Positions 1-64,000 of a DNA stretch of 64,000 nt are shown piece after piece (the stretch's first letter is position 1; every line of letters begins with the position of its first letter). Below the pieces are notes generated by a model. The model was given only the letters and a program-made list of their open reading frames with translations, was not told the DNA's origin and did not search any database. Origin of the DNA: Elusimicrobiota bacterium. Lineage in GTDB: Bacteria > Elusimicrobiota > Elusimicrobia > UBA1565 > JACRDR01. The translations under genes were made by a program, and so were the position numbers. The stretch covers positions 15,667 to 79,666 of the forward strand of contig JAPLKK010000017.1 of assembly GCA_026388115.1 (NCBI GenBank), read 5' to 3'.

Positions 1-1
1 C

Positions 2-3000
2 AACCCGAACGGCGGGTTCGTCACCGTCACGGGCTCGAGCCTCACGTCGCTGACCGCCTACAACAATAAGTACTTCGCCGGCGGCGCGGATGGGCGGGTC
101 TATGTGGCCACCGACGGCGTCACGTGGAGCGCCGCCAACGGCGGCGTGGCGTTCGCGACGACGCCGATCCAGACCCTGGCCGCGTTCGACGGAAGGCTGT
201 ACGCCGGCGACGCGACGGGCCGCCTGTACGTCAGCACCGAGGGCAGCGTCTGGATGGTGACGGAGAGCGGCTATCCGATCAGCGGAAGCATCTGGAGCCT
301 GGCGCCGTTCAACGGCAAGCTCTTCACCGCGGACAATATCCTGGCCGGCAATATCTACCAAGTCACGCCGGTCGCCGCCTCCTTCTCCGCCGGCGCGGGC
401 GACGGCACGACGTTGAGCCAGACGCTGAGCGCGACCAACCTCAACCTCGTCAACTCGACGAACACGGCCTCGTGCGCGGGCTTCATGCCCTGCGCCGCGA
501 CGAACCAGGTGATCTTCACGGCGAGCGACCTCGCCGGCAACGTCTTGCGCGCGGGTCCGTTCGCGATCCAGGTGGACGCGACGACGCTGCTCGCGATCTC
601 GACGCCGATCTTCCCGGCCAACGGCGCCTACGTGAACGTCCAGCCGAACTTCGACTGGATCGCTCCCAGCACGACCACGGTCGCCGGCTTGCCGCCGAAC
701 ACGATCTATAACTTCCAGGTCGCGCAGGGCGACCCGTCCTTCCAGCCGATCAGCATCGTCATCAACGTCTCGACGCCGGCCGTGGTGACGAGCACGGTCG
801 TGCCGATGGCTTACGGCGCCTACGTCTCCACCTACGCCCTCGCCAACAACGCGACGTTCTACTGGCGCGTGCAGATCGTCAACGGCATCTACGGCTCCCA
901 GAGCGCGTGGTCTCAGACCTCCAGCTTCGTGACCGCCTTCACCCCGCCGGCGCAGACCGGCGCCTTCCTGAGTTGGGCCTCGACCGGCGGCTTCATCGCC
1001 GAGGTGCAGGTCAACGGCCTGGCCACGGGCGTGACCGCGCAGGTCTCCGTGCAGGATCCGATGGCCGGCCTGGTCGTCTCGACGAACGTGCTGGCCTTCG
1101 CCGGCAACGGCCACGACTTCGCGGGCGGGACCGGCGCGTTCGGCGTCATTTATTCCACGAACTCGGGCCAGACCTGGGTGGACGCCTCGACCGTGACCGT
1201 GGCTAACGGCGGCTACGCGATCGTCGCCTCGAACCTGCGCGCGCTGACCGTGTTCAACAACGCGCTCTATGTCGCCGACGGCAACGGCAGGGTCTACTCG
1301 AGCCCCGACGGCGTGAGCTGGGGCGCGACCAACGGAGGCGCGACCGTCGGCGCCGGCGCCATCCGCGCCATGGCGGTCTTCAACGGTCGTCTGTTCGCGG
1401 GAGACAACACCGGGCGGATCTGGGCGAACAACGGGGTCTCGTGGAGCCAGTCCAACAACAGCCAGGTGGTCGGCACCGGGATCGCGGCCATGACGGTCTT
1501 CAACGGCAACCTGTACGCCGGCGACGGCTCCAGCCCCGGCCGGCTGTACGTGAGCACCGACGGCAACTCCTGGAGGATGGTCCAGGCGGGCATCGGGCCC
1601 TTGGGCACCAGCGGCATCCAGTCCTTGGCCGCGTTCAACGGCCGGCTCTTCGTCGGCGAGCAGGGCATCAGCGCCGCCGCCAGGATATTCTCCTCGGTGG
1701 ACGGCAGCACCTGGCCGTCGAACGCGGTGGCCTCGCTGGGCGCCGTCAACACCAACATCGGCTCGCTGGTCGCGTTCAACAACAAGCTCATCGCCGGCGA
1801 CCAGGGGAACCAGAAGGTGTACGTGAGCACCGACGGCAACTTGTGGAACGCCGGCGTCATGCTCGCGCCCACGGCCAGCAACATCAACGCCCTCACCGTC
1901 TTCAACGGCAAGCTGTACGCCGGGGATTCGCTCGGCCGCCTGTACGTGAGCACCGAGGCGAGCACCTGGCTCGTGACCAACGGCAGCTTCCCGATCGCCG
2001 CCGCCGGCGCCGGCATCCAAGCCTTGGTGCCGTTCAACGGCAAGCTGTACGCGGCCGACAGCGCCGGCTTCGTGTATCAGATGACGCCGACCAGCATGAC
2101 GCTCTCGGGCGCCGACGGCTCGACCGCCTCCCAGGTCCTCGCCGCCAACGCGATGAACCTCGCCAACTCGAGCAACACCCAGACCTGCAACGGTGTCTGG
2201 CCCTGCGGCGCGACCAATCAGGTCCTGTTCACCGTCGTCGATCGCGCGGGCAACGTGGCCAAGTTCGGCCCGTACGCCGTCCAGGTGGACGCGAACACCG
2301 GCCTGGCCGTCTCGGCGCCAAGCCTCCCGGCCAACGGCGCCTACGTGACCACCGGCACCGTGAACTTCGACTGGACCGGCCCGAGCACGGTGACCTTGAG
2401 CGGCCTGCCGGCGGGGACCTCGTACTTCCTGCAGGTGTCGAGGAACGACCCGTCGTTCGCCGGCAACATCGTCGTGGCGATCACCACGCAGGCCGTTCCG
2501 ATCGTGAGCACGACGATGCCCACGGCCTTCGGCGCCTATTACTCGACCTATACGTTGGCCAACAACGCGACCTACTACTGGCGTGTCGCGACGATCAACG
2601 GTACCTACGGCACGGTGAGCCCCTTCTCGCAGACCTACAGCTTCGTGACCGACGTCGCGCTGCCCGTCAGCTCGGGCCCGTTCACGAGCATGGCCCCGGG
2701 CGGAGCGGTGGGCGAGTCCCAGATCAACACGCTGATCGCGAACGTCACGGCCCAGATCGCGCTGTCGCAGGCGGTCAGCGGCTTGGCCGTCTCCACCGGC
2801 GCCGTGGCCTTCGCGGGCGACGGGCACAACTTCCCGGGCGTCACCTCCGGCTTCGGCGTGATGTACTCGACCAACGCGGGACAGACGTGGATCGACTCGT
2901 CGCAGGTCACGGTCGCCAGCGGCGGGATTTCGCTCGGCGGCTACGCCTTGCGCGCCTTCGCGGTGTTCCAGGGCCAGCTGTACGCCGCCGACGCTAACGG

Positions 3001-6000
3001 CAACGTCTTCTTCAGCCCCGACGGCCTGAACTGGAGCGCCTCCAACGCCGCGCTCGGCAAGCCCGTCGGGAACCAAGGTTCGGGCGGTCCGCTCCGCGGC
3101 TTTGCGCTATTCAATGGCAAGCTCTACGTCGCGGACAACAACGCGGCCGGCAGGGTGTACGTCAGCGTGGACGGCCAGAACTGGACGACGAGCAACGGCG
3201 GCAACCCGGTCGGCTCGGTCATCAACGCGATGACCGTCTTCAACGGCCGCCTGTTCGCGTCCGACCCCATTACCAGCCGCGTGTACGTGAGCACCGACGG
3301 GAACATCTGGAGCACCGTACAGGGAGGCAACGCCATTGGCGCCGGCGGCATGATGTCGTTGGGGGTGTTCAACGGCAGAATCTACGCCGGTGACGGGGGC
3401 AACCCGGCCAAGGTCTGGGCCTCGATGGATGGGAGTACCTGGTCAGCCATGAACAGCGGAGCGCCTCTGCCGGGCGCGGTCAAGATTGAGTCGCTGGCCG
3501 TGTTCAACAACAAGCTCATCGCCGCGGACAGCAACAATGGAAAGATCTGGGTCAGCGCGGACGGCAACTCGTGGAGCGCCGCCGTGCAGGCCGGCGGCAA
3601 TGGGATCGCGTCGTTGGCCGTCTTCAACGGGAAGCTGTACGCCGGCGACGGGACGGGCCGGGTGTACGTGAGCACCGAGGCGAGCACCTGGCTGACCGTC
3701 AACGGCGGCTTCGCCGTCGGAGCGAGCACGTTCTACGCCCTGGTGCCCTTCAACGGCAGGCTGTACGCCGGCGACGCCGGCGGCAAGGCCTATCAGATCA
3801 CGCCGGTGACCGCGACGCTCACGGGCGCCGACGGCTCGACGGCGCCGCAGACGCTCACGGCTTTGGGCCTCAGCCTCCTCACCTCGACGAGCGCCAGCAC
3901 CTGCGGCGCCGGGACGGTCTGGCCTTGCGGCGCGACGAACCAGGTGCTGTTCACGGCCAGCGACCTCGCGGGTCGGGCGACGAAGCTCGGGCCCTTCGCG
4001 ATCCTCGTGGACACCCAGACCTCGGGCGGACTCATGGTGTCCACGCCGGCCCTGCCCCTCAACGGGGCCTTCATCAACGTCCAGCCGAACTTCACCTGGA
4101 TCGGCCCGAGCACCCCCACCTTGGCCGGCCTTCCCGCCGGCTCGTCCTATTACCTGCAGGTCTCGGTCAACGACCCGGCCTTCGCGCCCGCCAACATCGC
4201 CATCGCGATCACGACGCCCTCGGTGGTGATGAGCACCGTCGCGCCGACCGGCGCGGGCGCCTATATCTCCACCTTCACGCTGGCCAACAACGCGACCTAT
4301 TACTGGCGCGTGGCGACGATCAACGGCGTGGTGGGCACGCCCGGCCCGTGGTCCGCGACCTACAGCCTCGTGACCGACTTCGTGCCTCCGGTGATGGCCG
4401 GCACGTTCAGGACGCTGAACGCCGCCCAAACGACCCTCGGAGAACTGCAGATCAACAGTCTGGGCAGCGGCGTGACCGCTCAGATCAACGTCCAGGATCT
4501 GGCCAGCGGTCTCGCCGTGTCCACGAGCGTCCTGCTCTTCGCCGGAGACGGCCATGAAGGCCCCGACGTGGTCGGCGGCTTCGGCGTCATGTATTCCACC
4601 AACGCCGGCAAGACCTGGATCGACTTCACGCTCGCCGGCTCCTCCGTCGGCTCCACCGCCTTGTGGGCCGTGACGGCCTTGAACGGCAAGCTGTACGCCG
4701 CCGACAATACCGACTTCGTGTGGGTCAGCACCGACGGCGTCAACTGGAGCAAGACGAATTCCGGAAACAGCAACCTGCCCGTGGGCCTGACCAGCAGCGG
4801 CGGTTCGGCCTTCGCGCCGCTGCGGGCTCTGGTGGCGTTCAACGGCCAATTGTTCACCTCCGACATCACCGGTCGGGTCGATGTCAGCGCGGACGGCGAC
4901 AACTGGATGGCCTACGGCTCCCAGGTGGCCCAGAGCGCGATCCGGGCCATGACCGTGTTCAACGGCCGCCTGTACGCCGGCGACTCGACCGCCCCCGGCC
5001 GGGTCTATATGAGCACCGACGGGGTCAGCAGCTGGAAGGCGGCCGGTCCCGCCGTCGCGCCGCTGCAGACGGCGGGCGTGCTCGCCATGGCCGCGTTCAA
5101 CGGACGGCTCTTCGTCGGCGACGCTCAGGGCAAAGTGTACGTCTCGGTGGACGGCAGCACGTTCACGCTCGGCAACGGCGGCAGCCCGCTGAACACCCTC
5201 AACTCGCCGATCTTCAGCTTCGCCGCCTACAACAACAAGTTCTACGCCGGCGACGGCCTCGGCAAGATCTACGTCAGCAGCGACAGCGGCTCCTCGTGGA
5301 ACGGGACCAACGGCAACGGCGCGACAGGCCTTCCCGTTTCCAGCGGCGCGGCGATCCAGGCCATGATCGCGTTCGACGGCAAGCTGTACGCGGGAGACGC
5401 GGGCGGTCGCGTCTACGTCAGCACCGAAGGCAGCCAATGGCTGGTCGCGAACAGCAGCTTCCCGGTGGGCGTCAGCATCGGCGGCTTCGCCCCGCTGAAC
5501 GGAACGCTTTACGCCGTGGACAATCTCAGCAACTCGGTGTACCGGCTGTCGCCGGTCGCGCCGACGCTGACGGGGACGGACGGCACCACCGGCGCGCAGA
5601 CCCTGAGCGGCACCAGTCTCAACCTGGTGAACTCGCTCGCCTTCACCTACTGCCTGGGCGCCATGCCTTGCAACGCGGTCGACCAGGTGATCTTCACCGC
5701 CACCGACCGCGCCGGCAACGTGTTGAGGGTCGGTCCTTACGCGGTGCAGGTGGACGCGACGATGCCTCTGGCGACCCCCGCGCCGAGCTTCCCGGCCAAC
5801 GGCGCCTATGCGAACGTCCAGCCGAACTTCAACTGGTTCGGTCCGAGCACCGGGGTCATCGCGGGCCTGCCGGCCGGGAGCTCGTACTATCTGCAGGTGT
5901 CCAACGACCCGGCCTTCCAGGCATCGAATCTCGTGGTGAGCGTCTCGACGCCGGCGGTGGTCCTCAGCACCAACCTCCCGACCGGGGCCGGCGCCTATCT

Positions 6001-8968
6001 GTCGACCTACACGTTCACCGACAGCACCACGTACTACTGGCGCGTGGCCATGGTGAACGGCGCCTTCGGCTCCTACAGCCCCTGGTCCTCCACCTTCAGC
6101 TTCGTCACCGACTTGGCCCCGGCCTTGCAGGCATCGATGTTCACGAGCATCGTCAACGGCCAGAGCCAGCCGGAGAGCCAGCTGACGGCCGTGATCTCGG
6201 GGGCGACCGCGCAGCTCACGATCCAGGACCCGGTCAGCGGCCTCGCCATCTCCACGAGCGCCTTCGCGAGCGCAGGCGACGGCCGTTCGGCGCAGGGCGT
6301 CACCGCCGGCTTCGGCGTCATCTATTCCACCAACGGGGGTCAGAATTGGATCGACTTCTCGACCTTCGTGGTGGTGAACGCCGGCCAGCCGATCGTCGGG
6401 GCGCAGAGCCTGCGCACGTTGGCCGTCTTCGGGAACAAGCTGTACGCGGCCGACGGATCCAGCGGCAAGGTATGGCGGAGCCCCGACGGCTTCAATTGGA
6501 GCGCCGCCAACGGCAACAACCCGGTGGGCGCCGCCTTGCGCTCTTTCGCGCTCTTCAACGGCAGGATCTTCGCGGGCGACAACAACGGCAAGGTCTACGT
6601 CAGCACCACGGGCGACACTTGGAGCGCGTCCAACGCGAACGCCGCCGTCGGCGCCTCCATCGGGCCGCTCGGGGTGTTCAACGGCCGGTTGTACGCCGGC
6701 GACGTGTCGAACGGCCGCGTCTATATCAGCACCTCGGGCGACACCTGGAGCGCGACGCTGGGTGGGACAGCGGTCGCCGCGGCGCCGAGCAACGGCATCT
6801 GGTCCTTGGGCTCCTTCAACGGCCGGCTGTACGCCGGCGAGGGCGGGGGCAGCGCCAAGATCTACTACACCGCCGACGGCAGCACTTGGTTCCCGAGCAA
6901 CAACAACGCGGTGGTCGGCTCCTCCATCACCGCCTTGATCGCCCACTCCGGCCGGATGTACGCGGCCGACGGCAATTGGGGCAAGATCTACATGACCACG
7001 GACGGCAACGCCTGGGTTCCGGCCAACGGCGGCGTGACGCTGACGGTCTCGAGCCCGTCGGTGCAGAGCCTGGCCTCTTTCGACGGCAAGCTGTACGCCT
7101 CGGATCCCTCGGGGCGCGTCTACGTGAGCACCGAGGGCAGCACGTTCCTCGCGATCAACAGCAGCGCGCCGATCTCCGCCAGCAGCAATACGGCCCTGGC
7201 GGCCTTCAACGGCAAGCTGTACCTCTCCGGCGCGGACAACCGGGTGTACCAGATCACGCCGGTGACGGCCACGTGGCTGGGCGGAGGGGACGGCACGACC
7301 CTCGCCCAGACCTTGCTGGGCAGGAGCCTCATGCTCGTGACCTCGAGCAACCCCACCGTCTGCGGCGGGAGCTGGCCTTGCGGCGCGTCGAACCAGGTGA
7401 TCTTCACGGTCGCCAATCTGGCCGGCAGCGTCGCGAGGTTCGGCCCGTTCACGGTCCTGGTGGACACGCTGACCGCCGTCGCCATCTCGACGCCCTCGTT
7501 GCCCGCCAACGGCGGGTACGTGAGCCTGCAGCCCAACAACTTCACCTGGATCGGCCCGAGCACCGGGATCGTCTCCGGCCTGCTCGGCGGCTCGGCCTTC
7601 TCCATGCAGGTCTCGGCGAACGACCCGGCCTTCGCGCCCGGCAACGTCGTGATCAGCATCTCGACGCCGGCCGTCGTCGTGAGCACGACCTTGCCGACGA
7701 CCTCCGGGGCGTATCTCTCGACGTTCACCTTGACGGTCAACACGACCTACTACTGGCGCGTGACGACGACGAACGGGCTGTTCGGCGCCTCCGGTCCGTG
7801 GTCGCAGATCTACAGCTTCGTCGCGGCCTCGACGCCGCCCGCGCTGGCCGGGGCCTTCGTCACCGTGACCTCGAGCGGCGGGCTCCTGCCCGAGGGCGCG
7901 GTCAACGGCCTGGCCATCGGCACCACCGACCAGATCGCGAGCCTGGGCACCGGGGTGACCGCGCAGATCGTCCTGCAAGCCGGCAGCGCGGGCCTCGCCG
8001 TCTCCACCTCCGCGCTCGCCTTCTCGGGCGACGGGCACGACAGCCCGGCCGTCACCGGGGCCTGGGGCGTGACCTACTCGTCGAACGCCGGCCAGAGGTG
8101 GGTGGACTACTCGAAAGCAGCGGTCGTACAACAGAACTTCGGCATCGCGTTCTCCGCGATGGCCGCGTTCGCCGGCAACCTCTTCGTGGCCGACGCGGGC
8201 AGCGGCAGGGTCTACTACTATAACCACGTCAGCAACGTTTGGGACTGGTGCAACCACGGCAGCCCGATCAACGGCGCCGCCTCCCAGCTGCGCGCCTTCG
8301 TGAACTTCAGCAACCGGCTCTACGTGGGAGACGGCAACGGCGGCGTCTTCTCGCTCTCGGCTGGCGACCCGACTTGCGGGGGCTCCTGGACCCAATCGGT
8401 CAGCACGATCGGCGTATCGGTGCGGGCGATGGCGGCGTTCAACGGCAGGCTGTTCGCCGGCGATGGGGCCACCGGCAGGATCTACGTCAGCACCGACGGC
8501 CTCACCTGGCCCTGGAGCGCGGTCCAGGCCGGCGGCCAGGTCCTGCAGATGAACAACGTGCAGACCCTCGCCGTCTTCAACGGCCGCATCTTCGCCGGCG
8601 ACGCCTGGGGCAAGATCTATTCCTCCGTCGACGGCAGCACCTGGACCACGGCCAACGGCGGCGCGCCCGTGAGCGGCTCGACGATCACCGTCCTCACGGT
8701 CTATAACAACAAGTTCTACGCCGCCGACTCGACCGGGAAGGTGTACTCGAGCTTCAACGGCACCGCGGGGAGCGGCGCCGTGCAGGTGACGACGGGGACG
8801 AACATCGCCGTCCTGTCCTTCGCCGTCCTCAACGGCAAGCTGTACGCCGGGGAAGCGGCGCCGCCATCGCCGTCAGCAGCGTCGTCGCCCTGTCGCCGTA
8901 CAACGGCAAGCTGTACCTCGCCGACGCGAAGAGCATCTACCAGTACGCTCCGGTGCCCGGCACGATGA
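2..8968 (+). CDS. Giant cell-surface repeat protein, 5' portion. The gene start lies upstream of the window and the reading frame is open from base 2. It is interrupted by a frame change at about 8850-8870 and continues in the 8953..37614 ORF.
   Basis: ORF 104..8968 in the track. Frame 2 is open from the first window codon and already reads the repeat pattern (NPNGGFVTVTGSSLTSLTAYNNKYFAGGADGRVYVATDGVTW). Five complete roughly 1.7-kb supermodules are present, each with blades such as A.AVFNGKLYAGD..GRVYVSTDG.TW carrying the Asp-box S-x-D-G-x-T-W. Confidence 0.85.
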   Translation, partial: NPNGGFVTVTGSSLTSLTAYNNKYFAGGADGRVYVATDGVTWSAANGGVAFATTPIQTLAAFDGRLYAGDATGRLYVSTEGSVWMVTESGYPISGSIWSLAPFNGKLFTADNILAGNIYQVTPVAASFSAGAGDGTTLSQTLSATNLNLVNSTNTASCAGFMPCAATNQVIFTASDLAGNVLRAGPFAIQVDATTLLAISTPIFPANGAYVNVQPNFDWIAPSTTTVAGLPPNTIYNFQVAQGDPSFQPISIVINVSTPAVVTSTVVPMAYGAYVSTYALANNATFYWRVQIVNGIYGSQSAWSQTSSFVTAFTPPAQTGAFLSWASTGGFIAEVQVNGLATGVTAQVSVQDPMAGLVVSTNVLAFAGNGHDFAGGTGAFGVIYSTNSGQTWVDASTVTVANGGYAIVASNLRALTVFNNALYVADGNGRVYSSPDGVSWGATNGGATVGAGAIRAMAVFNGRLFAGDNTGRIWANNGVSWSQSNNSQVVGTGIAAMTVFNGNLYAGDGSSPGRLYVSTDGNSWRMVQAGIGPLGTSGIQSLAAFNGRLFVGEQGISAAARIFSSVDGSTWPSNAVASLGAVNTNIGSLVAFNNKLIAGDQGNQKVYVSTDGNLWNAGVMLAPTASNINALTVFNGKLYAGDSLGRLYVSTEASTWLVTNGSFPIAAAGAGIQALVPFNGKLYAADSAGFVYQMTPTSMTLSGADGSTASQVLAANAMNLANSSNTQTCNGVWPCGATNQVLFTVVDRAGNVAKFGPYAVQVDANTGLAVSAPSLPANGAYVTTGTVNFDWTGPSTVTLSGLPAGTSYFLQVSRNDPSFAGNIVVAITTQAVPIVSTTMPTAFGAYYSTYTLANNATYYWRVATINGTYGTVSPFSQTYSFVTDVALPVSSGPFTSMAPGGAVGESQINTLIANVTAQIALSQAVSGLAVSTGAVAFAGDGHNFPGVTSGFGVMYSTNAGQTWIDSSQVTVASGGISLGGYALRAFAVFQGQLYAADANGNVFFSPDGLNWSASNAALGKPVGNQGSGGPLRGFALFNGKLYVADNNAAGRVYVSVDGQNWTTSNGGNPVGSVINAMTVFNGRLFASDPITSRVYVSTDGNIWSTVQGGNAIGAGGMMSLGVFNGRIYAGDGGNPAKVWASMDGSTWSAMNSGAPLPGAVKIESLAVFNNKLIAADSNNGKIWVSADGNSWSAAVQAGGNGIASLAVFNGKLYAGDGTGRVYVSTEASTWLTVNGGFAVGASTFYALVPFNGRLYAGDAGGKAYQITPVTATLTGADGSTAPQTLTALGLSLLTSTSASTCGAGTVWPCGATNQVLFTASDLAGRATKLGPFAILVDTQTSGGLMVSTPALPLNGAFINVQPNFTWIGPSTPTLAGLPAGSSYYLQVSVNDPAFAPANIAIAITTPSVVMSTVAPTGAGAYISTFTLANNATYYWRVATINGVVGTPGPWSATYSLVTDFVPPVMAGTFRTLNAAQTTLGELQINSLGSGVTAQINVQDLASGLAVSTSVLLFAGDGHEGPDVVGGFGVMYSTNAGKTWIDFTLAGSSVGSTALWAVTALNGKLYAADNTDFVWVSTDGVNWSKTNSGNSNLPVGLTSSGGSAFAPLRALVAFNGQLFTSDITGRVDVSADGDNWMAYGSQVAQSAIRAMTVFNGRLYAGDSTAPGRVYMSTDGVSSWKAAGPAVAPLQTAGVLAMAAFNGRLFVGDAQGKVYVSVDGSTFTLGNGGSPLNTLNSPIFSFAAYNNKFYAGDGLGKIYVSSDSGSSWNGTNGNGATGLPVSSGAAIQAMIAFDGKLYAGDAGGRVYVSTEGSQWLVANSSFPVGVSIGGFAPLNGTLYAVDNLSNSVYRLSPVAPTLTGTDGTTGAQTLSGTSLNLVNSLAFTYCLGAMPCNAVDQVIFTATDRAGNVLRVGPYAVQVDATMPLATPAPSFPANGAYANVQPNFNWFGPSTGVIAGLPAGSSYYLQVSNDPAFQASNLVVSVSTPAVVLSTNLPTGAGAYLSTYTFTDSTTYYWRVAMVNGAFGSYSPWSSTFSFVTDLAPALQASMFTSIVNGQSQPESQLTAVISGATAQLTIQDPVSGLAISTSAFASAGDGRSAQGVTAGFGVIYSTNGGQNWIDFSTFVVVNAGQPIVGAQSLRTLAVFGNKLYAADGSSGKVWRSPDGFNWSAANGNNPVGAALRSFALFNGRIFAGDNNGKVYVSTTGDTWSASNANAAVGASIGPLGVFNGRLYAGDVSNGRVYISTSGDTWSATLGGTAVAAAPSNGIWSLGSFNGRLYAGEGGGSAKIYYTADGSTWFPSNNNAVVGSSITALIAHSGRMYAADGNWGKIYMTTDGNAWVPANGGVTLTVSSPSVQSLASFDGKLYASDPSGRVYVSTEGSTFLAINSSAPISASSNTALAAFNGKLYLSGADNRVYQITPVTATWLGGGDGTTLAQTLLGRSLMLVTSSNPTVCGGSWPCGASNQVIFTVANLAGSVARFGPFTVLVDTLTAVAISTPSLPANGGYVSLQPNNFTWIGPSTGIVSGLLGGSAFSMQVSANDPAFAPGNVVISISTPAVVVSTTLPTTSGAYLSTFTLTVNTTYYWRVTTTNGLFGASGPWSQIYSFVAASTPPALAGAFVTVTSSGGLLPEGAVNGLAIGTTDQIASLGTGVTAQIVLQAGSAGLAVSTSALAFSGDGHDSPAVTGAWGVTYSSNAGQRWVDYSKAAVVQQNFGIAFSAMAAFAGNLFVADAGSGRVYYYNHVSNVWDWCNHGSPINGAASQLRAFVNFSNRLYVGDGNGGVFSLSAGDPTCGGSWTQSVSTIGVSVRAMAAFNGRLFAGDGATGRIYVSTDGLTWPWSAVQAGGQVLQMNNVQTLAVFNGRIFAGDAWGKIYSSVDGSTWTTANGGAPVSGSTITVLTVYNNKFYAADSTGKVYSSFNGTAGSGAVQVTTGTNIAVLSFAVLNGKLYAGEAAPPSPSAASSPCRRTTASCTSPTRRASTSTLRCPAR

Positions 8969-11900
8969 CCGGCTCCGACGGGACCCTGGCCGCGCAGACG
9001 CTGACCATGACCGGCCTGAACCTCGCCAACTCCAGCAATACGGTGGTGTGCGGCGGGTTCGCTCCCTGCGGCGCCACCAACCAGGTGATCTTTACCGCCA
9101 GCGATCTGGCCGGCAACGTCGTGAAGCTCGGGCCCTACTCGATCCTGCTCGACGCGACCACCGCGGTCGCCTACTCGACGCCGGCCGCGCCGGGCCTGGC
9201 CGGCTTCGTCAACGTCCAGCCCAACTTCAACTGGGTGGCGCCGAGCACGCCGATCGCGGCGGCCTTGCCTCCGTCGAGCGCCTACATCCTGCAGGTCTCG
9301 AACAACGACCCCGGCTTCTCGAACGCGAACCTCGTCATCAACATCTCGACGCCGATCAGCGGCGTCGGGGTGAGCCTGAGCACGGCCGTGTCGCCGCCCT
9401 TGTCGGCGTACGTGTCCAGCTTCACGCTGACCAACAACACGACCTATTATTGGCGCGTCGTCACCCTCAACGGCGGCTTCGGCTGGTATGGGCCGTACTC
9501 CTCCACCTTCAGCTTCGTGACCGACTTCAGCGCGCCCACGCAGAACGGCGTCTTCACGACGCTCAGCCCGACGGGAGCGACGCTCACCGAGGCGCAGGTC
9601 AACACGCCGGCGACCTCGTCGGTGACCGCGCAGATCGGCGTTCAGGACACGATCAGCGGCTTGGCGGTCTCCAGCACCGCCGTGGCCTTCGCGGGCGACG
9701 GTCACAACTACACCGGCGCGATGGGCGGCTACGGCGTGGTCTACTCCACCAACGCCGGCCAAAGCTGGATCGACTTCTCGTCGATCACGGCGTCGAGGAG
9801 ATATGACGGCACGGTCACCTTCGGCAGCCAGCTCTACAGCTTCGCCGTTTACAAGGGAGCGCTGTTCGTCTCGGACGCGAACACCGGCTATCTCTACTAC
9901 AGCCCCGACGGCAACATCTGGACGCAGGTGGGCGCGTCCCAGATCGTCCCCGGCGGCTTGTCGAAGCCCCTGGCCGTGTTCAACGGCCGGCTCTTCGCCG
10001 GCGACGGCGCCAACGGCATGATCTACTGGACCGCCGGCGACACCAGCTCATGGAGCACCGCCAACGGCGGGGTGCCGGTCGGCCAAACGATCCGAGCCCT
10101 GGCCCAGTTCAGCGACCGCCTCGTCGCCGCGGACGGGACCAACGGCCACATCTACGTCAGTACGACGGGCGACACCTGGGCGACGTCGCAGGGCGGGCAG
10201 GCGGTGGGCATCGGGGCCATGCCGGCGCTGGCGGCCTATAACGGCCAGCTGTACGCCGGAGACTCGAAGGGCAACATCTACTTCTCGGCCGACGCCAGCA
10301 CCTGGACGAAGTCGAACAACGGCCTCGTCGTGGGCTCGTCCATCTCGGCCTTCGCCGCCTACAACGGCCGCCTGTTCGCGGCCGACGGCCTCAACGGAAG
10401 AGTCTACGCCACGAGCGACGGGGTCAGCTGGAGCACAGTCAACGGAGGGGTCCAGGTCACGACGGCGCCGACCATCGGCGTCGCGGCCCTCGCCTCCTTC
10501 AACGGCAGGCTGTACGCCTCCGCCGTCACCGGCACCGTATCGGTCAGCACCGCGGGCGGCAGCTGGTGGATGTTGAACAACGGCTATCCCATCAGCCCGA
10601 CGGGCGGCGCGTTCTGGGCTCTCGCTCCATTCAACGGGAACCTCGTCGCGGCCGATGCCGGCAGCGTGTACGTGATCGCGCCGGTGAGCGCGACGTTGGG
10701 AGGCGCGGACGGGACGGGCGCGGTCCAGACGCTGACGGCCACGGGCCTGGCGCTTGTGAACTCGACGCGCTCGGTCGTCTGCGGGGGCGTCGCGCCCTGT
10801 TCCGCCACCGACCAGGTGATCTTCACGGCGACGGATCGCGCCGGCAACGCGAAGCCGTTCGGTCCCTTCGCGGTGCTGGTGGACACCCTGACGCAGACCC
10901 TCGTCTCGACGCCGACCTTCCCGGCCAACGGCGCCTGGGTGAACATCCAGCCCAATTTCGACTGGATCGGGCCGAGCACCACGCCGGCCTCGGGCTTGCC
11001 GCCGGGCTCCTCTTATTACTTGCAGGTTTCCAACAACGACCCGGCCTTCGCGCCGGGGAACATCGTCATCAGCGTGTCGACCCAAGAGTACCTCTCGGCG
11101 ACGGGGACGTCGGTGCTGGCGAGCACGTCGTTGCCGACCGCGCAGAGCGGCTACATCTCGAGCTTCACGCTCACCAACGCGACGACCTATTACTGGCACG
11201 TGCTCCTGGGCAACAGCGTCCTCGGCACCAAGGGGCCATGGTCGCAGACGTACAGCTTTGTGACCGATTTCGCCGGACCCGCGCAGGCCGGCGCCTTCCT
11301 GAGCTCTTCGCCGGTCCTCGGCTGGATCGGCGAGACCCAGGTGAACCCGCTGTCGAACGGCGTCACCGTCCAGGTCGGCGTCCAGGATCTGCTCAGCGGC
11401 ATGGCCGTCTCGACGGGCTCGCTGCCGTTCGCGGGCGACGGGCACGATTACGCCGGCGTCACCGCGGGCTACGGCGTGATCTATTCGACCAGCGCGGGAC
11501 AGACCTGGATCGATTTCTCCACCGTGACCGCCGCCGCCGTCTACACCGCCGGCAACGCGGTCACCCCGAGGCTGCTCGCCCTGGCGGTATCCTCGGGCAC
11601 CATCTACGCGGCCTACGCCGACAACAATCTTCCTAAGTTCTACGTCTACCACAGCGCGGATGGAGCCGTCTGGACCGCCAACAACACCCCGTCGTTCTCC
11701 TACGCGCCCCAGGCGCTTGTGCCCTTCAACGGGAAGATCTTCGCCGGCTTCGCCGACGGCAGCATCTATTACTCGCTCAATGCCGGCACCAATTTCTCCC
11801 AGGCGAGACCCGGGCTCACCGGCGGTCTGGCCCCCATCGGCTCGAACATCAATGCGCTGGTCGTCTTCAACGGAAAGCTGTATGCCGGCGACAACAACGG

Positions 11901-14900
11901 CCAGGTGTACGTCAGCACCAGCGGCGACGCCGGCTGGAGCGCGACGCAGGGCGGCAGCGCGCTCTCCAGCAACGGCATCGCATCGCTCGCCGCCTTCGCG
12001 GGCAGGCTGTTCGCCGGCGACAGGGGCGGAAGGGTGTTCGCCACGGTGGACGGCAGCACCTGGACTCTGATGAACGCCGGCGTCGCCGTCGGCTCGAACC
12101 TCGGGTCGCTGGCCGCCTATGACAACCGCCTGTTCGCCGGCGATGCGACGAACGGCAACATCTACGTGAGCACCGATGGCGGCAGGTCCTGGCGCGCCAC
12201 CAACGGCGCCGTCCCGCCCACCGGCAGCGCGATCAGCGCGCTCTCCTCGTTCAGCGGCAAGCTCTATGCGTGCGACAGCGCGGGCAGGGTGATCGTCAGC
12301 ACCGAGGGCTACAGCTGGATGACGCTCAACAGCGGTTATCCGATCACCGGGAGCCTCTCGTACCCCGCCTATGGGCTGGCGCCCTTCAACGGCAAGTTCT
12401 ACGTGGCGGCGAGCAGCAGGGTCTTCCAGATCACGCCGGTGACGGCGAATCTATCGGGCGCCGAAGGCTCGACCGCGGTCCAGACGCTGACGGCGAGCTC
12501 GCTGCGGCTCGTGACCTCGACGACCACGGCCACCTGCGGCGCCGCGATGCCGTGCGGCGCCACCAACCAGGTGCTCTTCACCGCCTCCGACCGGGCCGGC
12601 AACGCGGCCCGCTACGGGCCTTACGCCGTGCTCGTGGACTCGACGATCGCGGTCGCGATCTCGACGCCCGTCTATCCGGCCAACCAGAGCTACGTCAACC
12701 TCCAGCCGAACTTCAACTGGAACGGGCCGAGCACGACCACGGTCTACGGCCTGTCGCAGGGCTCGGCGTACTACCTCCAGGTCTCGCAGAACGATCCCAC
12801 GTTCTCGATGGGCCTTGTGATCAGCATCTCCACGCCGATCGTCAACACGCCGCAGATCAGCGTGAGCACGAGCCTGCCGATCGCCCCCGGCGCCTACCTG
12901 TCGACCTTCACGCTGGCCGATAACGCGACGTATTACTGGCGCGTCGCGGTGGCCAACGCGATGGACGGCATGTTCAGCGCGTGGTCGACGAGCTTCAGCT
13001 TCGTCACCAACTTCACGGCCCCCGCGGCGGCCGGCGTTTTCTACTCGATGAGCCCCGGCGGGCAGCTGTTCGGCGAGACGCAGATCATCGGCATCCAGAA
13101 CGGCGTGACCGCGCAGATCACCGTGCAGGACGCCAACAGCGGCCTCGCCGTTTCGACCTTGAACTTCACCGGCGACGGGCACGACAGCGTGATCCTGACC
13201 GTTCCGTTCGGCGTGATGTACTCGACGACGAGCGGGCAGCAGTGGATCGACTTCTCGGCCGTCACGCCGTCGAACCCCGGCGTCGCCCGCCTCTACAACC
13301 TGACGGTGTACAACAACGAGCTGTACGCGGTCGACGGGGGCGGCGTCCTGTACCGCACCGTTGACGGCGCCGCCTGGTATCCCGGCATCAACAACAACTG
13401 GAACGCGTCCGTCCGGTCGATGGTCGGGTTCAAGTCCGCCGCTTCCTCCACCCTCCGCCTCTTCGCGGGCGACTCCAACGGCAAGATCTACTCGAGCCCG
13501 TCCCCGCCCACGCAAGGCTTTGCGACCGTCTTCTCCGGGGGCTCCAGCATCGGCACGCTCGCCACCTTCAACGGCAGGATCTATGCCGGCGACCTCAAGA
13601 CGGGCCGCATCTACGTCAGCACGAGCGGCGACGCCAACGCGTGGAGCGCGACGCAGGGCGGCAACGCCGTCTCGACCACCGGCATCCAGGCGCTGTCCAC
13701 GCTCAACGGCCGCTTCTTCGCGGCCGACAAGACGGGCAGCGTCTTCGTGTCGGTGGACGGCACCACCTGGACGCTCGGGAACATCGGCGGAGCGCCCGTG
13801 GGCTCCAGCATCACCGCCCTGGCTCCGTTCAACGGCCTGATGTACGCGGCCGACGCGATCACCGGCAAGATCTACTCCAGCCCGGACGGCAACACCTGGA
13901 CCACCGCCAACCAGGGCGTGCAGGTCACGACGAGCCCGAACGTCGGCTTGCAGGCGCTGGCGGTCATGGACGGGAAGCTGTACGCCGGCGACTCGGGCGG
14001 AAACGTCTGGGTCACCGTCGACGGCAGCACCTTCACGGCCGCCTATCCGACGCCCGTCGCCGGCAATATCGGCGGCCTCGCGCCGTTCAACGGCAAGCTG
14101 TACGCCGCCGACAGCGGCAACGGGAACGTGGCCCAGCTCTCCCCGGTCGCCACCGCGCTGGGCGGCGCCGACGGGACGAACGCGGCGCAGGTCCTCACGG
14201 CCAGGGGGCTCAACCTCGCCAACTCGGGGACGGTCTTCACCTGCGCGGGCGTCGCGCCGTGCCTGGCGACGAATCAGATCCTGTTCACGGCATCCAACCG
14301 CGCGGCCAACGCCGCCAAGATCGGCCCCTACGCGATCCTCGTGGACGCCATCACGCCGGTGGTGAGCCTGAGCCTGCCGGCCAACGGGACCTATCTGAAC
14401 GTCCAGCCGAACTTCAACTGGCTTGGGCCGAGCACGATGACGGCGGTGAGCCTGTCCCCGGGCACCTCCTACTATCTCCAGGTCTCCGCCGATCCGACCT
14501 TCAATCCGGCGAACATCCTCGTCAGCATCTCGAGCCCCGTCCTCCCCAGCGCCGGCCAGGCGATCAGCACGATGGCCATCACCTCCGACGGCGCCTACGT
14601 CTCCACCTATACGCTGAACGGGGCGACGACCTACTACTGGCGCGTGGCGACCAACAGCGGACTCTATCACGCCGTCGGCGCCTTCTCGTCGACGTTCACC
14701 TTCATCACGGACTTCGCGCCGCCCTACTCGTCGACGGCGTCGTTCGCGAGCGTCAGCTCTTCGGGAGGGGCGCTCGCCGAGGCGCAGTTCAACGATACGG
14801 CCTCGGGCGTGAGCGCGCAGCTCGCCGTGCAGGACGACGTGGCCCTGGCCGTCTCCACCGCGGCCATGAGCTTCGCGGGCGACGGCCACGATAGCGGCCT

Positions 14901-16480
14901 GAGCGCCGGCGGCTTCGGCGTCATGGTCTCGACCAACGCCGGCGCCACGTGGACGGACTGGACGGTCCCGGCTTCCTCGGTCGCCGTCGCCGCGCCGGTC
15001 CAGGCTTTCGCCGTCTTCGGCGGCAAGCTGTACGCCGGGGGCGCCGGCTCTAACTTGTACGCGACCGCCGACGGTCTCGGGTGGACTACGAAGACGGTCG
15101 CCACCTGCGGCGGCGGAGGCACGATCAACGCTCTCGCCGCCTTCCGAGGGAAGCTCTTCGCGGGCTGCGGCGGCACGCACGGCATTTCGAGCGATGGGAC
15201 CAGCTTCTCCGCCTTCCTCGCGCCCGGCAAGATCCTGTCGTTCGCTTCCTTCAACGGGAGGCTGTACGCCGGCGCCGACAGCCAGCAGGTCTCGATGAGC
15301 ACCGACGGGGCCGCTTGGTGGCAGTTCAGCCTGCCCTTGGGGCAGACGCAGAACTCGAGCCTGGCCGTTTTCCGCGGCCGCCTCTACGCCGGCACCGACT
15401 CCGCCGCGACGCGCGTCTGGCACTCGGTCGACGGCTCGACCTGGTCCAAGACCGCCGGCGGCAGCGCCGGCGGCGCGCCGCCGGCGATGGCGGTCTTCAA
15501 CGGCAGGCTGTACGTCGGCGGCAGCGCCGATACGACCATCCGCGCGAGCGTCGATGGCGTCAACTTCGTCCCGGTCTTCACCGCGCCGTTCGCGGCGGGA
15601 TCGAGCAACATGGCGGCGATGACGGTCTTCAACGGCAAGCTGTACGTCCTCGATGGCGCGAACAAGGCCCTCTTGTGGACGGCCGACGGCTACCGTTGGT
15701 TCACGTCCGCGCTCGCCGTCACCGACGCCGCCTTGAACGCCCTCGCCTCCTTCAACGGCAGCCTGTACATCGGCGGCTCGAGCAACCTGTATCGCCTGCA
15801 GGCGCTGCCCGCGGTCCTGGCGGGGCCGGACGGCACCACCTCCCCGCAGACGCTCTCGGCCAGCTCGCTGAGCCTCGCGCAGTCCTCGGTGACCACGGTC
15901 TGCAACGGCGTCTATCCGTGCGCGGCGACCGACCAACTCGTGTTCACCGCCTCCGACCTGGCGGGCAACACGGCGCTGTTCGGCCCCTTCGCCGTCCTCG
16001 TCGACAGCACCAGCCCGGTCGCGATCTCGACGCCGGCCTTCCCGCTCAACGGCATGCACGTCTCGGGCCAGCCGCGCCTCTACTGGCTGGGGCCGAGCAC
16101 CTCCGTGGCCGCGGGCCTGCAGCCGCCCGCCGCCTATTACCTGCAGGTGGCCAAGAACGACCCGGCCTTCGCGGCCGGCAACCTCGTGGTCAACATCGCC
16201 ACGCCCGTCGTGACGAGCCCCGGCGATCTGACGGCGAACTCGCACTACGTCTCGACCTATACCCTGCTCGACAACACCACCTATTACTGGCGCGTGCGCG
16301 CGCAGAGCGGCCTGGGCACGGCGAGCCCGTGGTCGAAGGCCTTCGTCTTCGCGACCCAATTCACCACGCCGACCTTGAGCGGCCCGTTCGTGAGCAACTC
16401 GACGGGGGCGCTGATCCCGGAGACCCAATTCCACGTCCTGGCCGCGGGGGTCACCGCGCAGCTGACCGTCCAGGATCCCG
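355..16480 (+). repeat. Ten tandem in-frame coding supermodules of about 1.66-1.75 kb. Each is a Cys-pair linker (TLTG.DGT..QTL.A..L.L..S.N..C.G..PCGATNQV.FTA.D.AGN), an FN3-like domain, a GVTAQ..VQD..SGLAVS..FAGDGH module and a roughly 7-blade Asp-box propeller. They are divergent protein-level repeats, not identical DNA.
   Basis: Linker starts fall near 355, 2083, 3790, 5540, 7250, 8940, 10670, 12420, 14130 and 15790, spaced 1660-1750 nt. I read these directly from the translated frames; coordinates are approximate. Confidence 0.8.
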
Positions 16481-19400
16481 GCGGCCTGGCGTTCGATTTC
16501 GTGCCGGCCAACCGCATCGGCACCTGGCACTTCGAGGAGGCGGCGGGCGCGCTCAGCACGGACCTGTCCGGCAACGGCAACATCGCGACGCTCAGCAGCC
16601 CCGCGATGTGGGCCTCGGGCTACCTCGGCACCGGCGTCGCGGCCAACGGGAACTGGGTGGACGTGGCGACGCCGACGGTGGCCGCGTGGAGCGGGCTCAC
16701 GGCGATGGCCTGGGTGTACGTCCCGAGCGCGGGCTTGGGGGTCGTCCGCTCCTCGCAGACCGTGCTCGCCGGCCGGCAGTTCCGGCTCGAGTACAAGGTC
16801 GAGTACCGCTCGGTCGGCTTCTACGCCGACGTCGATCCTGTCACCGGCGGCTGCTCCATCGACGAGGGGCCGGCGGTGCCGCTGCAGGCGGCGGCGGGCA
16901 CGTGGAACCACGTGGCGTTCGTGATGGACCCGGTGAATCTCGTCAACAGCATCTACATCAACGGCGTGCTCTCGCGGACCTGCTCCGGAAACCCGGTGCC
17001 CGGCGACAGCAGCTTCCGCTTCGGCGAAGACGGGCTGAGCGGCATCGGCCTCGCGGACGCGATGAGCGGCTCGATCGACGAGGTGAGCCTGTTCAGCCGG
17101 ACGCTGCCCCAGCCCGAGATCGCCGGCGAGATGAACCGCAAGCTCGGCTTCTGGGTGTACTACTCGACGAACGCCGGCAGCCAGTGGAACCTCGTCGCCT
17201 CGACGGCGCCGGGCAACGGGCCCTACCTGGGCTCTTACGGGGTCAACGGTTCCGTCGGGCCGCTCACCGTGTCGGTGGCCGGGCTCTCGCTGATCCAGTC
17301 CACCAATGCGCTCACGTGCGGCGCCGTCGCCCCGTGCGGCGCGACGAACCAGGTCAAGTTCGTGGTCTCCGACCTGGCGGGCAACGTGCTGTCGGCCGGA
17401 CCGTACGCGATCCTGACCGACTCCACCGCGTTGAGCGCCGTCCCCGCGCTGAGCTACCCGGCCAACGGCGCGAACGTCGGCCTCCAGCCGAACTTCGACT
17501 GGATGGGCCCGTCGACCAAGACGGCCGTGGGCCTGCCGCCCGGCGCCGCCTTCCTGCTGCAGGTGTCCCAGAACGACGTGACGTTCGCGCCGGCGAACGT
17601 CGTCGTCAGCATGTCCACGCCGTGCATCGTGGCCAGCACGTACGTGCCCACCGCCGACGCCACTTACATCTCCACCTACACGCTGGTCGACAACGCCACC
17701 TACTATTGGCGCGTGGCCGTCCAGGATCCGGTCCTCGGCACCCAGAGCCCATGGTCGTCCACCTTCAGTTTCGTCCTGGACCTGACGCCGCCGGCCCAGA
17801 CGGGCGCTTTCACGAGCATCGACGGCGGCCTGAACAACCTGCCGGAGACGACGTTCAACACGCTCTCCGCGGGCGTCACGGCCTTCATCACCGTGCAGGA
17901 CGCGGCCAGCGGCCTGGCGGTATCCAACACCGCCTTGCCGCTCTCGGGCGACGGCCACGACGGCCCGGCCTCGGCCGCCGGCTTCAGCGTGATGTACTCG
18001 ACCACCGCCGGGCGGCTGTGGATCGACGTCTCCACCATGATCGTCGCCAACGGCGGCTTGGCGGTGGGGGCGAAGATCGGCGCGTTGGCCACGTTCGGCG
18101 GCAAGCTGTACGCGACGGACGCGGCGGGGGCCAGGGTGTACAGCAGCGGCAACGGCGGGGTCTCGTGGACCACGGTCAACCTGCCCGCCGCGACGACGCT
18201 CGGCCCGATCGCCGTCTTCGCCGGCAAGATCTATGTCGGCGACACCACGACCGGCATGATCTTCTCGAGCGCGAACGGCTTGACTTGGACCGCCGCCGCC
18301 GGCGGCGCTCCCGTCTCGGCCTGCGGGACGGTGCGCAGCCTTGCCGTGTTCCTGAACAAGCTCTACGCGGCCGACAACTGCGGCAAGGTCTATCTCTCGA
18401 CGGACGGCAACGGGTGGGGGATCGGCAACAACGGCGCCGCCGTGGGCGCGTCGATCGGCGCGCTGGCGGCCTTCAACGGAAAGCTGTACGCCGGCGACGC
18501 CAACGGCAACGTGTACGTCACCCTGCGCGGGATCGTCTGGACTCCGACCAACGGCGGCAACCCGGTCGTCGGCTCCGTCATCGCGCTGGCGATGTTCGAC
18601 GGCCGGCTCTTCGCGGCCGGCGCCGCCGGCGACCTGGCCTTCAGCGCCGACGGCGTCGAATGGCCCGCGGTCAACGGCGGCGTCCCGGTGACGAATTCCT
18701 TCGCCGCTCTCACGGCGTTCAACGGCAAGCTGTACGGCGCCGATCCCGCGACGGGGCGGCTGTACGCGAGCCCGGACGGGAATCTCTGGGTCGTGCTCAA
18801 CAGCAGCGCGCCCGTGGGCGCGGCCCTGGGCGCGCTCGTCCCCTACAACGGCAGCCTGTACGCGGGCGATTCGGCCAACGGCAAGGTGTACCAGCTCGCG
18901 CCGGTGCCCGCTTCGCTCGCGGGCGCGGACGGGACGGCGGCGGCGCAGGCCCTCTCCGCCCTGGCGCTCAACTTCACCTTCTCGACCAACACGCAGGTCT
19001 GCGGCGGCGTCCAGCCTTGCGGCGCGACGAACCAGCTGATCTTCACGGCCTCGGACCGCGCGGGCAACGTCACCGCGGGCGGGCCTTTCGCGATGCTCGT
19101 CGGCACGCCGGTCAACAGCGCGACGCCGACGCTGCACGTGCCGATGGACATGGGCTACGTCAACGTCACCCAGCCGGTCCTGAGCTGGCTGCACCCGAGC
19201 ACGGCCGCCTACCCCGGCTTGACCATCTTCCACCTCGAGGTCTCGGCCGACCCCTCGATGTCGCCGCTGCTGGTGCTCGTCAGCACCAACGTGGGCTTCG
19301 GCGTGCCGGCGGTCACGTATCCCTTGTCGAGCGTGGTGCTGCCGGCCGCCACGACCTATTACTGGCGCGTGCGCGGTGAGACCTTCAGCGGCGTGGTGGG

Positions 19401-22400
19401 ACCGTATTCGGCCGTCCGGTCTTTCCAGACCGTGCTCAGCCCTCCCGCGCTCACGAGCTTCGTGCATCTCAACTCGATGGGCGCGCCCCTCAACGAGTAT
19501 CAGGCGTCGGACCTGGCCCTCGGCGTGACGGCGCAGGTCACGGCGCAGGACGGTCAGACCGGCTTGAACCTCTACGGCACCCCGGATACCACGGCCGTGG
19601 CTTTCTATCCGTTCGAGGACCTGGTGAGCAGCGCGGCGCGCAACGCCTTCAATAACGGCAATCCGGCGGTCCTGATGGGAGGCGCCGTTCCGGCGCCGGG
19701 GCGCTGGGGGGTCGGCGTGGCGCTTGACGGCGCGAGCGGGACGCTCAGGGTGAGCGATGCCCCGAACCTCGACGTGTTCGACCGCATCACGGTGGAGGCG
19801 TGGATCAAGCCGGCCGCCCCCGTGACGGCCGACACGACCTTCGTGCGCAAGGCCGCGGCCAACGGCACGTCGGGCTGGGCGCTCGAGTACCTGGGCGGCC
19901 AGCTCGCCTTCTGGACGGCCAACGGCGGGGCGGCGAACTGCAGCGCGGGCAACGCCGCCTGCGCCCCCGTGTACCTCAACGGCGGGGAATGGTATCACCT
20001 GGTCGGCACCCTCGACGGAGCGACGCTCTCGCTGTACTTGGACGGCGTGCTGGTGTCCAGCCGGAACGTGACCACGGGACCGGGCGAGCCGCATGCCCCC
20101 ATCTACCTGGGCAGCTCGCAGGGGACCGGCCGGTTCTTCGCCGGGACCATCGACGACGTCCGCCTCTTCTACGAGGGGCGCGGCTCCGCCGTGGTCCTGC
20201 AGGACTTCCGCAGCCCGACCTCGCCCGTGGCGGTCTTCTCCTCCGACGCGGGCAACACCTGGAGCATCGTGTCCACGACTTACCCGGTCACCGCCGGGAT
20301 GCCGTTCCTCGCCGTCGGCGGCAGCCAGGGAACGACCGGCGCGCAGGCCTTCCAGCTGGTGAATTTCAACGTCGTCCAGTCGACCACTGCGGCGGTCGGG
20401 GCCGCCGCGACGAACCAGGTCAAGTTCTTCGCCTCGAGCGTCGGCGGCTACGCCAATACGGCCGGACCCTACGGGGTGCTTTACGACGCGGTGGCCAACA
20501 TCGCCATCGACACGCCCACGAGCCCCGCCAACGGCGTCTACGTGAGCTCGCCGAGCCCGACCTTCGTCTGGAACGCGCCGAACCTCGCCGGCGTCACGCT
20601 CTACGAGCTGAGGGTCTCCGCCGACCCGTCGTTCTCGTCGCTGGTGATCAACAACAGCACGCCGGCGGTGACCGGGGTGGCGGTCGGGACGTATTCCGCC
20701 GTCGAGGTCCTCGGGCCCGCCACGACCTATTATTGGCAGGTGCGCTCGCGCACGACCCTGAACCGGACGGGGCCGTGGTCGATCCCGTATTCCTTCGTCA
20801 CCGACTTCACGCCGCCGGGCTTGTTGAACTTCAACACGGTCGGCTCCACGGGCGCCGTCTTCATCGAGACGCAGGTGCAGGTCTCGACGGCCGTCGTCGC
20901 CGACCTCACCGTGTTCGACGGCCTCGCGGGCCTTTCGGCCGCGGCGGGCTTCAGCGCGTCCTTCTCGACCAACGCGGGCCAGGGTTGGAACGTCGTCACG
21001 AGCACGGTCGGCGGCGCCGGGCCGTATCTGAACGTCACGTGGCCGGAGGGCGGCAACGCGGGCATCTTCAGCCTGGTGAATATGCCGGTCGGCCAGTCGA
21101 CGTCGACGGCGGTCTGCGGCGGGGTGCCCCAGCCGTGCGGCGCCACCAACCAGGTCGTCTTCTACCTGCGCGACCGCGCCGGCAACCTGTCGGTCGGCGG
21201 ACCCTACGCGATCCTCGCCGACACGACCGCGGCCGTGGCGATCTCCTCGCCGGCGGCGCCGGCGGCCGGCGCGTGGTCGGGGCTGAACCCCGGCACCGCC
21301 TTCGTCTGGAGCACGCCGAGCACCTACACGCTGTCGGGGCTGCAGAGCTTCTCTCTCGAGGTCTCGTCGAACGCGTCGTTCGCGCCGCTGTCGTTCATCG
21401 TGTCCACGCCGGTGGTGACGGGGGCTCTGGCCGCCTCGTATGTCTCGACCCAGATGCTGCCCGAGGGCACGACGATCTATTGGCGCGTGCGCGTCCTCGA
21501 CTCGCTCGGCAACTTCAGCCCGTACTCCGCCGTCTCCACCTTCCTCGTCGACTCGGGCTCGCCGCTGCCGTTGTCCTACGGCGTGGTCAGCTCGACGGGC
21601 GGCATCCTGACCGAGGCGGACCCGCTGGGCAGCTTCACGGTGTCGGTCGCGCTGTCGGCGCAGGCCGCGGTCAGCGGCCTGCCCGCGACCGGGGCCTCGG
21701 TGATCGTTTCGACGGACGGCGGCGCCCATTGGAGCACCTTCGGTTCGACGCTGACCGTCCTGTCCAGCACGCTGGAAGCCGGGGTCATCTCGGCCAAGGT
21801 GTTCAACGGCTCGGCCTACGCCGGAACCCAGGGCAACGCCCGGCTCTTCCGCAGCCCCGACGGCCGCTCCTGGCCGCCGGTCGCGGCCTTCTCGAACAAC
21901 GTCTCGGTCAACAGCCTCGAGGTCTTCAACGGCAGACTGTACGCGGGCACCGGCGGCGGGCTGGCGGGCGGGCGGGTGTACTCCTCGGCGGACGGCAATG
22001 TCTGGTCGCCGGCGTTCACGCCGTCGGGCGCCTCGTCGGTCGCGGCCCTGGCCGCCTTCAACGGCAGGATCATCGCGGCCTACGACGCCTTCGTCGCGGG
22101 CTCCACCAACGGCGTGAGCTGGTCCAAGCTCGCGACGATGCCCAACGGCCCGGCGACGGCGCTCGCGGTGTTCAACGGCAAGGCGTACGCCGCCTGCGGC
22201 CCCTACGTCTGCTCAAGCTACGGCGGCGCCGCGTGGTCTTCGACCCCGCGCTTCTCCGGGTCGAGCAATCTCTCCGCCATCGCCGCGTTCAACGGCCGCA
22301 TCTACGTCGCCGGAGACATCGGCGTGCAGTCGACGGCCGGCGACGACGCGTGGCCTTGGAGGAGCGAGCTGTCGGTGCCGGGAGAGACCTTCTCGAGCCT

Positions 22401-25400
22401 CGCCGTCGCCGACGGCCGGCTGTACGCGGGCAGCGCGCAGAACGGCTACGTCTATGCGACGGTGGACGGCACCAGCTGGGCGCGCGTGCTCTCCGGCACC
22501 GGCGAGACGGGCATGTCGGCCCTGCAGGCCTTCAACGGCAAGCTGTACGCCGGCACCGCGCCGAACGCCAAGATCCTCGAGCTCTCGCCGTATGCGGCCG
22601 TCTCGGGCGTCGACGGCGCGGTCACCCCGCAGGCCCTCATCGCCACGGGGCTCGCGGTGGCCGCCTCCACCTCGACCGCGTTGTGCGGCGGCGACTGGCC
22701 CTGCTCCGCCAACAACCAGACGCGCTTCGCGGTGTCCAACGAGGCCGGCAACGTGGCCTTCCTCGGGCCGTACGCCGTCATCGTCGACACGGTCATCGCC
22801 CTGGCGCGGCCGCTGCTGGTCGAGCCGACCGTCGAGGGAATGACGCTGCTGCAGCCCGAGTTCCGCTGGACGGTGAGCACCGCCATCGCGGCGGGCAACC
22901 TGACCGGCTTCGAGGTCCAGCTCGCGGGGGCGCCGTCGTTCAACACCCTGCTGCTGGATCAGCCCGTGGCGAACATGTTCCTCCCCTCGCCGCTGATCCT
23001 GGCGGCGTCGGGCGTGTACTATTGGCGCGTGCGCTCCTTCGACGTGTTCGGCGCCAGCTCGAGCTTCTCGGACGCGGCGACGGTGATCATCGACACCCAA
23101 GCGGCCCGGGGCTCCCAGTTCTTGACCTACAACAACCTCGGCGTGACGTTCCCCGAGGGCGGCCTGATGGACCTCGCCACCGGCGTGACCGCGCAGCTGA
23201 ACGTGCAGGAGGGCGTCAGCGGGCTCGAGCGCGCGGGGCCGGGTCCGTTGGCGCCGGTCAGCGGCACGCTGCTGCTGTGGCATCTCGACGAGGGGGCCGG
23301 CTCGACGGTCGGCGACGCCGGGACGTGGGGCAACGGCGGCACGATCTACGGCGCGCCCGTGTGGACGAACGGCCGCTTCGGCAAGGCCCTGCGCTTGCCC
23401 GCGCCGGCGTCCGCGTCGAACTACCTCGCGGCCGCGAGCCAGCCGAGCCTCTCGGCGGCGAACGTCACGCTCGAGGCGTGGATCAACACCCAGAGCACGC
23501 AGGCGGCGGTGCTCCAATCGCAGGGCGGCGCCTACGGCATCACGATCGGGATGGGCGGCGCCGCGGGCGACGTGGGGGCGACGTTCAACGGCGTCAGCGC
23601 CGATTGCCACCGCCGTGTCGACGACGGCGCGTGGCACCATCTCGCCGCGACCTGCGACTTCGGCTCGGCGCGGTTCTACCTCGACGGGGCGCTGTGCGCC
23701 AACGTCGGGGCCCCGTCGTCCATGCCTTCGGCGGGAGCGCTCAGCGTGGGCCTGCGCTTCGACGGCACCCAGCCGTACGCCGGCCTCCTCGACGAGCTGC
23801 GCGTCGTCAACCGGGCCCTCTCGGCCGACGAGATCTACCGCGACGCCACCTACGGCGCGCCGTACACGGCCTTCGTCTCCACCAACGGAGGCCAGAACTT
23901 CCTGGTCGTGGCCACGACCTTCCCGGTGACGCCCGGAGCCCCCTACGTGACCTTGACGGGCGTCGACGGCTCGACGTCGACGGAGGTCCTGCAGGCGCGC
24001 AACCTGAGCCTCGTCCAGTCCACGACGCTTTCCTCCGGGGCGCTGGCGACCGACCAGATCATCTGGCGCGTGGCCAACCGCGCCGGGGCGATCACGGCCA
24101 TCGGACCTTACGCGGTGCTCGTCGATTCCACGGGGCTCGCCGCCCTGCCGAAGCTGACGTACCCGGCTCACGGCGCCTACTCGAACGTGCAGCCCAACTT
24201 CGCCTGGGTCGGCCCGAGCACGACCACGGCCGCGGGGCTGCCGGCCAGCTCGGGCGTCGTGCTCCAGGTCTCCAGCAACGACCCGGCGTTCAGCTTGGCC
24301 AGTATGGTCGTGAACATCTCCACGCCGGTCGTCGTGGCCAGCACCGTCGTCCCCACCGCCGACGGGGCCTACTTCTCCACGTTCACGCTGACGGACGCGA
24401 CCACCTTCTACTGGCACGTCGGGGTCTTGAATGCCGCGCTGGGCACGTACGGCCCGTGGTCGCAGACGTTCAGCTTCGTGACGGACCTGACGAAGCCGGT
24501 CCAGACCGGCAGCTTCTCGTCGTTCAACTCGGTGCAGGCCAGCCTGGGCGAGACGTTCTGGAACGACCTCTCGGCGGGCGTCACCGCGCAGATCACGGTC
24601 CAGGACGGCGGCAGCGGCCTGGCGCTGTCGGCGGGCGCGCTGGCCTTCGCGGGCGACGGCCACGACGGGCCGGGCCTGTCGGGCGGCTACAGCGTGATGT
24701 ACACCACGATGGCGGGCCAGCAGTGGGTGGAGTGGCCCACCTTCACCGTCGGGACCGTCGGGACCTCGGCCATCGATAGCCTCGCCGTGTTCAAAGGCAA
24801 GCTGTACGCGGGCTACGGGACCGGCGGCAAGATCTACTCCTCGCCCAACGGAGCGTTCTGGACCCAGGTGTTCGCGCCCGGCGTCTCGGACTCGGTGAAC
24901 ACCCTGGCGGAGTTCAACGGCAGGCTGTACGCCGGGGCCGGCGGGTCCAGCGCGCTCGTCTACGCCTCGAGCAACGGCGTCAACTGGAGCCAGGTATTCG
25001 CCTCGGCCGACGCGGCCGTTCAAAGCCTCGCGGCCTTCAACGGAAAGCTTTACGCCGGGACCGCGAGCAACGGGAACATCTACGCCTCGACCGACGGCGT
25101 CATCTGGGCGCAGGTGTTCGCGGGCAACTCCTCGCCGTTGTCCGCCCTCGCCGCCTTCAACGGCAGGCTCTATGCGGGCGACGCCGCCAGCGTCTACGCC
25201 TCCGCCGACGGCGTCACCTGGACCGCCGTCTCGCTGCCCGGAGGCGTGGGTCCGGCCGCGTTCGCGGCGTTCAACGGGAAGCTCTTTGCCGGGACCAACG
25301 GCGGCGGAACCAACCACATCTTCTCCTCGCCGGACGGCGTCGCCTGGACGCCGGTATTGAGCTTGGCGGGAGAGGGCGTCACCGCCTGCGCCGTCACCAA

Positions 25401-28400
25401 CGGCAAGCTCGATTGCGCGACCGGCGCCGGCAACCTGTACGCGTCTCCCGACGGCACGGTCTGGGCGCAGACCTTGAGCAGCGCGATGACGAACCAAGGC
25501 CCGATCTATGCCCTGGCGGCCTTCAACGGGAAGCTGAACGCCGGAGCCGGCACGGGCAATGTGATCCAGCTCGCCCCGGTCGCCGCCGCCATCAGCGGGA
25601 CCGACGGCACGCTGGCCTCGCAGAACCTGTCCTCGATGCTGAACCTGACCTTGTCCACGAACACCGCCGTCTGCGCGGGCTCCTGGCCTTGCGGGGCGAC
25701 GAACCAGGTCCTGTTCACGGCCTCCGACCGGGCGGGCAACGTGACGCGGTCCGGGCCGTTCGCCCTCCTCGTCGACACCCCGGTGGACAGCGCCACGCCG
25801 ACGCTGCACCTGCCGATGGACATGGGCTACGCGAGCCAGCCGTCGCCGGTCTTCACCTGGGTGCATCCGAGCACGACGGCCTTCCGCGGGCTCTCGGTGT
25901 TCCATTTCGAGCTGGCCAACTCCGCCTCGATGAGCCCGCTGCTGGTCAACGTGGCCACCCCGGTCGTCTTCGGGATGCCCGCGCCGTCGTACGCCCTGGC
26001 CGCGGCCCTGGCGCCGGCGACCACCTATTTCTGGCGCGTGCGGGCCGAGACGTTCGCAGGCGTGCTCGGCCCGTATTCGTCGACCTACTCGTTCCAGACC
26101 GCCTTCTCCTCGCCGGCGGCGTCGAACTTCGTGCACTTCAGCTCCACGGGCGGGGCGCTGACCGCTCTGCAGGACTCCGACCTGAGCGTCGGCGTCACGG
26201 TGCAGATCACGGCGGTTGACCTGCAGACCGGCTTGAGCTTCTGGGGCTCGCCGGACGCCACGGCGATGCTCTTCTATCCGTTCGAGGACGTCGTCAACCC
26301 GCCGGCCCTCAACGCGTTCAACGGAGTCAACCCGCTCTCCTTCGTGGGCGGCGCGGCCGTCGGTCCGGGCCGCTGGGGCAAGGGCGCGGTGCTCAACGGC
26401 GCCAACGGCACGCTGACGACGCCGAACACGCCCGGGCTGCAGGACCTGACCGGCAGCATCACGCTCGAGACGTGGATCAAGCCGTCCTCGCTCGTCTCGA
26501 ACGACACGACGTTCATCCGCAAGGGCGGCAACGTGTTCGGCTGGTCTTTGGAGTACCTGGGCGGCCTCTTGGTCTTCTGGCTGGGCAACGGCGCCGGGCC
26601 CACCTGCGGAGTGAACGCCGTCTGCGTCAACGCGGTCCTGGCCGGCGGCGAATGGTATCACCTCGCCGGGGCCTACGACGGCACGGCGATGAGCTTGTAT
26701 GTGGACGGCAAGCTGATGGCGGTCACGCCCTATTCGTCCGGCGGCGGGTTCAACTCCGACGCCCTCTATGTCGGCAGCTACCAGGGAACGAGCCGCTTCT
26801 TCGGCGGCGTCATCGACGACGTGCGCGTCTTCGCCGCCGGGCGCACCGCGGCGCAGGTGCTCTACGACTTCCGCAGCCCGACGCCGCCCTTGGCCCTGTA
26901 CTCGACGAGCGCCGGCAACGCCTGGAGCGTGGTCTCGGCCACGTATCCGGCGTATCCCGGCCTGCCGTTCATCTCCTTGACGGGCCTCCAGGGCACGACG
27001 AGCGCCCAACCGGTGCAGCTGGTCGGCTTCAGCGTCGTGCAGTCCACCAGCGTCCTGCCGGGGGCCGGGGCGACGAACCAGGTGAAGTTCCTCTTCGCCG
27101 ACGTGGCGGGCAACGCGGTCGTCGCCGGGCCGTACGGGATGATCTTCGACTCGGTGGCGAGCGTGGCGCTGGACACGCCCTCCGCGCCCGGCAACGGCGT
27201 CTACGTCAGCTCGCCGAGCCCGAATTTCTACTGGCAGGCGGCGGGCTTGGCCGGCGTGACGCTGTATGAGATGCGCGCCTCGATCGACCCCGCCTTCGGT
27301 CCGCTGTCGATCAGCATCAGCACGCCGGCGACGACCGGCGTCTTCATCGGCACCTACAACGCGGTCGAGGTGCTGGCGCCGTCGACCACGTATTACTGGC
27401 AGCTCCGTTCGCGCACGACCCTCAACCGGACCAGCGCCTGGTCCACCGCGTACTCGTTCGTCACTGATTTCGTGCCGCCCGCCCTGGCGACCTACACGAC
27501 GGTGGGCTCCTACGGGGCGGTCCTGACCGAGGCCCAGACGCAGATCTCCACGTCGGTGGCCGTGCGCATCCAGGCCTTCGACGGCCTCGCGGGCCTGGCG
27601 GGCTCGGGCTTCCGCGTCGTCTACTCGAGCAACGCGGGCGCCTCGTGGAGCCTCGTGTCCTCGACGGCGCCCTCGGCCGGCCCGTACCTGCAGGTGACGT
27701 GGCAGGACGGGCAGTCGAGCGGCACGCTGAGCCTCGTCAACCTCTTCCTCGGGCAGTCCACGAGCACGACGATCTGCGGCGGCGCGGCGCCCTGCGCGGC
27801 CACCAACCAAGTCCTCTTCTACATCAACGACCGCGGCGGCAACCTCTCGATCGCCGGGCCCTACGCGATCCTCGCCGACACGACGGCGGCGCTGGCCATC
27901 TCCGCACCGGCGGTCCCCGCCGCCGGAGCGTGGGTCACGGCCAACCCCGGCGCGGCCTACGTCTGGAACACCCCGAGCACCTCGACCTTGTCGGGCTTGG
28001 CCGCCTTCTACCTCGAGGTCGCGGCGAACCCCTCGTTCAACCCGCTGGTGTTCACCGTCTCCACGCCCGCGGTGCCCGGCGCACTGGCCGCGGCCTATGT
28101 GTCCACGCACACGCTGGCCGAAGGGGCGACGATCTACTGGCGGGTGCGCTCCTTGGACAGCCTCGGCAACTTCAGCCCCTACTCGGCGCCGTCCACCTTC
28201 CTCGTGCAGTCGGGCGCGCCCAACCCGCTGGCCTACGGCGTGGTGAGCTCGACGGGCGGCATCCTCACCGAGGCCGACGCGCTCGGGAACTACACCGCCG
28301 CGGTCACGCTCGCGGCCCAGGACTCCTTGAGCGGCCTGTCGGCCGGCGGCGCCTCGGTCGTCGTCTCCATCAACGCGGGCAACGACTGGTACGCCCTGGC

Positions 28401-31400
28401 CGGCACCTTCACCGCGCTGTCGGGCACCGCGGAAACGGGCGTGCTGTCGCTCGCGTACTTCGGCGGCTACCTGTACGCGGGCACCCAGGGGACGGCGCGG
28501 GTGTACCGCTCTCCCGACGGCCGCAACTGGTACCCGGTCTACGCCTTCGGCGGCAACAGCGCGGTGCCGAGCCTCGCGGTCTTCAACGGCCAGCTGTACG
28601 CCGGCACCAGCGGCGGCATGTCCGGAGGCCGCGTGTTCAGCTCGCCGGACGGGACGCAATGGTCGTCGGCCTATGCCCCGGCGGGCGTCGCGAGCATCAG
28701 TGCTCTGGCGGCCTACGACGGCCGCGTCTACGCGACGCTGGATGACGGCTGGATCGCGGCCTCGACCAACGGCGTCAACTGGGCGAAGATGGCGCTGTTG
28801 CCCAACGGAGCGGCCACCGCGCTGACCGTGTTCAAGGGCAAGCTGTACGCGACTTGCGGCGGCGCCTATCTATGCTCGAGCTACGGCGGGACGACTTGGT
28901 CGTCGACCCAGCGCTTCAGCAGCTTCACGGTGCTCGACGCCCTGGCCTCCTTCAACGGCCGTCTCTACGTCGGCGGCGACGGCGGCATCGCGTCCGCCCC
29001 CGACGACCTGACCTGGCCGTGGCGCTTCGAAGTCTGGACGGGGGGCGAGACGGTCGCGAGCTTCGGCACCGTCGGTGGGCGGCTGTACGCGGCCACGGCG
29101 CAGAGCGCGGCGCTGTATGCGGTCATCGACAGCGGCCATTGGGCGCAGGTCTTGTCCGGGACCGGCGAGTCCGACATCGCCGCCTTGCAGGCCTTCAACG
29201 GCAAGCTGTACGCCGGCACGCTGCCCCACGGCTTCGTCCTCGAGCTGAGCCCCTTGGCGGCGCTCATGCCCGGCGGCGACGGCGCCACCGGCGTGCAGTC
29301 CTTGCGCGCCTCCGGCTTGACGCTGACCCAGTCCACGACGACGGCCCTGTGCGGCGGCGCCGTTCCCTGCGGGGCGACCAATGAGGTGCGCTTCACGGCG
29401 GCGAACATGGCGGGCAACGTCCGCTTCGCCGGGCCCTACGCGGTGCTCATCGACACCGTCATCGCCACGGCCCGGCCGATGCTGGTCGAGCCGGTCGTCG
29501 AGGGCTTCTCGCTGAAGGTGCCCGAGTTCCGCTGGACGGTGAGCACCGCGGTCTCGATGGGCAACCTCACGGGCTTCGAGTTCCAGCTGGCCAACGCCCC
29601 CGACTTCATCGCGCTGCTGTGGGCGCAGCGCACGATGGACCGGGCCTTGACGTTGCCCTTCTATCTCGGCGAGGGCGGCAAGTATTACTGGCGCGTGCGC
29701 GCCTTCGACGTGGCCGGCACGACCTCCACCTTCTCCGACGTGTCGACCGTGTTCATCGACACCTTCCCGCCGATCGGCAACAGCTTCGCGGCGTTCACCT
29801 CGACCGGACTGGCCGTGCCGGAAGGCACTCTCATCGACCTGGCCAGCGGCGTAACGGCCCAGCTGACGGTGCAGGACACGGTGAGCGGCCTGCGGCTCAG
29901 CGGGCCCGGGCCGGCGGCCGTCATCCCGGGGACGGCGCTGTTGTGGCGCTTCGACGAGGGGACCTACTCCACGGCCACGTCGAACTCGGCGTGGCCCGGG
30001 CAGAAGGTCTATGACAGCGGGCCTTGGGGCAGCACGGGCGCGGTCGCCGGCTTGCCGGTCTGGGTCAACGGCCGCTTCAACAAGGCCCTGCGCTTCTCGG
30101 GCACGGGAGCGGACTGGGTGTACGGCATCTGGCCCTTCCTGTCGCTGAGCAGCCCGACGGTCGAAGCCTGGATCAACACGCTGAGCACCAGCGGCTACGT
30201 CCTCTCCTCGCAGGGCGGCGCCTACTCGGTGTTGATCGGCTCCGCCGGCTTGAGCGCCGGCGACATCGGCGCCATCTTCAACACGGTGCTCGTGGACTGC
30301 GGCCGTCGCGTCGACGACGGGGGCTGGCACCATGTGGCCGCGACGGACGACGGCGCGGACCTGTCATTCTACCTCGACGGGGCGCTGTGCGGATCCACGC
30401 CGGCGCCGGCGAGCTTGCCCGCGCCGGGCACCTTGGACGTCGGCGTCAACATCGACGGCAGCGGGGCCTTCAGCGGGGTCATCGACGAGGTGCGCATCAT
30501 CGACCACCCGCTCGGCGCGGCGGAGATACTGCGCGACGCCACCTTCGGCGTCCCCTACGCGGCGGCGTTCTCCACCAACGCCGGCCGCAGCTTCCAGCTC
30601 GTGACCTCCACCTATCCCGTCACATCGACGTCGCCGTACGTGTCGGTGAGCGGCGCCGACGGCGCGACGAGCCCGCAGGCCTTGCAGATCTGCAATCTGA
30701 CCCTCACCCAGTCGACGAACACGAAGACCGGCGCCCAGGGGACCAACCAGATGGTCTTCGTGGCGAGCGACCGGTCGGGCAACCTCGCGAAGTTCGGACC
30801 CTTCACGATCCTGGTGGACTCGCTGATCGGCCAGCCGACCGCCTACTACCCGGCGCCGGGGAGCTGGGTCAACAGGCTCTCGCCCGCGTTGACCTGGGCC
30901 GAGGCGAACGCGCTGCCGCGCCACGAGGTCCTGCTGTCGCGCGACAACTTCCTGACCCTGGTGATGGACTCCACCACCGCCAACAGCGACATCCTCCTTT
31001 CGGGCTATCCGACCAGGCTCACGCTGGCGCAGGGCGGCACCTACCAATGGAAGGTGAGGGCGACGGGCTTGACCGGCAATAAGTCGCTGTACTCGGCGGC
31101 GAACCAGTTCACCGTCGACGCCGTCGCGCCGACGGCCGGAGGCTTCGGGACCTACAGCTCGACCGGCGCCTTCCTCGACCAGACGCAGTGGAGCAACCGG
31201 TACGGCGCCAACACCGTCCAGGCGCGCTTCCAAGACACCGGGCCGAGCGGCCTGGCCATGTCCACCGGCTCCTTCGGCGTGATGTACTCGACGACCGCGG
31301 GGCTCAATTGGGTGGACTGGTCCCAGCTCGTGTCGACGCTCGCCGTCCAGGGCGCGACGGCGGTTTCCGCTCTCGCGTCCTTCGACGGCTCGCTCTACGC

Positions 31401-34400
31401 GGGCTCCTCGGGCAACGGGCAGGTCGTGACGAGCGCGGACGGCGTGTCCTGGACGCCGGCCTTCGGGTTCCCGGGCCAGAGCGGCGTCTTGAGCCTGCAG
31501 CCCTTCGCGGGCCAGCTTTTCGCCGGCGTCTCACCCGGCCATCAGGTCTGGGCCTCGGCCGACGGGGCCAGTTGGGCCCAGGCGTTCGACACCGGCGGGG
31601 GCAGCGCGGTCGAGAGCATGGTCCTGTTCGACGGCAAGCTGTTCATGGGCACCGACAACAACGCTTCGATCTACTCCTCGGTGGACGGCTCGAGCTTCAC
31701 GCTGGCCGCCGCCATCGGCGGCCAGACGGACGTCCTGGCCTTCGCGGTCTTCGACGGCCACCTCTACGCCGGGACCGCGGGCGGCAACGGGGCGCAGCTG
31801 TGGCGCAGCCCCGACGGCGCGCGCTGGCAGCTGGCCTGGCCGCCGGCCGGCAACACCACCGGCGAGACGCGCGTGCGCAGCCTCGCCGTCTTCAACGGCA
31901 AGCTTTACATGGGCACGGCGCCCGGCGGGCTGATCCTTGCCTCCGTCGACGGCCTGACCTGGCCCGGCACGGCGCTCTCGGGCACCGGCGCGACCGACGT
32001 CCCGGCGATGACGTCGACCAACGGCAAGCTGTACGCCTCCCTGGCGGCGCCCGGCGGCATGCTGTACGCCACCGCCGACGGCGTGAACTGGCGGCTCACC
32101 CTGAGCGGGACTTCCGACAACGGCTTCGCGAGCCTGACCTCCTTCAACGGCGGGCTGTACGCCGGCGGGAGATCGAGCGGCTGGGTGTACGCGATGCCGC
32201 CCGTCGTCTCCGCTTTCACGGGCGTGGACGGCTCGATCGGCGTGGAGACGATGACGGCGACGGGCCTCGCCCTCACGCAATCCGCCGACGGTACGAGATG
32301 CTCGGGCGGCGTCGGGTCGTGCGCGGCGACGAACCAGGTCCTGTTCTCGGCGAGCGACCGCGCGGGCAACGCGGTGTCCTACGGGCCCTACAGCGTGCTC
32401 GTCGATTCGTCGGTCCCGCAGCCGGTCATCGCTGCCCTGACCGCGACCTCCACGGACTCGGTCCGGGTGGACCTGTACCCGGTGCCCGACCTGCTGTCCG
32501 GGACGTCCGACTACCAGTACTACCTCTCGGGCGTGTCCGACTTCTCGGACGCCGTGACGACCACGCCCTTCGTGACGACCTCGAGCTACACCTTCCGCGG
32601 CCTCGGCGAGGCGACGACCTATTATATCCGCGCCGTCGCCCGCGACAGGGTGGGCAGCGTCTCGCCGTACTCCGTCCTCGCCGCCACGATGACCGACGGC
32701 GTGCTGTACTCGTCGTACACCGATATCACCTCGTCTTCGGCGTACCAGTCCACCGACCAGCCGATGCTGCGTCTGATGCTGTGGACCGAGGTGGGGCGGA
32801 CCGCCCTCCTGAACCGGCTCGAGGTCCACATGGACACCGCCGCCAACCCGGCGGCGCCCTTGTCGTCGCCCCTGGGGGCGGGCAACGACGCTGATATCCT
32901 CATCGCCAAGCTGTACGCCGACGCCCAGGGCTTGGGCGTCTTCGACTCGCACGCGGTGCAGTTGGGCGAGGCGCCGATGTCGAACGGCCGCGCGATAATC
33001 GACCTGAGCGGCAACGTCCAGGCGATCCAGTCCTCCACGCGGACGTACTTCGTCGTGTACAAGGTCGCCGACGCGGCGGCGATCAACGACCGGCTGGACG
33101 CGGTGCTCCTCGACGACAACGCCCTCGGCTTCGCGAACTCCTACCGGGCCCTGGCGGCGTACTCCGTGTCCTCGCTCAACACGTATCCGGTCATCTCCAG
33201 CGGCACGGTGGTCGTCGACGGCCCCAACAACCTGTACGTCGACGCCCTGTCGGTCGCCCCGCAGACCGCGGCGCCGGGCCAGTCGGGGATCCCGATGATG
33301 CGGCTGCGCATGAACACCGACCACGGCACGAGCGCGCTCGACCACGTGGTCTTCGATGTGACCGGCTCCGCGGTGGCGTCGACGGACGTGGCCTCCATCG
33401 CGATCTATCGCGACGACAACGGCGACGGCGTTTACGAGCCCGGCATCGACGGGCTGGTCACGTCGGGCAACGACCTCTTCAGCAACGCCGTGGCGAGTGT
33501 GGCCTTTGTGACCTCACTCCATGTGCCCATCTCCTCGCGCACGATCAACTCGGGCACCCAGGACTATTTCGTCCTGATCAACATGGCGCTCGGCGCCCAG
33601 CCGAGCGACCTGGTCGGCGTCTCGGTGACCGCCTCGAGCTCCGTCGTGACGGTGGGGCCGGACACGCCGATCCTGTCGGCGTCGCCGCTCTCCTCCAGCC
33701 AGGTCCGGCTGTCTTTGCCCAACAGGCTCTATCTGAGGACCAGCTCGGTGGCCCCGCCCTCGGTCAAGCAGGGACAGAAGTACGCGGTGCTCATGACCTC
33801 CATGAACGTCGTCTGCGGCCTGCCCGCCTGCGCCAACCCGGGCGCGACCACGGTGACCGGCCTCCAGGTCAACCGCACAGGCACCGCGCAGGACGGCGAC
33901 GTGGCCGCCGTCGAGGTCTGGAAGAGCGCCAATCCGGGCTCGCCCTTCAACCCGTCGGCCGACTATCCGCTCGGCACCGGGGCGTTCGTCGGCGGCACCT
34001 CCTTCGTCGCCTTCTCGACGCAGACGCTCACGAGCCCGACGACGTCGGTGTTCTTCATCGTCTATACCTTGAGCGTCAACGCCAACGCGGGCGCCACCGT
34101 CGGCGCGAGCCTGACCAACAACACCTACGTCACCGTGACGAACCCCGACACGACGGTGACGGGCGCCTTCCCGATGCCGACGGTCTCGACGACTTCGTTG
34201 ATCGCCCAGACCGTGAACAAGCTCCTGGTCACCAACTCCCAGGACGTCACCGTCGCGGCCCAGTTCCTCCAGGCGCGCGCCGACCTGCCGCTGCTGCGGC
34301 TCGACGTGCACGCCGACCAGAACACCGTCTCGTGGACGGGCCTGACGCTCCGGAGCACCGGCACCGCGATGGACTCGGATATCGCGGCCGTCAAGGTCTA

Positions 34401-37400
34401 TGCGGACGCCAACGGCAACGGACAGCTCGACGTGGGCACCGATACGCTGGTCACCAGCGGCAACGACCGGTTCACCAGCGGGTTGGTCACCGTGGGCTTC
34501 ACGCAGTCCCAGGTCATCGCCGCGAGCACGCAGACGTTCTTCGTCTCTGTGGACATTCCGGCCACAGCCATCCCCGGCGATACCTTCGGCGTGGTCGCGC
34601 TCTCGAGCGGCAGCCTCATCGTCGTCGCGCCGAACACGGTCTCGACGACGAGCGTCTCCTTCCCGCTCAAGACGACGCCCGTGCCGATCCAGCAGTATCC
34701 CAACATCATCACCGCTTCGACGGCCTCTTTGGCCCCGGCCGCGATCGACCCGTCGCAGACCAACGTGGGGATGCTGGCCCTCACGCTCAAGACCAACGTT
34801 TCGAACGCGCGCTGGTCGAAGCTGCTCCTCGATCGCGTCGGCGGCCTCGACGCCGACGTCAAGGAGGTCCGCGTCTATTACGACGCCAACAACGTGGGCT
34901 CATGGGACTCGAGGAACGCGAACGCGTATCTTCTCGTCACCTCGACGGGCCAGAGCTTCGGGCTCAAGGGCATCCAGGGTCAGGTGAGCTTGAGCATCGC
35001 CCTGCCGCCGTCGCAGCCGGTGAACTCGACGCCGAAGACGTTCTATATCGTCATCGACATAGCGAACGGGGCCTTGCCGTCGGACTCGATCGCGGTGCGC
35101 ATCCTCAACGCGAACTACCTCACGGTCGACGCCCCCAACACCGTCGCCGCCTTCTCGGCGCAGTCCGGCGCGTCCGTCGTGAACCAGCAGGCCGCGATGA
35201 TGACGGTCGTCGCCTCCACCGGCGTCCTGCCCGCCGTCGTGCGACAGGGCGACTTCAGCGTGCCGTTCGCGCGCTTCGATCTGCAGATGGACCGCTACAC
35301 CGCGCTGTGGACGAAGCTGACGGTCACCGAGGGAGGCACGGCGGCGGACGCCGACGTCAGCAAGGTCAGGCTGTATCTGGCCGCCAGCTCCAGCGAAACG
35401 ACGGTCCAGCCGTTCAGCGACCAGCAGGTGGCCGCGGGCACCTTCGTCTCGGGCCAGGTCATCCTGACCTTCCAGCTCCCGCAGGTCATCTTGTCGACGA
35501 GGACGTTGACGTACTTCCTGACGTACGACATCTCGCCGGTCGCGCAGGCCGGGGTGCTGGCCGGCGCCACGATGAGCGGCCCGGGCTCGTTCGTGCTGGC
35601 CGCGCCCAACGGCGTCAATCCCACCGGCTTCCCGATCCACTCGGGCCTGGCGCTGATCCAGCCGACGGTGACGGGCGTGCTGGCCAGCTTCCAGGACAAG
35701 GCTCCGGCGGGCCTGAAGCAGGGGGCCACCGCCCAGGTGATGATGAGCCTGACCCTTCAGACGACCTCCAACGAGGCCCTGTGGTCCTCGCTCGTCGTGC
35801 AAAAGACGGGCACCGCGCCGGACGCCGACATCCACGCGGTGCGCCTCTTCGTGGACGCCGACGGCAGCGGCGTCCTCAAGCCCGGAGACGCGGAGCTGAC
35901 CTCCGGCGCCGACCGCTTCATCAACGGCTCGGTGACGCTGGCGTTCAACACGCCGCAGGAGATCAGCCCGACGCCGAAGCGGTACCTGCTCGGTCTCGAC
36001 GTGGACCTCCACGCCTCGCCGACGGACACCGTGGGCCTGGCGATCCCGTCGCCCTCCTACTTCGGTCTCGTCGCGCCGAACTACGTCATCAACAGCGGAT
36101 TCCCGCTGCAGTCGTCGAGGATACCGGTCGCCAAGCTCCCGGATATCCTCGACGTGACCTTCACGGACCTGGCGCCGACGGGGGCCAACGAGGGCTCCGA
36201 AACGCTGATGGCGCGGTTGCGGCTGCGCGCCGAGCGCGACAACGCCGTCTTCACGAGCTTGCGCCTGCTCAAGATGGGCTCGTTGCCCGACGTGAATGTG
36301 ACGCAGGTGCGCCTGTATCTCGATGCGAACAACAACGGCGCGGTGGACCCGCAGGACGTGCTCGTGGCGACGGCCGCCTTCTCCAACGGCATGGTCGCGT
36401 TGAGCACGTCGAACGCGATCCTCACCTCGACGCAGACGTACCTGCTGACCTGCGTCCTCGACCCCGGCGCCGCGGTCGGCGCGACGCTGGGCTTGCGCGT
36501 GCCGGACAGCACCTACGTGGGCGCGGCCTTCCCGGACACCCTGTCGGCGCCGGCCTTGCCCTTCTCGACCATCCTCGTCAACGTGCTCGACGCCCGCACG
36601 CCGTCGAAGCCCGTGGTCACGGTGCCCGGCGGGTACTGGGCCGCCTTCGACAACCTGCCGTTCAGCTGGACCTCCCAGGTGGCGCTGGGCTCGATCATGG
36701 ACGTGCAGTACGCCGTCGGCACGGCTTCGACGATGACCGATGTCCTGGCTTGGCAGGACCTGCCGCCGTCGCAGGCGGACGTGACCATCGCCGGGCTCAA
36801 CCTGCAGAGCGGGATCACGTACTTCGTGCTCGTCCGGGCGATCAACGTCATCGGAGGCGTGACGTTCGTCAGCCCCATCGGCGTGTCGCAGGGAGTGCTC
36901 ATCGACTATCAGATCCCGCGGCCGCCCGTGCCCTTGGTCAGCGTGAGCGAAAACGCGGTGCGCATCGCCTGGCCGGCCGTGACGACGGCGGTCGACAGCT
37001 CGACGCTCCCGTCGGGGATCATGGGGTACCTGGTCCAATACCGCACGGGAGCGAGCCCCGTCTGGATCAACGCCAAGACCCAGCTGGCGGTCCCGTCGTC
37101 CATGGCCTTCGGCCCGGCGGCCGCGTGGGCCGCGCGCAAGGCGGCCCAGAACGGCGTCGCGCCGGCGGCGGTCGCGCTCTCGTCGGCGGATCTCATCACC
37201 AACACCAGCTACAATTTCGCTCCGCCGGCCGGCACGGTCTACCTTAAGGCGAGCGCGGTCAGCAACTCCGGACAGATCAGCGCGGACTCGCCGGTGCAGA
37301 AGGTCCAGGTCGGCGCCCTGCCGAAGGGCGGCATCACCAACGTCAGAAACTACCCGAACCCGTTCGACTCGCGCACCGGGGTGACGACGATCAACTTCAC

Positions 37401-37614
37401 GCTGAGCACGGACAGCGACGTGACGATCCGCATCATGACGGTCTTCGGCCAGCAGATCCGAACGATCCACTACAAGGGCTCGGCCGGCTCGGGCAACGAC
37501 GTCCCGTGGGACGGCACCGACGACTCGGGGCGAAAGGTCTCCAAGGGCATCTACCTCGCGGTCATCGAGGGCGGCGGCGCGAGGGTCGTCCAGAAGGTCG
37601 GCATCATCCATTAG
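8953..37614 (+). CDS. Giant cell-surface repeat protein, main portion (9553 aa). Contains Asp-box/BNR beta-propellers, FN3-like domains, five LamG-like domains, nine C-terminal Ca-binding-like repeats, two FN3 domains and a C-terminal FlgD-Ig/Por_Secre_tail-like sorting domain. The same frame is open from about 8707.
   Basis: Uninterrupted 28.6-kb ORF with strong periodic protein repeat structure. Recognisable motifs include the Asp-box S/T-x-D-G-x-T-W, FN3-like TYYWRV, LamG_3-like W.FDEG...DEVR.F.RALSA.EI, and the C-terminal NYPNPF...IY.L..PWDG.D..G..V.KGIYL tail. The stop codon TAG is at 37612-37614. Confidence 0.9.
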   Translation: MPGTMTGSDGTLAAQTLTMTGLNLANSSNTVVCGGFAPCGATNQVIFTASDLAGNVVKLGPYSILLDATTAVAYSTPAAPGLAGFVNVQPNFNWVAPSTPIAAALPPSSAYILQVSNNDPGFSNANLVINISTPISGVGVSLSTAVSPPLSAYVSSFTLTNNTTYYWRVVTLNGGFGWYGPYSSTFSFVTDFSAPTQNGVFTTLSPTGATLTEAQVNTPATSSVTAQIGVQDTISGLAVSSTAVAFAGDGHNYTGAMGGYGVVYSTNAGQSWIDFSSITASRRYDGTVTFGSQLYSFAVYKGALFVSDANTGYLYYSPDGNIWTQVGASQIVPGGLSKPLAVFNGRLFAGDGANGMIYWTAGDTSSWSTANGGVPVGQTIRALAQFSDRLVAADGTNGHIYVSTTGDTWATSQGGQAVGIGAMPALAAYNGQLYAGDSKGNIYFSADASTWTKSNNGLVVGSSISAFAAYNGRLFAADGLNGRVYATSDGVSWSTVNGGVQVTTAPTIGVAALASFNGRLYASAVTGTVSVSTAGGSWWMLNNGYPISPTGGAFWALAPFNGNLVAADAGSVYVIAPVSATLGGADGTGAVQTLTATGLALVNSTRSVVCGGVAPCSATDQVIFTATDRAGNAKPFGPFAVLVDTLTQTLVSTPTFPANGAWVNIQPNFDWIGPSTTPASGLPPGSSYYLQVSNNDPAFAPGNIVISVSTQEYLSATGTSVLASTSLPTAQSGYISSFTLTNATTYYWHVLLGNSVLGTKGPWSQTYSFVTDFAGPAQAGAFLSSSPVLGWIGETQVNPLSNGVTVQVGVQDLLSGMAVSTGSLPFAGDGHDYAGVTAGYGVIYSTSAGQTWIDFSTVTAAAVYTAGNAVTPRLLALAVSSGTIYAAYADNNLPKFYVYHSADGAVWTANNTPSFSYAPQALVPFNGKIFAGFADGSIYYSLNAGTNFSQARPGLTGGLAPIGSNINALVVFNGKLYAGDNNGQVYVSTSGDAGWSATQGGSALSSNGIASLAAFAGRLFAGDRGGRVFATVDGSTWTLMNAGVAVGSNLGSLAAYDNRLFAGDATNGNIYVSTDGGRSWRATNGAVPPTGSAISALSSFSGKLYACDSAGRVIVSTEGYSWMTLNSGYPITGSLSYPAYGLAPFNGKFYVAASSRVFQITPVTANLSGAEGSTAVQTLTASSLRLVTSTTTATCGAAMPCGATNQVLFTASDRAGNAARYGPYAVLVDSTIAVAISTPVYPANQSYVNLQPNFNWNGPSTTTVYGLSQGSAYYLQVSQNDPTFSMGLVISISTPIVNTPQISVSTSLPIAPGAYLSTFTLADNATYYWRVAVANAMDGMFSAWSTSFSFVTNFTAPAAAGVFYSMSPGGQLFGETQIIGIQNGVTAQITVQDANSGLAVSTLNFTGDGHDSVILTVPFGVMYSTTSGQQWIDFSAVTPSNPGVARLYNLTVYNNELYAVDGGGVLYRTVDGAAWYPGINNNWNASVRSMVGFKSAASSTLRLFAGDSNGKIYSSPSPPTQGFATVFSGGSSIGTLATFNGRIYAGDLKTGRIYVSTSGDANAWSATQGGNAVSTTGIQALSTLNGRFFAADKTGSVFVSVDGTTWTLGNIGGAPVGSSITALAPFNGLMYAADAITGKIYSSPDGNTWTTANQGVQVTTSPNVGLQALAVMDGKLYAGDSGGNVWVTVDGSTFTAAYPTPVAGNIGGLAPFNGKLYAADSGNGNVAQLSPVATALGGADGTNAAQVLTARGLNLANSGTVFTCAGVAPCLATNQILFTASNRAANAAKIGPYAILVDAITPVVSLSLPANGTYLNVQPNFNWLGPSTMTAVSLSPGTSYYLQVSADPTFNPANILVSISSPVLPSAGQAISTMAITSDGAYVSTYTLNGATTYYWRVATNSGLYHAVGAFSSTFTFITDFAPPYSSTASFASVSSSGGALAEAQFNDTASGVSAQLAVQDDVALAVSTAAMSFAGDGHDSGLSAGGFGVMVSTNAGATWTDWTVPASSVAVAAPVQAFAVFGGKLYAGGAGSNLYATADGLGWTTKTVATCGGGGTINALAAFRGKLFAGCGGTHGISSDGTSFSAFLAPGKILSFASFNGRLYAGADSQQVSMSTDGAAWWQFSLPLGQTQNSSLAVFRGRLYAGTDSAATRVWHSVDGSTWSKTAGGSAGGAPPAMAVFNGRLYVGGSADTTIRASVDGVNFVPVFTAPFAAGSSNMAAMTVFNGKLYVLDGANKALLWTADGYRWFTSALAVTDAALNALASFNGSLYIGGSSNLYRLQALPAVLAGPDGTTSPQTLSASSLSLAQSSVTTVCNGVYPCAATDQLVFTASDLAGNTALFGPFAVLVDSTSPVAISTPAFPLNGMHVSGQPRLYWLGPSTSVAAGLQPPAAYYLQVAKNDPAFAAGNLVVNIATPVVTSPGDLTANSHYVSTYTLLDNTTYYWRVRAQSGLGTASPWSKAFVFATQFTTPTLSGPFVSNSTGALIPETQFHVLAAGVTAQLTVQDPGGLAFDFVPANRIGTWHFEEAAGALSTDLSGNGNIATLSSPAMWASGYLGTGVAANGNWVDVATPTVAAWSGLTAMAWVYVPSAGLGVVRSSQTVLAGRQFRLEYKVEYRSVGFYADVDPVTGGCSIDEGPAVPLQAAAGTWNHVAFVMDPVNLVNSIYINGVLSRTCSGNPVPGDSSFRFGEDGLSGIGLADAMSGSIDEVSLFSRTLPQPEIAGEMNRKLGFWVYYSTNAGSQWNLVASTAPGNGPYLGSYGVNGSVGPLTVSVAGLSLIQSTNALTCGAVAPCGATNQVKFVVSDLAGNVLSAGPYAILTDSTALSAVPALSYPANGANVGLQPNFDWMGPSTKTAVGLPPGAAFLLQVSQNDVTFAPANVVVSMSTPCIVASTYVPTADATYISTYTLVDNATYYWRVAVQDPVLGTQSPWSSTFSFVLDLTPPAQTGAFTSIDGGLNNLPETTFNTLSAGVTAFITVQDAASGLAVSNTALPLSGDGHDGPASAAGFSVMYSTTAGRLWIDVSTMIVANGGLAVGAKIGALATFGGKLYATDAAGARVYSSGNGGVSWTTVNLPAATTLGPIAVFAGKIYVGDTTTGMIFSSANGLTWTAAAGGAPVSACGTVRSLAVFLNKLYAADNCGKVYLSTDGNGWGIGNNGAAVGASIGALAAFNGKLYAGDANGNVYVTLRGIVWTPTNGGNPVVGSVIALAMFDGRLFAAGAAGDLAFSADGVEWPAVNGGVPVTNSFAALTAFNGKLYGADPATGRLYASPDGNLWVVLNSSAPVGAALGALVPYNGSLYAGDSANGKVYQLAPVPASLAGADGTAAAQALSALALNFTFSTNTQVCGGVQPCGATNQLIFTASDRAGNVTAGGPFAMLVGTPVNSATPTLHVPMDMGYVNVTQPVLSWLHPSTAAYPGLTIFHLEVSADPSMSPLLVLVSTNVGFGVPAVTYPLSSVVLPAATTYYWRVRGETFSGVVGPYSAVRSFQTVLSPPALTSFVHLNSMGAPLNEYQASDLALGVTAQVTAQDGQTGLNLYGTPDTTAVAFYPFEDLVSSAARNAFNNGNPAVLMGGAVPAPGRWGVGVALDGASGTLRVSDAPNLDVFDRITVEAWIKPAAPVTADTTFVRKAAANGTSGWALEYLGGQLAFWTANGGAANCSAGNAACAPVYLNGGEWYHLVGTLDGATLSLYLDGVLVSSRNVTTGPGEPHAPIYLGSSQGTGRFFAGTIDDVRLFYEGRGSAVVLQDFRSPTSPVAVFSSDAGNTWSIVSTTYPVTAGMPFLAVGGSQGTTGAQAFQLVNFNVVQSTTAAVGAAATNQVKFFASSVGGYANTAGPYGVLYDAVANIAIDTPTSPANGVYVSSPSPTFVWNAPNLAGVTLYELRVSADPSFSSLVINNSTPAVTGVAVGTYSAVEVLGPATTYYWQVRSRTTLNRTGPWSIPYSFVTDFTPPGLLNFNTVGSTGAVFIETQVQVSTAVVADLTVFDGLAGLSAAAGFSASFSTNAGQGWNVVTSTVGGAGPYLNVTWPEGGNAGIFSLVNMPVGQSTSTAVCGGVPQPCGATNQVVFYLRDRAGNLSVGGPYAILADTTAAVAISSPAAPAAGAWSGLNPGTAFVWSTPSTYTLSGLQSFSLEVSSNASFAPLSFIVSTPVVTGALAASYVSTQMLPEGTTIYWRVRVLDSLGNFSPYSAVSTFLVDSGSPLPLSYGVVSSTGGILTEADPLGSFTVSVALSAQAAVSGLPATGASVIVSTDGGAHWSTFGSTLTVLSSTLEAGVISAKVFNGSAYAGTQGNARLFRSPDGRSWPPVAAFSNNVSVNSLEVFNGRLYAGTGGGLAGGRVYSSADGNVWSPAFTPSGASSVAALAAFNGRIIAAYDAFVAGSTNGVSWSKLATMPNGPATALAVFNGKAYAACGPYVCSSYGGAAWSSTPRFSGSSNLSAIAAFNGRIYVAGDIGVQSTAGDDAWPWRSELSVPGETFSSLAVADGRLYAGSAQNGYVYATVDGTSWARVLSGTGETGMSALQAFNGKLYAGTAPNAKILELSPYAAVSGVDGAVTPQALIATGLAVAASTSTALCGGDWPCSANNQTRFAVSNEAGNVAFLGPYAVIVDTVIALARPLLVEPTVEGMTLLQPEFRWTVSTAIAAGNLTGFEVQLAGAPSFNTLLLDQPVANMFLPSPLILAASGVYYWRVRSFDVFGASSSFSDAATVIIDTQAARGSQFLTYNNLGVTFPEGGLMDLATGVTAQLNVQEGVSGLERAGPGPLAPVSGTLLLWHLDEGAGSTVGDAGTWGNGGTIYGAPVWTNGRFGKALRLPAPASASNYLAAASQPSLSAANVTLEAWINTQSTQAAVLQSQGGAYGITIGMGGAAGDVGATFNGVSADCHRRVDDGAWHHLAATCDFGSARFYLDGALCANVGAPSSMPSAGALSVGLRFDGTQPYAGLLDELRVVNRALSADEIYRDATYGAPYTAFVSTNGGQNFLVVATTFPVTPGAPYVTLTGVDGSTSTEVLQARNLSLVQSTTLSSGALATDQIIWRVANRAGAITAIGPYAVLVDSTGLAALPKLTYPAHGAYSNVQPNFAWVGPSTTTAAGLPASSGVVLQVSSNDPAFSLASMVVNISTPVVVASTVVPTADGAYFSTFTLTDATTFYWHVGVLNAALGTYGPWSQTFSFVTDLTKPVQTGSFSSFNSVQASLGETFWNDLSAGVTAQITVQDGGSGLALSAGALAFAGDGHDGPGLSGGYSVMYTTMAGQQWVEWPTFTVGTVGTSAIDSLAVFKGKLYAGYGTGGKIYSSPNGAFWTQVFAPGVSDSVNTLAEFNGRLYAGAGGSSALVYASSNGVNWSQVFASADAAVQSLAAFNGKLYAGTASNGNIYASTDGVIWAQVFAGNSSPLSALAAFNGRLYAGDAASVYASADGVTWTAVSLPGGVGPAAFAAFNGKLFAGTNGGGTNHIFSSPDGVAWTPVLSLAGEGVTACAVTNGKLDCATGAGNLYASPDGTVWAQTLSSAMTNQGPIYALAAFNGKLNAGAGTGNVIQLAPVAAAISGTDGTLASQNLSSMLNLTLSTNTAVCAGSWPCGATNQVLFTASDRAGNVTRSGPFALLVDTPVDSATPTLHLPMDMGYASQPSPVFTWVHPSTTAFRGLSVFHFELANSASMSPLLVNVATPVVFGMPAPSYALAAALAPATTYFWRVRAETFAGVLGPYSSTYSFQTAFSSPAASNFVHFSSTGGALTALQDSDLSVGVTVQITAVDLQTGLSFWGSPDATAMLFYPFEDVVNPPALNAFNGVNPLSFVGGAAVGPGRWGKGAVLNGANGTLTTPNTPGLQDLTGSITLETWIKPSSLVSNDTTFIRKGGNVFGWSLEYLGGLLVFWLGNGAGPTCGVNAVCVNAVLAGGEWYHLAGAYDGTAMSLYVDGKLMAVTPYSSGGGFNSDALYVGSYQGTSRFFGGVIDDVRVFAAGRTAAQVLYDFRSPTPPLALYSTSAGNAWSVVSATYPAYPGLPFISLTGLQGTTSAQPVQLVGFSVVQSTSVLPGAGATNQVKFLFADVAGNAVVAGPYGMIFDSVASVALDTPSAPGNGVYVSSPSPNFYWQAAGLAGVTLYEMRASIDPAFGPLSISISTPATTGVFIGTYNAVEVLAPSTTYYWQLRSRTTLNRTSAWSTAYSFVTDFVPPALATYTTVGSYGAVLTEAQTQISTSVAVRIQAFDGLAGLAGSGFRVVYSSNAGASWSLVSSTAPSAGPYLQVTWQDGQSSGTLSLVNLFLGQSTSTTICGGAAPCAATNQVLFYINDRGGNLSIAGPYAILADTTAALAISAPAVPAAGAWVTANPGAAYVWNTPSTSTLSGLAAFYLEVAANPSFNPLVFTVSTPAVPGALAAAYVSTHTLAEGATIYWRVRSLDSLGNFSPYSAPSTFLVQSGAPNPLAYGVVSSTGGILTEADALGNYTAAVTLAAQDSLSGLSAGGASVVVSINAGNDWYALAGTFTALSGTAETGVLSLAYFGGYLYAGTQGTARVYRSPDGRNWYPVYAFGGNSAVPSLAVFNGQLYAGTSGGMSGGRVFSSPDGTQWSSAYAPAGVASISALAAYDGRVYATLDDGWIAASTNGVNWAKMALLPNGAATALTVFKGKLYATCGGAYLCSSYGGTTWSSTQRFSSFTVLDALASFNGRLYVGGDGGIASAPDDLTWPWRFEVWTGGETVASFGTVGGRLYAATAQSAALYAVIDSGHWAQVLSGTGESDIAALQAFNGKLYAGTLPHGFVLELSPLAALMPGGDGATGVQSLRASGLTLTQSTTTALCGGAVPCGATNEVRFTAANMAGNVRFAGPYAVLIDTVIATARPMLVEPVVEGFSLKVPEFRWTVSTAVSMGNLTGFEFQLANAPDFIALLWAQRTMDRALTLPFYLGEGGKYYWRVRAFDVAGTTSTFSDVSTVFIDTFPPIGNSFAAFTSTGLAVPEGTLIDLASGVTAQLTVQDTVSGLRLSGPGPAAVIPGTALLWRFDEGTYSTATSNSAWPGQKVYDSGPWGSTGAVAGLPVWVNGRFNKALRFSGTGADWVYGIWPFLSLSSPTVEAWINTLSTSGYVLSSQGGAYSVLIGSAGLSAGDIGAIFNTVLVDCGRRVDDGGWHHVAATDDGADLSFYLDGALCGSTPAPASLPAPGTLDVGVNIDGSGAFSGVIDEVRIIDHPLGAAEILRDATFGVPYAAAFSTNAGRSFQLVTSTYPVTSTSPYVSVSGADGATSPQALQICNLTLTQSTNTKTGAQGTNQMVFVASDRSGNLAKFGPFTILVDSLIGQPTAYYPAPGSWVNRLSPALTWAEANALPRHEVLLSRDNFLTLVMDSTTANSDILLSGYPTRLTLAQGGTYQWKVRATGLTGNKSLYSAANQFTVDAVAPTAGGFGTYSSTGAFLDQTQWSNRYGANTVQARFQDTGPSGLAMSTGSFGVMYSTTAGLNWVDWSQLVSTLAVQGATAVSALASFDGSLYAGSSGNGQVVTSADGVSWTPAFGFPGQSGVLSLQPFAGQLFAGVSPGHQVWASADGASWAQAFDTGGGSAVESMVLFDGKLFMGTDNNASIYSSVDGSSFTLAAAIGGQTDVLAFAVFDGHLYAGTAGGNGAQLWRSPDGARWQLAWPPAGNTTGETRVRSLAVFNGKLYMGTAPGGLILASVDGLTWPGTALSGTGATDVPAMTSTNGKLYASLAAPGGMLYATADGVNWRLTLSGTSDNGFASLTSFNGGLYAGGRSSGWVYAMPPVVSAFTGVDGSIGVETMTATGLALTQSADGTRCSGGVGSCAATNQVLFSASDRAGNAVSYGPYSVLVDSSVPQPVIAALTATSTDSVRVDLYPVPDLLSGTSDYQYYLSGVSDFSDAVTTTPFVTTSSYTFRGLGEATTYYIRAVARDRVGSVSPYSVLAATMTDGVLYSSYTDITSSSAYQSTDQPMLRLMLWTEVGRTALLNRLEVHMDTAANPAAPLSSPLGAGNDADILIAKLYADAQGLGVFDSHAVQLGEAPMSNGRAIIDLSGNVQAIQSSTRTYFVVYKVADAAAINDRLDAVLLDDNALGFANSYRALAAYSVSSLNTYPVISSGTVVVDGPNNLYVDALSVAPQTAAPGQSGIPMMRLRMNTDHGTSALDHVVFDVTGSAVASTDVASIAIYRDDNGDGVYEPGIDGLVTSGNDLFSNAVASVAFVTSLHVPISSRTINSGTQDYFVLINMALGAQPSDLVGVSVTASSSVVTVGPDTPILSASPLSSSQVRLSLPNRLYLRTSSVAPPSVKQGQKYAVLMTSMNVVCGLPACANPGATTVTGLQVNRTGTAQDGDVAAVEVWKSANPGSPFNPSADYPLGTGAFVGGTSFVAFSTQTLTSPTTSVFFIVYTLSVNANAGATVGASLTNNTYVTVTNPDTTVTGAFPMPTVSTTSLIAQTVNKLLVTNSQDVTVAAQFLQARADLPLLRLDVHADQNTVSWTGLTLRSTGTAMDSDIAAVKVYADANGNGQLDVGTDTLVTSGNDRFTSGLVTVGFTQSQVIAASTQTFFVSVDIPATAIPGDTFGVVALSSGSLIVVAPNTVSTTSVSFPLKTTPVPIQQYPNIITASTASLAPAAIDPSQTNVGMLALTLKTNVSNARWSKLLLDRVGGLDADVKEVRVYYDANNVGSWDSRNANAYLLVTSTGQSFGLKGIQGQVSLSIALPPSQPVNSTPKTFYIVIDIANGALPSDSIAVRILNANYLTVDAPNTVAAFSAQSGASVVNQQAAMMTVVASTGVLPAVVRQGDFSVPFARFDLQMDRYTALWTKLTVTEGGTAADADVSKVRLYLAASSSETTVQPFSDQQVAAGTFVSGQVILTFQLPQVILSTRTLTYFLTYDISPVAQAGVLAGATMSGPGSFVLAAPNGVNPTGFPIHSGLALIQPTVTGVLASFQDKAPAGLKQGATAQVMMSLTLQTTSNEALWSSLVVQKTGTAPDADIHAVRLFVDADGSGVLKPGDAELTSGADRFINGSVTLAFNTPQEISPTPKRYLLGLDVDLHASPTDTVGLAIPSPSYFGLVAPNYVINSGFPLQSSRIPVAKLPDILDVTFTDLAPTGANEGSETLMARLRLRAERDNAVFTSLRLLKMGSLPDVNVTQVRLYLDANNNGAVDPQDVLVATAAFSNGMVALSTSNAILTSTQTYLLTCVLDPGAAVGATLGLRVPDSTYVGAAFPDTLSAPALPFSTILVNVLDARTPSKPVVTVPGGYWAAFDNLPFSWTSQVALGSIMDVQYAVGTASTMTDVLAWQDLPPSQADVTIAGLNLQSGITYFVLVRAINVIGGVTFVSPIGVSQGVLIDYQIPRPPVPLVSVSENAVRIAWPAVTTAVDSSTLPSGIMGYLVQYRTGASPVWINAKTQLAVPSSMAFGPAAAWAARKAAQNGVAPAAVALSSADLITNTSYNFAPPAGTVYLKASAVSNSGQISADSPVQKVQVGALPKGGITNVRNYPNPFDSRTGVTTINFTLSTDSDVTIRIMTVFGQQIRTIHYKGSAGSGNDVPWDGTDDSGRKVSKGIYLAVIEGGGARVVQKVGIIH
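16480..17140 (+). other. LamG/concanavalin-A-like lectin domain 1 (Laminin_G_3-like) inside the giant protein.
   Basis: Translated segment GTWHFEEAAGALSTDLSGNGN...GTWNHVAFV...IYINGVLS...SIDEVSLFSRTLPQPEIAGE. This matches the LamG_3 pattern W.FDE..G....D.SGNGN....W..G..G.AL.FDG...L.DE+..+.RALS..EI. Confidence 0.65.
19590..20210 (+). other. LamG-like domain 2.
   Basis: VAFYPFEDLVSS...RWGVGVALDGASGTLRV...ITVEAWIKP...EWYHLVGTLDGATLSLYLDGVL...GTIDDVRLFYEGRGSAVVLQDF. Confidence 0.65.
23270..23850 (+). other. LamG-like domain 3.
   Basis: LLLWHLDEGAGSTVGDAGTWGNGGTIYGAPVWTNGRFGKALRL...VTLEAWINT...AWHHLAATCDFGSARFYLDGAL...LLDELRVVNRALSADEIYRDAT. Confidence 0.7.
26265..26880 (+). other. LamG-like domain 4.
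   Basis: AMLFYPFEDVVNPPALNAF...RWGKGAVLNGANGTL...ITLETWIKP...EWYHLAGAYDGTAMSLYVDGKL...GVIDDVRVFAAGRTAAQVLYDF. Confidence 0.65.
29935..30545 (+). other. LamG-like domain 5.
   Basis: ALLWRFDEGTYSTATSNSAWPGQKVYDSGPWGSTGAVAGLPVWVNGRFNKALRFSG...PTVEAWINT...GWHHVAATDDGADLSFYLDGAL...VIDEVRIIDHPLGAAEILRDAT. Confidence 0.65.
32700..36600 (+). repeat. Nine tandem in-frame repeats of roughly 140-150 aa in the C-terminal third of the giant protein. Each carries an EF-hand/FG-GAP/dockerin-like DxNxDG..D loop, which predicts Ca-binding beta-sandwich-like modules of unknown family.
   Basis: Recurrent pattern A.W..L.L...GT..D.DI..V.VY.DANGNG.LD.GTD.LVTSG.D.F..G.V.L.F...Q.I....+TYF...DI...A.PGDT.G. Examples: YRDDNGDGVYEPGIDGLVTSGNDLF, YADANGNGQLDVGTDTLVTSGNDRF, FVDADGSGVLKPGDAELTSGADRF, YLDANNNGAVDPQDVLV. 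Confidence 0.6.
36600..37300 (+). other. Two fibronectin-III-like domains that precede the sorting domain.
   Basis: PSKPVVTVPGGYWAAFDNLPFSWTSQ...GITYFVLVRAINVIGGVT and PVPLVSVSENAVRIAWPAV...GYLVQYRTG...YNFAPPAGTVYLKASAVSNSG. Confidence 0.5.
37320..37614 (+). other. C-terminal sorting domain of the FlgD-Ig-like / Por_Secre_tail (T9SS-type CTD) kind.
   Basis: PKGGITNVRNYPNPFDSRTGVTTINFTLSTDSDVTIRIMTVFGQQIRTIHYKGSAGSGNDVPWDGTDDSGRKVSKGIYLAVIEGGGARVVQKVGIIH. This is the canonical YPNPF..T.I.F.L.....V.I.I....G..V..L....AG.....WDG.D..G..V..G.Y shape of about 90 aa at the extreme C-terminus. Confidence 0.7.
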
Positions 37615-37644
37615 CGTCCGAACCGGCCGCGCGCCTCGAGGCTC

Positions 37645-37727
37645 TTGACAGCGCAAGCAAGATCGAGCCCCAGTCAAGGCCGCAATCGATTTAAGCTGCA
37701 ACAACAACACCTTTTTTATTAAAAAAT
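37645..37727 (+). promoter_or_regulatory. Intergenic candidate promoter region for the downstream PorV-like operon. It has a TTGACA hexamer at 37645-37650 and an AT-rich tract ttttttattaaaaaat at 37712-37727.
   Basis: This is the only AT-rich stretch in about 38 kb. I do not see a convincing -10 at 17 bp from the TTGACA, so the exact promoter is uncertain. Confidence 0.3.
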
Positions 37728-37775
37728 CTCAGAATGTCTTCGTGATTAGGGGGGCTATCCCGTTAAACTTGTGGT

Positions 37776-39410
37776 GTGCCGCGCTCCCTCCTCCTCGCGA
37801 GCCTCACCTTCCTCGGCGGTTTGATCGCCGCCCCCGCTTTTGCGCAGGTTTCCGCGATCAATCCCGGCCAACTTTACTCCGCCGGCGGCGGCGCCCGCGG
37901 CCTCGCTATGGGAAGCGCGCTCACCAGCGTCGCGGGCGACATCTCCTCGCTGTACTACAATCCCTCCGGCCTCGCGACCCTGAGCGGCCGCCAGATCACC
38001 GCGATGCAGGCGTCCCTCTACGACGGCGCGGCCTACCAGTACCTCGGCTACGGTCAGGGACTGCGCCGCAGCCTCGGCGGCTTCGGCCTCGAGGTCATGC
38101 GGCTCGGCATCTCGGGCGCCGACGGCCGCGACGCCAGCAACCTCGGAACCGGGTCTTTCGGCTACAGCGAGCAGAGCATCGGCGCGGGCTTCGGCATGCG
38201 CGGCGTGCTCCACCCCGACCTGTCGGTGGGCATGAAGGTGCATCGGCTCACCCGCAGCCTCGGCGGCTCCTCCGACAACCTGACCGGCGTCGACTTCGGC
38301 GGGATGTACGGCCCGATCTTCGGCGAGCGGCTGACCCTCGGCTTCATCGTCCAGAACGCGCTGCAGAAGAGCCAGGGCGACACCTCCGACAAGCTCGCCG
38401 CGCTGACCCGCGTGGGCGCGGCCTATAATCTCGCCGAGGGCTTCCTGCTCGCCGCCGACGTCTCGAGCGACAAGGACTTCCGCATCGGCACCGAGTACAA
38501 CTGGGGCATCGCCACCTTCCGCGCCGGCTATACCGGCGCCGGCGTGAGCTTCGGCACGGGCCTGCTGTTCCGCCAGGCGCTCGTCCTCGACCTCGCCATG
38601 GTGAACAGCTCGGTGCTCGGCAACTCCACCCGCGTGTCGCTGGGCTATAAGTTCCGCGAGGCCGCGGCGAAGCGCAACGTGCAGGCGATCGCCGAGGAGT
38701 ACCTGGCGAACGCGCTGCTCGAGCTGAAGGCCCGCGACTACGTGCGGGCGTCGAAGGGGCTCGACGCCGCGCTGGGCATCAGCCCGCGCCTGGGCGAGCT
38801 GGGCTGGAAGGTGCGGGCCCAGCGGCTGCGCAGCCTGGTCATCGAGCTCGACCTCGCCAACCTCCCCGAGTTCCAGGAGATCTACAAGGCGCAGACCGCC
38901 CCGGCCCTGCTGGCGCACGAGGGCGTGATGGCGCTGCTGGACGAGGACAACGGGCGCGCCATGCTCTTCGTCCACGCGGCCCTCGGCCAGAACTCGCGCG
39001 AGAGCGCCTACCGCAAGCTCCTCGAGGCGATGTCGCGCCTGACCAAGGGCGAGATCCACCGCGAGGACATCCTCCCGCCGTCGGCGCTGGTCGAGCGCCG
39101 CCTGCAGCGCGCCGTGGACCAGATCTACGGCGGCCACTACGACACGGCCATCGTGGACTGCAAGGACGCGCTGGCCCTGGACCCGAACAACGCCACGGCC
39201 TGGATGAGGCTGGGCTCGGCGTACTTCGCCGCCGGCGACAAGTCCGACGCCGCCACGGCGTACCGCAACTCGCTGAGCCTCGACCCGACCAACGAGAGGC
39301 TCCGCCAGTTCATGCAGCAGCAAAGGATGCCGCTCTACACCCCGCGCGTGGCACCGCTTCCAAGCGGTGCCATGCTCGGGCTCATGGTGAGCCGCTTGGA
39401 GGTTCGATAA
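37776..39410 (+). CDS. Outer-membrane PorV/PorQ-family-like beta-barrel (T9SS-associated shuttle-like) with a C-terminal TPR-repeat region. GTG start; cleavable signal peptide ...APAFA/QV.
   Basis: Signal peptide MPRSLLLASLTFLGGLIAAPAFA. The N-terminal motif SAGGGARGLAMGSALTSVAGDISSLYYNPSGLA resembles the PorV N-terminal signature (GMG....A...DA....YNPA.LA). Gly/Tyr-rich alternating strands end ...SLGYKF. The C-terminal roughly 240 aa is helical, with a TPR-like stretch NATAWMRLGSAYFAAGDKSDAATAYRNSLSLDPTN. Family assignment is by motif only. Confidence 0.55.
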   Translation: MPRSLLLASLTFLGGLIAAPAFAQVSAINPGQLYSAGGGARGLAMGSALTSVAGDISSLYYNPSGLATLSGRQITAMQASLYDGAAYQYLGYGQGLRRSLGGFGLEVMRLGISGADGRDASNLGTGSFGYSEQSIGAGFGMRGVLHPDLSVGMKVHRLTRSLGGSSDNLTGVDFGGMYGPIFGERLTLGFIVQNALQKSQGDTSDKLAALTRVGAAYNLAEGFLLAADVSSDKDFRIGTEYNWGIATFRAGYTGAGVSFGTGLLFRQALVLDLAMVNSSVLGNSTRVSLGYKFREAAAKRNVQAIAEEYLANALLELKARDYVRASKGLDAALGISPRLGELGWKVRAQRLRSLVIELDLANLPEFQEIYKAQTAPALLAHEGVMALLDEDNGRAMLFVHAALGQNSRESAYRKLLEAMSRLTKGEIHREDILPPSALVERRLQRAVDQIYGGHYDTAIVDCKDALALDPNNATAWMRLGSAYFAAGDKSDAATAYRNSLSLDPTNERLRQFMQQQRMPLYTPRVAPLPSGAMLGLMVSRLEVR

Positions 39411-41884
39411 TGGAGTTCCTGCTCATCGCCGCGATGCCGCTGATGTTCCTGCTCCTGGCGACCGTGATGATGGTCGTGAGCGAGACGTCCGGCTTCTTCA
39501 CCTTCACGCGCATGTCGGCCCGCCAGCGGGCGACCAACCGGGTGCTGCTGGGCTACGTCCAGCGCCAGCGCATGGCGCGCCGCCAGCTCTCCTTGCGCAG
39601 CCGCCAGCTCGCGGGCCTTTCGGCGAGCCTGGCGGGCTCCAACCGCGAGCTCGAGCAGCTCAACAGCCTCAAGTCGCGCTTCTTGTCGGTGGCCGCGCAC
39701 GACATGCGCACGCCGCTGGCCTCCATCCGCGGCTTCGCCGAGAGCCTCTCGGGGCAGAAGATGCTGACGCCCAAGGACCGCCGCTACGTCGGCAACATCA
39801 TGACGGCCGCGGACCAGATGGGGCGGCTGACGGCGGACCTGACGGACCTGTCGATCATCGAGGCCGGCAAGCTCAAGATGGAGCCGGCGCCCTTCGACTA
39901 CGCCGCGCTCATCGAGGAGCTGTGGGGACAGCTGAGCCTGGTGGCCGAGCGCAAGGGGGTGCGCCTCATCGCCTCGGAGCTTCCGCGCGGCCTCGTCCTC
40001 GCCGGCGACCGCTTCCGCATCGGTCAGGTCGTCAGCAACCTCGTCGGCAACGCGATCAAGTTCACCCCGGCCGGAGGCGTGGTGGACCTGCGGGTGCGCG
40101 AGGCGGCGTCGGGCGTGATGACCGTCGTCGCCGACACCGGCCCTGGCATCCATCCCTCCGAGCAGAAGCGCATCTTCGAGAAGTTCTATCAGGCGCGCTA
40201 CGGGGCGAGCGCCGCCGCCGCCAAGCAGGGCTGGGGCCTCGGCCTCTCCATCGCCTTCGAGATCGTGCATGCCCATCACGGCGAGATCGGCGTCGAGTCG
40301 CCGGGCCTGGGCCGCGGATCGAAGTTCTGGTTCTTCATCCCGCGCGAGCCGGCGGCGCGCAGGCCCGGGGCGGGGCTGTTGCGCGCCCTGGCGGCGGCGG
40401 CGCTCCTGCTCGCGTTCGTCTTGAGGACGGGAGCGCAGGCGCAGACCCTCCCCTTGGAGGACAAATCGCGCTACGACAAGTACCTCGAGCAGAAGGTCGA
40501 GTCGGTGCTGACCGACATGCTCGGCCCCGGCCGCGCCAAGGTGGTCGTGGACGCCACGGTGGACTTCACGCGCATCGAGAAGTTCACGGTCGCCGGGGGC
40601 GAGGGCAAGGGCAAGGATAAGGCCGGCCAGGAAGCCCTGTACGCCTGGCAGAACATCGTCGCCCAGACCAGCGGCCCCAACGAGTTCCTGCCGGGCGTGC
40701 CGGTCCATGAGGGCGGCCCCGGCGGGGCGCCGACCTCCTATGAGCGTCAGTCGGGATTCACCCCCGAATTCCTTAAGAAGCTCTCGGTGACGCTCATCGT
40801 GGACCAGAGCGTCCCGGAAAGGCAGGTGGGCGACATCCAGGACATCGTCACCAACCTCCTGCAGGTGGACGAGGCCCGCGGCGACGCGTTGACGGTCGTG
40901 CGCACGACCTTCCCGCCTCCCTGGAAGACGATGTGGTATTCGCAGGACTCGGTGAGCATGGTCTTCCGCTACTCGATCCTGGGCCTGTTGTGCCTGGCGA
41001 CGCTCACCGTGGTGGCCTTTTGCTTCTACCGCCTCGCGGGGGCCATGGACGCCATGGCGCGCAGCCAGGCGAACTACGGCTTCGACCTGGGCCAGGAGGC
41101 CGCGGGATTGGGCGAGCCGGCGGCCGAGCCGCCCGCCATCGAGGCCGAGCAGAAAGAGGAGCCGCAGGCCCTTGCGGGCCCCGAGGGAGAGCAGATCGTC
41201 ATCGCGGTGCGCGAGGACCAGATGCCCGTGCTGGTGACCATGATGCTGGGAGAGGAGCCGGAGAACATCGCGCTGGTCATGGCCCACCTGGACCCCGAGC
41301 GCCGGCGCGACTTCATGCGCCAGATGCCGCGCGAGCTGGAGGCGAAGGTGCTGGGCAGCCTCGCGCAGGTGCGCTTCGTGGAGGAGAGCCTGGTCCAGTC
41401 TATAAAGGAAGAGATCGAGCGCCGGCTGGCGGGGGCGGTGGGGGGCCTGCACAGCGTCTATCAGATCGTCGACCAGGCGGACCCATCGGCCAAGCGGGAG
41501 CTGTTGGAGATCCTGCGGCGCACCGACCCCGACCTGGCGAAGGCCGTCCGCTCGCGCATCCTGCTCATGGAGGACCTGCTGCGGCTCAGCGCCGACGGCT
41601 GGAGCCTCCTCACCGGGCGGGTGCGCCTGGAGGACTGGGCCTCGGCGCTCAAGGACGCCTCGTCCGAGCTCAAGGACGCCTTGCGGTCCCAGATGCTGCC
41701 GAGGACGTGGGCGATCCTGGAGCAGGTGGCCGAATCGGGCGAGGCCACCCCCGAGAAGCTCGCCGCCGCCCAATCGGCCATCCTCGACGAGGTCTCGCGG
41801 ATGATCTCGGCGAACCTCATCGAGGACCCGCGGCCGACCGAGGAAGCGCCGCAGCGTTTGGAAGCGCCGGCGGTAGGAGCATAA
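39410..41884 (+). CDS. Chimeric membrane protein. An N-terminal TM is followed by a histidine kinase (HisKA plus HATPase_c), then a TM and a FliF/YscJ-type ring-building (RBM3-like) periplasmic domain, then a TM and a FliG-like domain (N domain plus C-terminal torque helix). The start overlaps the upstream stop (ATAATG).
   Basis: Kinase part: His[15 protein letters not shown]; HATPase N-box [24 protein letters not shown]. FliF-like part: [29 protein letters not shown] (compare Salmonella FliF IEAILSPIVGNGNVHAQVTAQLDF), LSVTLIVDQ, and [13 protein letters not shown] preceding the [26 protein letters not shown]. FliG N-like: [25 protein letters not shown]. FliG C-like: [27 protein letters not shown] (compare FliG ALKGASEELREKIFKNMSKRAAEMLREDLE). 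There is no in-frame stop between the parts. Confidence 0.7.
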
Positions 41885-41887
41885 GCC

Positions 41888-42844
41888 ATGGCGAACGAGC
41901 CCACCAAGAAAGCGGCGTCGTTTCTGGCCTCCTTGCGCGGCGGCGCGCGGGGAGCGGCGGGGGGGGCGGCGGCCGCGGGCGGCGCCCCGCCCGAAGAGCT
42001 GGTCCGTCCGCTGCAGCGGCGCGTCGACGAGCTCGAGAAGCGCGTGCAGGACGTCTTGAAGGCGGCCGCGGGACCCGAGGAGGGCGAGCCTCCGCGCGCG
42101 CCGACGGAGCTGATGATGTACATCCACGCTCGCACCGAGCTCCTCGAGCGCAAGCTGCAGGAAGCGCAGGCCGAGGCCCTGCGCGCGAACCTCCTGCTGC
42201 ACGAGCGCGAGACGGCCCAGCGGCAGGCGCAGAAGGAGGTGGAGGAGCTGTTCCGCACCATCAAGGAGCACGAGCGCGCCGCGCGCTACGACGGCGCGCT
42301 TCGCGAGCAGCTATCGTCGGCCCAAAGGAAGATCGCGGAGCTGGAACGGAAGGTCGGGGGAGGGGAGCCGCCGTCGTCGGCGCCTCCCGCGCCGCCTGCT
42401 GAGGCCCAATTGGCCACAACCGTCCGCGACGTCGACTCTATGGCGCTGCTCGTGCTGACGGCGAAGCTCGCCGATCTGGAGCGGGAACTCGAGGCGGCGC
42501 GGCGGGAGAGGGATGAGGAGCGCGCGCGCAGGACCCGGTGGGAGCGCGAGACGGCCGCGACGCTGGCCCAAGCCCATTGGAAGAAGCCCACCAACATCGA
42601 GCTCACGGTCGAGGCCGCGCTCGAGACGATGGCGCTGGCCTTGCGCGAGCGCGAAGACACCGAGCGGGAGCTGAAGGAGGCTATGGCTCAGGCGGAGAGT
42701 CAACCGCCGGACGCCGGTCCCGATCCCGTGCTGCGCGCCCGCATCACGGGCGCGCAGGAGCGTCTTGACCGGCTGTCGCGGACGCTGGACGAGCAGATGC
42801 ATCTGGTCCAGGCGTGGATCGCGGGGAATAAACAGGCAGGGTGA
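41888..42844 (+). CDS. Charged coiled-coil protein with an Ala/Gly-rich N-terminus. A FliH/FliJ-like role is speculative.
   Basis: ATG at 41888, 4 nt after the upstream stop. Heptad-rich E/R/A/L sequence (LQRRVDELEKRVQDVLKAAAG..., RELEAARRERDEERARRTRWERE). No globular domain recognised. Confidence 0.5.
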   Translation: MANEPTKKAASFLASLRGGARGAAGGAAAAGGAPPEELVRPLQRRVDELEKRVQDVLKAAAGPEEGEPPRAPTELMMYIHARTELLERKLQEAQAEALRANLLLHERETAQRQAQKEVEELFRTIKEHERAARYDGALREQLSSAQRKIAELERKVGGGEPPSSAPPAPPAEAQLATTVRDVDSMALLVLTAKLADLERELEAARRERDEERARRTRWERETAATLAQAHWKKPTNIELTVEAALETMALALREREDTERELKEAMAQAESQPPDAGPDPVLRARITGAQERLDRLSRTLDEQMHLVQAWIAGNKQAG

Positions 42845-44408
42845 AATAGAATACGCTGCCTTTTTCGGGCTCCGATTCCGCCCAGATCCTGCCGCCGTGC
42901 CCCTCGACGATCGTCTTGCAGATCGAAAGCCCCAGGCCCGTGCCCTCCACCGGCGTCGCCCGGTGATGGTCGTCCACGATCCTTTCGAACTTGACGAACA
43001 GCCGTCCCATATCCTCGGGCCGTATCCCGAGGCCGGTGTCCTTGACCGCGCAGCGGATGAAGTCCCCGTCGCGTCCGGCCTCGATGCGGACCGAGCCGCC
43101 GCGCGGGGTGAACTTGAGGGCGTTGCCGATCAGGTTGTTGAAGACCTGGTCGAGCTTCTCGGGATCCGCCCAGACGGCGGGCAGGTCCTCTGGAACGTCG
43201 TGGCTGAAGGCGACGCCGCGCGAGGCCGCGCTCGCGGCTAACAGAGCCAGGCGCGGCACGAGCTCCTGGAGGCGCGCCTCCTTCATCATGAATTTGAACC
43301 GCCCCGAGCGGATCCTCGCCGCGTCCAGGATGTTGGCCACGAAAGCCGACAGCTTCCGCGTCGAGTTCTTGATGAGGTTCACCAGCCGCGTCTGCTCCTC
43401 GCCGAGCGAGCCGTAGTCGCCGGTCGTGAGCGCGTCGGTGATCATCGTGACGGCGTTGAGGGGCCCGCGCAGGTCGTGCGAGACCATCGAGATGAACTCG
43501 TCTTTGAGCTGGTCGAGGGTGCGCAGCCGGTCGTACAGCTTGGCGTTGTGGATCGCCTGGGCGATCATCGAGCAGAAGATGGCGGCGTGCCGCAGGTCCT
43601 GGGCCACGAACGGCTGCTGGCCCGGCTTGCGGTTGACGCTCAGCACGCCCAAAAGGTCCTCGTTGAGCATGATCGGGTACACCAGCGACACGCCGACGTC
43701 CTTGCGCCCCGGCAGGTCGGCGAAGCGCGGGTCGGTCTGCAGGGGGCCGTTGATGTTGACGCCGGTCCGCCATTGGGCGACGCGGTCGGCCACGGCGGGG
43801 GCCGGGGCCACGGAGGGCATGCGCCCCCACTCCTCGCGGGGGAGGGCGGTCGAGGCGGTCAGCGTGAACTGCTTCTGGTCGTTGAGGAGCATCACGCTCA
43901 CGTCATCGGCGCTCAGGACCTTGGCGGCCAGCGAGATGAGATCGGGCAGCAGCTCCTCGAGCTCCGTGTCGGCGAAGACGCTGCGCGTCGCCTCATAGAG
44001 CGCGACCAGCGCCTTGAGGCCGATCTTCTCGCCGAGGGCGGGCAGGAGCGCCTCGAGCTCGACCTGGGCGAACGGCTTGATAAGGAAGGCGTAGGCCCCG
44101 AGGCGGATGGCCTGCCGCGCGACGCGCTCGGCGAGGGCGTCGCCGGTGGCCAGGATCACCTCGATGTCGGGGTCCACCCGGCGCAGGGCCTCGAGGGTCT
44201 GCAGGCCGTCTTTGCCCGGGAGCTGGTAGTCCACCACGGCGACCTGGAACTTGCGCCGGCGGGCCTCGGCCACCGCCTTTTCAGCGGTGTCAACGCCGAC
44301 CACCTCGTAGCCCTTGGCCTTCAGGCTCGCGGAGACAAGCTCCCGCCACTCGTCGTCATCTTCGACGACAAGGATGCGGTGAGCGTCAGAAGCCTCAGAC
44401 GCTCCCAT
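42744..44408 (-). CDS. Hybrid signalling protein: receiver (REC) domain, GAF-like domain and histidine kinase.
   Basis: REC: ILVVEDDDEW...VAVVDYQLPGKDGL...LIKPF. HisKA: FISMVSHDLRGPLNAV. HATPase: FNNLIGNALKFTP, DTGLGI, GTGLGLSICK. Its 3' end overlaps the convergent coiled-coil ORF by about 100 nt. Confidence 0.8.
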   Translation of the reverse strand: MGASEASDAHRILVVEDDDEWRELVSASLKAKGYEVVGVDTAEKAVAEARRRKFQVAVVDYQLPGKDGLQTLEALRRVDPDIEVILATGDALAERVARQAIRLGAYAFLIKPFAQVELEALLPALGEKIGLKALVALYEATRSVFADTELEELLPDLISLAAKVLSADDVSVMLLNDQKQFTLTASTALPREEWGRMPSVAPAPAVADRVAQWRTGVNINGPLQTDPRFADLPGRKDVGVSLVYPIMLNEDLLGVLSVNRKPGQQPFVAQDLRHAAIFCSMIAQAIHNAKLYDRLRTLDQLKDEFISMVSHDLRGPLNAVTMITDALTTGDYGSLGEEQTRLVNLIKNSTRKLSAFVANILDAARIRSGRFKFMMKEARLQELVPRLALLAASAASRGVAFSHDVPEDLPAVWADPEKLDQVFNNLIGNALKFTPRGGSVRIEAGRDGDFIRCAVKDTGLGIRPEDMGRLFVKFERIVDDHHRATPVEGTGLGLSICKTIVEGHGGRIWAESEPEKGSVFYFTLPVYSPRSTPGPDASARPASATAGQDAPARP

Positions 44409-44545
44409 TCAGTTAATTTTTCGCTTATGAGGAAGCTCTGTCAAGTGGGGAATTGTCAGCGCTAGTCAGCGGCGCTGCAATCGCCGAGGCCCCTTCCTCG
44501 ACCCGGGGTGAAGGAAGTTGTAGTATTGTCGAGAGCGGAAATGAC

Positions 44546-45406
44546 ATGGCCTCGCTGACGGCCCTAAAAAACATCGCGGATAGCTATAGATTTCAGCTTC
44601 GGCTTCGCGGCCAACTGGGGCCGCGTCTGGCCTACACCACGCTGTACTGGGGGCGGTACCTCGCCGCCCGCTACGGCCCGCGGCGTCTGGACAGCAGCGG
44701 CGCCCACTGCGCCGCCTTCGCTTATCTCGGCCGCAGCGGCCGCAGCGCTCGGACCGTCACCGTCGCCACGCCGCAGGGCCTGCGCCTCCGGGTCTATCTC
44801 ATGACCGCTTTCATGGTGCTCAAGGAGCTCTACGGCGAGCGCATCTATGAGGACTGCGACCTCGATGACTTCCGGGTCGGTGAGGGCCAGGTGGTCTTCG
44901 ACATCGGCAGCCAGCAGGGCGTCTTCGCGCTGGCCGCCGCCCGGCGGGCCGGCGCGGGCGGGCGCGTCGTCGCCGTCGAGCCGGAGCCGCGCAACCGCGA
45001 GCTGCTGCTCGCGAACATCGCCTTGAACGGCCTCTCGAACGTCCGCGTCTTCGATTGCGCGATCTCGGACCAGGAGGGCTCCGCGCGGCTGTTCATCAAT
45101 GCCGAGAACACCGGCGCCCATTCGCTGGTGGGGGCCGGCTCCGGCCGCCACGTCGTCGTGCGGACGATCACGCTCGACCAGCTGGCGCGCGAGGCCGGCT
45201 GCGCGCCGCAGCTGGTCAAGATCGACGTGGAGGGCAGCACCCTGGCGGTGCTGCGCGGGGGCCTCGAGACCATCGGCGCTTCCAGGCCCCGCATCGTCCT
45301 GGAGCTGGACGCTCCGGAGGACGAGGCGACGATCCGGGCGCTGCTCGAGCCTTTGGGCTACCGCCTGCGCCGGAAAGGCAACAATCTCTTTGCCAGCGCG
45401 GCGTAA
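44546..45406 (+). CDS. FkbM-family SAM-dependent methyltransferase. Likely start is the internal ATG (MASLTALKN...); the track ORF begins at 44453.
   Basis: VVFDIGSQQGVFALAAARRAG..GRVVAVEPEPRNRELLLANIALNGLSNVRVFDCAISDQEGSARLFIN...SLVG...ITLDQLAREAGCAPQLVKIDVEGSTLAVLRGG matches the Methyltransf_21 (FkbM) pattern. Confidence 0.75.
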   Translation: MASLTALKNIADSYRFQLRLRGQLGPRLAYTTLYWGRYLAARYGPRRLDSSGAHCAAFAYLGRSGRSARTVTVATPQGLRLRVYLMTAFMVLKELYGERIYEDCDLDDFRVGEGQVVFDIGSQQGVFALAAARRAGAGGRVVAVEPEPRNRELLLANIALNGLSNVRVFDCAISDQEGSARLFINAENTGAHSLVGAGSGRHVVVRTITLDQLAREAGCAPQLVKIDVEGSTLAVLRGGLETIGASRPRIVLELDAPEDEATIRALLEPLGYRLRRKGNNLFASAA

Positions 45407-45417
45407 TATCGCCGACC

Positions 45418-45446
45418 TTGACAGCCCCGACGGCGGCTGGTATTCT
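45418..45446 (+). promoter_or_regulatory. Sigma70-like promoter upstream of motA: TTGACA at 45418-45423, a 17-nt spacer, and TATTCT at 45441-45446. A GAGGGA Shine-Dalgarno sits about 10 nt before the ATG at 45479.
   Basis: Read directly from the sequence: cgaccTTGACAgccccgacggcggctggTATTCTtttgtcgcccacgccGAGGGAacttcaccgctATG. Confidence 0.5.
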
Positions 45447-45478
45447 TTTGTCGCCCACGCCGAGGGAACTTCACCGCT

Positions 45479-46222
45479 ATGGACCTCACCACAATCCTTG
45501 GCATCTTCGGTATCTTCGGCTTAGGCGCCGTCGTCTGGGTCACCGGCCAGGTCTCCTCCGCCTTCCTGAACGCGCACGGTCTGACCATGGTGATCGGCGG
45601 CGCCCTGGTCGCCATCCTCGTGAACACTCCCCTGCCGCTGTTCCTCGAGGCGCTGCGGGCTCTCTTCGTGCTGTTTCGGCGCGAGTCGGCGGGCGATCCG
45701 CGCGAGATCGTCCCCGTCCTGGTGACGGCGTCGCAGAACGTCCACGCGCGCGGCATCAACGCCCTGGCGGGCATGGACCCCGCGGTGGCCGGGGGGTTTT
45801 TGGCCCGCGCCGCGCAGATCGCGATGGAATTCAAGGACCCCGTCTACGTGAACGAGGTCCTCGGCGCGGAGTTGGCGCGCGAGAATGAGCATCACAACGA
45901 GATCGTGAACGTGTACCGGACGCTCAGCGTCCTCTTTCCGATGTTCGGCCTCATCGGCACTCTGTTCGGCATCGTGCACGTGCTGAAGAACCTCGGGACC
46001 GACCCCGGCGCCATCGGCCCGGCCATGGCCGTCGCCATCACCTCCGCCTTCTACGGCATCTCGTTCGCGAACCTCTTCGCCGTGCCGGTGGCGGGAAAGC
46101 TCCGCATCAAGTTCCGCCAGGAGCTGTTCGTCAAATCCGTGATCGCGGAGGCGGTGGTCGAGATGCTCAAGGGGACCGCACCGGTCCTCGTCGAGCGCCG
46201 CCTGGAGTCGGCCCTCTTGTAG
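45479..46222 (+). CDS. motA: MotA/PomA-family proton-channel stator subunit (4 TM).
   Basis: About 247 aa with TM1/TM2, a cytoplasmic loop, and TM3/TM4. The TM4 signature AMAVAITSAFYGISFANLFAVPVAGKLR is typical of MotA. The size matches PomA/MotA. Confidence 0.8.
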   Translation: MDLTTILGIFGIFGLGAVVWVTGQVSSAFLNAHGLTMVIGGALVAILVNTPLPLFLEALRALFVLFRRESAGDPREIVPVLVTASQNVHARGINALAGMDPAVAGGFLARAAQIAMEFKDPVYVNEVLGAELARENEHHNEIVNVYRTLSVLFPMFGLIGTLFGIVHVLKNLGTDPGAIGPAMAVAITSAFYGISFANLFAVPVAGKLRIKFRQELFVKSVIAEAVVEMLKGTAPVLVERRLESALL

Positions 46223-46237
46223 GGCGGGGCCGCGCCG

Positions 46238-46936
46238 ATGCCGATCCTGCACCTGCCGGAAGACGACCTCGAAAGCAAGCTCAACTCCAGCGCGCTGTGG
46301 GCCGTGACCTACGGCGACATGATGAGCTATCTGATGATCTTCTTCCTGGTCCTGTTCGCCTTCAACGTCACGAAGAAGGTGGACCAGAAGGAGGTGCAGC
46401 CCGATAAGAAGACCGACGATACGGTCATCAGCATCGTGAACGTGTTCGGCGGTAAGATCGACCTCGAGCGGCAGAAGCGCTTGAAGCAGCGTCAGGCGGA
46501 GCAGGAGATGGCGCAGAAGGCCGAGGCGGAGGCGAAGGCGGGGCCCGCGGGCATGGAGGTCAAGAATCTGGCCGACCGGGTCCAGTTCGTGCTCGACAGC
46601 GCCGTGCTCTTCGACTCGGGCCACGCCGAGCTCAGGAAGGAGGCGGTCCCGACGCTCGAGAAGATCGCCGAGAACCTCAAGGAATCGCCCAACGAGATCG
46701 TGGTGGAGGGGCACACCGACAACGTGCCCATCCACCACGGCAAGTACAGCTCCAACTACGAGCTGTCCATGGCCCGCGCCTACAGCGTCGTAACCTTCTT
46801 GATCAATCACGGCATCGCGCCTCAGCGCCTGTCGGGGGCGGGCTACGGCGAGTACAAACCCGTGGCCGACAATCAGACGGCCGAAGGCAAGGCCAAGAAC
46901 CGCCGCATCGAGATCGCGCTTTTCCGCACCAAGTGA
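46238..46936 (+). CDS. motB: MotB-family stator subunit with an OmpA-like peptidoglycan-binding C-terminal domain.
   Basis: N-terminal LWAVTYGDMMSYLMIFFLVLFAF (compare MotB W.VTYADLMTLLMAFF, with the conserved protonatable Asp). The OmpA-like C-terminus reads VVEGHTDNVPI...YSSNYELSMARAYSVVTFL...NRRIEI. Confidence 0.85.
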   Translation: MPILHLPEDDLESKLNSSALWAVTYGDMMSYLMIFFLVLFAFNVTKKVDQKEVQPDKKTDDTVISIVNVFGGKIDLERQKRLKQRQAEQEMAQKAEAEAKAGPAGMEVKNLADRVQFVLDSAVLFDSGHAELRKEAVPTLEKIAENLKESPNEIVVEGHTDNVPIHHGKYSSNYELSMARAYSVVTFLINHGIAPQRLSGAGYGEYKPVADNQTAEGKAKNRRIEIALFRTK

Positions 46937-48324
46937 AGCCTCTCCGGGTCGCTCGCCGAGTCCGCTTATCACTGCGGGCATTCGAAGCCGCCGCCGCATT
47001 CCAGGCGCTGGCGGGCGGCGCGCGCCAGGCCTTCCTCATCGAGCGCGGCGGCTGGGGCGGCGAGCCGGAGACCGCCTGCCTCGGCTGGGGTCCCGCGGCC
47101 GTCTTCCGCCTCTCGCGCGGCCGCTTGGCGGCTCTCGGCGCGCGGGCGCTCTCCGGACCTCACCCTCTCGCGGCCCTGGGCCGCTCGCTCCAAGCGGTCC
47201 TGGCCGCTCGCGCGGGCCCGGCCTGGGCCGGCGGCGCGGTCGGCTACCTGGCCTACGAGGTCGTCCGCCACGTCGAGCCGGTCCCCGCGCGGCCGCATCT
47301 GGCGGAGGAAGGCCTGCTGATGGTCTTCGACCGCGCGCTGATGCATGACTACCGCACCGGCGTGACGGAGCTGGTCCTGTGGGACCGGGGCGCCGCTGCC
47401 GCGCGGGAGGAAGCCGCCGTCGTCGAGAAGGCGCTTCTTGCCGTTGTTCCCTCTCCCCGCGTTCGGGGAGAGGGTAGGGTGAGGGTGAATTCCGTTAAAC
47501 TCACCAGTAGTCTCGGCCGCTCCGGCTACATGGCCGGGGTGCGGCGGCTCAAAGAGCACATCCGCGCCGGGGATATCTTCCAGGCCGTCCTGTCCGACCA
47601 GTTCCGCGCGAGCGTCCGCCCCGGCGACCTCGCGCTCTATCGCGCGCTGCGGGCCTCCAATCCCTCCCCCTACCATTTCCTCCTGCGCGACGGCGACGAA
47701 AGCTTCGTCGGCGCCTCGCCGGAACGCCTCATCAAGGTGGAGGGGAGGCGCGCGCTCTACAGCCCGATCGCCGGCACGCGCCCGCGCTCGCCGTCGGCGT
47801 CCCGGGACCGGCGGCTCGAGGCCGCGCTCAAGCGCAGCCCCAAGGAGCGCGCCGAGCATCTGATGCTCGTCGATCTCGGCCGCAACGACCTCGGCCGCGT
47901 CTGCCGGCCCGGCACCATCCGCGTGTCCCGCTTCATGGACGTGCGGCGCTTCTCGCGCGTCATGCATCTGGTCAGCGAGCTCGAGGGGCGGCTGGAGCGA
48001 GGAAAGTCCGCTTGGGACGCGCTCGAGGCGGCCTTCCCCGCGGGAACCGTGACGGGCGCTCCGAAGGTGCGCGCCATGCAGCTGCTGCATGAGCTGGAGC
48101 CGGCCGCCCGCGGCTTCTACGCGGGCGCCGTCGTTCAGCTGGATCCTCTCGGCAACCTCGACTCGTGCATCAGCCTGCGCAGCATCCGGCTGACGCCTTC
48201 GGGGGCGGTCCTGCAGGCGGGCGCCGGCATCGTCGCCGATTCGAACCCCGCGCGCGAGTACCGGGAGGTCCTGGACAAGCTCGAGGCCGGCCGCCGCGCG
48301 CTCGCGGCCGCCGCGCTCCTGTGA
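46933..48324 (+). CDS. trpE: Anthranilate synthase component I. Carries an in-frame palindromic-repeat insertion at about 47445-47490.
   Basis: Chorismate-binding core: GDIFQAVLSDQF, SPYHFLL, SPERL, LVDLGRNDLGRV, GTVTGAPKVRAMQLL, GFYAGAV. The ATGA overlap with the motB stop is read directly. Confidence 0.85.
   Translation: MKPLRVARRVRLSLRAFEAAAAFQALAGGARQAFLIERGGWGGEPETACLGWGPAAVFRLSRGRLAALGARALSGPHPLAALGRSLQAVLAARAGPAWAGGAVGYLAYEVVRHVEPVPARPHLAEEGLLMVFDRALMHDYRTGVTELVLWDRGAAAAREEAAVVEKALLAVVPSPRVRGEGRVRVNSVKLTSSLGRSGYMAGVRRLKEHIRAGDIFQAVLSDQFRASVRPGDLALYRALRASNPSPYHFLLRDGDESFVGASPERLIKVEGRRALYSPIAGTRPRSPSASRDRRLEAALKRSPKERAEHLMLVDLGRNDLGRVCRPGTIRVSRFMDVRRFSRVMHLVSELEGRLERGKSAWDALEAAFPAGTVTGAPKVRAMQLLHELEPAARGFYAGAVVQLDPLGNLDSCISLRSIRLTPSGAVLQAGAGIVADSNPAREYREVLDKLEAGRRALAAAALL
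47449..47488 (+). repeat. GC-rich palindromic REP-like element, copy 1: an 11-bp stem ccctctccccg / cggggagaggg with a cgtt loop, followed by tagggtgagggtga. It lies in-frame inside trpE and encodes ...PSPRVRGEGRVRVN...
   Basis: Perfect inverted repeat at 47449-47459 and 47464-47474. It is near-identical to copy 2 at 54270-54310. Confidence 0.7.
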
Positions 48325-48905
48325 AGAACATCCTCCTCATCGACAACTACGATTCCTTCACGTATAACTTGTACCAGGCGCTCCGAGGGCTCGGGGCGCG
48401 GGTGGAGGTGGTGCGCAACGACAAGATCGACGTCGCCGGGATCCGCAAGCGCCGCCCGAGCCATCTCGTGCTCTCGCCCGGGCCCGGCCGCCCCGAGGAC
48501 GCCGGCATCACGCTCGACGCCGTCGGCGCCTTCGCGGGGCGCGTTCCGATCCTGGGCGTCTGTCTGGGCCATCAGGCGATCGGCCTGGCCTTCGGGGGCC
48601 GCGTGGTGCGCGCGCCGCGGCTGATGCACGGAAAGACGAGCCGGATCCGCCACGACGGGCTGGGCGTCTATCGCGGGCTGGCCAACCCGTTCACGGCCAC
48701 CCGCTATCATTCGCTGCTCGTCGAGGAAGCGAGCCTGCCCCGCTGCCTTCAGGCCACCTCAAGGGCCGACGACGGGGAGCTGATGGGGATCCGCCATCGC
48801 TCGCTCGCGGTCGAGGGGGTCCAGTTCCATCCGGAATCGGTGATGACGCCGGAGGGCGTGCGGCTCTTGGATAATTTCCTCGCCTTCTCATGCAAGAATT
48901 CCTGA
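48321..48905 (+). CDS. trpG: Anthranilate synthase component II, a glutamine amidotransferase. GTG start overlaps the trpE stop.
   Basis: KNILLIDNYDSFTYNLYQ...PILGVCLGHQAIG...HSLLV...GVQFHPES is the class-I GATase triad pattern. Confidence 0.85.
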   Translation: MKNILLIDNYDSFTYNLYQALRGLGARVEVVRNDKIDVAGIRKRRPSHLVLSPGPGRPEDAGITLDAVGAFAGRVPILGVCLGHQAIGLAFGGRVVRAPRLMHGKTSRIRHDGLGVYRGLANPFTATRYHSLLVEEASLPRCLQATSRADDGELMGIRHRSLAVEGVQFHPESVMTPEGVRLLDNFLAFSCKNS

Positions 48906-49912
48906 AGCCTTTGCTCGAGGGGAGGGGCCTGGCGCAGGCCGACGCCCGGCGCGCCATGGACACTATCATCGGCGGCTCGGCCACGGCCGCGCAGATCGGC
49001 GCCTTCCTCGCCGCCTTGCGCGTGCGCGGCGAGACCGAGGAAGAGCTTGCCGGCTTCGCCGAGGCGATGCGCTCGCGCGCGCGGGCGGTGACGATCTCCC
49101 GCCGGCCCCTCTTGGATACGTGCGGCACCGGGGGCGACGGCGCCGGCACCTTCAACATCTCGACGGCGGCCGCGCTGGTGGCGGCGGGAGCGGGCGCGGC
49201 GGTGGCCAAGCACGGCAACCGCGGCGTGTCCAGCCGCTGCGGCTCGGCCGACGTGCTCGAGGCCCTGGGCGTGCGCTGCGACGCGCCGGCGGCGCTGGCC
49301 GCCTTGGCGGAGCGGTGCGTTTGCGAGGCCGGCGTCTGCTTCCTCTTCGCCCCTTCCTTCCATCCCGCCATGAAGCACGCGGCCCCGGTCCGCAAGGAGC
49401 TGGGCGTGCGCACCGTATTCAACCTCCTGGGGCCTCTGTCGAACCCCGCCGGGGCGACGAGGCATCTGTTGGGCGTCTATGATCCGAGCCTGGTGCCGGT
49501 CGTCGCCCGGGCGCTCGGGCGCCTCGGCGTCGAGGAGGCGATGGTGGTCGCGGGGACCGACGGCCTCGACGAGCTCTCTCCCTTCGCTCCGACCCGCGTC
49601 GCGCATCTGAAGGGCGGCCGGCTCGAGCAGTACGAGGTGCTGCCCGAGGCGGCGGGGATCAGCCGCCAAACGCCGGGTTCCTGCCGCGGCGGGGACGCGG
49701 CCGAGAACGCGCGCATATTGCGCGGCGTGCTCGAAGGCGTTCCGGGCCCGGCCCGCGAGGCGGTGAGGCTCAATGCCGGCGCGGCGCTGATGGTCGCCGG
49801 CCTCGCCCGCGACCTGAAAGAGGGCGCGCTCCTCGCCGCCGAGGCCATCGACTCGGGCAAGGCGCTCGGCGCGCTGGAAAAGCTGAAGGCGTTGACGAAT
49901 GAGCGTCCTTGA
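48890..49912 (+). CDS. trpD: Anthranilate phosphoribosyltransferase.
   Basis: LDTCGTGGDGAGTFNISTAAALVAAGAGAAVAKHGNRGVSSRCGSADVLEALG. Confidence 0.85.
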   Translation: MQEFLKPLLEGRGLAQADARRAMDTIIGGSATAAQIGAFLAALRVRGETEEELAGFAEAMRSRARAVTISRRPLLDTCGTGGDGAGTFNISTAAALVAAGAGAAVAKHGNRGVSSRCGSADVLEALGVRCDAPAALAALAERCVCEAGVCFLFAPSFHPAMKHAAPVRKELGVRTVFNLLGPLSNPAGATRHLLGVYDPSLVPVVARALGRLGVEEAMVVAGTDGLDELSPFAPTRVAHLKGGRLEQYEVLPEAAGISRQTPGSCRGGDAAENARILRGVLEGVPGPAREAVRLNAGAALMVAGLARDLKEGALLAAEAIDSGKALGALEKLKALTNERP

Positions 49913-50699
49913 CGACATCCTCGCCCGCACGCGCGGACGCGTCGAGCGGCTCAAAGCCGAGCGCCCCGCCGATACCCTGCGCGCCGACGCCCTGTACGCT
50001 CGCGAGCCGCGCGATTTCCGGCGGGCGTTCCTCAAGGGCGGCCCCTGCGTGATCGCCGAGATCAAGTTCTCGTCACCCTCCAAGGGCGCGATCTACCCGG
50101 GCGAGGCCTCGGCGGCCCAAGCGGCGCGGATCGCCTCGGAGTACCTCGCCTCGGGCGCCGTTGCGTTGTCGGTCCTGACCGAGCCGGAGTTCTTCAAGGG
50201 CGATGCGGCGTTCCTGCGCCGCGTCCGCCAAGAACACCCCCGCGCGCCTCTCTTGATGAAGGATTTCGTCGTGGACGTGTATCAGCTCCACCTGGCCCGC
50301 TGGGCGGGCGCCGACGCCGTCCTGCTCATCGCCGCCGCGCTCGGCCGCCGGCTGCCGCTCTTGCTGGAAGGCGCCCAGGCCTTGGGGCTCGCTGCGCTCG
50401 TCGAGGTGCACGATGAAGCCGAGATGGCCGATGCCTGCAAGGCCGGGGCCGCGCTCATCGGGGTCAACAGCCGCGATCTAATGACCCTCAAGACGGACCT
50501 CGGAGTGGCCCGAAGATTGGCGCTCGAGGGAAAATCTGCGGCGGGGTCGCGGGCTGTCCTGATCGCGGAGAGCGGCATCACCTGCCGCGCCCAACTCGAA
50601 GAGTTGGCCGCGCTCGGTTACCGCGGTTTCTTGGTGGGGACCTCGCTGATGGCGACCGGCAGGCCGGGAGAAGCGCTGAAGGAGCTGCTGGCGGGATGA
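49899..50699 (+). CDS. trpC: Indole-3-glycerol-phosphate synthase.
   Basis: ILARTRGRVERLK...FRRAFLKGGPCVIAEIKFSSPSKGAIY...IGVNSRDLMTLKTD. Confidence 0.85.
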   Translation: MSVLDDILARTRGRVERLKAERPADTLRADALYAREPRDFRRAFLKGGPCVIAEIKFSSPSKGAIYPGEASAAQAARIASEYLASGAVALSVLTEPEFFKGDAAFLRRVRQEHPRAPLLMKDFVVDVYQLHLARWAGADAVLLIAAALGRRLPLLLEGAQALGLAALVEVHDEAEMADACKAGAALIGVNSRDLMTLKTDLGVARRLALEGKSAAGSRAVLIAESGITCRAQLEELAALGYRGFLVGTSLMATGRPGEALKELLAG

Positions 50700-51330
50700 G
50701 GATCAAGATCTGCGGCGTGACGACCGCCGGCGACGCCTATATGGCCAGCTCGTTGGGCGCGTGGGCCGTCGGCCTGATCTTCGTCCCCTCGAGCCCCCGC
50801 GCGCTCGACGTCGCCGCGGCCCGCCTCATCCGCAGCGCCATCGGCCCGGACACCCTCGCGATCGGCGTCTTCCAGGACGCCGAGCCCGCTTTCATCCAGC
50901 GCGCGATCTCAGCGTGCCGCCTGGACGCCGTGCAGCTCCACGGGTCCGAGACGCCCGAGGCTTGCGCCTCGGCGGCCGTGCCGGTATATAAGGGGGTGCC
51001 TCTCGCTTCCGCGGCCGACTTGGCTGCCTTGGACCCGTACGCCGGCCGGGTGGCGGGATTCCTGGTCGAGACGGTCCGGCGGCTGCCGGCCGGCCGCGAG
51101 GCCATCGACGAGCGCGAACGGCGCGCCCGCTGGGCGCTGGTCAGGCAGGCCGGGCTCTCCATGGCCGTCATTTTGGCGGGAGAGCTTACGCCGGAGAATG
51201 TCGGCGAGGCGGTCCGGCTGGCCGAGCCGGCGGGCGTAGACGTCTGCGGCGGCGTGGAAGCCTCGCCGGGCCTGAAAGACCCGGGCAAGCTGAAGGCGTT
51301 CTTCGACGCCGTGCGGGCGGTGGAAAGGAC

Positions 51331-51334
<4 letters not shown>
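50696..51334 (+). CDS. trpF: Phosphoribosylanthranilate isomerase.
   Basis: [38 protein letters not shown]...QLHGSE. Overlaps trpC by 4 nt. Confidence 0.8.
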
Positions 51335-52392
<1,058 letters not shown>

Positions 52393-52396
<4 letters not shown>

Positions 52397-53190
52397 CGCT
52401 CGCCGAGGCGCTGGCGCGCGCGCGCCCTTCGAAGCGGTCGGGATTCGTGGCGTTCTTGACCGCCGGGGACCCCGACTTGCGCGCCACGGCCCGCTATGTG
52501 TCCGCCCTGCGCTCGGAAGGGGCGGACATCGTGGAGCTGGGGATCCCGTTCTCCGATCCGGTGGCTGACGGGCCCGTCATCCAGGCCGCCGCAGAGCGCG
52601 CCTTGAAGAAGGGCACGCGGCTCCTGGACGTGCTCGCCGCGCTCAGGCGCCTGCGCGCGGCCGGCGAACGCGTGCCGGTCATCCTCTTCAGCTACCTGAA
52701 CCCCGCGCTGCGGCTCGGGGCCGAGCGCTTCGCCCGCGAGGCCGCCGCCGCGGGAGCGCAGGGAGCCTTGCTCGTCGACCTGCCCGCCGAGAGCGCGGGG
52801 CCTTGGAGGCGGGCGCTCGCGCGCGCGGGCGTGGAGCTCGTGCTGCTCGCCTCCCCGACGACGTCGGATGAGCGCCTGCGCCTCATCGGAGACGGCAGCG
52901 GCTCGATCGTCTATTATGTGTCGCGCGAGGGCGTGACGGGGGCGCGCCGCGGGCTGCCTCCGGGGCTGGCCGAACGCCTGGCGCGCGTGCGCCGGCTCAC
53001 GGGCAAGCCGCTCATCGTGGGCTTCGGCGTCTGCGGCGCCGATCAGGCGCGCCGGCTGGCTCCCTTCGCCGCGGGTGTCGTCGTCGGCTCGGCGCTGGTC
53101 CGGGCGGCGGCGGGGAAGTCCGCCGCGGCGGGCGAGAGGGCGCTGCGGCGGCTGGCGAAGGACATCGTTCGGGGGTTATCGGAATGCTGA
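52393..53190 (+). CDS. trpA: Tryptophan synthase alpha chain.
   Basis: [14 protein letters not shown]...[21 protein letters not shown]...[14 protein letters not shown] overlap with trpB. Confidence 0.85.
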
Positions 53191-54245
53191 TCTTGATGGA
53201 GGCGGGGCACGAGGAGAAGCAGCTCGAAGCGGTGATCGAGAAGGTCCGGTCGCTGGGATTCAAGGCTCACGTCATCCCCGGCGCGCAGAATGTCGCCGTC
53301 GGCGTCACCGGCAACAACGCCGCCATCGACCCGAGGCTCTTCGAGGGCATGCCGGGCGTCGCCGATGCCATCCCCGTCACCAAGCCCTACAAGCTGGCCG
53401 GCCGCGATTTCAAGCGCGGCGAGACCGAGATCCGCGTCGGCGGGGTCGTCTTGGGCGGCTACGATTTCGTCGTGATCGCGGGCCCTTGCGCCGTCGAGTC
53501 CGAGGAGCAGACCCTGCGCATCGCCCGCGCCGTCAAAAAGGCCGGGGCGCATCTCTTGCGCGGAGGGGCCTACAAGCCGCGGACCTCGCCGTACGCTTTC
53601 CAGGGGCTGGGAGAGGAGGGCTTGAAGATCCTTGCCGCGGCGCGGGCCGAGGTGGGCCTGCCGATCGTGACCGAGGTGCTGGATCAGAGGAGCCTCGATG
53701 CCGTGGCCGCGACCGCGGACGTCCTGCAGGTCGGCGCGCGCAACATGCAGAACTTCGCCCTCCTGAAGGACCTCGGCAAGATCCATAAGCCGGTCATGCT
53801 CAAGCGCGGCCTGTCCGCCACGCTGGAGGAGTGGCTGCAGTCCGCCGAGTACATCCTGGCCGAGGGCAACCCCGACGTCTTCCTGTGCGAGCGCGGCGTG
53901 CGCACGTTCGCCGACCACGCCCGCAACACGCTCGACCTGAACGTGGTGCCGGCGATCCAAGAGTTGAGTCACCTGCCGATCTTCGTGGACCCCAGCCATG
54001 CCACCGGCCTGCGCCGCCGCGTCACGCCCATGGCGCGCGCCGCCGCCGCGGCGGGCGCGCACGGCGTCATGGTCGAGGTCCATGATCAGCCGCAGCACGC
54101 GCTCTGCGACGGCCCCCAGGCGCTGTCGCCGGACGAATTCGGCCACCTGATGGACGATCTCGACAAGCTCTGCCGCGCCATCGGCAAGCAGCTGGCCCCG
54201 CAGCCCGCCGCGACCGCCGCCTCCCGCACCAAGAGCCACCGCTAG
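53184..54245 (+). CDS. DAHP synthase of the I-beta (KDOPS-like) type, with an N-terminal ferredoxin-like/ACT-like regulatory domain.
   Basis: The N-terminal roughly 80 aa ([33 protein letters not shown]...) is followed by a DAHPS I-beta core: FVVIAGPCAVES...LLRGGAYKPRTSPYAFQGLGEEGL...VGARNMQNF...KPVMLKRG...DPSHATG. Overlaps the trpA stop by 7 nt. Confidence 0.8.
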   Translation: MLILMEAGHEEKQLEAVIEKVRSLGFKAHVIPGAQNVAVGVTGNNAAIDPRLFEGMPGVADAIPVTKPYKLAGRDFKRGETEIRVGGVVLGGYDFVVIAGPCAVESEEQTLRIARAVKKAGAHLLRGGAYKPRTSPYAFQGLGEEGLKILAAARAEVGLPIVTEVLDQRSLDAVAATADVLQVGARNMQNFALLKDLGKIHKPVMLKRGLSATLEEWLQSAEYILAEGNPDVFLCERGVRTFADHARNTLDLNVVPAIQELSHLPIFVDPSHATGLRRRVTPMARAAAAAGAHGVMVEVHDQPQHALCDGPQALSPDEFGHLMDDLDKLCRAIGKQLAPQPAATAASRTKSHR

Positions 54246-54269
54246 TCACACCGTTCTGCTTGTCGTTCT

Positions 54270-54310
54270 CCCTCTCCCGACGTTCGGGAGAGGGCCGGGG
54301 TGAGGGCAGG
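54270..54310 (+). repeat. GC-rich palindromic REP-like element, copy 2: stem ccctctcccg / cgggagaggg with an acgtt loop, followed by ccggggtgagggcagg. Intergenic, downstream of the DAHP synthase gene.
   Basis: Copy 1 tgttcCCTCTCCCcGcGTTCGGGgAGAGGGtaGGGTGAGGG aligns with copy 2 cgttctCCCTCTCCCGaCGTTCGGGAGAGGGccgGGGTGAGGG. Confidence 0.7.
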
Positions 54311-54352
54311 TTTCCGTTTCTTTTCTTCTCCAAGCTTTTCCTTCGGGCCGTG

Positions 54353-54473
54353 TCGGATATTGGTCCGGCGGAGACGCTCGCCGCGCTTTGGGCGCGGCTC
54401 GCTCGGTTACGGACGGCGCGGCTAGATGTGAGAACGCGCCGTCCTCCACACGCCCCGGCGGACCAATATCCGA
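54353..54473. repeat. MITE-like nested hairpin element: 19-bp terminal inverted repeats (18 of 19 complementary) flank an 83-nt core that contains a second 10-bp inverted repeat.
   Basis: tcggatattggtccggcgg at 54353-54371 pairs with ccggcggaccaatatccga at 54455-54473. The inner pair is ggacggcgcg ... cgcgccgtcc. Confidence 0.6.
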
Positions 54474-54583
54474 CCTGGCCCTCTGCGCCACGGCTACGTT
54501 GACGAAAACAGCTATCCAGACTACCTTCGGCCGCGGTGCGTAGATTAGCCCGGTTATTCTACGCAATTTAAGCGTAATATAAC

Positions 54584-54612
54584 TTGATTTAATCTCCCGT
54601 GTCCCCTACAAT
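54584..54612 (+). promoter_or_regulatory. Sigma70-like promoter for fic: TTGATT at 54584-54589, a 17-nt spacer, and TACAAT at 54607-54612. An AAGAG Shine-Dalgarno sits about 8 nt before the ATG at 54633. A 9-bp inverted repeat attctacgc...gcgtagaat brackets the promoter.
   Basis: Read directly from the sequence. Confidence 0.55.
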
Positions 54613-54632
54613 ATACGCACTAAGAGCGTAGA

Positions 54633-55739
54633 ATGACACAATACATCCACGAACTGAGCGATTGGCCCAATTTCCAATGGAGACAGGAGGTCCTGACCGA
54701 GATCCTAGCGAACGTCCGCCTCAAGCAAGGCCAGCTCATCGGTTCGATGGAAAGCCTAGGCTTCTCCCAGCAGAACGAGGCCGTGCTTAAGGCCTTGACG
54801 CAAGATGTCCTCAAGTCGAGCGAGATCGAGGGGGAGATCCTCAACCCGGATCAGGTGAGGTCGTCCATCGCTCGCCGGTTGGGCATAGACATTGCGGGTC
54901 TCACGCCCGCCGATCGTCAGGTTGAAGGCGTGGTGGAGATGACCCTTGAGGCCACGCAAAATTACTCCGAACCGCTGACGAAGGAGCGACTGTTCGGCTG
55001 GCATAAGGCATTGTTTCCCAGCGCGTCGCCGAGTGTGCAAGTGGGCCGGTGGCGCGACGACGCGAAGGGGCCGATGCAGGTGGTCTCGGGAGCCCTTGGT
55101 CGGGAGCGTGTCCATTACGAAGCGCCCGCAGCCGAGCGCTTGGATCGGGAGATGGAAGCCTTCTTCGAATGGGCGAATCGGTCCGGCGACATCGACCCGC
55201 TTCTTCGGGCGGCTAAGGCGCATCTTTGGTTCGTGAACATCCATCCATTCGACGACGGCAACGGCCGCATCGCGCGCGCCATCGCGGATTGGGCATTAGC
55301 GCGATCCGAGAACAGATTGCGCCGCGCCTACAGCATGTCGGCGCAAATCCAACTCGAACGCAAGGCCTACTATCAGATCCTTGAAAGCACCGGAAAGGGA
55401 GACCTCGACATCACGGACTGGATGTTATGGTTTCTCGGCTGCCTTGATCGGGCCATCGCCGGAGCGCAGGCTTCTCTAGGGTCCGTCTTGGAAAGAGACA
55501 AGTTCTGGAAGACGTACGCTCCGCTCCCGTTGAACGAGAGGCAAAAGCAGATGCTGAACAGGCTGCTCGACGGCAGTTTCAAGGGGAAACTGACCACGAC
55601 CAAATGGGCGAAGCTGACGAAATGCTCTCATGACACGGCGCAGCGCGACATCGTCAATCTCATCGAGCACGGAATCATGGTGAAGGACGCCGGCGGAGGC
55701 CGAAGTACGAGCTATTCCCTGAAGCAGGCGCGGATCTGA
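54633..55739 (+). CDS. fic: Fic-family (Fido) protein with an N-terminal DUF4172-like region. It has the HPFDDGNGRIAR active-site motif and an upstream SSEIEG inhibitory-helix-like motif. GC is lower than its surroundings.
   Basis: HPFDDGNGRIARAIADW matches HPFx[DE]GNGRxxR. SSEIEG matches [ST]xxxE[GN], N-terminal to the core. GC is about 57% against about 70% locally. Confidence 0.8.
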   Translation: MTQYIHELSDWPNFQWRQEVLTEILANVRLKQGQLIGSMESLGFSQQNEAVLKALTQDVLKSSEIEGEILNPDQVRSSIARRLGIDIAGLTPADRQVEGVVEMTLEATQNYSEPLTKERLFGWHKALFPSASPSVQVGRWRDDAKGPMQVVSGALGRERVHYEAPAAERLDREMEAFFEWANRSGDIDPLLRAAKAHLWFVNIHPFDDGNGRIARAIADWALARSENRLRRAYSMSAQIQLERKAYYQILESTGKGDLDITDWMLWFLGCLDRAIAGAQASLGSVLERDKFWKTYAPLPLNERQKQMLNRLLDGSFKGKLTTTKWAKLTKCSHDTAQRDIVNLIEHGIMVKDAGGGRSTSYSLKQARI

Positions 55740-55805
55740 TGGGCCGAAAGCTTCGTGCACTGCCGGATCAAGCGTTTCGTTAGTTTTATAGGATAGCCGT
55801 CAGCG

Positions 55806-57146
55806 ATGCCCCAGCCCTACCACCCCCGGTCGTGGATGCCCGCGGGCCGCAAGCCGCTCGTCGGCGAGCTGCGCGTCCCCGGCGACAAGTCGGTGTCTCA
55901 TCGCGCCCTGATCCTCGGCGCCCTCGCGGAGGGCACGACCGCGATCCGCGGGCTCTCCGACGGCGCGGACGTCGCCTCCACGCGCCGATGCCTCGAGCAG
56001 CTGGGCGTCCGCGTGGAGGACGGCGGCGAGCTCGTGAAGACGGCGGCGGGAGAGGCCTGGAGCGAGGTGCGCGTCCACGGGGCCGGCGCGGGCGGCCTTG
56101 CCGCTTCGCGCAGGGCCCTCGACTGCGGCAACTCGGGCACGACCCTGCGCCTGCTCCTCGGCGTGCTGGCGGGCCAGCCCTTCCGCTCCCGGCTCACCGG
56201 CGACGCCTCCTTGAGGCGGCGCCCGATGGGCCGCGTGGCCGAGCCCTTGCGCGCGATGGGGGCGAAGGTCGAGCTCTCCGACGGCGACCATGCGCCCTTG
56301 AGCGTGCGGGGCGGCGCCCTGCGGGGCATCGCGTACCGCTCCCCGGTGGCGAGCGCACAGCTCAAGAGCGCCGTGCTCTTGGCGGGGCTGTCCGCCTCGG
56401 GGGAGACGTCGGTCGAGGAGCCGAGCCCGAGCCGCGACCACACCGAGCGGATGCTCCGGCATTTCGGCGTGAAGGTGGGCGTCGAGGGCTCGCGCGTCTG
56501 GGTCCATGGCGGCGCCAGGCTGAAGGCCTCCAAGGTGCGCGTGCCCGGCGACGTCTCCTCGGCGGCTTTCTGGCTCGTGGCGGCCTGCGTGGTGCCGGGC
56601 TCCACGCTCCGGGTCGGAGGCGTCGGCATCAACCCCACGCGCGCGGGCGCCGTCGAGGTCCTGCGGCGCATGGGCGCCCGGCTCCAGGTGCGGCCGGCCC
56701 AGGCCGGCGCGGGTGAGGAGCCGGCGGCCGACATCACGGCGCGCCACGGGCCGTTGGTCGCGACCGAGACCACGCCGCAGGAGTTCCCCACGCTCGTCGA
56801 CGAGGCGCCGATCCTGGCCGTCGCCGCCACCCAAGCGCGCGGCACGACCCGCATCCGCGGCGCGGGCGAGCTGCGCGTGAAGGAATCCGACCGGCTCGAA
56901 GGGACGGTGCGGATGCTCGCGGCCTTCGGCGCCGAGGCCAAAGTCGAGGGCGACGACCTTGTCGTCTTCGGTCCGCAGGCGCTGCGAGGGGGCGTGGTCG
57001 ATCCGCGCGCCGACCATCGCATCGCCATGGCCGCGGCGGTCGCCGCGCTGATCGCCGACGGTCCGGCGAAAGTCCTCGACCCCGGCTGCGCCCAGATATC
57101 GTATCCTGCATTCTTTCCGACCCTCGATGCCCTCCTCAAAGCTTAA
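55806..57146 (+). CDS. aroA: 3-phosphoshikimate 1-carboxyvinyltransferase (EPSP synthase).
   Basis: LRVPGDKSVSHRALILGALAEG...LDCGNSGTTLRLL...RPM.RV..PL..MGA. Confidence 0.85.
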   Translation: MPQPYHPRSWMPAGRKPLVGELRVPGDKSVSHRALILGALAEGTTAIRGLSDGADVASTRRCLEQLGVRVEDGGELVKTAAGEAWSEVRVHGAGAGGLAASRRALDCGNSGTTLRLLLGVLAGQPFRSRLTGDASLRRRPMGRVAEPLRAMGAKVELSDGDHAPLSVRGGALRGIAYRSPVASAQLKSAVLLAGLSASGETSVEEPSPSRDHTERMLRHFGVKVGVEGSRVWVHGGARLKASKVRVPGDVSSAAFWLVAACVVPGSTLRVGGVGINPTRAGAVEVLRRMGARLQVRPAQAGAGEEPAADITARHGPLVATETTPQEFPTLVDEAPILAVAATQARGTTRIRGAGELRVKESDRLEGTVRMLAAFGAEAKVEGDDLVVFGPQALRGGVVDPRADHRIAMAAAVAALIADGPAKVLDPGCAQISYPAFFPTLDALLKA

Positions 57147-57993
57147 GCCCCGCAAGGCGGCGGTGATCGCCTGGCCGGCCGGCCACACGAGATCGCCGGA
57201 CCTCCACCACGAGATGGCGAAGCTGCTGAAGCGGCCCGTCCAGTACGAGCGGATCGCGGTGCCTCCGCACGAGCTGTCCGCCTTCCTCGACAAGATCCGC
57301 AAGACGGGCGAGGCCGATGGCTGGGTGGGCTTCAACGTGACCATCCCGCATAAGGAAGCGGTCTTGCGCCTTCTGGACGCGGTCGCGCCCGAGGCCAAGG
57401 GCATCGGGGCGGCGAACGTGGTGACGGTCGGCCGCCGCAAGCTCTCGGGCGACAACACCGACGCGGGCGGCTTCCTGGACGCGTTGACCGAGCGCGGAGT
57501 GCCGGTCGCCGGGACGGAGGTGCTCGTCTTCGGCGCGGGCGGCGCGGCCCGCGCGGTCTGCTGGTCGCTGGCGGGGGCGGGAGCCAAGCGCATCCACCTG
57601 CTCAACCGCAACGCGGGGCGGGCGTTCGAGCTCGCGGGGTCCCTCGCCCGCCATTTCCCGAAGACGCAGTTCACCGCCGGCCCGCAGTGGCCGCGCGACG
57701 CGATGGTCTGGGTCAACGCCACGCCGCTCGGCATGGAGGGCTTCCCGGCCGTGAGCCCGATCCCGCATGGCGTGACCCTGCCCCGCGGGATGTGGGCCTA
57801 CGACCTTGTGTGCACCCCGCCGAAGACGCCGTTCCTCCAGCAGGCGGCCGCGGCCGGCGCGCGAACGATCGGCGGAGCGGACATGCTGGTCTATCAGGCG
57901 CTGCGCACCTGGGAGCTGTGGTTCGAGCCGCTGGGGGGCCGGCGTCGGCGCGAGCTCAAGAGCGAGCTCATGGAAAGGGTGAAGTGGCGCTGA
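57127..57993 (+). CDS. aroE: Shikimate dehydrogenase.
   Basis: AVIAWPAGHTRSP (compare AVIG.PI.HS.SP), then NVTIPHK and LVFGAGGAARAV. The exact start is uncertain. The track ORF overlaps aroA by 20 nt. Confidence 0.75.
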   Translation: MPSSKLKPRKAAVIAWPAGHTRSPDLHHEMAKLLKRPVQYERIAVPPHELSAFLDKIRKTGEADGWVGFNVTIPHKEAVLRLLDAVAPEAKGIGAANVVTVGRRKLSGDNTDAGGFLDALTERGVPVAGTEVLVFGAGGAARAVCWSLAGAGAKRIHLLNRNAGRAFELAGSLARHFPKTQFTAGPQWPRDAMVWVNATPLGMEGFPAVSPIPHGVTLPRGMWAYDLVCTPPKTPFLQQAAAAGARTIGGADMLVYQALRTWELWFEPLGGRRRRELKSELMERVKWR

Positions 57994-59141
57994 GGTTCTT
58001 GACCGCGGGCGAATCGCACGGGGTTGCGCTCGTGGGAATCATCGAGGGCATGCCGGCCGGGCTCGCGCTCACCGCCGAGTATCTCCAGGCTCAGGCGGCC
58101 CGGCGAAAGCTGGGCTTCGGCCGGGGCGGCCGTCAGAAGATCGAGACCGACGAGGTGCGCATCCTCTCGGGCGTGCGCCGCGGCTTCACCCTGGGAAGCC
58201 CGATCGCGCTGCTCATCGAGAACCGCGATTTCGCCAATTGGAGGGACGTGATGCGGGTGGAGCCCGCGCGGGGGGAGGCCCGGCGGCGCGTGGACGTCCC
58301 GCGGCCGGGGCACGCCGACCTCGGAGGGGCGCTCAAGTACCGGCATCAGGATATGCGCGACGTGCTGGAGCGGGCCAGCGCGCGCGAGACCGCGATGCGC
58401 GTGGCGCTGGGGTCGGCGGCGCGGCGGCTGCTGGAGGGGCTGGGGGTGGCGCTTGGCAGCCGCGTCGCGGCGCTCGGGCCGGTGGCGGACGATTCCGATT
58501 ACGGCGACGCGAAGACGCTGAACGCGCGCGCCGACCGCTCGCCGGTGAGGAGCCTGCGCAGGAGCCGGGAGATGGCCGCCTTCATCGACGGCGCGCGCGG
58601 CGCCGGAGACACGGTCGGCGGGGTCATCGAGGTGGTCGCGGGCGGCATGCCGACGGGCCTGGGCTCCTACGCGCAATGGGACCGGCGGATCGAGGGCCCC
58701 ATCGCCTCCGCGTTCATGAGCCTCAACGGCGTCAAGGGAGTCGAGATCGGCCTGGGCTTCGGCGCGGCCGGCAGGCCCGGCTCGAAAGCCCACGACGAGT
58801 ACGCCCCCGCGCCCGCCGGGCGCGTGCGGTTCTTGTCGAACCGCTCGGGCGGCATCGACGGCGGCATCACCACGGGGCAGGACCTCGTCGTCCGCGCGGC
58901 CATGAAGCCGCTGGCGACCCTGATGCGCCCGCTCCGGTCGGTGGACCTGCGCACGGGCAAGAGCGCCTCGGCCCACGTCGAGCGGTCGGACGTGTGCGCG
59001 CTGCCTTCGGCGGCCGTGATCGGCGAGGCCCTGCTCGCGTTGGTGCTCGCCTCGGCCGTCCTCGACAAGTTCGGCGGCGACTCGATGGACGAGCTGCTCC
59101 CCAGGGTGAGGCAGTGGCGAAAGACGGGAACATCTATCTGA
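57984..59141 (+). CDS. aroC: Chorismate synthase. GTG start overlaps the aroE stop; the track ORF at 57687 is an in-frame N-terminal extension.
   Basis: (M)ALRFLTAGESHG...GGRQKIETDEVRILSGV...GRSSARETA...LNGVKGVEIG. Confidence 0.85.
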   Translation: MALRFLTAGESHGVALVGIIEGMPAGLALTAEYLQAQAARRKLGFGRGGRQKIETDEVRILSGVRRGFTLGSPIALLIENRDFANWRDVMRVEPARGEARRRVDVPRPGHADLGGALKYRHQDMRDVLERASARETAMRVALGSAARRLLEGLGVALGSRVAALGPVADDSDYGDAKTLNARADRSPVRSLRRSREMAAFIDGARGAGDTVGGVIEVVAGGMPTGLGSYAQWDRRIEGPIASAFMSLNGVKGVEIGLGFGAAGRPGSKAHDEYAPAPAGRVRFLSNRSGGIDGGITTGQDLVVRAAMKPLATLMRPLRSVDLRTGKSASAHVERSDVCALPSAAVIGEALLALVLASAVLDKFGGDSMDELLPRVRQWRKTGTSI

Positions 59142-59650
59142 TCGGACCCATGGGCTCGGGAAAGACGGCCGTGGGACGCGAGCTGGCCCGGAGGCTCAAG
59201 CGGCGCTTCGTGGACACCGACCTCGTGCTTGTGCGGCGCTGCGGGGCCTCCATCGAGGACGTCTTCGCCAAGCGCGGCGAGCCGGCGTTCCGCCGCCTCG
59301 AGCTGGGCGAGGTCCGCCGCGTGGCGAAGCGCTCGAGCCTCGTCGTCGCCCTGGGCGGCGGGGCGCCCTCTCAGTCCGAGGTGCGGCGCCTGCTCAGCTC
59401 CACGGGGACGACCGTGCTCTTGACGTGCGACCAGCGGACGCTGTGGAAGCGTCTTGCGCCCCGGAAGCGCTCGCGCCCCCTGCTGCACGCCCCGTCGGAC
59501 GCGCACAGCCGCGCGCGGCTGGCCTCCTTGATCCGCAAGCGCAAGCACGCCTATCCCAAAGGCGACTTCCGCATCTCCACCACGCGCCTGGACGCCAAGG
59601 CGGTCGCGCGCGCGATCGTTCGGCGTTTATCGGATGAAGAGCGCAATTAA
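59114..59650 (+). CDS. aroK: Shikimate kinase. GTG start; the track ORF at 58238 is an N-terminal extension.
   Basis: NIYLIGPMGSGKTAVGRELARRL...FVDTD (Walker A plus the shikimate-kinase pattern). Confidence 0.8.
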   Translation: MAKDGNIYLIGPMGSGKTAVGRELARRLKRRFVDTDLVLVRRCGASIEDVFAKRGEPAFRRLELGEVRRVAKRSSLVVALGGGAPSQSEVRRLLSSTGTTVLLTCDQRTLWKRLAPRKRSRPLLHAPSDAHSRARLASLIRKRKHAYPKGDFRISTTRLDAKAVARAIVRRLSDEERN

Positions 59651-60671
59651 AGTCGGCCGCGGCCTCCTCCGCAAGCCGGCCTGGGCGAGGCTGCTCGGCA
59701 GGCGCGTGTGCCTGGTCACCGAGCCCGAGGCCCATCGGCGCTTCGGGAGGAAGCTGCTCGACGCATTGAGGCGCGAGGGCATCGAAGCGGCGCTGCACCT
59801 CCTGCCGGCCGGCGAGGCGGCCAAGACGCTCGCGTGCGTCCATTCCATCTACCGCACGCTCGTGCGCTCGGGCCTCGGCCGCGACGGGGGCGTCATCGCC
59901 CTGGGCGGCGGCGCCGTGACCGACGCGGCCGGCTTCGCGGCCGCCACTTATCTGCGCGGCGTCCCGTGGATCACCGTCCCTACGACCCTGCTTGGCCAGG
60001 TCGATAGCGGCATCGGGGGCAAGACCGGCGTGAACATCGCGGAGGGAAAGAACCTGGTCGGAGCTTTCCATCAGCCGCGCGCGGTCATCTGCGACCTGGC
60101 CGTTCTGGACTCCCTGCCCTTGCGGGAGGTGATCTCGGGCTTGGGCGAAGCGGTCAAATACGGCCTCGTCTTCGACCGCGCCTTCTTCGACCGCATGCGC
60201 CGGGATTGGGACCGTCTGCTCGCGCTGGACCCTTTGGCGCTCGCTCCCGTCGTGAGGCGCTGCGCCGCCCTGAAGGCGGAGATCGTCGCCAAGGACGAGC
60301 GCGAGACGACCGGGCTCCGGGAGCTGCTCAACTTCGGCCATACCGTCGGCCACGCGCTCGAGACGGAGGCGGGCTACGGCACGCTGCGCCACGGCGAGGC
60401 GGTCGTGTGGGGGATGCGGGCCGCGCTGGCGCTCTCGTTGATGAAGACCGGGTTGCCGAAGGCGGACGCGCTCGACGCGGGGCGCGTCTTGGCGCAGATC
60501 CCCGTGCCGCGGCCGCCGGCGAGGCCCGAGCGATTGCTGGCCCGCATGCGGCGCGACAAGAAGGCGCGCGGCGGCCGCATCCGCTTCGTGCTGCTCAAGC
60601 GCATCGGCCGGCCGGTCGTCGCGGCGGTCACCGAGAGCGAGGCCCGCGCGGCCCTGGAGGTCCTGAGGTAA
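59634..60671 (+). CDS. aroB: 3-dehydroquinate synthase.
   Basis: GGGAVTDAAGFAAATYLRGVPWITVPTTLLGQVDSGIGGKTGVN...NFGHTVGHALE. Confidence 0.85.
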   Translation: MKSAIKVGRGLLRKPAWARLLGRRVCLVTEPEAHRRFGRKLLDALRREGIEAALHLLPAGEAAKTLACVHSIYRTLVRSGLGRDGGVIALGGGAVTDAAGFAAATYLRGVPWITVPTTLLGQVDSGIGGKTGVNIAEGKNLVGAFHQPRAVICDLAVLDSLPLREVISGLGEAVKYGLVFDRAFFDRMRRDWDRLLALDPLALAPVVRRCAALKAEIVAKDERETTGLRELLNFGHTVGHALETEAGYGTLRHGEAVVWGMRAALALSLMKTGLPKADALDAGRVLAQIPVPRPPARPERLLARMRRDKKARGGRIRFVLLKRIGRPVVAAVTESEARAALEVLR

Positions 60672-60672
60672 G

Positions 60673-61113
60673 GTGGCGCGGTCCGGGAGGAACGTCCTCG
60701 TCCTGCACGGCCCGAACCTGAACCTGCTCGGCGAGCGCGAGACCGGGATCTACGGCGTGCGCAGCCTGGCCGAGCTGAACGCGGCGCTGCGCAAGAAGGC
60801 TCGCGAACTGGGCCTCACGCTGAAGATCTTCCAGAGCAACCATGAGGGCCGCCTCATCGATCTCTTGCACGCGAACCGCAAGTGGGCCTCGGCGGTCGTG
60901 ATCAATCCGGGCGCCTACACGCATTACAGCTACGCGCTGCGCGACGCCGTCGCCGCCGTCAGCCTGCGCGCCATCGAGGTTCATCTTTCGAACATCAAGA
61001 AGCGCGAGCCCTTCCGGCGCGTGTCGGTCATCGCCCCGGTCTGCGAGGCGCAGATCTCGGGCAAGGGCTTCGGCTCCTACGTCGCCGCGCTCGAGCGGCT
61101 CGCGAAGGGATGA
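60673..61113 (+). CDS. aroQ: Type II 3-dehydroquinate dehydratase.
   Basis: VLVLHGPNLNLLGERE..IYG...QSNHEGRLID...VINPGAYTHYSYALRDA. Confidence 0.85.
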   Translation: MARSGRNVLVLHGPNLNLLGERETGIYGVRSLAELNAALRKKARELGLTLKIFQSNHEGRLIDLLHANRKWASAVVINPGAYTHYSYALRDAVAAVSLRAIEVHLSNIKKREPFRRVSVIAPVCEAQISGKGFGSYVAALERLAKG

Positions 61114-61649
61114 CCGAGCGCGGCTTCGGCGGACGCCGCATCCGCCTGGTCCAAGGGGACATCACGAGATGCCCGGCCGACGCCATCGTCAACGCCGCCA
61201 ACTCCAGCCTGGCGGGCGGCGGGGGCGTCGACGGCGCCATCCACGACGCGGGCGGGCCGTCGATCATGGAGGAGCTCGACCGCATCCGCGGCCAGGGCTG
61301 CCCGACCGGTTCCGCCGTGATGACCGGGGCGGGGGACCTTCCCGCCAAGCACGTCATCCACGCCGTCGGTCCCCGCTGGCGGGGAGGCGGAAAAGGCGAG
61401 GAGCAGCTGCTCGCCAGCGCCTATCTATCGAGCCTGCGCCTCGCCGAGAAGGCGGGAGCCGCGGTCGTCACCTTCCCCTCGATCAGCACCGGCATCTACG
61501 GCTATCCCGTCGAAAAGGCCGCGCCGGTCGCCCTGGGGGCCGTGAGCGAGTTCCTCAAGGCGGAGGCGAAGGCCGTGCGCGAGGCGCAGTTCGTGCTCTT
61601 CGACCGGTTCACCTTCGCCGCCTACGAGGCGGCGCTCGGCGCGCTCTAA
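61110..61649 (+). CDS. Macro-domain protein (O-acetyl-ADP-ribose deacetylase / YmdB-like). ATG overlaps the aroQ stop; the track ORF at 60882 is an N-terminal extension.
   Basis: IRLVQGDITRCPADAIVNAANSSLAGGGGVDGAIHDAGG...HVIHAVGPRW...SISTGIYGYP. Confidence 0.8.
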   Translation: MTERGFGGRRIRLVQGDITRCPADAIVNAANSSLAGGGGVDGAIHDAGGPSIMEELDRIRGQGCPTGSAVMTGAGDLPAKHVIHAVGPRWRGGGKGEEQLLASAYLSSLRLAEKAGAAVVTFPSISTGIYGYPVEKAAPVALGAVSEFLKAEAKAVREAQFVLFDRFTFAAYEAALGAL

Positions 61650-61651
61650 CC

Positions 61652-62278
61652 CTAACGGACGGGCTTCTCGAGAGAGAGGAGCTTTGCGCCCCTGAACTTC
61701 CCGGCGTTGGTGAAGTCGTAGGCGATGCTTGCGACGGCGAGGTCCTCGCAGGCGTGGCAGGTGCGAAGGGGGACCGACGCCGTGAAGCGGAAGCCGTCGT
61801 TGGTGGGAACCCGCTCGGGCAGCGTGAAGCCGTCGAACACCAGGAAGGCGCTCTTCCATGCGCGGCGGTTCTCGCGGTACAGCGGCTCGCGCGTCAGATC
61901 GACCTTCTTCAGGACCTTGTCGTCGGCCTCATCGATTCTCGGCGGGTCGCCGTTGAGGAAGTAGATGGTCTGGTTCGTGTTGGCGCGGAAGGGGAAGTCG
62001 ACACGGCCGAGGTCGATCTTCTCCTTGGGGATGAATTCGCGCAGGTAGCCCGGCTGATCGAGCGTCTCGGAGAAGGCGATCGCCTCCAGGCTCGCCTCCG
62101 TTTGCTTCATATAGTCGCGCAGGCATTTGCCGAGCCCCTTGCCGCTCGCGTTCTTGCAGGCGACGTGGAGTTGGGCGTCGACGTCCATCAAGGGCGCCCA
62201 CACGGCGTCGGGCCCGGTCCGCGTCGCGGGCGCCGCGGCCATCGCGGCCGCCGCGATGAGAAGGAGAGGGATTCGCAT
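61652..62278 (-). CDS. Secreted hypothetical protein (208 aa) with a signal peptide.
   Basis: MRIPLLLIAAAAMAAAPATRTG at the internal Met; no recognised domain. The longer track ORF to 62335 is likely an N-terminal extension. Confidence 0.5.
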   Translation of the reverse strand: MRIPLLLIAAAAMAAAPATRTGPDAVWAPLMDVDAQLHVACKNASGKGLGKCLRDYMKQTEASLEAIAFSETLDQPGYLREFIPKEKIDLGRVDFPFRANTNQTIYFLNGDPPRIDEADDKVLKKVDLTREPLYRENRRAWKSAFLVFDGFTLPERVPTNDGFRFTASVPLRTCHACEDLAVASIAYDFTNAGKFRGAKLLSLEKPVR

Positions 62279-62353
62279 GGCTGAAGGATGGCCTGTCCAG
62301 GCGTTTTTAGCAAGGTCTCGCGCTGCCCGCTCCATGGCAAGGCTCGGCGGGCG

Positions 62354-63076
62354 CTACGTCCGCTGCGCCGGCGCCGCTTGCGGGGCGGCCGGCAGATAGG
62401 CGGAGAAGAGGTTCTCTATCTCCTGCAGCGAATCATCCAGGATCGAGATCACCGTGACGGCGGCGAAACAATCCAAGCTGACCAGCGCGTTGAGGCTCGC
62501 GTCCTGGAGCTTGATCGTCTTCAGCCGCTTCACAAAATCACGGTTCACAGTGCTGACGGCATTGTAGATATCCACGAGGTGCTTGAGGTCCCAGTCGGGC
62601 TGGCGTCCCCGTTTGTAAACGAAGAACTGGGCCAGCAGGTACATGGAGATGGCCCGGTACATGGTCTCGATCGTCTCCGGGAAGGGCATGTGGATGCGCA
62701 CCATGGGCCGCAGCTTGTCCAAGACCGGACAGCCGCTGGTGACCATCACGATGCCGATGAGCCCGCTGATGCCCTCCTGCAGAGCGGCCTTCTTGCGGAA
62801 CTCGCGGGCCTCGGTGAGGATGGATATCTCCGCCTCATGGAAGGAGATGCTGTCCTTGAATTCCTCGATGACCCCGGCGAGGTTGGCGGCGATGGGGCAG
62901 TGAGGATGATCCTGCTCGTTCAGCGGGCAGATCGAACACCGCCGGTTGCCGAGCCGCGTCCATTCAGGCAGGGGCTCGGGCGCCGGGTTCATGAGGGCGA
63001 GGGAAGCGGGGTCGAGGGAGAGATCGAATTCCTTCACCCTGCCGCCCGTCAGGGCAAAACGGTATCGGATATGCAT
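62354..63076 (-). CDS. Hypothetical protein (240 aa from the internal Met MHIRYRF...) with a CSICPLNEQDHPHCP Cys/His motif. GC is lower, at about 60%.
   Basis: ORF 62354..63217 in the track. The N-terminal 47 aa (RGRELDQGQRLRERARP...) look like a non-coding extension. No family recognised. Confidence 0.45.
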   Translation of the reverse strand: MHIRYRFALTGGRVKEFDLSLDPASLALMNPAPEPLPEWTRLGNRRCSICPLNEQDHPHCPIAANLAGVIEEFKDSISFHEAEISILTEAREFRKKAALQEGISGLIGIVMVTSGCPVLDKLRPMVRIHMPFPETIETMYRAISMYLLAQFFVYKRGRQPDWDLKHLVDIYNAVSTVNRDFVKRLKTIKLQDASLNALVSLDCFAAVTVISILDDSLQEIENLFSAYLPAAPQAAPAQRT

Positions 63077-63090
63077 GCCCTCTTCGACTC

Positions 63091-63477
63091 CTACTTGACG
63101 ACCGGGAGGCCGGCGTTCTCCCAGGCGCGGATGCCTCCGGAAAGGTCGTGCACGCTCGCGTAGCCTCTGGCCTTGATCAAGCTCGCGGCCACGGCCGATC
63201 GGCCGCCCATCGCGCAATACACCAGAATGTTGGCCCTCTTCTCCGCCGGCAGCTCCTGGAGCCTTCCCGGCAGCTGCTGGATCGGGATGAGGACGGCCCG
63301 CTCCAGATGCCCCTGGGCGAATTCCCCCTCGCTGCGCACGTCCAGGATGAACGTCCCGGGGTCCTTGGCCAGCTCAGCGGCCACGTTCGGCTTGGTCGCG
63401 GCGGTCCGCGAGCAGGCCACCGCCGCCAGCACCATCACTCCTGCGCCCAAAGCCACCGCTTCCCATATGCCGATCAC
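63091..63477 (-). CDS. Rhodanese-domain sulfurtransferase with an N-terminal signal/lipoprotein-like peptide.
   Basis: ILDVRSEGEFAQGHLERAVLIP...ILVYCAMGGRSAVAAS...GGIRAW (active-site Cys in CAMGGRS). N-terminus: MIGIWEAVALGAGVMVLAAVAC. Confidence 0.75.
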   Translation of the reverse strand: MIGIWEAVALGAGVMVLAAVACSRTAATKPNVAAELAKDPGTFILDVRSEGEFAQGHLERAVLIPIQQLPGRLQELPAEKRANILVYCAMGGRSAVAASLIKARGYASVHDLSGGIRAWENAGLPVVK

Positions 63478-63511
63478 CGGAGCCTCCTCCCGCTTGCGTT
63501 ATCTTATCGCT

Positions 63512-64000
63512 TTAATCGCATCCTGAGTTCAACCGATGCATAAGAGCGGCCGCCAGCGCCGCGAAAGCCGCGGCGTGCAGGCATGCCATGCCCGCGAGCA
63601 GCGGGCGGGCGCCGGCGAGAGGGAGGAGCAGGGTCCCGCATAGGAAGGCGGCGAGGGCTGCGCCCATGGTGTCCGCGGCGTACAAGGCGCCGGCGCCGCC
63701 CTCGCCGTAGACCTCGAGCGCCGCCGGGAATTCGGCTCCCAGCACCAAGGCGCAGACGAATATCCCGGCGCCGATCGCCGGGCCCGAGTCCGCGCCGCAA
63801 ACGAAGGCGGACAGGCCGCAGGAAGCGATCATCGCGGCCCTCAAGCCCAGCAAGCCGCGCGCCTTCAAGCCTGTGCGCGCGCCGAGCCAGGCTCCCGCGG
63901 CCAAGCCGAGCATATACGCGGCGAACAGCGCGCCGACCGCCCTATATAGCTGGCCCGACCGGCTCTGGTAGGCGTAGATGAGCGCCAGTTCGCCCGCCAT
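63512..64000 (-). CDS. Polytopic membrane protein, C-terminal part only. The gene continues beyond the window end.
   Basis: Hydrophobic Ala/Gly/Leu-rich helices; the ORF is open to position 64000. Confidence 0.4.
   Translation of the reverse strand: MAGELALIYAYQSRSGQLYRAVGALFAAYMLGLAAGAWLGARTGLKARGLLGLRAAMIASCGLSAFVCGADSGPAIGAGIFVCALVLGAEFPAALEVYGEGGAGALYAADTMGAALAAFLCGTLLLPLAGARPLLAGMACLHAAAFAALAAALMHRLNSGCD

Follow-up and report, generated by a model that had tools for sequence, protein, structure and literature searches.

Two copies of the BoxC/PIT/TM intrastrand-triplex repeat, one in frame within trpE, and a candidate partner endonuclease for the family

The two GC-rich palindromic elements in the window, by which is meant the whole 64-kb stretch of DNA that was analyzed, are assigned by their sequence to the already described BoxC / PIT / TMECO family of intrastrand-triplex repeats (TM below). 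One copy is read in frame within trpE and the other lies 3′ of the DAHP synthase gene (Table 1). The name BoxC reportedly goes back to Bachellier, and PIT (potential intrastrand triplex) is said to have been introduced by Hoyne and Maher in 2000. The best explanation, to which a probability of about 0.8 is given, is that both elements are TM/BoxC copies, that is, selfish dispersed DNA that promotes local rearrangement and is carried in TrpE as a neutral passenger. For the window, this outcome removes a false lead: the peptide in TrpE would be a tolerated passenger rather than a new feature of the enzyme, and the element is a member of a known repeat family in an in-gene context that is unusual though not unique. 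The function of BoxC/PIT/TM and its mode of spread have been an open question for about 25 years, during which published work has detected genomic instability but neither promoter or terminator activity nor a connection to mobile elements. The most interesting outcome is a lead, namely the in-frame, cross-phylum habit of TM together with a candidate partner endonuclease.

Table 1. Positions of the two TM copies, their parts and their surroundings in the window
Feature	Position	Strand	Remark
trpE	46933..48324	+	encodes anthranilate synthase component I (463 aa); contains copy 1
5′ flank of copy 1	47434..47448	+	CTTCTTGCCGTTGTT; common to copy 2
TM/BoxC copy 1	47449..47485	+	in frame in trpE; encodes TrpE residues 173-185, PSPRVRGEGRVRV
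Copy 1, pyrimidine arm/stem	47449-47459	+
Copy 1, first loop	47460-47463	+
Copy 1, purine arm	47464-47474	+
Copy 1, second loop	47475-47476	+
Copy 1, third G-rich arm	47477-47485	+
DAHP synthase gene	53184..54245	+	last gene of the trpEGDCFBA-aroF block
Low-GC island	54246..55782	+	1537 bp; starts with copy 2; absent from L001
5′ flank of copy 2	54255..54269	+	(T)CTGCTTGTCGTTCT; common to copy 1
TM/BoxC copy 2	54270..54306	+	intergenic; type-B CCG second loop
Copy 2, stem	54270-54280 / 54284-54294	+
Copy 2, third arm	54298-54306	+
Fic/DUF4172/HTH gene	54633-55739		inside the island

Both copies share the design CCCTCTCCC–loop–GGGAGAGGG–loop–GGGTGAGGG, which makes up a GC-rich unit of approximately 37 nt. 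Copy 1 reads CCCTCTCCCCG / CGTT / CGGGGAGAGGG / TA / GGGTGAGGG, and copy 2 reads CCCTCTCCCGA / CGT / TCGGGAGAGGG / CCG / GGGTGAGGG. The sequence-only reading had located the two copies correctly and had described a perfect stem of 10–11 bp, which is 11 bp in both; its estimate of about 42 bp for the element is replaced by a unit of 37 nt, preceded by approximately 15 nt of shared 5′ flank. The hairpin pattern CCCTCTCCC-N5-12-GGGAGAGGG is matched twice in the window versus not once in 100 dinucleotide-preserving shuffles. As single-stranded DNA, the hairpins have predicted energies of −14.6 kcal/mol (z = −5.2) for copy 1 and −13.2 kcal/mol (z = −2.4) for copy 2. The third arm of each copy is a mirror of its purine arm, and 9/9 positions are allowed under the purine-motif triad rule (C-G·G, T-A·A, T-A·T). 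A single-stranded unit could fold as a hairpin onto which the third arm docks as a class II purine-motif triplex, and a G-quadruplex assembled from the four G-runs would be an alternative fold. Searches of the 64-kb window with relaxed three-arm, one-mismatch-per-arm, hairpin-only and two-arm patterns returned no further or degenerate copies, and neither copy has an adjoining partner TM with which it would form a doublet. Isolated single GGGAGAGGG 9-mers are present at 25368 and 42504.

The two window copies resemble one another beyond the unit itself. Their 5′ flanks are identical at 12/18 positions, whereas 169 TMs of other genomes reach at most 11 and average 6.4, and the CGTT(C) loop present in both is found in only 1 of these 169. 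The shared flank is a lineage-specific extension of the repeat unit, and the loop and flank that they have in common suggest that both copies arose from one source within this lineage. Across the 169 other copies, only YY before the unit and G after it are conserved. On the 3′ side of copy 1, the CTCACC sequence is conserved host coding sequence and is likewise present in L123, a relative with no TM in trpE. The count of copies is two in 64 kb, and dispersal within the source genome is something we infer from the behavior of the family.

The assignment to this family follows the pattern of Holder et al. 2015, 5′-CCCTCNCCC N3-6 GGGNGAGGG N3 GGGNGAGGG-3′ in class II order (PMC4666352). Both window copies have these three arms in this order, and their core is an exact match to TMECO sequences of E. 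coli (PMC4666352, Table 1); the E. coli K-12 members include CCCTCTCCCTGTGGGAGAGGGCCGGGGTGAGGGC (PMC4666352). When the 9-nt arms alone are counted, the loops of copy 1 are 8 and 2 nt, slightly beyond the published ranges, with the extra bases serving to lengthen the stem to 11 bp. The same sequences were described by Kaplan et al. 2016 as HPG1/HPG2 G-quadruplex-hairpin motifs, for which a G-quadruplex-hairpin-duplex switch was proposed (PMC5100583). The triplex forms in vitro from an oligonucleotide, as followed by CD and NMR, and its stable formation in vivo could not be shown (PMC4666352). A total of 3610 TM copies was reported across 262 proteobacterial genomes, with strong strain-to-strain variation of the loci and without association to known mobile elements (PMC4666352). 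Like these, the window copies have the identical three arms in class II order, a hairpin plus third arm, loops of 3–8 and 2–3 nt, a type-B CCG second loop (copy 2) and rearrangement between strains, and inverted doublets, which are frequent elsewhere, are another property of the family. They differ in four respects: copy 1 lies inside coding sequence, whereas E. coli copies were reported to be always intergenic (PMC4666352); its second loop is TA rather than TTA; the host has a high GC content and TrpE relatives among the Elusimicrobiota, outside the 262 proteobacterial genomes; and the two copies have their own 5′ flank. A search of 46900-54700 against Rfam at E-values up to 10 gave no relevant family, with a chance mir-320 match as the one overlap.

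The family is much wider than published, because an exact-pattern scan of one genome per species yielded at least 120 loci that span many phyla. Those listed include Alpha-, Beta- and Gammaproteobacteria, Myxococcota, Chloroflexota, Planctomycetota and Acidobacteriota, as well as Nitrospirota, Verrucomicrobiota, Cyanobacteria, Rokubacteria, Elusimicrobiota and others, and pairs of TMs at these listed loci are short and inverted in 39 cases versus direct in 2. The sequence-only reading, which had proposed a REP/MITE-like element dispersed in coding and non-coding DNA, was thus right about the dispersal, with many more copies in other genomes, and wrong about the class, which is the described BoxC/PIT/TM motif.

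In trpE, the first gene of a block that continues with trpG, D, C, F, B and A and ends with the DAHP synthase gene, copy 1 is translated as PSPRVRGEGRVRV and leaves the ORF unbroken, as had been claimed. The encoded residues fall between the two Pfam domains of TrpE, Anth_synt_I_N (residues 20-139) and Chorismate_bind (residues 197-449, E = 1e-87). Twenty TrpE homologues align well save for the block that contains the element, which is the most variable of all. In the AlphaFold model of TrpE (mean pLDDT 86.5, pTM 0.88), residues 175-183 have pLDDT values below 50 and form the lowest-confidence coil, located between helix 154-169 and helix 195-207. The variable alignment block and the low-confidence coil together support the earlier description of a variable surface region and the placement of copy 1 in a predicted disordered loop. 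On the sense strand, the frame used by trpE is the only open one through copy 1: the second is stopped by the TGA of the third arm and the third by a TAG that arises from the TA loop. The trpE copy is proposed to persist because it is free of stop codons in the one frame used and lies in a loop where any sequence is tolerated.

The trpE site was compared among relatives, the close ones being on record as contigs of 8–9 kb, with the linker taken as the number of residues spanning MVFD to GDIFQ and identities given relative to the window TrpE. Those TrpE relatives that carry a name, at about 50–55% identity, come from Elusimicrobiota MAGs, and the source organism is probably an uncultured bacterium of high GC content related to this phylum. 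The linker spans 83 residues in the window, 83 in L002 (97% identity, element present), 87 in L001 (93%, a variant of the element), 82 in L123 (77%, no element) and 77 in L124 (65%, no element). The L002 copy is that of the window with one C-to-T change in the stem. In contrast to the window, the variant of L001, CCCTCTCCCGCC-TCC-GGCGGGAGAGGG-CCG-GGGTGAGGG, has a 12-bp stem, its 5′ arm is translated in a different frame, and its flanks differ over approximately 15–20 nt per side; it adds four residues and keeps the ORF. Across the 5.6 kb around this site, trpE included, L001 and the window share about 94% identity. Both L123 and L124 lack the palindrome and the encoded peptide, from which it follows that the element is not ancestral coding sequence; it appears to have been acquired in a recent ancestor of the window/L001/L002 lineage. 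No convincing remnant of a decayed TM could be seen by eye in L123 or L124, and no target-site duplication is evident at the trpE site. The alignment check that the sequence-only reading had suggested therefore succeeds for the absence of palindrome and peptide in orthologues and fails for an insertion: no residues are added on balance, and a clean net insertion is rejected by the linker of 83 residues versus 82 in the closest TM-less relative. Because the L123 loop is just one residue shorter, the element took the place of a stretch of similar length, within an interdomain loop that is disordered and lacks conservation, in a recent ancestor of the lineage. A separate feature of the operon is a 92-nt frameshifting deletion in trpB of the window, because of which selection on this trp operon may be relaxed; both relatives with an intact trpB still carry TM in trpE.

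Downstream of the DAHP synthase gene, copy 2 opens an island with a GC content of 52–64%, compared to 70–77% in its flanks, which is bounded by just a possible 3-nt TAG repeat. L001, with the same operon as the window, has neither TM nor island here, and aroA follows directly after the stop codon, the very point at which the window has its 1537 bp inserted. In L002, a TM with a different loop begins 4 nt past the DAHP synthase stop; homology to the window ends 5 nt beyond this TM, and what comes next in L002 is a degraded transposase gene of the IS91 family (Y2_Tnp). Both TM sites thus differ among window, L001 and L002, and the flanking kilobases are 94–95% identical. On this comparison, the trpE site and the site after DAHP synthase are regarded as rearrangement hot spots among three haplotypes that are 93–97% related, a strain-to-strain behavior that matches the TM-associated genomic instability of PMC4666352. 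In the proposed mechanism, TM would mark and promote local rearrangement, and TrpE would have no need of the element. Copy 2 sits at the exact breakpoint where strains took in different foreign DNA, and recombination or gene conversion between copies may make, exchange or lose TMs. The repeat may either cause the rearrangement or merely accumulate where rearrangement is tolerated.

The occurrence of TM within a gene is not confined to trpE. At least eight of the 120 sampled loci contain a TM in frame in a conserved protein with Pfam domains on either side: MetG (L004), Mfd with an inverted doublet (L005), an ABC exporter (L007), LigA (L036), PriA (L084), an HrpB-like helicase with three copies (L105), VgrG (L107) and UvrB (L110). 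Like the trpE copy, these depart from the intergenic position reported for E. coli, which characterizes the copies of that species and does not belong to the sequence definition of the family. By inspection of the arm sequences, the core arms carry a stop codon in just 1/6 frames, which partly explains the tolerance of in-frame TMs. The trpE copy would, by this analysis, be one instance of a general in-gene property of the TM repeat that resembles the behavior of Rickettsia palindromic elements (RPEs), a property for which no description was found in the literature searched for TM/BoxC.

At two of these loci, L004 and L084, the in-frame insert is an entire TM–DUF559–TM cassette (PF04480, E = 1e-30 to 1e-37), and such cassettes are found in frame inside MetG, PriA, HrpA and an N6/N4 DNA methylase. 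The MetG linker exists in three states among 120 betaproteobacterial orthologues of about 64–82% identity: most are empty, several contain a TM-derived peptide only (one of these confirmed at the DNA level, L207) and 7/120 contain the full cassette. A further set of 80 DUF559 loci was drawn from metagenomes solely by protein similarity and independent of the TM scan. A TM lies within 200 nt of the DUF559 match at 47/80 loci and on both sides at 20, the usual layout being TM(+) upstream and TM(−) downstream. TMs number approximately 2.5 per kb near DUF559, compared to 0.11 per kb over the remaining 247 kb. The DUF559 gene of E. coli K-12, ycjD (1351407-1351760), is situated 168 nt from TMECO no. 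9, and the interval holds a partial duplicate of the ycjD 3′ end and a degenerate hairpin. A 2026 study places ycjD in phylogroups A, B1 and C and reports that, outside these, the locus is occupied by eefRABCD (PMC12817139), and the number of TMs per strain is 19–30 in most A, B1 and C strains, 1–2 in B2 and 6–15 in D, E and F (PMC4666352 supplement). This distribution fits a model in which DUF559 acts on TM and is confounded by phylogeny. Among PD-(D/E)XK nucleases, DUF559 is placed in the Vsr clade, of which a homing endonuclease is another member (PMC3424549), and its closest solved structure is 3hrl. An independent study found DUF559 proteins to be enriched 14-fold among genes that lie between inverted repeats (PMC9881135).

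The association between TM and DUF559 is solid, and we infer that mobilization of TMs by DUF559 may underlie it. Whether TMs are the non-autonomous partners of a DUF559 endonuclease, in the manner of REPINs and RAYTs, with cassettes and solo TMs invading genes in frame, is judged to be evenly balanced. If so, the autonomous unit would be TM(+)–DUF559–TM(−), about 450–500 bp long, and inverted doublets and solo TMs, including both window copies, would derive from the cassette or be its footprints. Cassette and solo TMs would then invade permissive linkers of genes in frame in many phyla. A tblastn search (E ≤ 1e-3) detected no DUF559 gene in the 64-kb window, and the making, exchange or loss of TM copies may be catalyzed by a DUF559 (Vsr-like) endonuclease that acts in trans and whose gene, flanked by TMs, lies elsewhere in the genome. 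The reverse direction, in which DUF559 cassettes home into TM doublets, is possible. In the literature searched, no paper was found that links TM/BoxC to DUF559, or that describes in-frame, cross-phylum TM passengers in housekeeping proteins or inverted TMs flanking DUF559. If the link is causal, this very widespread repeat would gain an enzyme that can be tested, and the many DUF559-containing architectures in unrelated proteins would be explained.

In a different proposal, TM is mainly a passive target or attachment site, and islands, IS elements and DUF559 cassettes insert next to or into pre-existing TMs. In agreement with this proposal, the same TM position abuts the Fic island in the window and the IS91 remnant in L002, and the inverted TMs on either side of DUF559 genes have the orientation seen in empty TM doublets. 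However, it leaves unexplained how TM arrived at the trpE loop or the MetG linker, as well as the lineage-specific flank and loop common to the window copies, and for these reasons it is considered rather unlikely, though it is compatible with the selfish-repeat explanation and not exclusive of it. A host-beneficial signal in cis, either a terminator or mRNA-stabilizing hairpin with which the trp-aroF block ends, or a switch between hairpin and G-quadruplex by which trpE transcription or translation is modulated, would be in keeping with the position of copy 2, which starts 24 nt past the last stop codon of the block, and with the strong predicted RNA folds of the 76- and 85-nt stretches around the copies (−37.5 and −33.1 kcal/mol). 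The four G3 runs additionally fit the G-quadruplex motif for which the switch was proposed (PMC5100583). Such a role is nonetheless quite improbable: because there is no T-tract, a terminator scan finds no terminator-like site around copy 2; PIT elements were without promoter or terminator activity in those published tests that are relayed in PMC4666352; L001 does without the element after the same operon; and the TM unit occurs in both orientations inside many unrelated genes. That the trpE segment is ancestral coding sequence resembling the repeat by chance, or an assembly artefact, can be practically discounted despite a linker about as long as that of element-less homologues, given the three exact 9-nt arms, the shuffling result, the 77% and 65% relatives without peptide and palindrome, and three independent assemblies (window, L001 and L002) that all have the element at this site.

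Three other repeat families come close to TM in their behavior. RPEs are palindromic repeats found in frame at permissive sites of unrelated housekeeping genes and in intergenic DNA (PMC10969869), and it is this behavior only that TM has in common with them. They are about 100–150 bp long, limited to Rickettsia and unrelated in sequence, and they add a sizeable peptide, whereas TM is 37 nt long, is found across phyla and, in this instance, causes no net change in length; membership in the RPEs is rejected on length, sequence and host lineage. With MITEs, TM shares a small size, non-autonomy, dispersal and the ability to create in-frame fusions. This class is rejected as well, as TM has no terminal inverted repeats other than its hairpin and lacks both a target-site duplication and an IS element that could be its parent, and nothing outside the 37-nt unit is conserved in the 169 copies apart from the YY/G positions.

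REPs and REPINs, like TM, are short GC-rich palindromes that form inverted doublets and vary in copy number between related strains, and in both systems a gene is associated with the space between inverted repeats, the arrangement through which RAYTs were first recognized as the partners of REPINs (PMC3116915). A conserved GTAG or CGTC tetranucleotide that tags one end of the palindrome defines REPs (PMC3733652). In contrast, TM has a third arm and no such tag in 169 copies, and its candidate partner, the gene found between inverted TMs, encodes a Vsr-like PD-(D/E)XK endonuclease (PF04480, PDB 3hrl), whereas RAYT is a Y1 (HUH) transposase of the IS200/IS605-like kind; a RAYT-type REP is rejected on these two differences. 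Finally, REPs are lineage-specific, whereas the sequence of TM is nearly constant across phyla. In a variant repeat at L206, all three arms are altered jointly, to CCCTTCCCC / GGGGAAGGG / GGGATGGGG, and the triad rule is kept.

Genes for the Vsr-like endonuclease DUF559 (PF04480) typically have inverted TM/BoxC motifs in their flanks. Among 80 metagenome DUF559 loci sampled by protein similarity alone (L126-L205), a TM is found within 200 nt of the DUF559 gene in 47 and on both sides of it in 20, and further loci with inverted flanking copies are listed in the table. The placement of a DUF559 gene between inverted TMs is similar to the REPIN/RAYT arrangement; no description of such a layout for TM and DUF559 was found in the literature searched.

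Housekeeping genes harbour in-frame TMs or entire TM-DUF559-TM cassettes, with Pfam domains encoded on either side. The host genes encode MetG, PriA, HrpA, a DNA methylase, Mfd, an ABC exporter, LigA, an HrpB-like helicase, VgrG and UvrB. Among close orthologues, a particular MetG linker is seen in three states: empty, holding a lone TM, or holding the whole cassette. In L206, a MetG linker carries a variant three-arm repeat, in frame, with the arms CCCTTCCCC, GGGGAAGGG and GGGATGGGG. This variant differs from the canonical TM in all three arms but still obeys the triplex triad rule, so that the three arms co-vary.

Features of the window and of the compared loci (L numbers)
Feature	Location	Detail
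DUF559 gene, flanking inverted TMs	L004 1307-1794	
DUF559 gene, flanking inverted TMs	L084 2407-2839	
DUF559 genes, flanking inverted TMs	L121, L039, L023	
In-frame TM-DUF559-TM cassette	L004, L084, L129, L131, L179	
In-frame TM without cassette	L005, L007, L036, L105, L107, L110, L207	
Variant three-arm repeat	L206 2139-2174 and 2226-2261	in frame in MetG linker
Low-GC island	window 54246-55782	1.5 kb, 52-64% GC
Fic/DUF4172/HTH gene	window 54633-55739	within low-GC island
trpB	window 51329-52396	appears broken
trpB pieces after frameshift	window 51331-52371 and 51689-52396	ORFs
Giant repetitive coding region	window 104-37614	
Giant-region ORF	window 104-8968	2954 aa
Giant-region ORF	window 8953-37614	9553 aa

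In E. coli K-12 (NC_000913, 1349500-1352500), 168 nt separate the annotated DUF559 gene ycjD from TMECO no. 9, and this spacer holds a degenerate hairpin as well as a partial duplicate of the ycjD 3′ end. Phylogroups with ycjD have published TM counts of 19-30, versus 1-2 in B2 strains (PMC4666352, PMC12817139), a comparison that is confounded by phylogeny. In B2 strains, eefRABCD occupies the ycjD locus (PMC12817139).

In the window, the low-GC Fic island is inserted directly after the DAHP synthase stop codon, with a possible 3-nt TAG repeat at its ends; the relative's contig L001 lacks it. In a second relative, L002, the DNA 3′ of the TM (7778-8408) is a frameshifted remnant of an IS91-family (Y2_Tnp) transposase. 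Both relatives have an intact trpB of 385 aa, relative to which the window gene is missing 92 nt at ~51742, shifting the frame. Its first 415 nt share just 87% identity with the relatives, compared with ~95% elsewhere. Possible explanations for the broken gene are pseudogenisation, recombination or an error in the assembly.

The giant repetitive region contains ~19 modules of ~1.7 kb with inner repeats of ~126-135 nt (FNGKLYAGD...). It shows weak DUF6242 and Ig-like matches and a FlgD_ig/Por_Secre_tail-like C-terminal domain, and probably encodes a giant secreted or surface protein.

What the first reader, a model, noticed from the sequence alone, without database searches (positions are those of the whole stretch)
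54246..55805. A lower-GC fic cassette with its own promoter and hairpin elements, inserted between the DAHP synthase and aroA
This is the only long intergenic region among the biosynthetic genes (54246-54632, 387 bp). It contains REP-like copy 2 and a 121-bp nested hairpin with 19-bp terminal inverted repeats. It also contains a near-consensus sigma70 promoter (TTGATT-17-TACAAT) bracketed by a 9-bp inverted repeat, a possible operator.

The promoter drives a Fic-family gene (HPFDDGNGRIAR, plus an upstream SSEIEG auto-inhibition-like motif). Its GC is about 57% against a background of about 70%. This looks like a horizontally acquired AMPylator or toxin-like module that landed inside the aromatic supraoperon. 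No cognate antitoxin ORF is apparent.
Basis: partly seen in the sequence, partly recalled or inferred. Interest (0 to 1): 0.5.

Follow-up and report, generated by a model that had tools for sequence, protein, structure and literature searches.

The report
Self-repressing Fic gene in aromatic operon
A 1.2-kb foreign gene for a self-inhibited protein-AMPylating (Fic) enzyme, carrying its own promoter and operator sites, has recently landed between two normally abutting aromatic amino-acid genes of an Elusimicrobiota genome; it is a new member of a known family, not a new kind of system.

Summary
[quoted passage not shown] It is 41% identical to Coxiella CbFic2 (8CIL, TM 0.89).

The gene is compositionally foreign: GC3 is 0.76 against 0.86-0.93 in its neighbours. 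Relatives lack it at this site. In two of them the DAHP synthase and aroA genes overlap by 4 nt or sit 3 nt apart, and the closest relative carries a different small gene there.

Close homologues sit in unrelated contexts, often beside toxin-antitoxin or defence genes, and on 740 plasmids.

No antitoxin is needed, because the inhibitory helix is part of the same protein.

Two palindromes (TACGCA-N5-AGCGTA), 54 bp apart, lie next to the -35 box and cover the -10 box through the start codon. The layout is conserved across about 75 loci. The half-site sequence co-varies without exception in the 80 sequences tabulated with the first two residues of the recognition helix.

This matches the published self-repression of CccR and promoter binding of SoFic, so it is a new member of a known kind.

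The REP-like hairpin has two copies in the window. The 137-bp hairpin appears once, and its genome-wide copy number could not be tested.

The parts
53184..54245 (+). DAHP synthase gene (FXD + DAHP_synth_1 domains); left host flank of the insertion
   Evidence: Pfam and NCBIfam matches. In relatives L090 and L091 this gene abuts aroA directly.
54255..54318 (+). REP-like 64-nt repeat, copy 2. It contains a perfect 11-bp-stem hairpin at 54270-54294, followed by GGGGTGAGGG.
   Evidence: it aligns to copy 1 at 47434-47497. Similar repeats occur in Cupriavidus, Mitsuaria and Enterobacter replicons and in E. coli genomes.
54345..54481 (.). 137-bp inverted-repeat element with 27-nt arms (24/27 complementary) and two inner stem-loops. 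Its function is unknown. It is single-copy in the window.
   Evidence: It was not found in any other fetched locus. The six 16-mer hits in viral contigs are chance matches. No Rfam match.
54537..54547 (+). Upstream half-site R1 (TGCGTAGATTA). This is where similarity to other fic cassettes begins.
54555..54581 (+). Operator O1: palindrome TATTCTACGCA-ATTTA-AGCGTAATATA, ending 2 nt before the -35 box
   Evidence: The equivalent palindrome lies 54-55 bp upstream of O2 in 12 or more independent loci.
54584..54612 (+). Sigma-70-type promoter TTGATT-17 nt-TACAAT
   Evidence: CTTGA and TATAAT are conserved in the alignment of four cassettes.
54609..54635 (+). Operator O2: palindrome CAATATACGCA-CTAAG-AGCGTAGAATG. 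It overlaps the -10 box, the likely transcription start, the weak ribosome-binding site and the ATG.
   Evidence: This palindrome type occurs only twice in 64 kb, both times here, against 0.05 expected.
54633..55739 (+). fic ORF, 368 aa: class II Fic with DUF4172, Fic core and C-terminal winged helix (CbFic2 subfamily)
54816..54833 (+). Inhibitory-helix motif SSEIEG (aa 62-67), matching (S/T)xxxE(G/N)
   Evidence: It aligns to TSAIEG of CbFic2 (PMC10628234). E64, I65, E66 and G67 are invariant in 42 homologues.
55242..55277 (+). Catalytic Fic motif HPFDDGNGRIAR (aa 204-215)
   Evidence: H204, P205, F206, D208, G209, N210, G211, R212 and R215 are invariant.
55536..55721 (+). Winged helix-turn-helix (aa 302-363). 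The recognition helix is aa 333-345. The H333 and D334 codons lie at 55629-55634.
   Evidence: AF2 model with pLDDT 87.7 and its helix boundaries. Covariation of H333/D334 with the operator core.
55740..55805 (+). 66-nt low-GC (0.53) spacer between the fic stop and the aroA start. No terminator-like or promoter-like site was found and there is no room for a partner ORF.
   Evidence: About 25 nt after the stop resemble L002.
55806..57146 (+). aroA (EPSP synthase); right host flank
   Evidence: The N-terminus is equivalent to that of aroA in the relatives.

Best explanation
This is a recently acquired, self-contained single-gene module about 1.2 kb long (about 54537-55739, perhaps extending to 55805). 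It encodes a class II Fic AMP-transferase of the CbFic2/CccR/SoFic architecture.

What the sequence shows:
- The module carries its own sigma-70-type promoter.
- Two palindromic operators (TACGCA-N5-AGCGTA) lie 54 bp apart, centre to centre.
- O1 abuts the -35 box. O2 covers the -10 box, the probable transcription start, the ribosome-binding site and the ATG.

Inferred mechanism:
- The protein dimerises and its C-terminal winged helix binds these operators, repressing its own transcription.
- The first two residues of the recognition helix (H333, D334) read the A and the CG of the ACGCA core.
- Catalysis is held off in cis by the N-terminal inhibitory helix (S62...E66-G67), so no antitoxin gene is needed.
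- When the inhibition is relieved, the enzyme AMPylates a cellular target and arrests growth. Candidate triggers are changes in oligomeric state or DNA binding, or phage infection. The target here is unknown; in characterised relatives it is EF-Tu, FtsZ or histone H3.
- This would fit a toxin-like or abortive-infection (SoFic-type) role.

Effect on the host operon:
- The module landed in the formerly overlapping DAHP-synthase | aroA junction of a trpEGDCFBA-aroF-aroAECKB supraoperon.
- No terminator-like site follows fic. The downstream aro genes are therefore probably transcribed by read-through from upstream, from the fic promoter, or both. This step is inference.
For: Protein identity:
- Pfam finds DUF4172, Fic and HTH_DeoR.
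- The full-length match to 8CIL has E=2e-92.
- The AF2 model (pLDDT 87.7) superposes on 8CIL with TM 0.89 at 41% identity.
- The catalytic and inhibitory motifs are intact and invariant in 42 homologues.

Recent acquisition:
- GC3 is 0.756 against 0.86-0.93 in neighbours, and this is the only one of 47 loci with a deficit above 0.05.
- The junction is empty in L090, L091 and L092, and is occupied by a different gene in L089.
- Homologues lie in different contexts: beside HEPN/NTase, AbiEii, HigBA, BrnT and RES-Xre genes.
- 740 plasmid records carry a homologue.

Operator:
- Five half-sites lie within 99 bp, against 2.06 per kb in the window.
- The palindrome occurs only at this promoter in 64 kb, 2 matches against 0.05 expected.
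- The same layout is seen in about 75 non-identical upstream regions from several phyla and from cultured alphaproteobacterial plasmids.
- 28 of 71 regions reach p<=0.05 in a crude repeated-6-mer test, where about 3.5 are expected.
- The 54-55-bp spacing between O1 and O2 recurs in 12 or more loci.

Covariation between helix and operator:
- Helix residues 'HD' go with ACGCA in 13 of 13 sequences.
- '[Q/S/P/T/A]D' goes with CCGCA in 40 of 40.
- 'xA', 'xP' and one 'RD' sequence go with neither core in 27 of 27 (26 xA/xP plus one RD; largely ATCA-type sites).
- The HD state appears at 4 or more separate places in the NJ tree.
- H333 and D334 are the first residues of helix 3.

Published precedent:
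- CccR represses its own promoter through palindromes near the -35 and -10 boxes (PMC9755527).
- SoFic binds the first 100 bp upstream of its own start codon (bioRxiv 10.64898/2026.07.09.737422).
- Sofic acts as an anti-phage system (PMC12249575), and the PADLOC SoFic model matches at E=1.6e-41.
Against: - No binding, repression, toxicity or AMPylation has been measured for this protein or for any member of its Elusimicrobiota clade.
- CbFic2, the closest characterised relative, bound random DNA with nM affinity, and no specific site is known for it (PMC10628234).
- The NCBIfam SoFic equivalog model scores 45.5 bits against a cutoff of 550. The protein is therefore not a SoFic orthologue, and the defence role is extrapolated.
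- E. coli Sofic has a 47-aa downstream antitoxin, AS1 (PMC12249575), which is absent here.
- The half-site seen between the -35 and -10 boxes in many relatives is missing in the window.
- The covariation counts sequences that are related to each other, although at least 4 independent switches are visible.
- The mechanism of insertion is unknown. There are no terminal repeats, no target duplication, and no integrase or transposase.
- The left junction is supported by only one assembly. L001 covers only from 54390 rightwards.
Confidence: 0.8

Rival explanations
1. fic is ancestral at this position and was lost from the relatives. Its low GC would then reflect family-specific constraints rather than recent transfer.
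For: The family is abundant in Elusimicrobiota MAGs. The closest relative also has something inserted at this junction.
Against: - In 46 of 47 other loci, fic GC tracks the host to within 0.05 on the low side (no deficit beyond 0.05; median difference +0.014), so the family has no intrinsic low-GC bias.
- L090 and L091 have a 4-nt overlap or a 3-nt gap between DAHPS and aroA, which is typical of old translational coupling.
- The L089 insert is an unrelated gene with native GC.
- None of the other fic loci inspected lies in an aro operon.
Confidence: 0.04
2. The protein is mainly a transcription factor recruited to regulate the downstream aro genes. Its wHTH would act on the operon, with Fic as a sensory or regulatory domain, rather than the whole being a selfish or defence module.
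For: No terminator-like site and no separate promoter lie between fic and aroA, so aroA-aroB may be transcribed from the Fic-controlled promoter. CccR regulates genes other than its own (PMC9755527).
Against: The operator palindrome is found only at the fic promoter within the 64-kb window. The same promoter, operator and gene unit occurs in dozens of unrelated contexts. Relatives run the operon without it.
Confidence: 0.08
3. The hairpin elements (the REP-like repeat and the 137-bp inverted repeat) are the vehicle that carried fic in, as a MITE-like or composite mobile element.
For: Both lie in the new intergenic DNA, which relatives lack. The 137-bp element has 27-nt terminal inverted repeats.
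Against: - Both elements lie on one side of fic only, and no matching repeat follows the gene.
- Similarity to other fic cassettes starts downstream of them, at about 54537.
- Neither element is present at any of the roughly 90 other fic loci.
- The REP-like repeat has another copy in trpE, far from any fic gene.
- Similar REP-like repeats occur in proteobacterial replicons and E. coli genomes. This fits a resident repeat colonising a newly created intergenic space.
Confidence: 0.06
4. The insertion is an assembly chimera: a lower-GC fragment from another population was joined into the contig.
For: The sequence comes from a metagenome-assembled genome. trpB in the same operon shows a frameshift that could be an assembly error.
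Against: An independent Logan assembly of run SRR25046533 (L001, 4075 bp) spans hairpin, promoter, fic, aroA and aroE with an identical sequence. The insert sits exactly between a stop codon and a start codon, with both host genes intact. The host REP-like repeat lies inside the new intergenic DNA.
Confidence: 0.03

Closest known systems
CbFic2 (Coxiella burnetii CBU_0822; PDB 8CIL; PMC10628234)
   Same: It shares the full-length architecture of DUF4172 with an N-terminal inhibitory helix (TSAIEG against SSEIEG, both at aa 62-67), a Fic motif of the form HPFDDGNGRIxR, and a DeoR-type wHTH. The sequence match has E=2e-92. The fold superposes with TM 0.89 at 41% identity. CbFic2 is a dimer that binds DNA, and DNA binding stimulates its (de)AMPylation activity.
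   Different: CbFic2 is proposed to be a secreted effector acting on host histone H3, and no specific DNA site is known for it. Its recognition helix begins 'RT' rather than 'HD'. The present gene is in a free-living Elusimicrobiota MAG and carries a clearly defined palindromic operator pair.
CccR (Yersinia pseudotuberculosis YPK_0951; PMC9755527)
   Same: It is a class II Fic (S59ARIEG) with a C-terminal HTH, and it works as a dimer. It represses its own promoter through inverted repeats near the -35 and -10 boxes. Its regulatory and toxic activities are separable. The CccR half-site (…ATAATCA) resembles the ATCA-type half-sites of the 'xA' branch of this family.
   Different: Similarity is low: about 18% identity to PDB 7XUX, which I take to be CccR but did not verify. 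CccR's operator is described as AGATAATCAT-N26-ATGATAATCT rather than two short palindromes 54 bp apart. CccR is a T6SS effector encoded in an effector cluster and targets FtsZ. No T6SS context is seen here.
SoFic (Shewanella oneidensis SO_4266) and the single-gene 'SoFic/Sofic' anti-phage system (PADLOC; PMC12249575; bioRxiv 10.64898/2026.07.09.737422)
   Same: It has the same class II Fic plus wHTH layout. The PADLOC SoFic model matches aa 14-363 at E=1.6e-41. SoFic binds the 100 bp upstream of its own start codon only as a dimer. The family is reported to act as an abortive-infection defence. Homologues of the present gene sit beside TA and defence genes.
   Different: Identity to SoFic is only 15-16%. 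The NCBIfam SoFic equivalog model scores 45.5 bits against a cutoff of 550. E. coli Sofic has a 47-aa downstream antitoxin, AS1, which is absent here. Defence activity has not been tested for this subfamily.
Class I FicT/FicA-type toxin-antitoxin pairs (for example VbhT/VbhA)
   Same: They share the Fic catalytic core, an (S/T)xxxE(G/N) inhibitory helix, toxin-like behaviour and promoter autoregulation.
   Different: In class I the inhibitory helix is on a separate antitoxin protein. Here it is in the same chain, and no partner ORF exists.

Membership tests
Fic/Fido AMP-transferases (Pfam PF02661) | Fic domain match above the curated threshold | tested here: met
   PF02661 scores 67.9 bits against a cutoff of 24, over aa 114-222.
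Fic/Fido AMP-transferases (Pfam PF02661) | Catalytic motif HxFx(D/E)GN(G/K)RxxR with the catalytic His | tested here: met
   HPFDDGNGRIAR lies at aa 204-215. It is invariant in 42 homologues.
Fic/Fido AMP-transferases (Pfam PF02661) | AMPylation (or another NMP/phosphoryl transfer) activity on a target protein | not testable with these tools
   This needs biochemistry. The target is unknown.
Class II Fic proteins (Engel et al. classification, as summarised in PMC10628234) | Inhibitory motif (S/T)xxxE(G/N) in the same polypeptide, N-terminal to the Fic core | tested here: met
   S62-S-E-I-E66-G67 sits at the end of helix 44-65 and aligns to TSAIEG 62-67 of CbFic2.
Class II Fic proteins (Engel et al. 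classification, as summarised in PMC10628234) | No separate antitoxin gene supplying the inhibitory helix | tested here: met
   No ORF of 20 aa or more with a plausible position lies in 54246-54632 or 55740-55805. Neighbouring genes are not conserved among homologues.
CbFic2-type DUF4172-Fic-wHTH subfamily | Full-length sequence and fold similarity, including the N-terminal DUF4172 and the C-terminal DeoR-type winged helix | tested here: met
   E=2e-92 over residues 1-364. TM 0.89, rmsd 2.7 A, 41% identity. The wHTH helices are 302-313, 322-329 and 333-345, followed by a wing.
CbFic2-type DUF4172-Fic-wHTH subfamily | Dimerisation through the N-terminal helix, and DNA-stimulated (de)AMPylation | not tested
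   Only a monomer model was made. This needs experiment.
CccR-like autorepressing Fic regulators | Palindromic sites at the gene's own -35 and -10 region | tested here: met
   O1 (54555-54581) and O2 (54609-54635) flank or overlap TTGATT-17-TACAAT. They are unique in the window and conserved across the family.
CccR-like autorepressing Fic regulators | Direct, sequence-specific binding by the HTH, and repression of its own transcription | tested here: inconclusive
   The support is indirect. The first two recognition-helix residues co-vary with the half-site core without exception (13/13, 40/40 and 27/27 sequences), with 4 or more independent switches. No binding or expression data exist.
SoFic anti-phage defence system (PADLOC / DefenseFinder sense) | Match to the SoFic defence-protein model | tested here: met
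   PADLOC PDLC03963 SoFic matches at E=1.6e-41 over aa 14-363.
SoFic anti-phage defence system (PADLOC / DefenseFinder sense) | Orthology to S. oneidensis SoFic (NCBIfam equivalog NF046030) | tested here: not met
   The score is 45.5 bits against a cutoff of 550, with 15-16% identity to 3EQX and 3ZCN.
SoFic anti-phage defence system (PADLOC / DefenseFinder sense) | Protection against phage | not testable with these tools
   This needs phage challenge. No host is cultured.
Integron gene cassette, MITE or IS-borne passenger | attC site, terminal inverted repeats on both sides, target-site duplication, or an adjacent integrase or transposase | tested here: not met
   The inverted-repeat element lies on one side only. 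No direct repeats flank the unit. No integrase or transposase lies among the operon genes annotated from trpE to aroB, about 46.9-60.7 kb.

The most novel reading that the evidence does not exclude
Across phyla, the DUF4172-Fic-wHTH family may travel as a 'plug-and-play' unit whose promoter carries two operators 54-55 bp apart.

- Operator specificity would be set by a simple two-residue code at the start of the recognition helix: H reads A, and Q/S/P goes with C, at one position; D goes with CG, and A with AT/TG, at the next.
- Related cassettes in one cell would then be insulated from each other.
- The same code would predict a specific DNA site for CbFic2-type enzymes, for which none is currently known.
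- In this genome the unit has in addition captured the transcription of five shikimate-pathway genes. That would tie aromatic amino-acid synthesis to the on/off state of a toxin-like AMPylase.
Probability: 0.2. Interest if true: 0.6.

Novelty: new member of a known kind. Interest (0 to 1): 0.35.

Why it matters
For this genome, the finding documents a recent horizontal insertion that splits a translationally coupled junction in a core biosynthetic operon. The downstream shikimate genes may now depend on read-through across strong hairpins or on a Fic-controlled promoter.

For the Fic field, the comparative data offer three things that the papers I read do not report (I did not search systematically for earlier descriptions):
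- a defined operator layout shared by CbFic2-type enzymes from Elusimicrobiota, Alphaproteobacteria plasmids and rumen Bacteroidota-like contigs;
- a testable residue-to-base specificity rule;
- a concrete DNA ligand to try in the DNA-stimulated (de)AMPylation assays, which so far have used random DNA.

None of this changes the classification. The gene is an ordinary, if neatly packaged, member of a known family.

Tried and rejected
- **Rfam.** A gathering-threshold search of the whole window and a permissive search of 54100-55900 found no RNA family for the hairpins. The only hit was a chance miRNA match at E=1.5.
- **Terminator scan.** No terminator-like site lies in 54100-56000. The REP-like hairpin is therefore not a canonical intrinsic terminator.
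- **Copies of the 137-bp hairpin.**
  - There is no second copy in the window.
  - There is none in the 172 fetched loci, apart from L001, which is the same DNA.
  - Six exact 16-mer hits in viral contigs extend no further and lack the inverted partner, so they are chance matches.
  - A distant search of plasmids matched only the REP-like part.
- **GTDB-representative scan with the DAHP synthase.** It returned no close relative (best 63% identity). Those loci showed only that distant phyla often have a gene of about 1 kb between DAHPS and aroA. That gene was not identified and does not bear on this lineage. Close relatives came instead from the protein search and contig look-ups.
- **Integron attC, MITE or IS passenger.** Rejected: the repeats are on one side only, there is no target duplication and no recombinase.
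- **Phage carriage.** No close homologue was found among 50,697 phage records; the best was 24% identity.
- **AS1-like downstream antitoxin.** There is no room and no ORF for one.
- **Finer operator rule.** A split of S against Q corresponding to ACCGCA against TCCGCA did not hold on the plasmid test set. Only the H against non-H and D against A/P distinctions are claimed.
Full report
**What is in the sequence**

Positions 54246-55805 lie between the stop codon of a DAHP synthase gene (53184-54245) and the start codon of aroA (55806-57146). Both genes belong to a tightly packed operon: trpE-G-D-C-F-B-A, DAHP synthase, aroA-E-C-K-B.

The interval holds a 387-bp non-coding stretch, an intact 368-aa ORF (54633-55739, + strand) and a 66-nt spacer.

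Pfam assigns three domains to the ORF:
- DUF4172, aa 4-85;
- Fic, aa 114-222;
- a DeoR-like helix-turn-helix, aa 303-358.

The catalytic motif HPFDDGNGRIAR is at aa 204-215. The motif SSEIEG is at aa 62-67.

GC falls to 0.55-0.63 across 54400-55800, against 0.70-0.77 on either side. The ORF has GC 0.593 and GC3 0.756. Eleven neighbouring genes have GC3 of 0.86-0.93.

**Source organism and protein family**

The identical protein is NCBI MCX5787179.1, from an Elusimicrobiota MAG contig of 106 kb. An independently assembled 4-kb Logan contig carries the same promoter, fic, aroA and aroE.

The closest solved structure is Coxiella burnetii CbFic2, PDB 8CIL:
- The sequence match has E=2e-92 over residues 1-364.
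- An AlphaFold model (pLDDT 87.7) superposes on it with TM 0.89 at 41% identity.
- SoFic and PDB 7XUX, which I take to be CccR, are far more distant at 15-18% identity.

CbFic2 is described as a class II Fic protein. Its inhibitory helix TSAIEG (aa 62-67) lies inside DUF4172, and it ends in a DeoR-type winged helix (PMC10628234). SSEIEG aligns exactly to that helix. It fits the (S/T)xxxE(G/N) rule, and its E-I-E-G residues are invariant in 42 homologues.

This explains why no antitoxin ORF is visible: inhibition is built into the protein. No small ORF fits upstream or in the 66-nt spacer. The 47-aa downstream antitoxin reported for E. coli Sofic (PMC12249575) has no counterpart here.

**Is the gene foreign here?**

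Four lines of evidence agree.

1. *Composition.* Among 47 fic loci with at least 2.5 kb of flank, fic GC follows the host (median difference +0.014). Only the window shows a deficit above 0.05, at -0.143. The closest homologue (86% identity, L002) lies in a genome of about 59% GC, which matches the composition of the window gene.

2. *Synteny*.
   - Relatives whose DAHP synthase is 78-79% identical have DAHPS and aroA overlapping by 4 nt (ATGA) or separated by 3 nt. These are L090, from an Elusimicrobia MAG, and L091 and L092, from a groundwater metagenome.
   - The closest relative (L089, 88% identity) has a different gene at the same junction. It encodes a 151-aa coiled-coil plus HTH_3 protein and has native GC.

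3. *Genomic context.* Homologues at 66-86% identity lie in unrelated places:
   - beside LemA and TPM genes;
   - beside a HEPN/nucleotidyltransferase pair, a Schlafen-like helicase and AbiEii;
   - between HigB/HigA, BrnT and an HNH gene;
   - beside ferritin and a copper oxidase.

4. *Carriage on plasmids.* 740 plasmid records encode a homologue, with up to 64% identity in Methylocystis, Bradyrhizobium, Sphingomonas and Mesorhizobium. One lies next to a RES-Xre toxin pair. Phage records hold nothing close.

An ancestral gene that was lost from the relatives is therefore very unlikely.

**The travelling unit and its regulatory region**

Alignment with three other cassettes shows that similarity begins at about 54537. 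It ends at, or about 25 nt after, the stop codon. The unit is the promoter region plus the ORF. No terminal repeats, target duplication or recombinase gene accompany it.

The features within 54537-54635 are laid out as follows:

| Feature | Coordinates | Sequence or note |
|---|---|---|
| Half-site R1 | 54537-54547 | TGCGTAGATTA |
| Operator O1 | 54555-54581 | TATTCTACGCA ATTTA AGCGTAATATA |
| -35 box | 54584-54589 | TTGATT |
| -10 box | 54607-54612 | TACAAT |
| Operator O2 | 54609-54635 | CAATATACGCA CTAAG AGCGTAGAATG |
| Start codon | 54633 | last three bases of O2 |

Three statistics show this is not chance:
- Five GCGTA/TACGC half-sites fall within 99 bp, against 2.06 per kb in the window.
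- The palindrome TACGCA-N5-TGCGTA, allowing one mismatch, occurs only twice in 64 kb. Both copies are here, against 0.05 expected.

**Comparative test of the operator**

I collected 80 further fic loci from metagenomes and five from plasmids of cultured Alphaproteobacteria. I then compared the 130 nt upstream of each start codon.

The layout recurs down to 49% protein identity:
- a palindrome just upstream of the -35 box;
- often a lone half-site between the -35 and -10 boxes;
- a second palindrome running from the -10 box to the start codon.

The spacer inside each palindrome is always 5 nt between the 6-mers. The two palindromes are 54-55 bp apart, centre to centre, in at least 12 independent loci. 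In the plasmid copies, the Shine-Dalgarno sequence GGAGG is itself the spacer of O2.

A crude test for a repeated 6-mer present in both orientations reached p<=0.05 in 28 of 71 non-identical regions. About 3.5 would be expected by chance.

**Covariation between protein and operator**

The half-site sequence differs between lineages, and it tracks the protein. In the motif K-C-S-X-D-T-A-x-R-D, residues X and X+1 (H333 and D334 in the window) are the first two residues of helix 3 of the winged helix.

Across 80 distinct sequences:

| Helix residues X, X+1 | Dominant half-site core | Sequences |
|---|---|---|
| HD | ACGCA | 13 of 13 |
| Q/S/P/T/A followed by D | CCGCA | 40 of 40 |
| any residue followed by A or P, plus one RD sequence | neither core (largely ATCA-type sites) | 27 of 27 (26 + 1) |

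In a neighbour-joining tree, the HD state appears in at least four separate places. Each is nested among non-HD sequences. The association is therefore not a single inherited event.

X is the variable position within an otherwise invariant helix.

This is strong indirect evidence that the protein's own winged helix reads these sites. It is not a binding measurement. A finer rule separating S from Q did not hold on the plasmid set, and I do not claim it.

**Comparison with published systems**

- CccR of Yersinia pseudotuberculosis is a class II Fic with a C-terminal HTH. It represses its own promoter as a dimer, through inverted repeats near the -35 and -10 boxes. It separately AMPylates FtsZ (PMC9755527).
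- SoFic binds the first 100 bp upstream of its own gene, only as a dimer, and AMPylates EF-Tu (bioRxiv 10.64898/2026.07.09.737422).
- CbFic2 binds DNA, and this stimulates its (de)AMPylation activity. Only random DNA was tested (PMC10628234).
- 'Sofic' proteins are listed as single-gene abortive-infection defence systems (PMC12249575). The PADLOC SoFic model matches this protein at E=1.6e-41.
- The NCBIfam SoFic equivalog model fails clearly, at 45.5 bits against a cutoff of 550.

I therefore file the gene as a member of the CbFic2-type subfamily. It probably works like CccR and SoFic in self-repression. It may act as a toxin-like or defence module, but its target and trigger are unknown.

**The hairpins**

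The REP-like hairpin (54270-54294, within a 64-nt repeat at 54255-54318) has a second copy at 47434-47497. It resembles GC-rich palindromic repeats found in Cupriavidus, Mitsuaria, Enterobacter and most E. coli genomes. From memory these resemble the E. coli 'boxC' repeats, but I did not verify the name.

The 137-bp inverted-repeat element (54345-54481) is single-copy in everything I could search. It matches no RNA family.

Both elements lie upstream of where cassette similarity begins, and they are absent from all other fic loci. Nothing shows that they arrived with the cassette. The REP-like repeat, which has a second copy in this genome, plausibly colonised the new intergenic space. The origin and role of the 137-bp element remain open. 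Possible roles are a transcript-end stabiliser, a pause site or no role at all. Its genome-wide copy number could not be measured.

**Consequence for the operon (inference)**

Relatives couple DAHPS and aroA translationally. Here the two genes are 1.56 kb apart. Two strong hairpins follow DAHPS, and no terminator-like or promoter-like site lies between fic and aroA.

aroA-E-C-K-B are therefore probably transcribed by read-through from the trp promoter, from the Fic-controlled promoter, or from both. trpB in the same operon is frameshifted in this assembly. The operon may be decaying, or the assembly may contain errors.

**Verdict**

The gene is a new member of a known kind. The operator layout and the residue-to-base covariation add to what the papers I read describe, and they are directly testable. 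They do not make this a new type of system.

Noticed in passing
window 104-8968 and 8953-37614 (+): Two very large ORFs (2954 and 9553 aa) are built from tandem units of about 1.7 kb, with many 'FNGKLYAGD'-type sub-repeats. Together they fill more than half of the window.
   Followed up: no
window 51331-52396: trpB is split between two reading frames. Residues 1-162 of relatives' TrpB align to 51331-51810, and residues from about 158 to 385 align to 51710-52393 in another frame. This is either a frameshift (pseudogene) or an assembly error, inside an otherwise intact trp operon.
   Followed up: partly
window 47434-47497: Copy 1 of the 64-nt REP-like repeat lies in frame inside trpE, between the Anth_synt_I_N and Chorismate_bind domains (…VVPSPRVRGEGRVRVNS…). 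A palindromic repeat apparently sits within coding sequence.
   Followed up: partly
L089 5405-5860: The closest relative (DAHP synthase 88% identical) has a different gene at the same DAHPS|aroA junction. It encodes a 151-aa coiled-coil plus weak HTH_3 protein with native GC (0.706, GC3 0.91). The junction has therefore been occupied more than once in this clade.
   Followed up: partly
L009-L088 (for example L047 7011-7957): In many distant phyla, a gene of about 0.9-1.2 kb separates DAHPS from aroA. It was not identified; prephenate dehydrogenase is a guess. The lineage studied here has no such gene at that position.
   Followed up: no
window 60882-61649 (+): A Macro-domain ORF (PF01661, E=2e-42) lies directly after aroB at the end of the operon.
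   Followed up: no
window 40020-40083 and 43090-43153: A 64-nt inverted repeat with 80% complementarity has its arms 3 kb apart. It is the longest inverted repeat in the window.
   Followed up: no
L173, L175, L176, L177 (about 25 nt before each fic start): In the alphaproteobacterial plasmid copies, the Shine-Dalgarno sequence (GGAGG, GAAGG or GAGG) is the 5-nt spacer of the start-proximal operator. One bound dimer would thus cover the -10 box, the transcription start, the ribosome-binding site and the ATG together.
   Followed up: partly
L100-L122 group of metagenome loci: In this clade the palindrome sits at -35.5 relative to the ATG I chose, rather than at -10.5 and -65.5. Either the true start codons differ from my choice or the layout is shifted by one site.
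   Followed up: no
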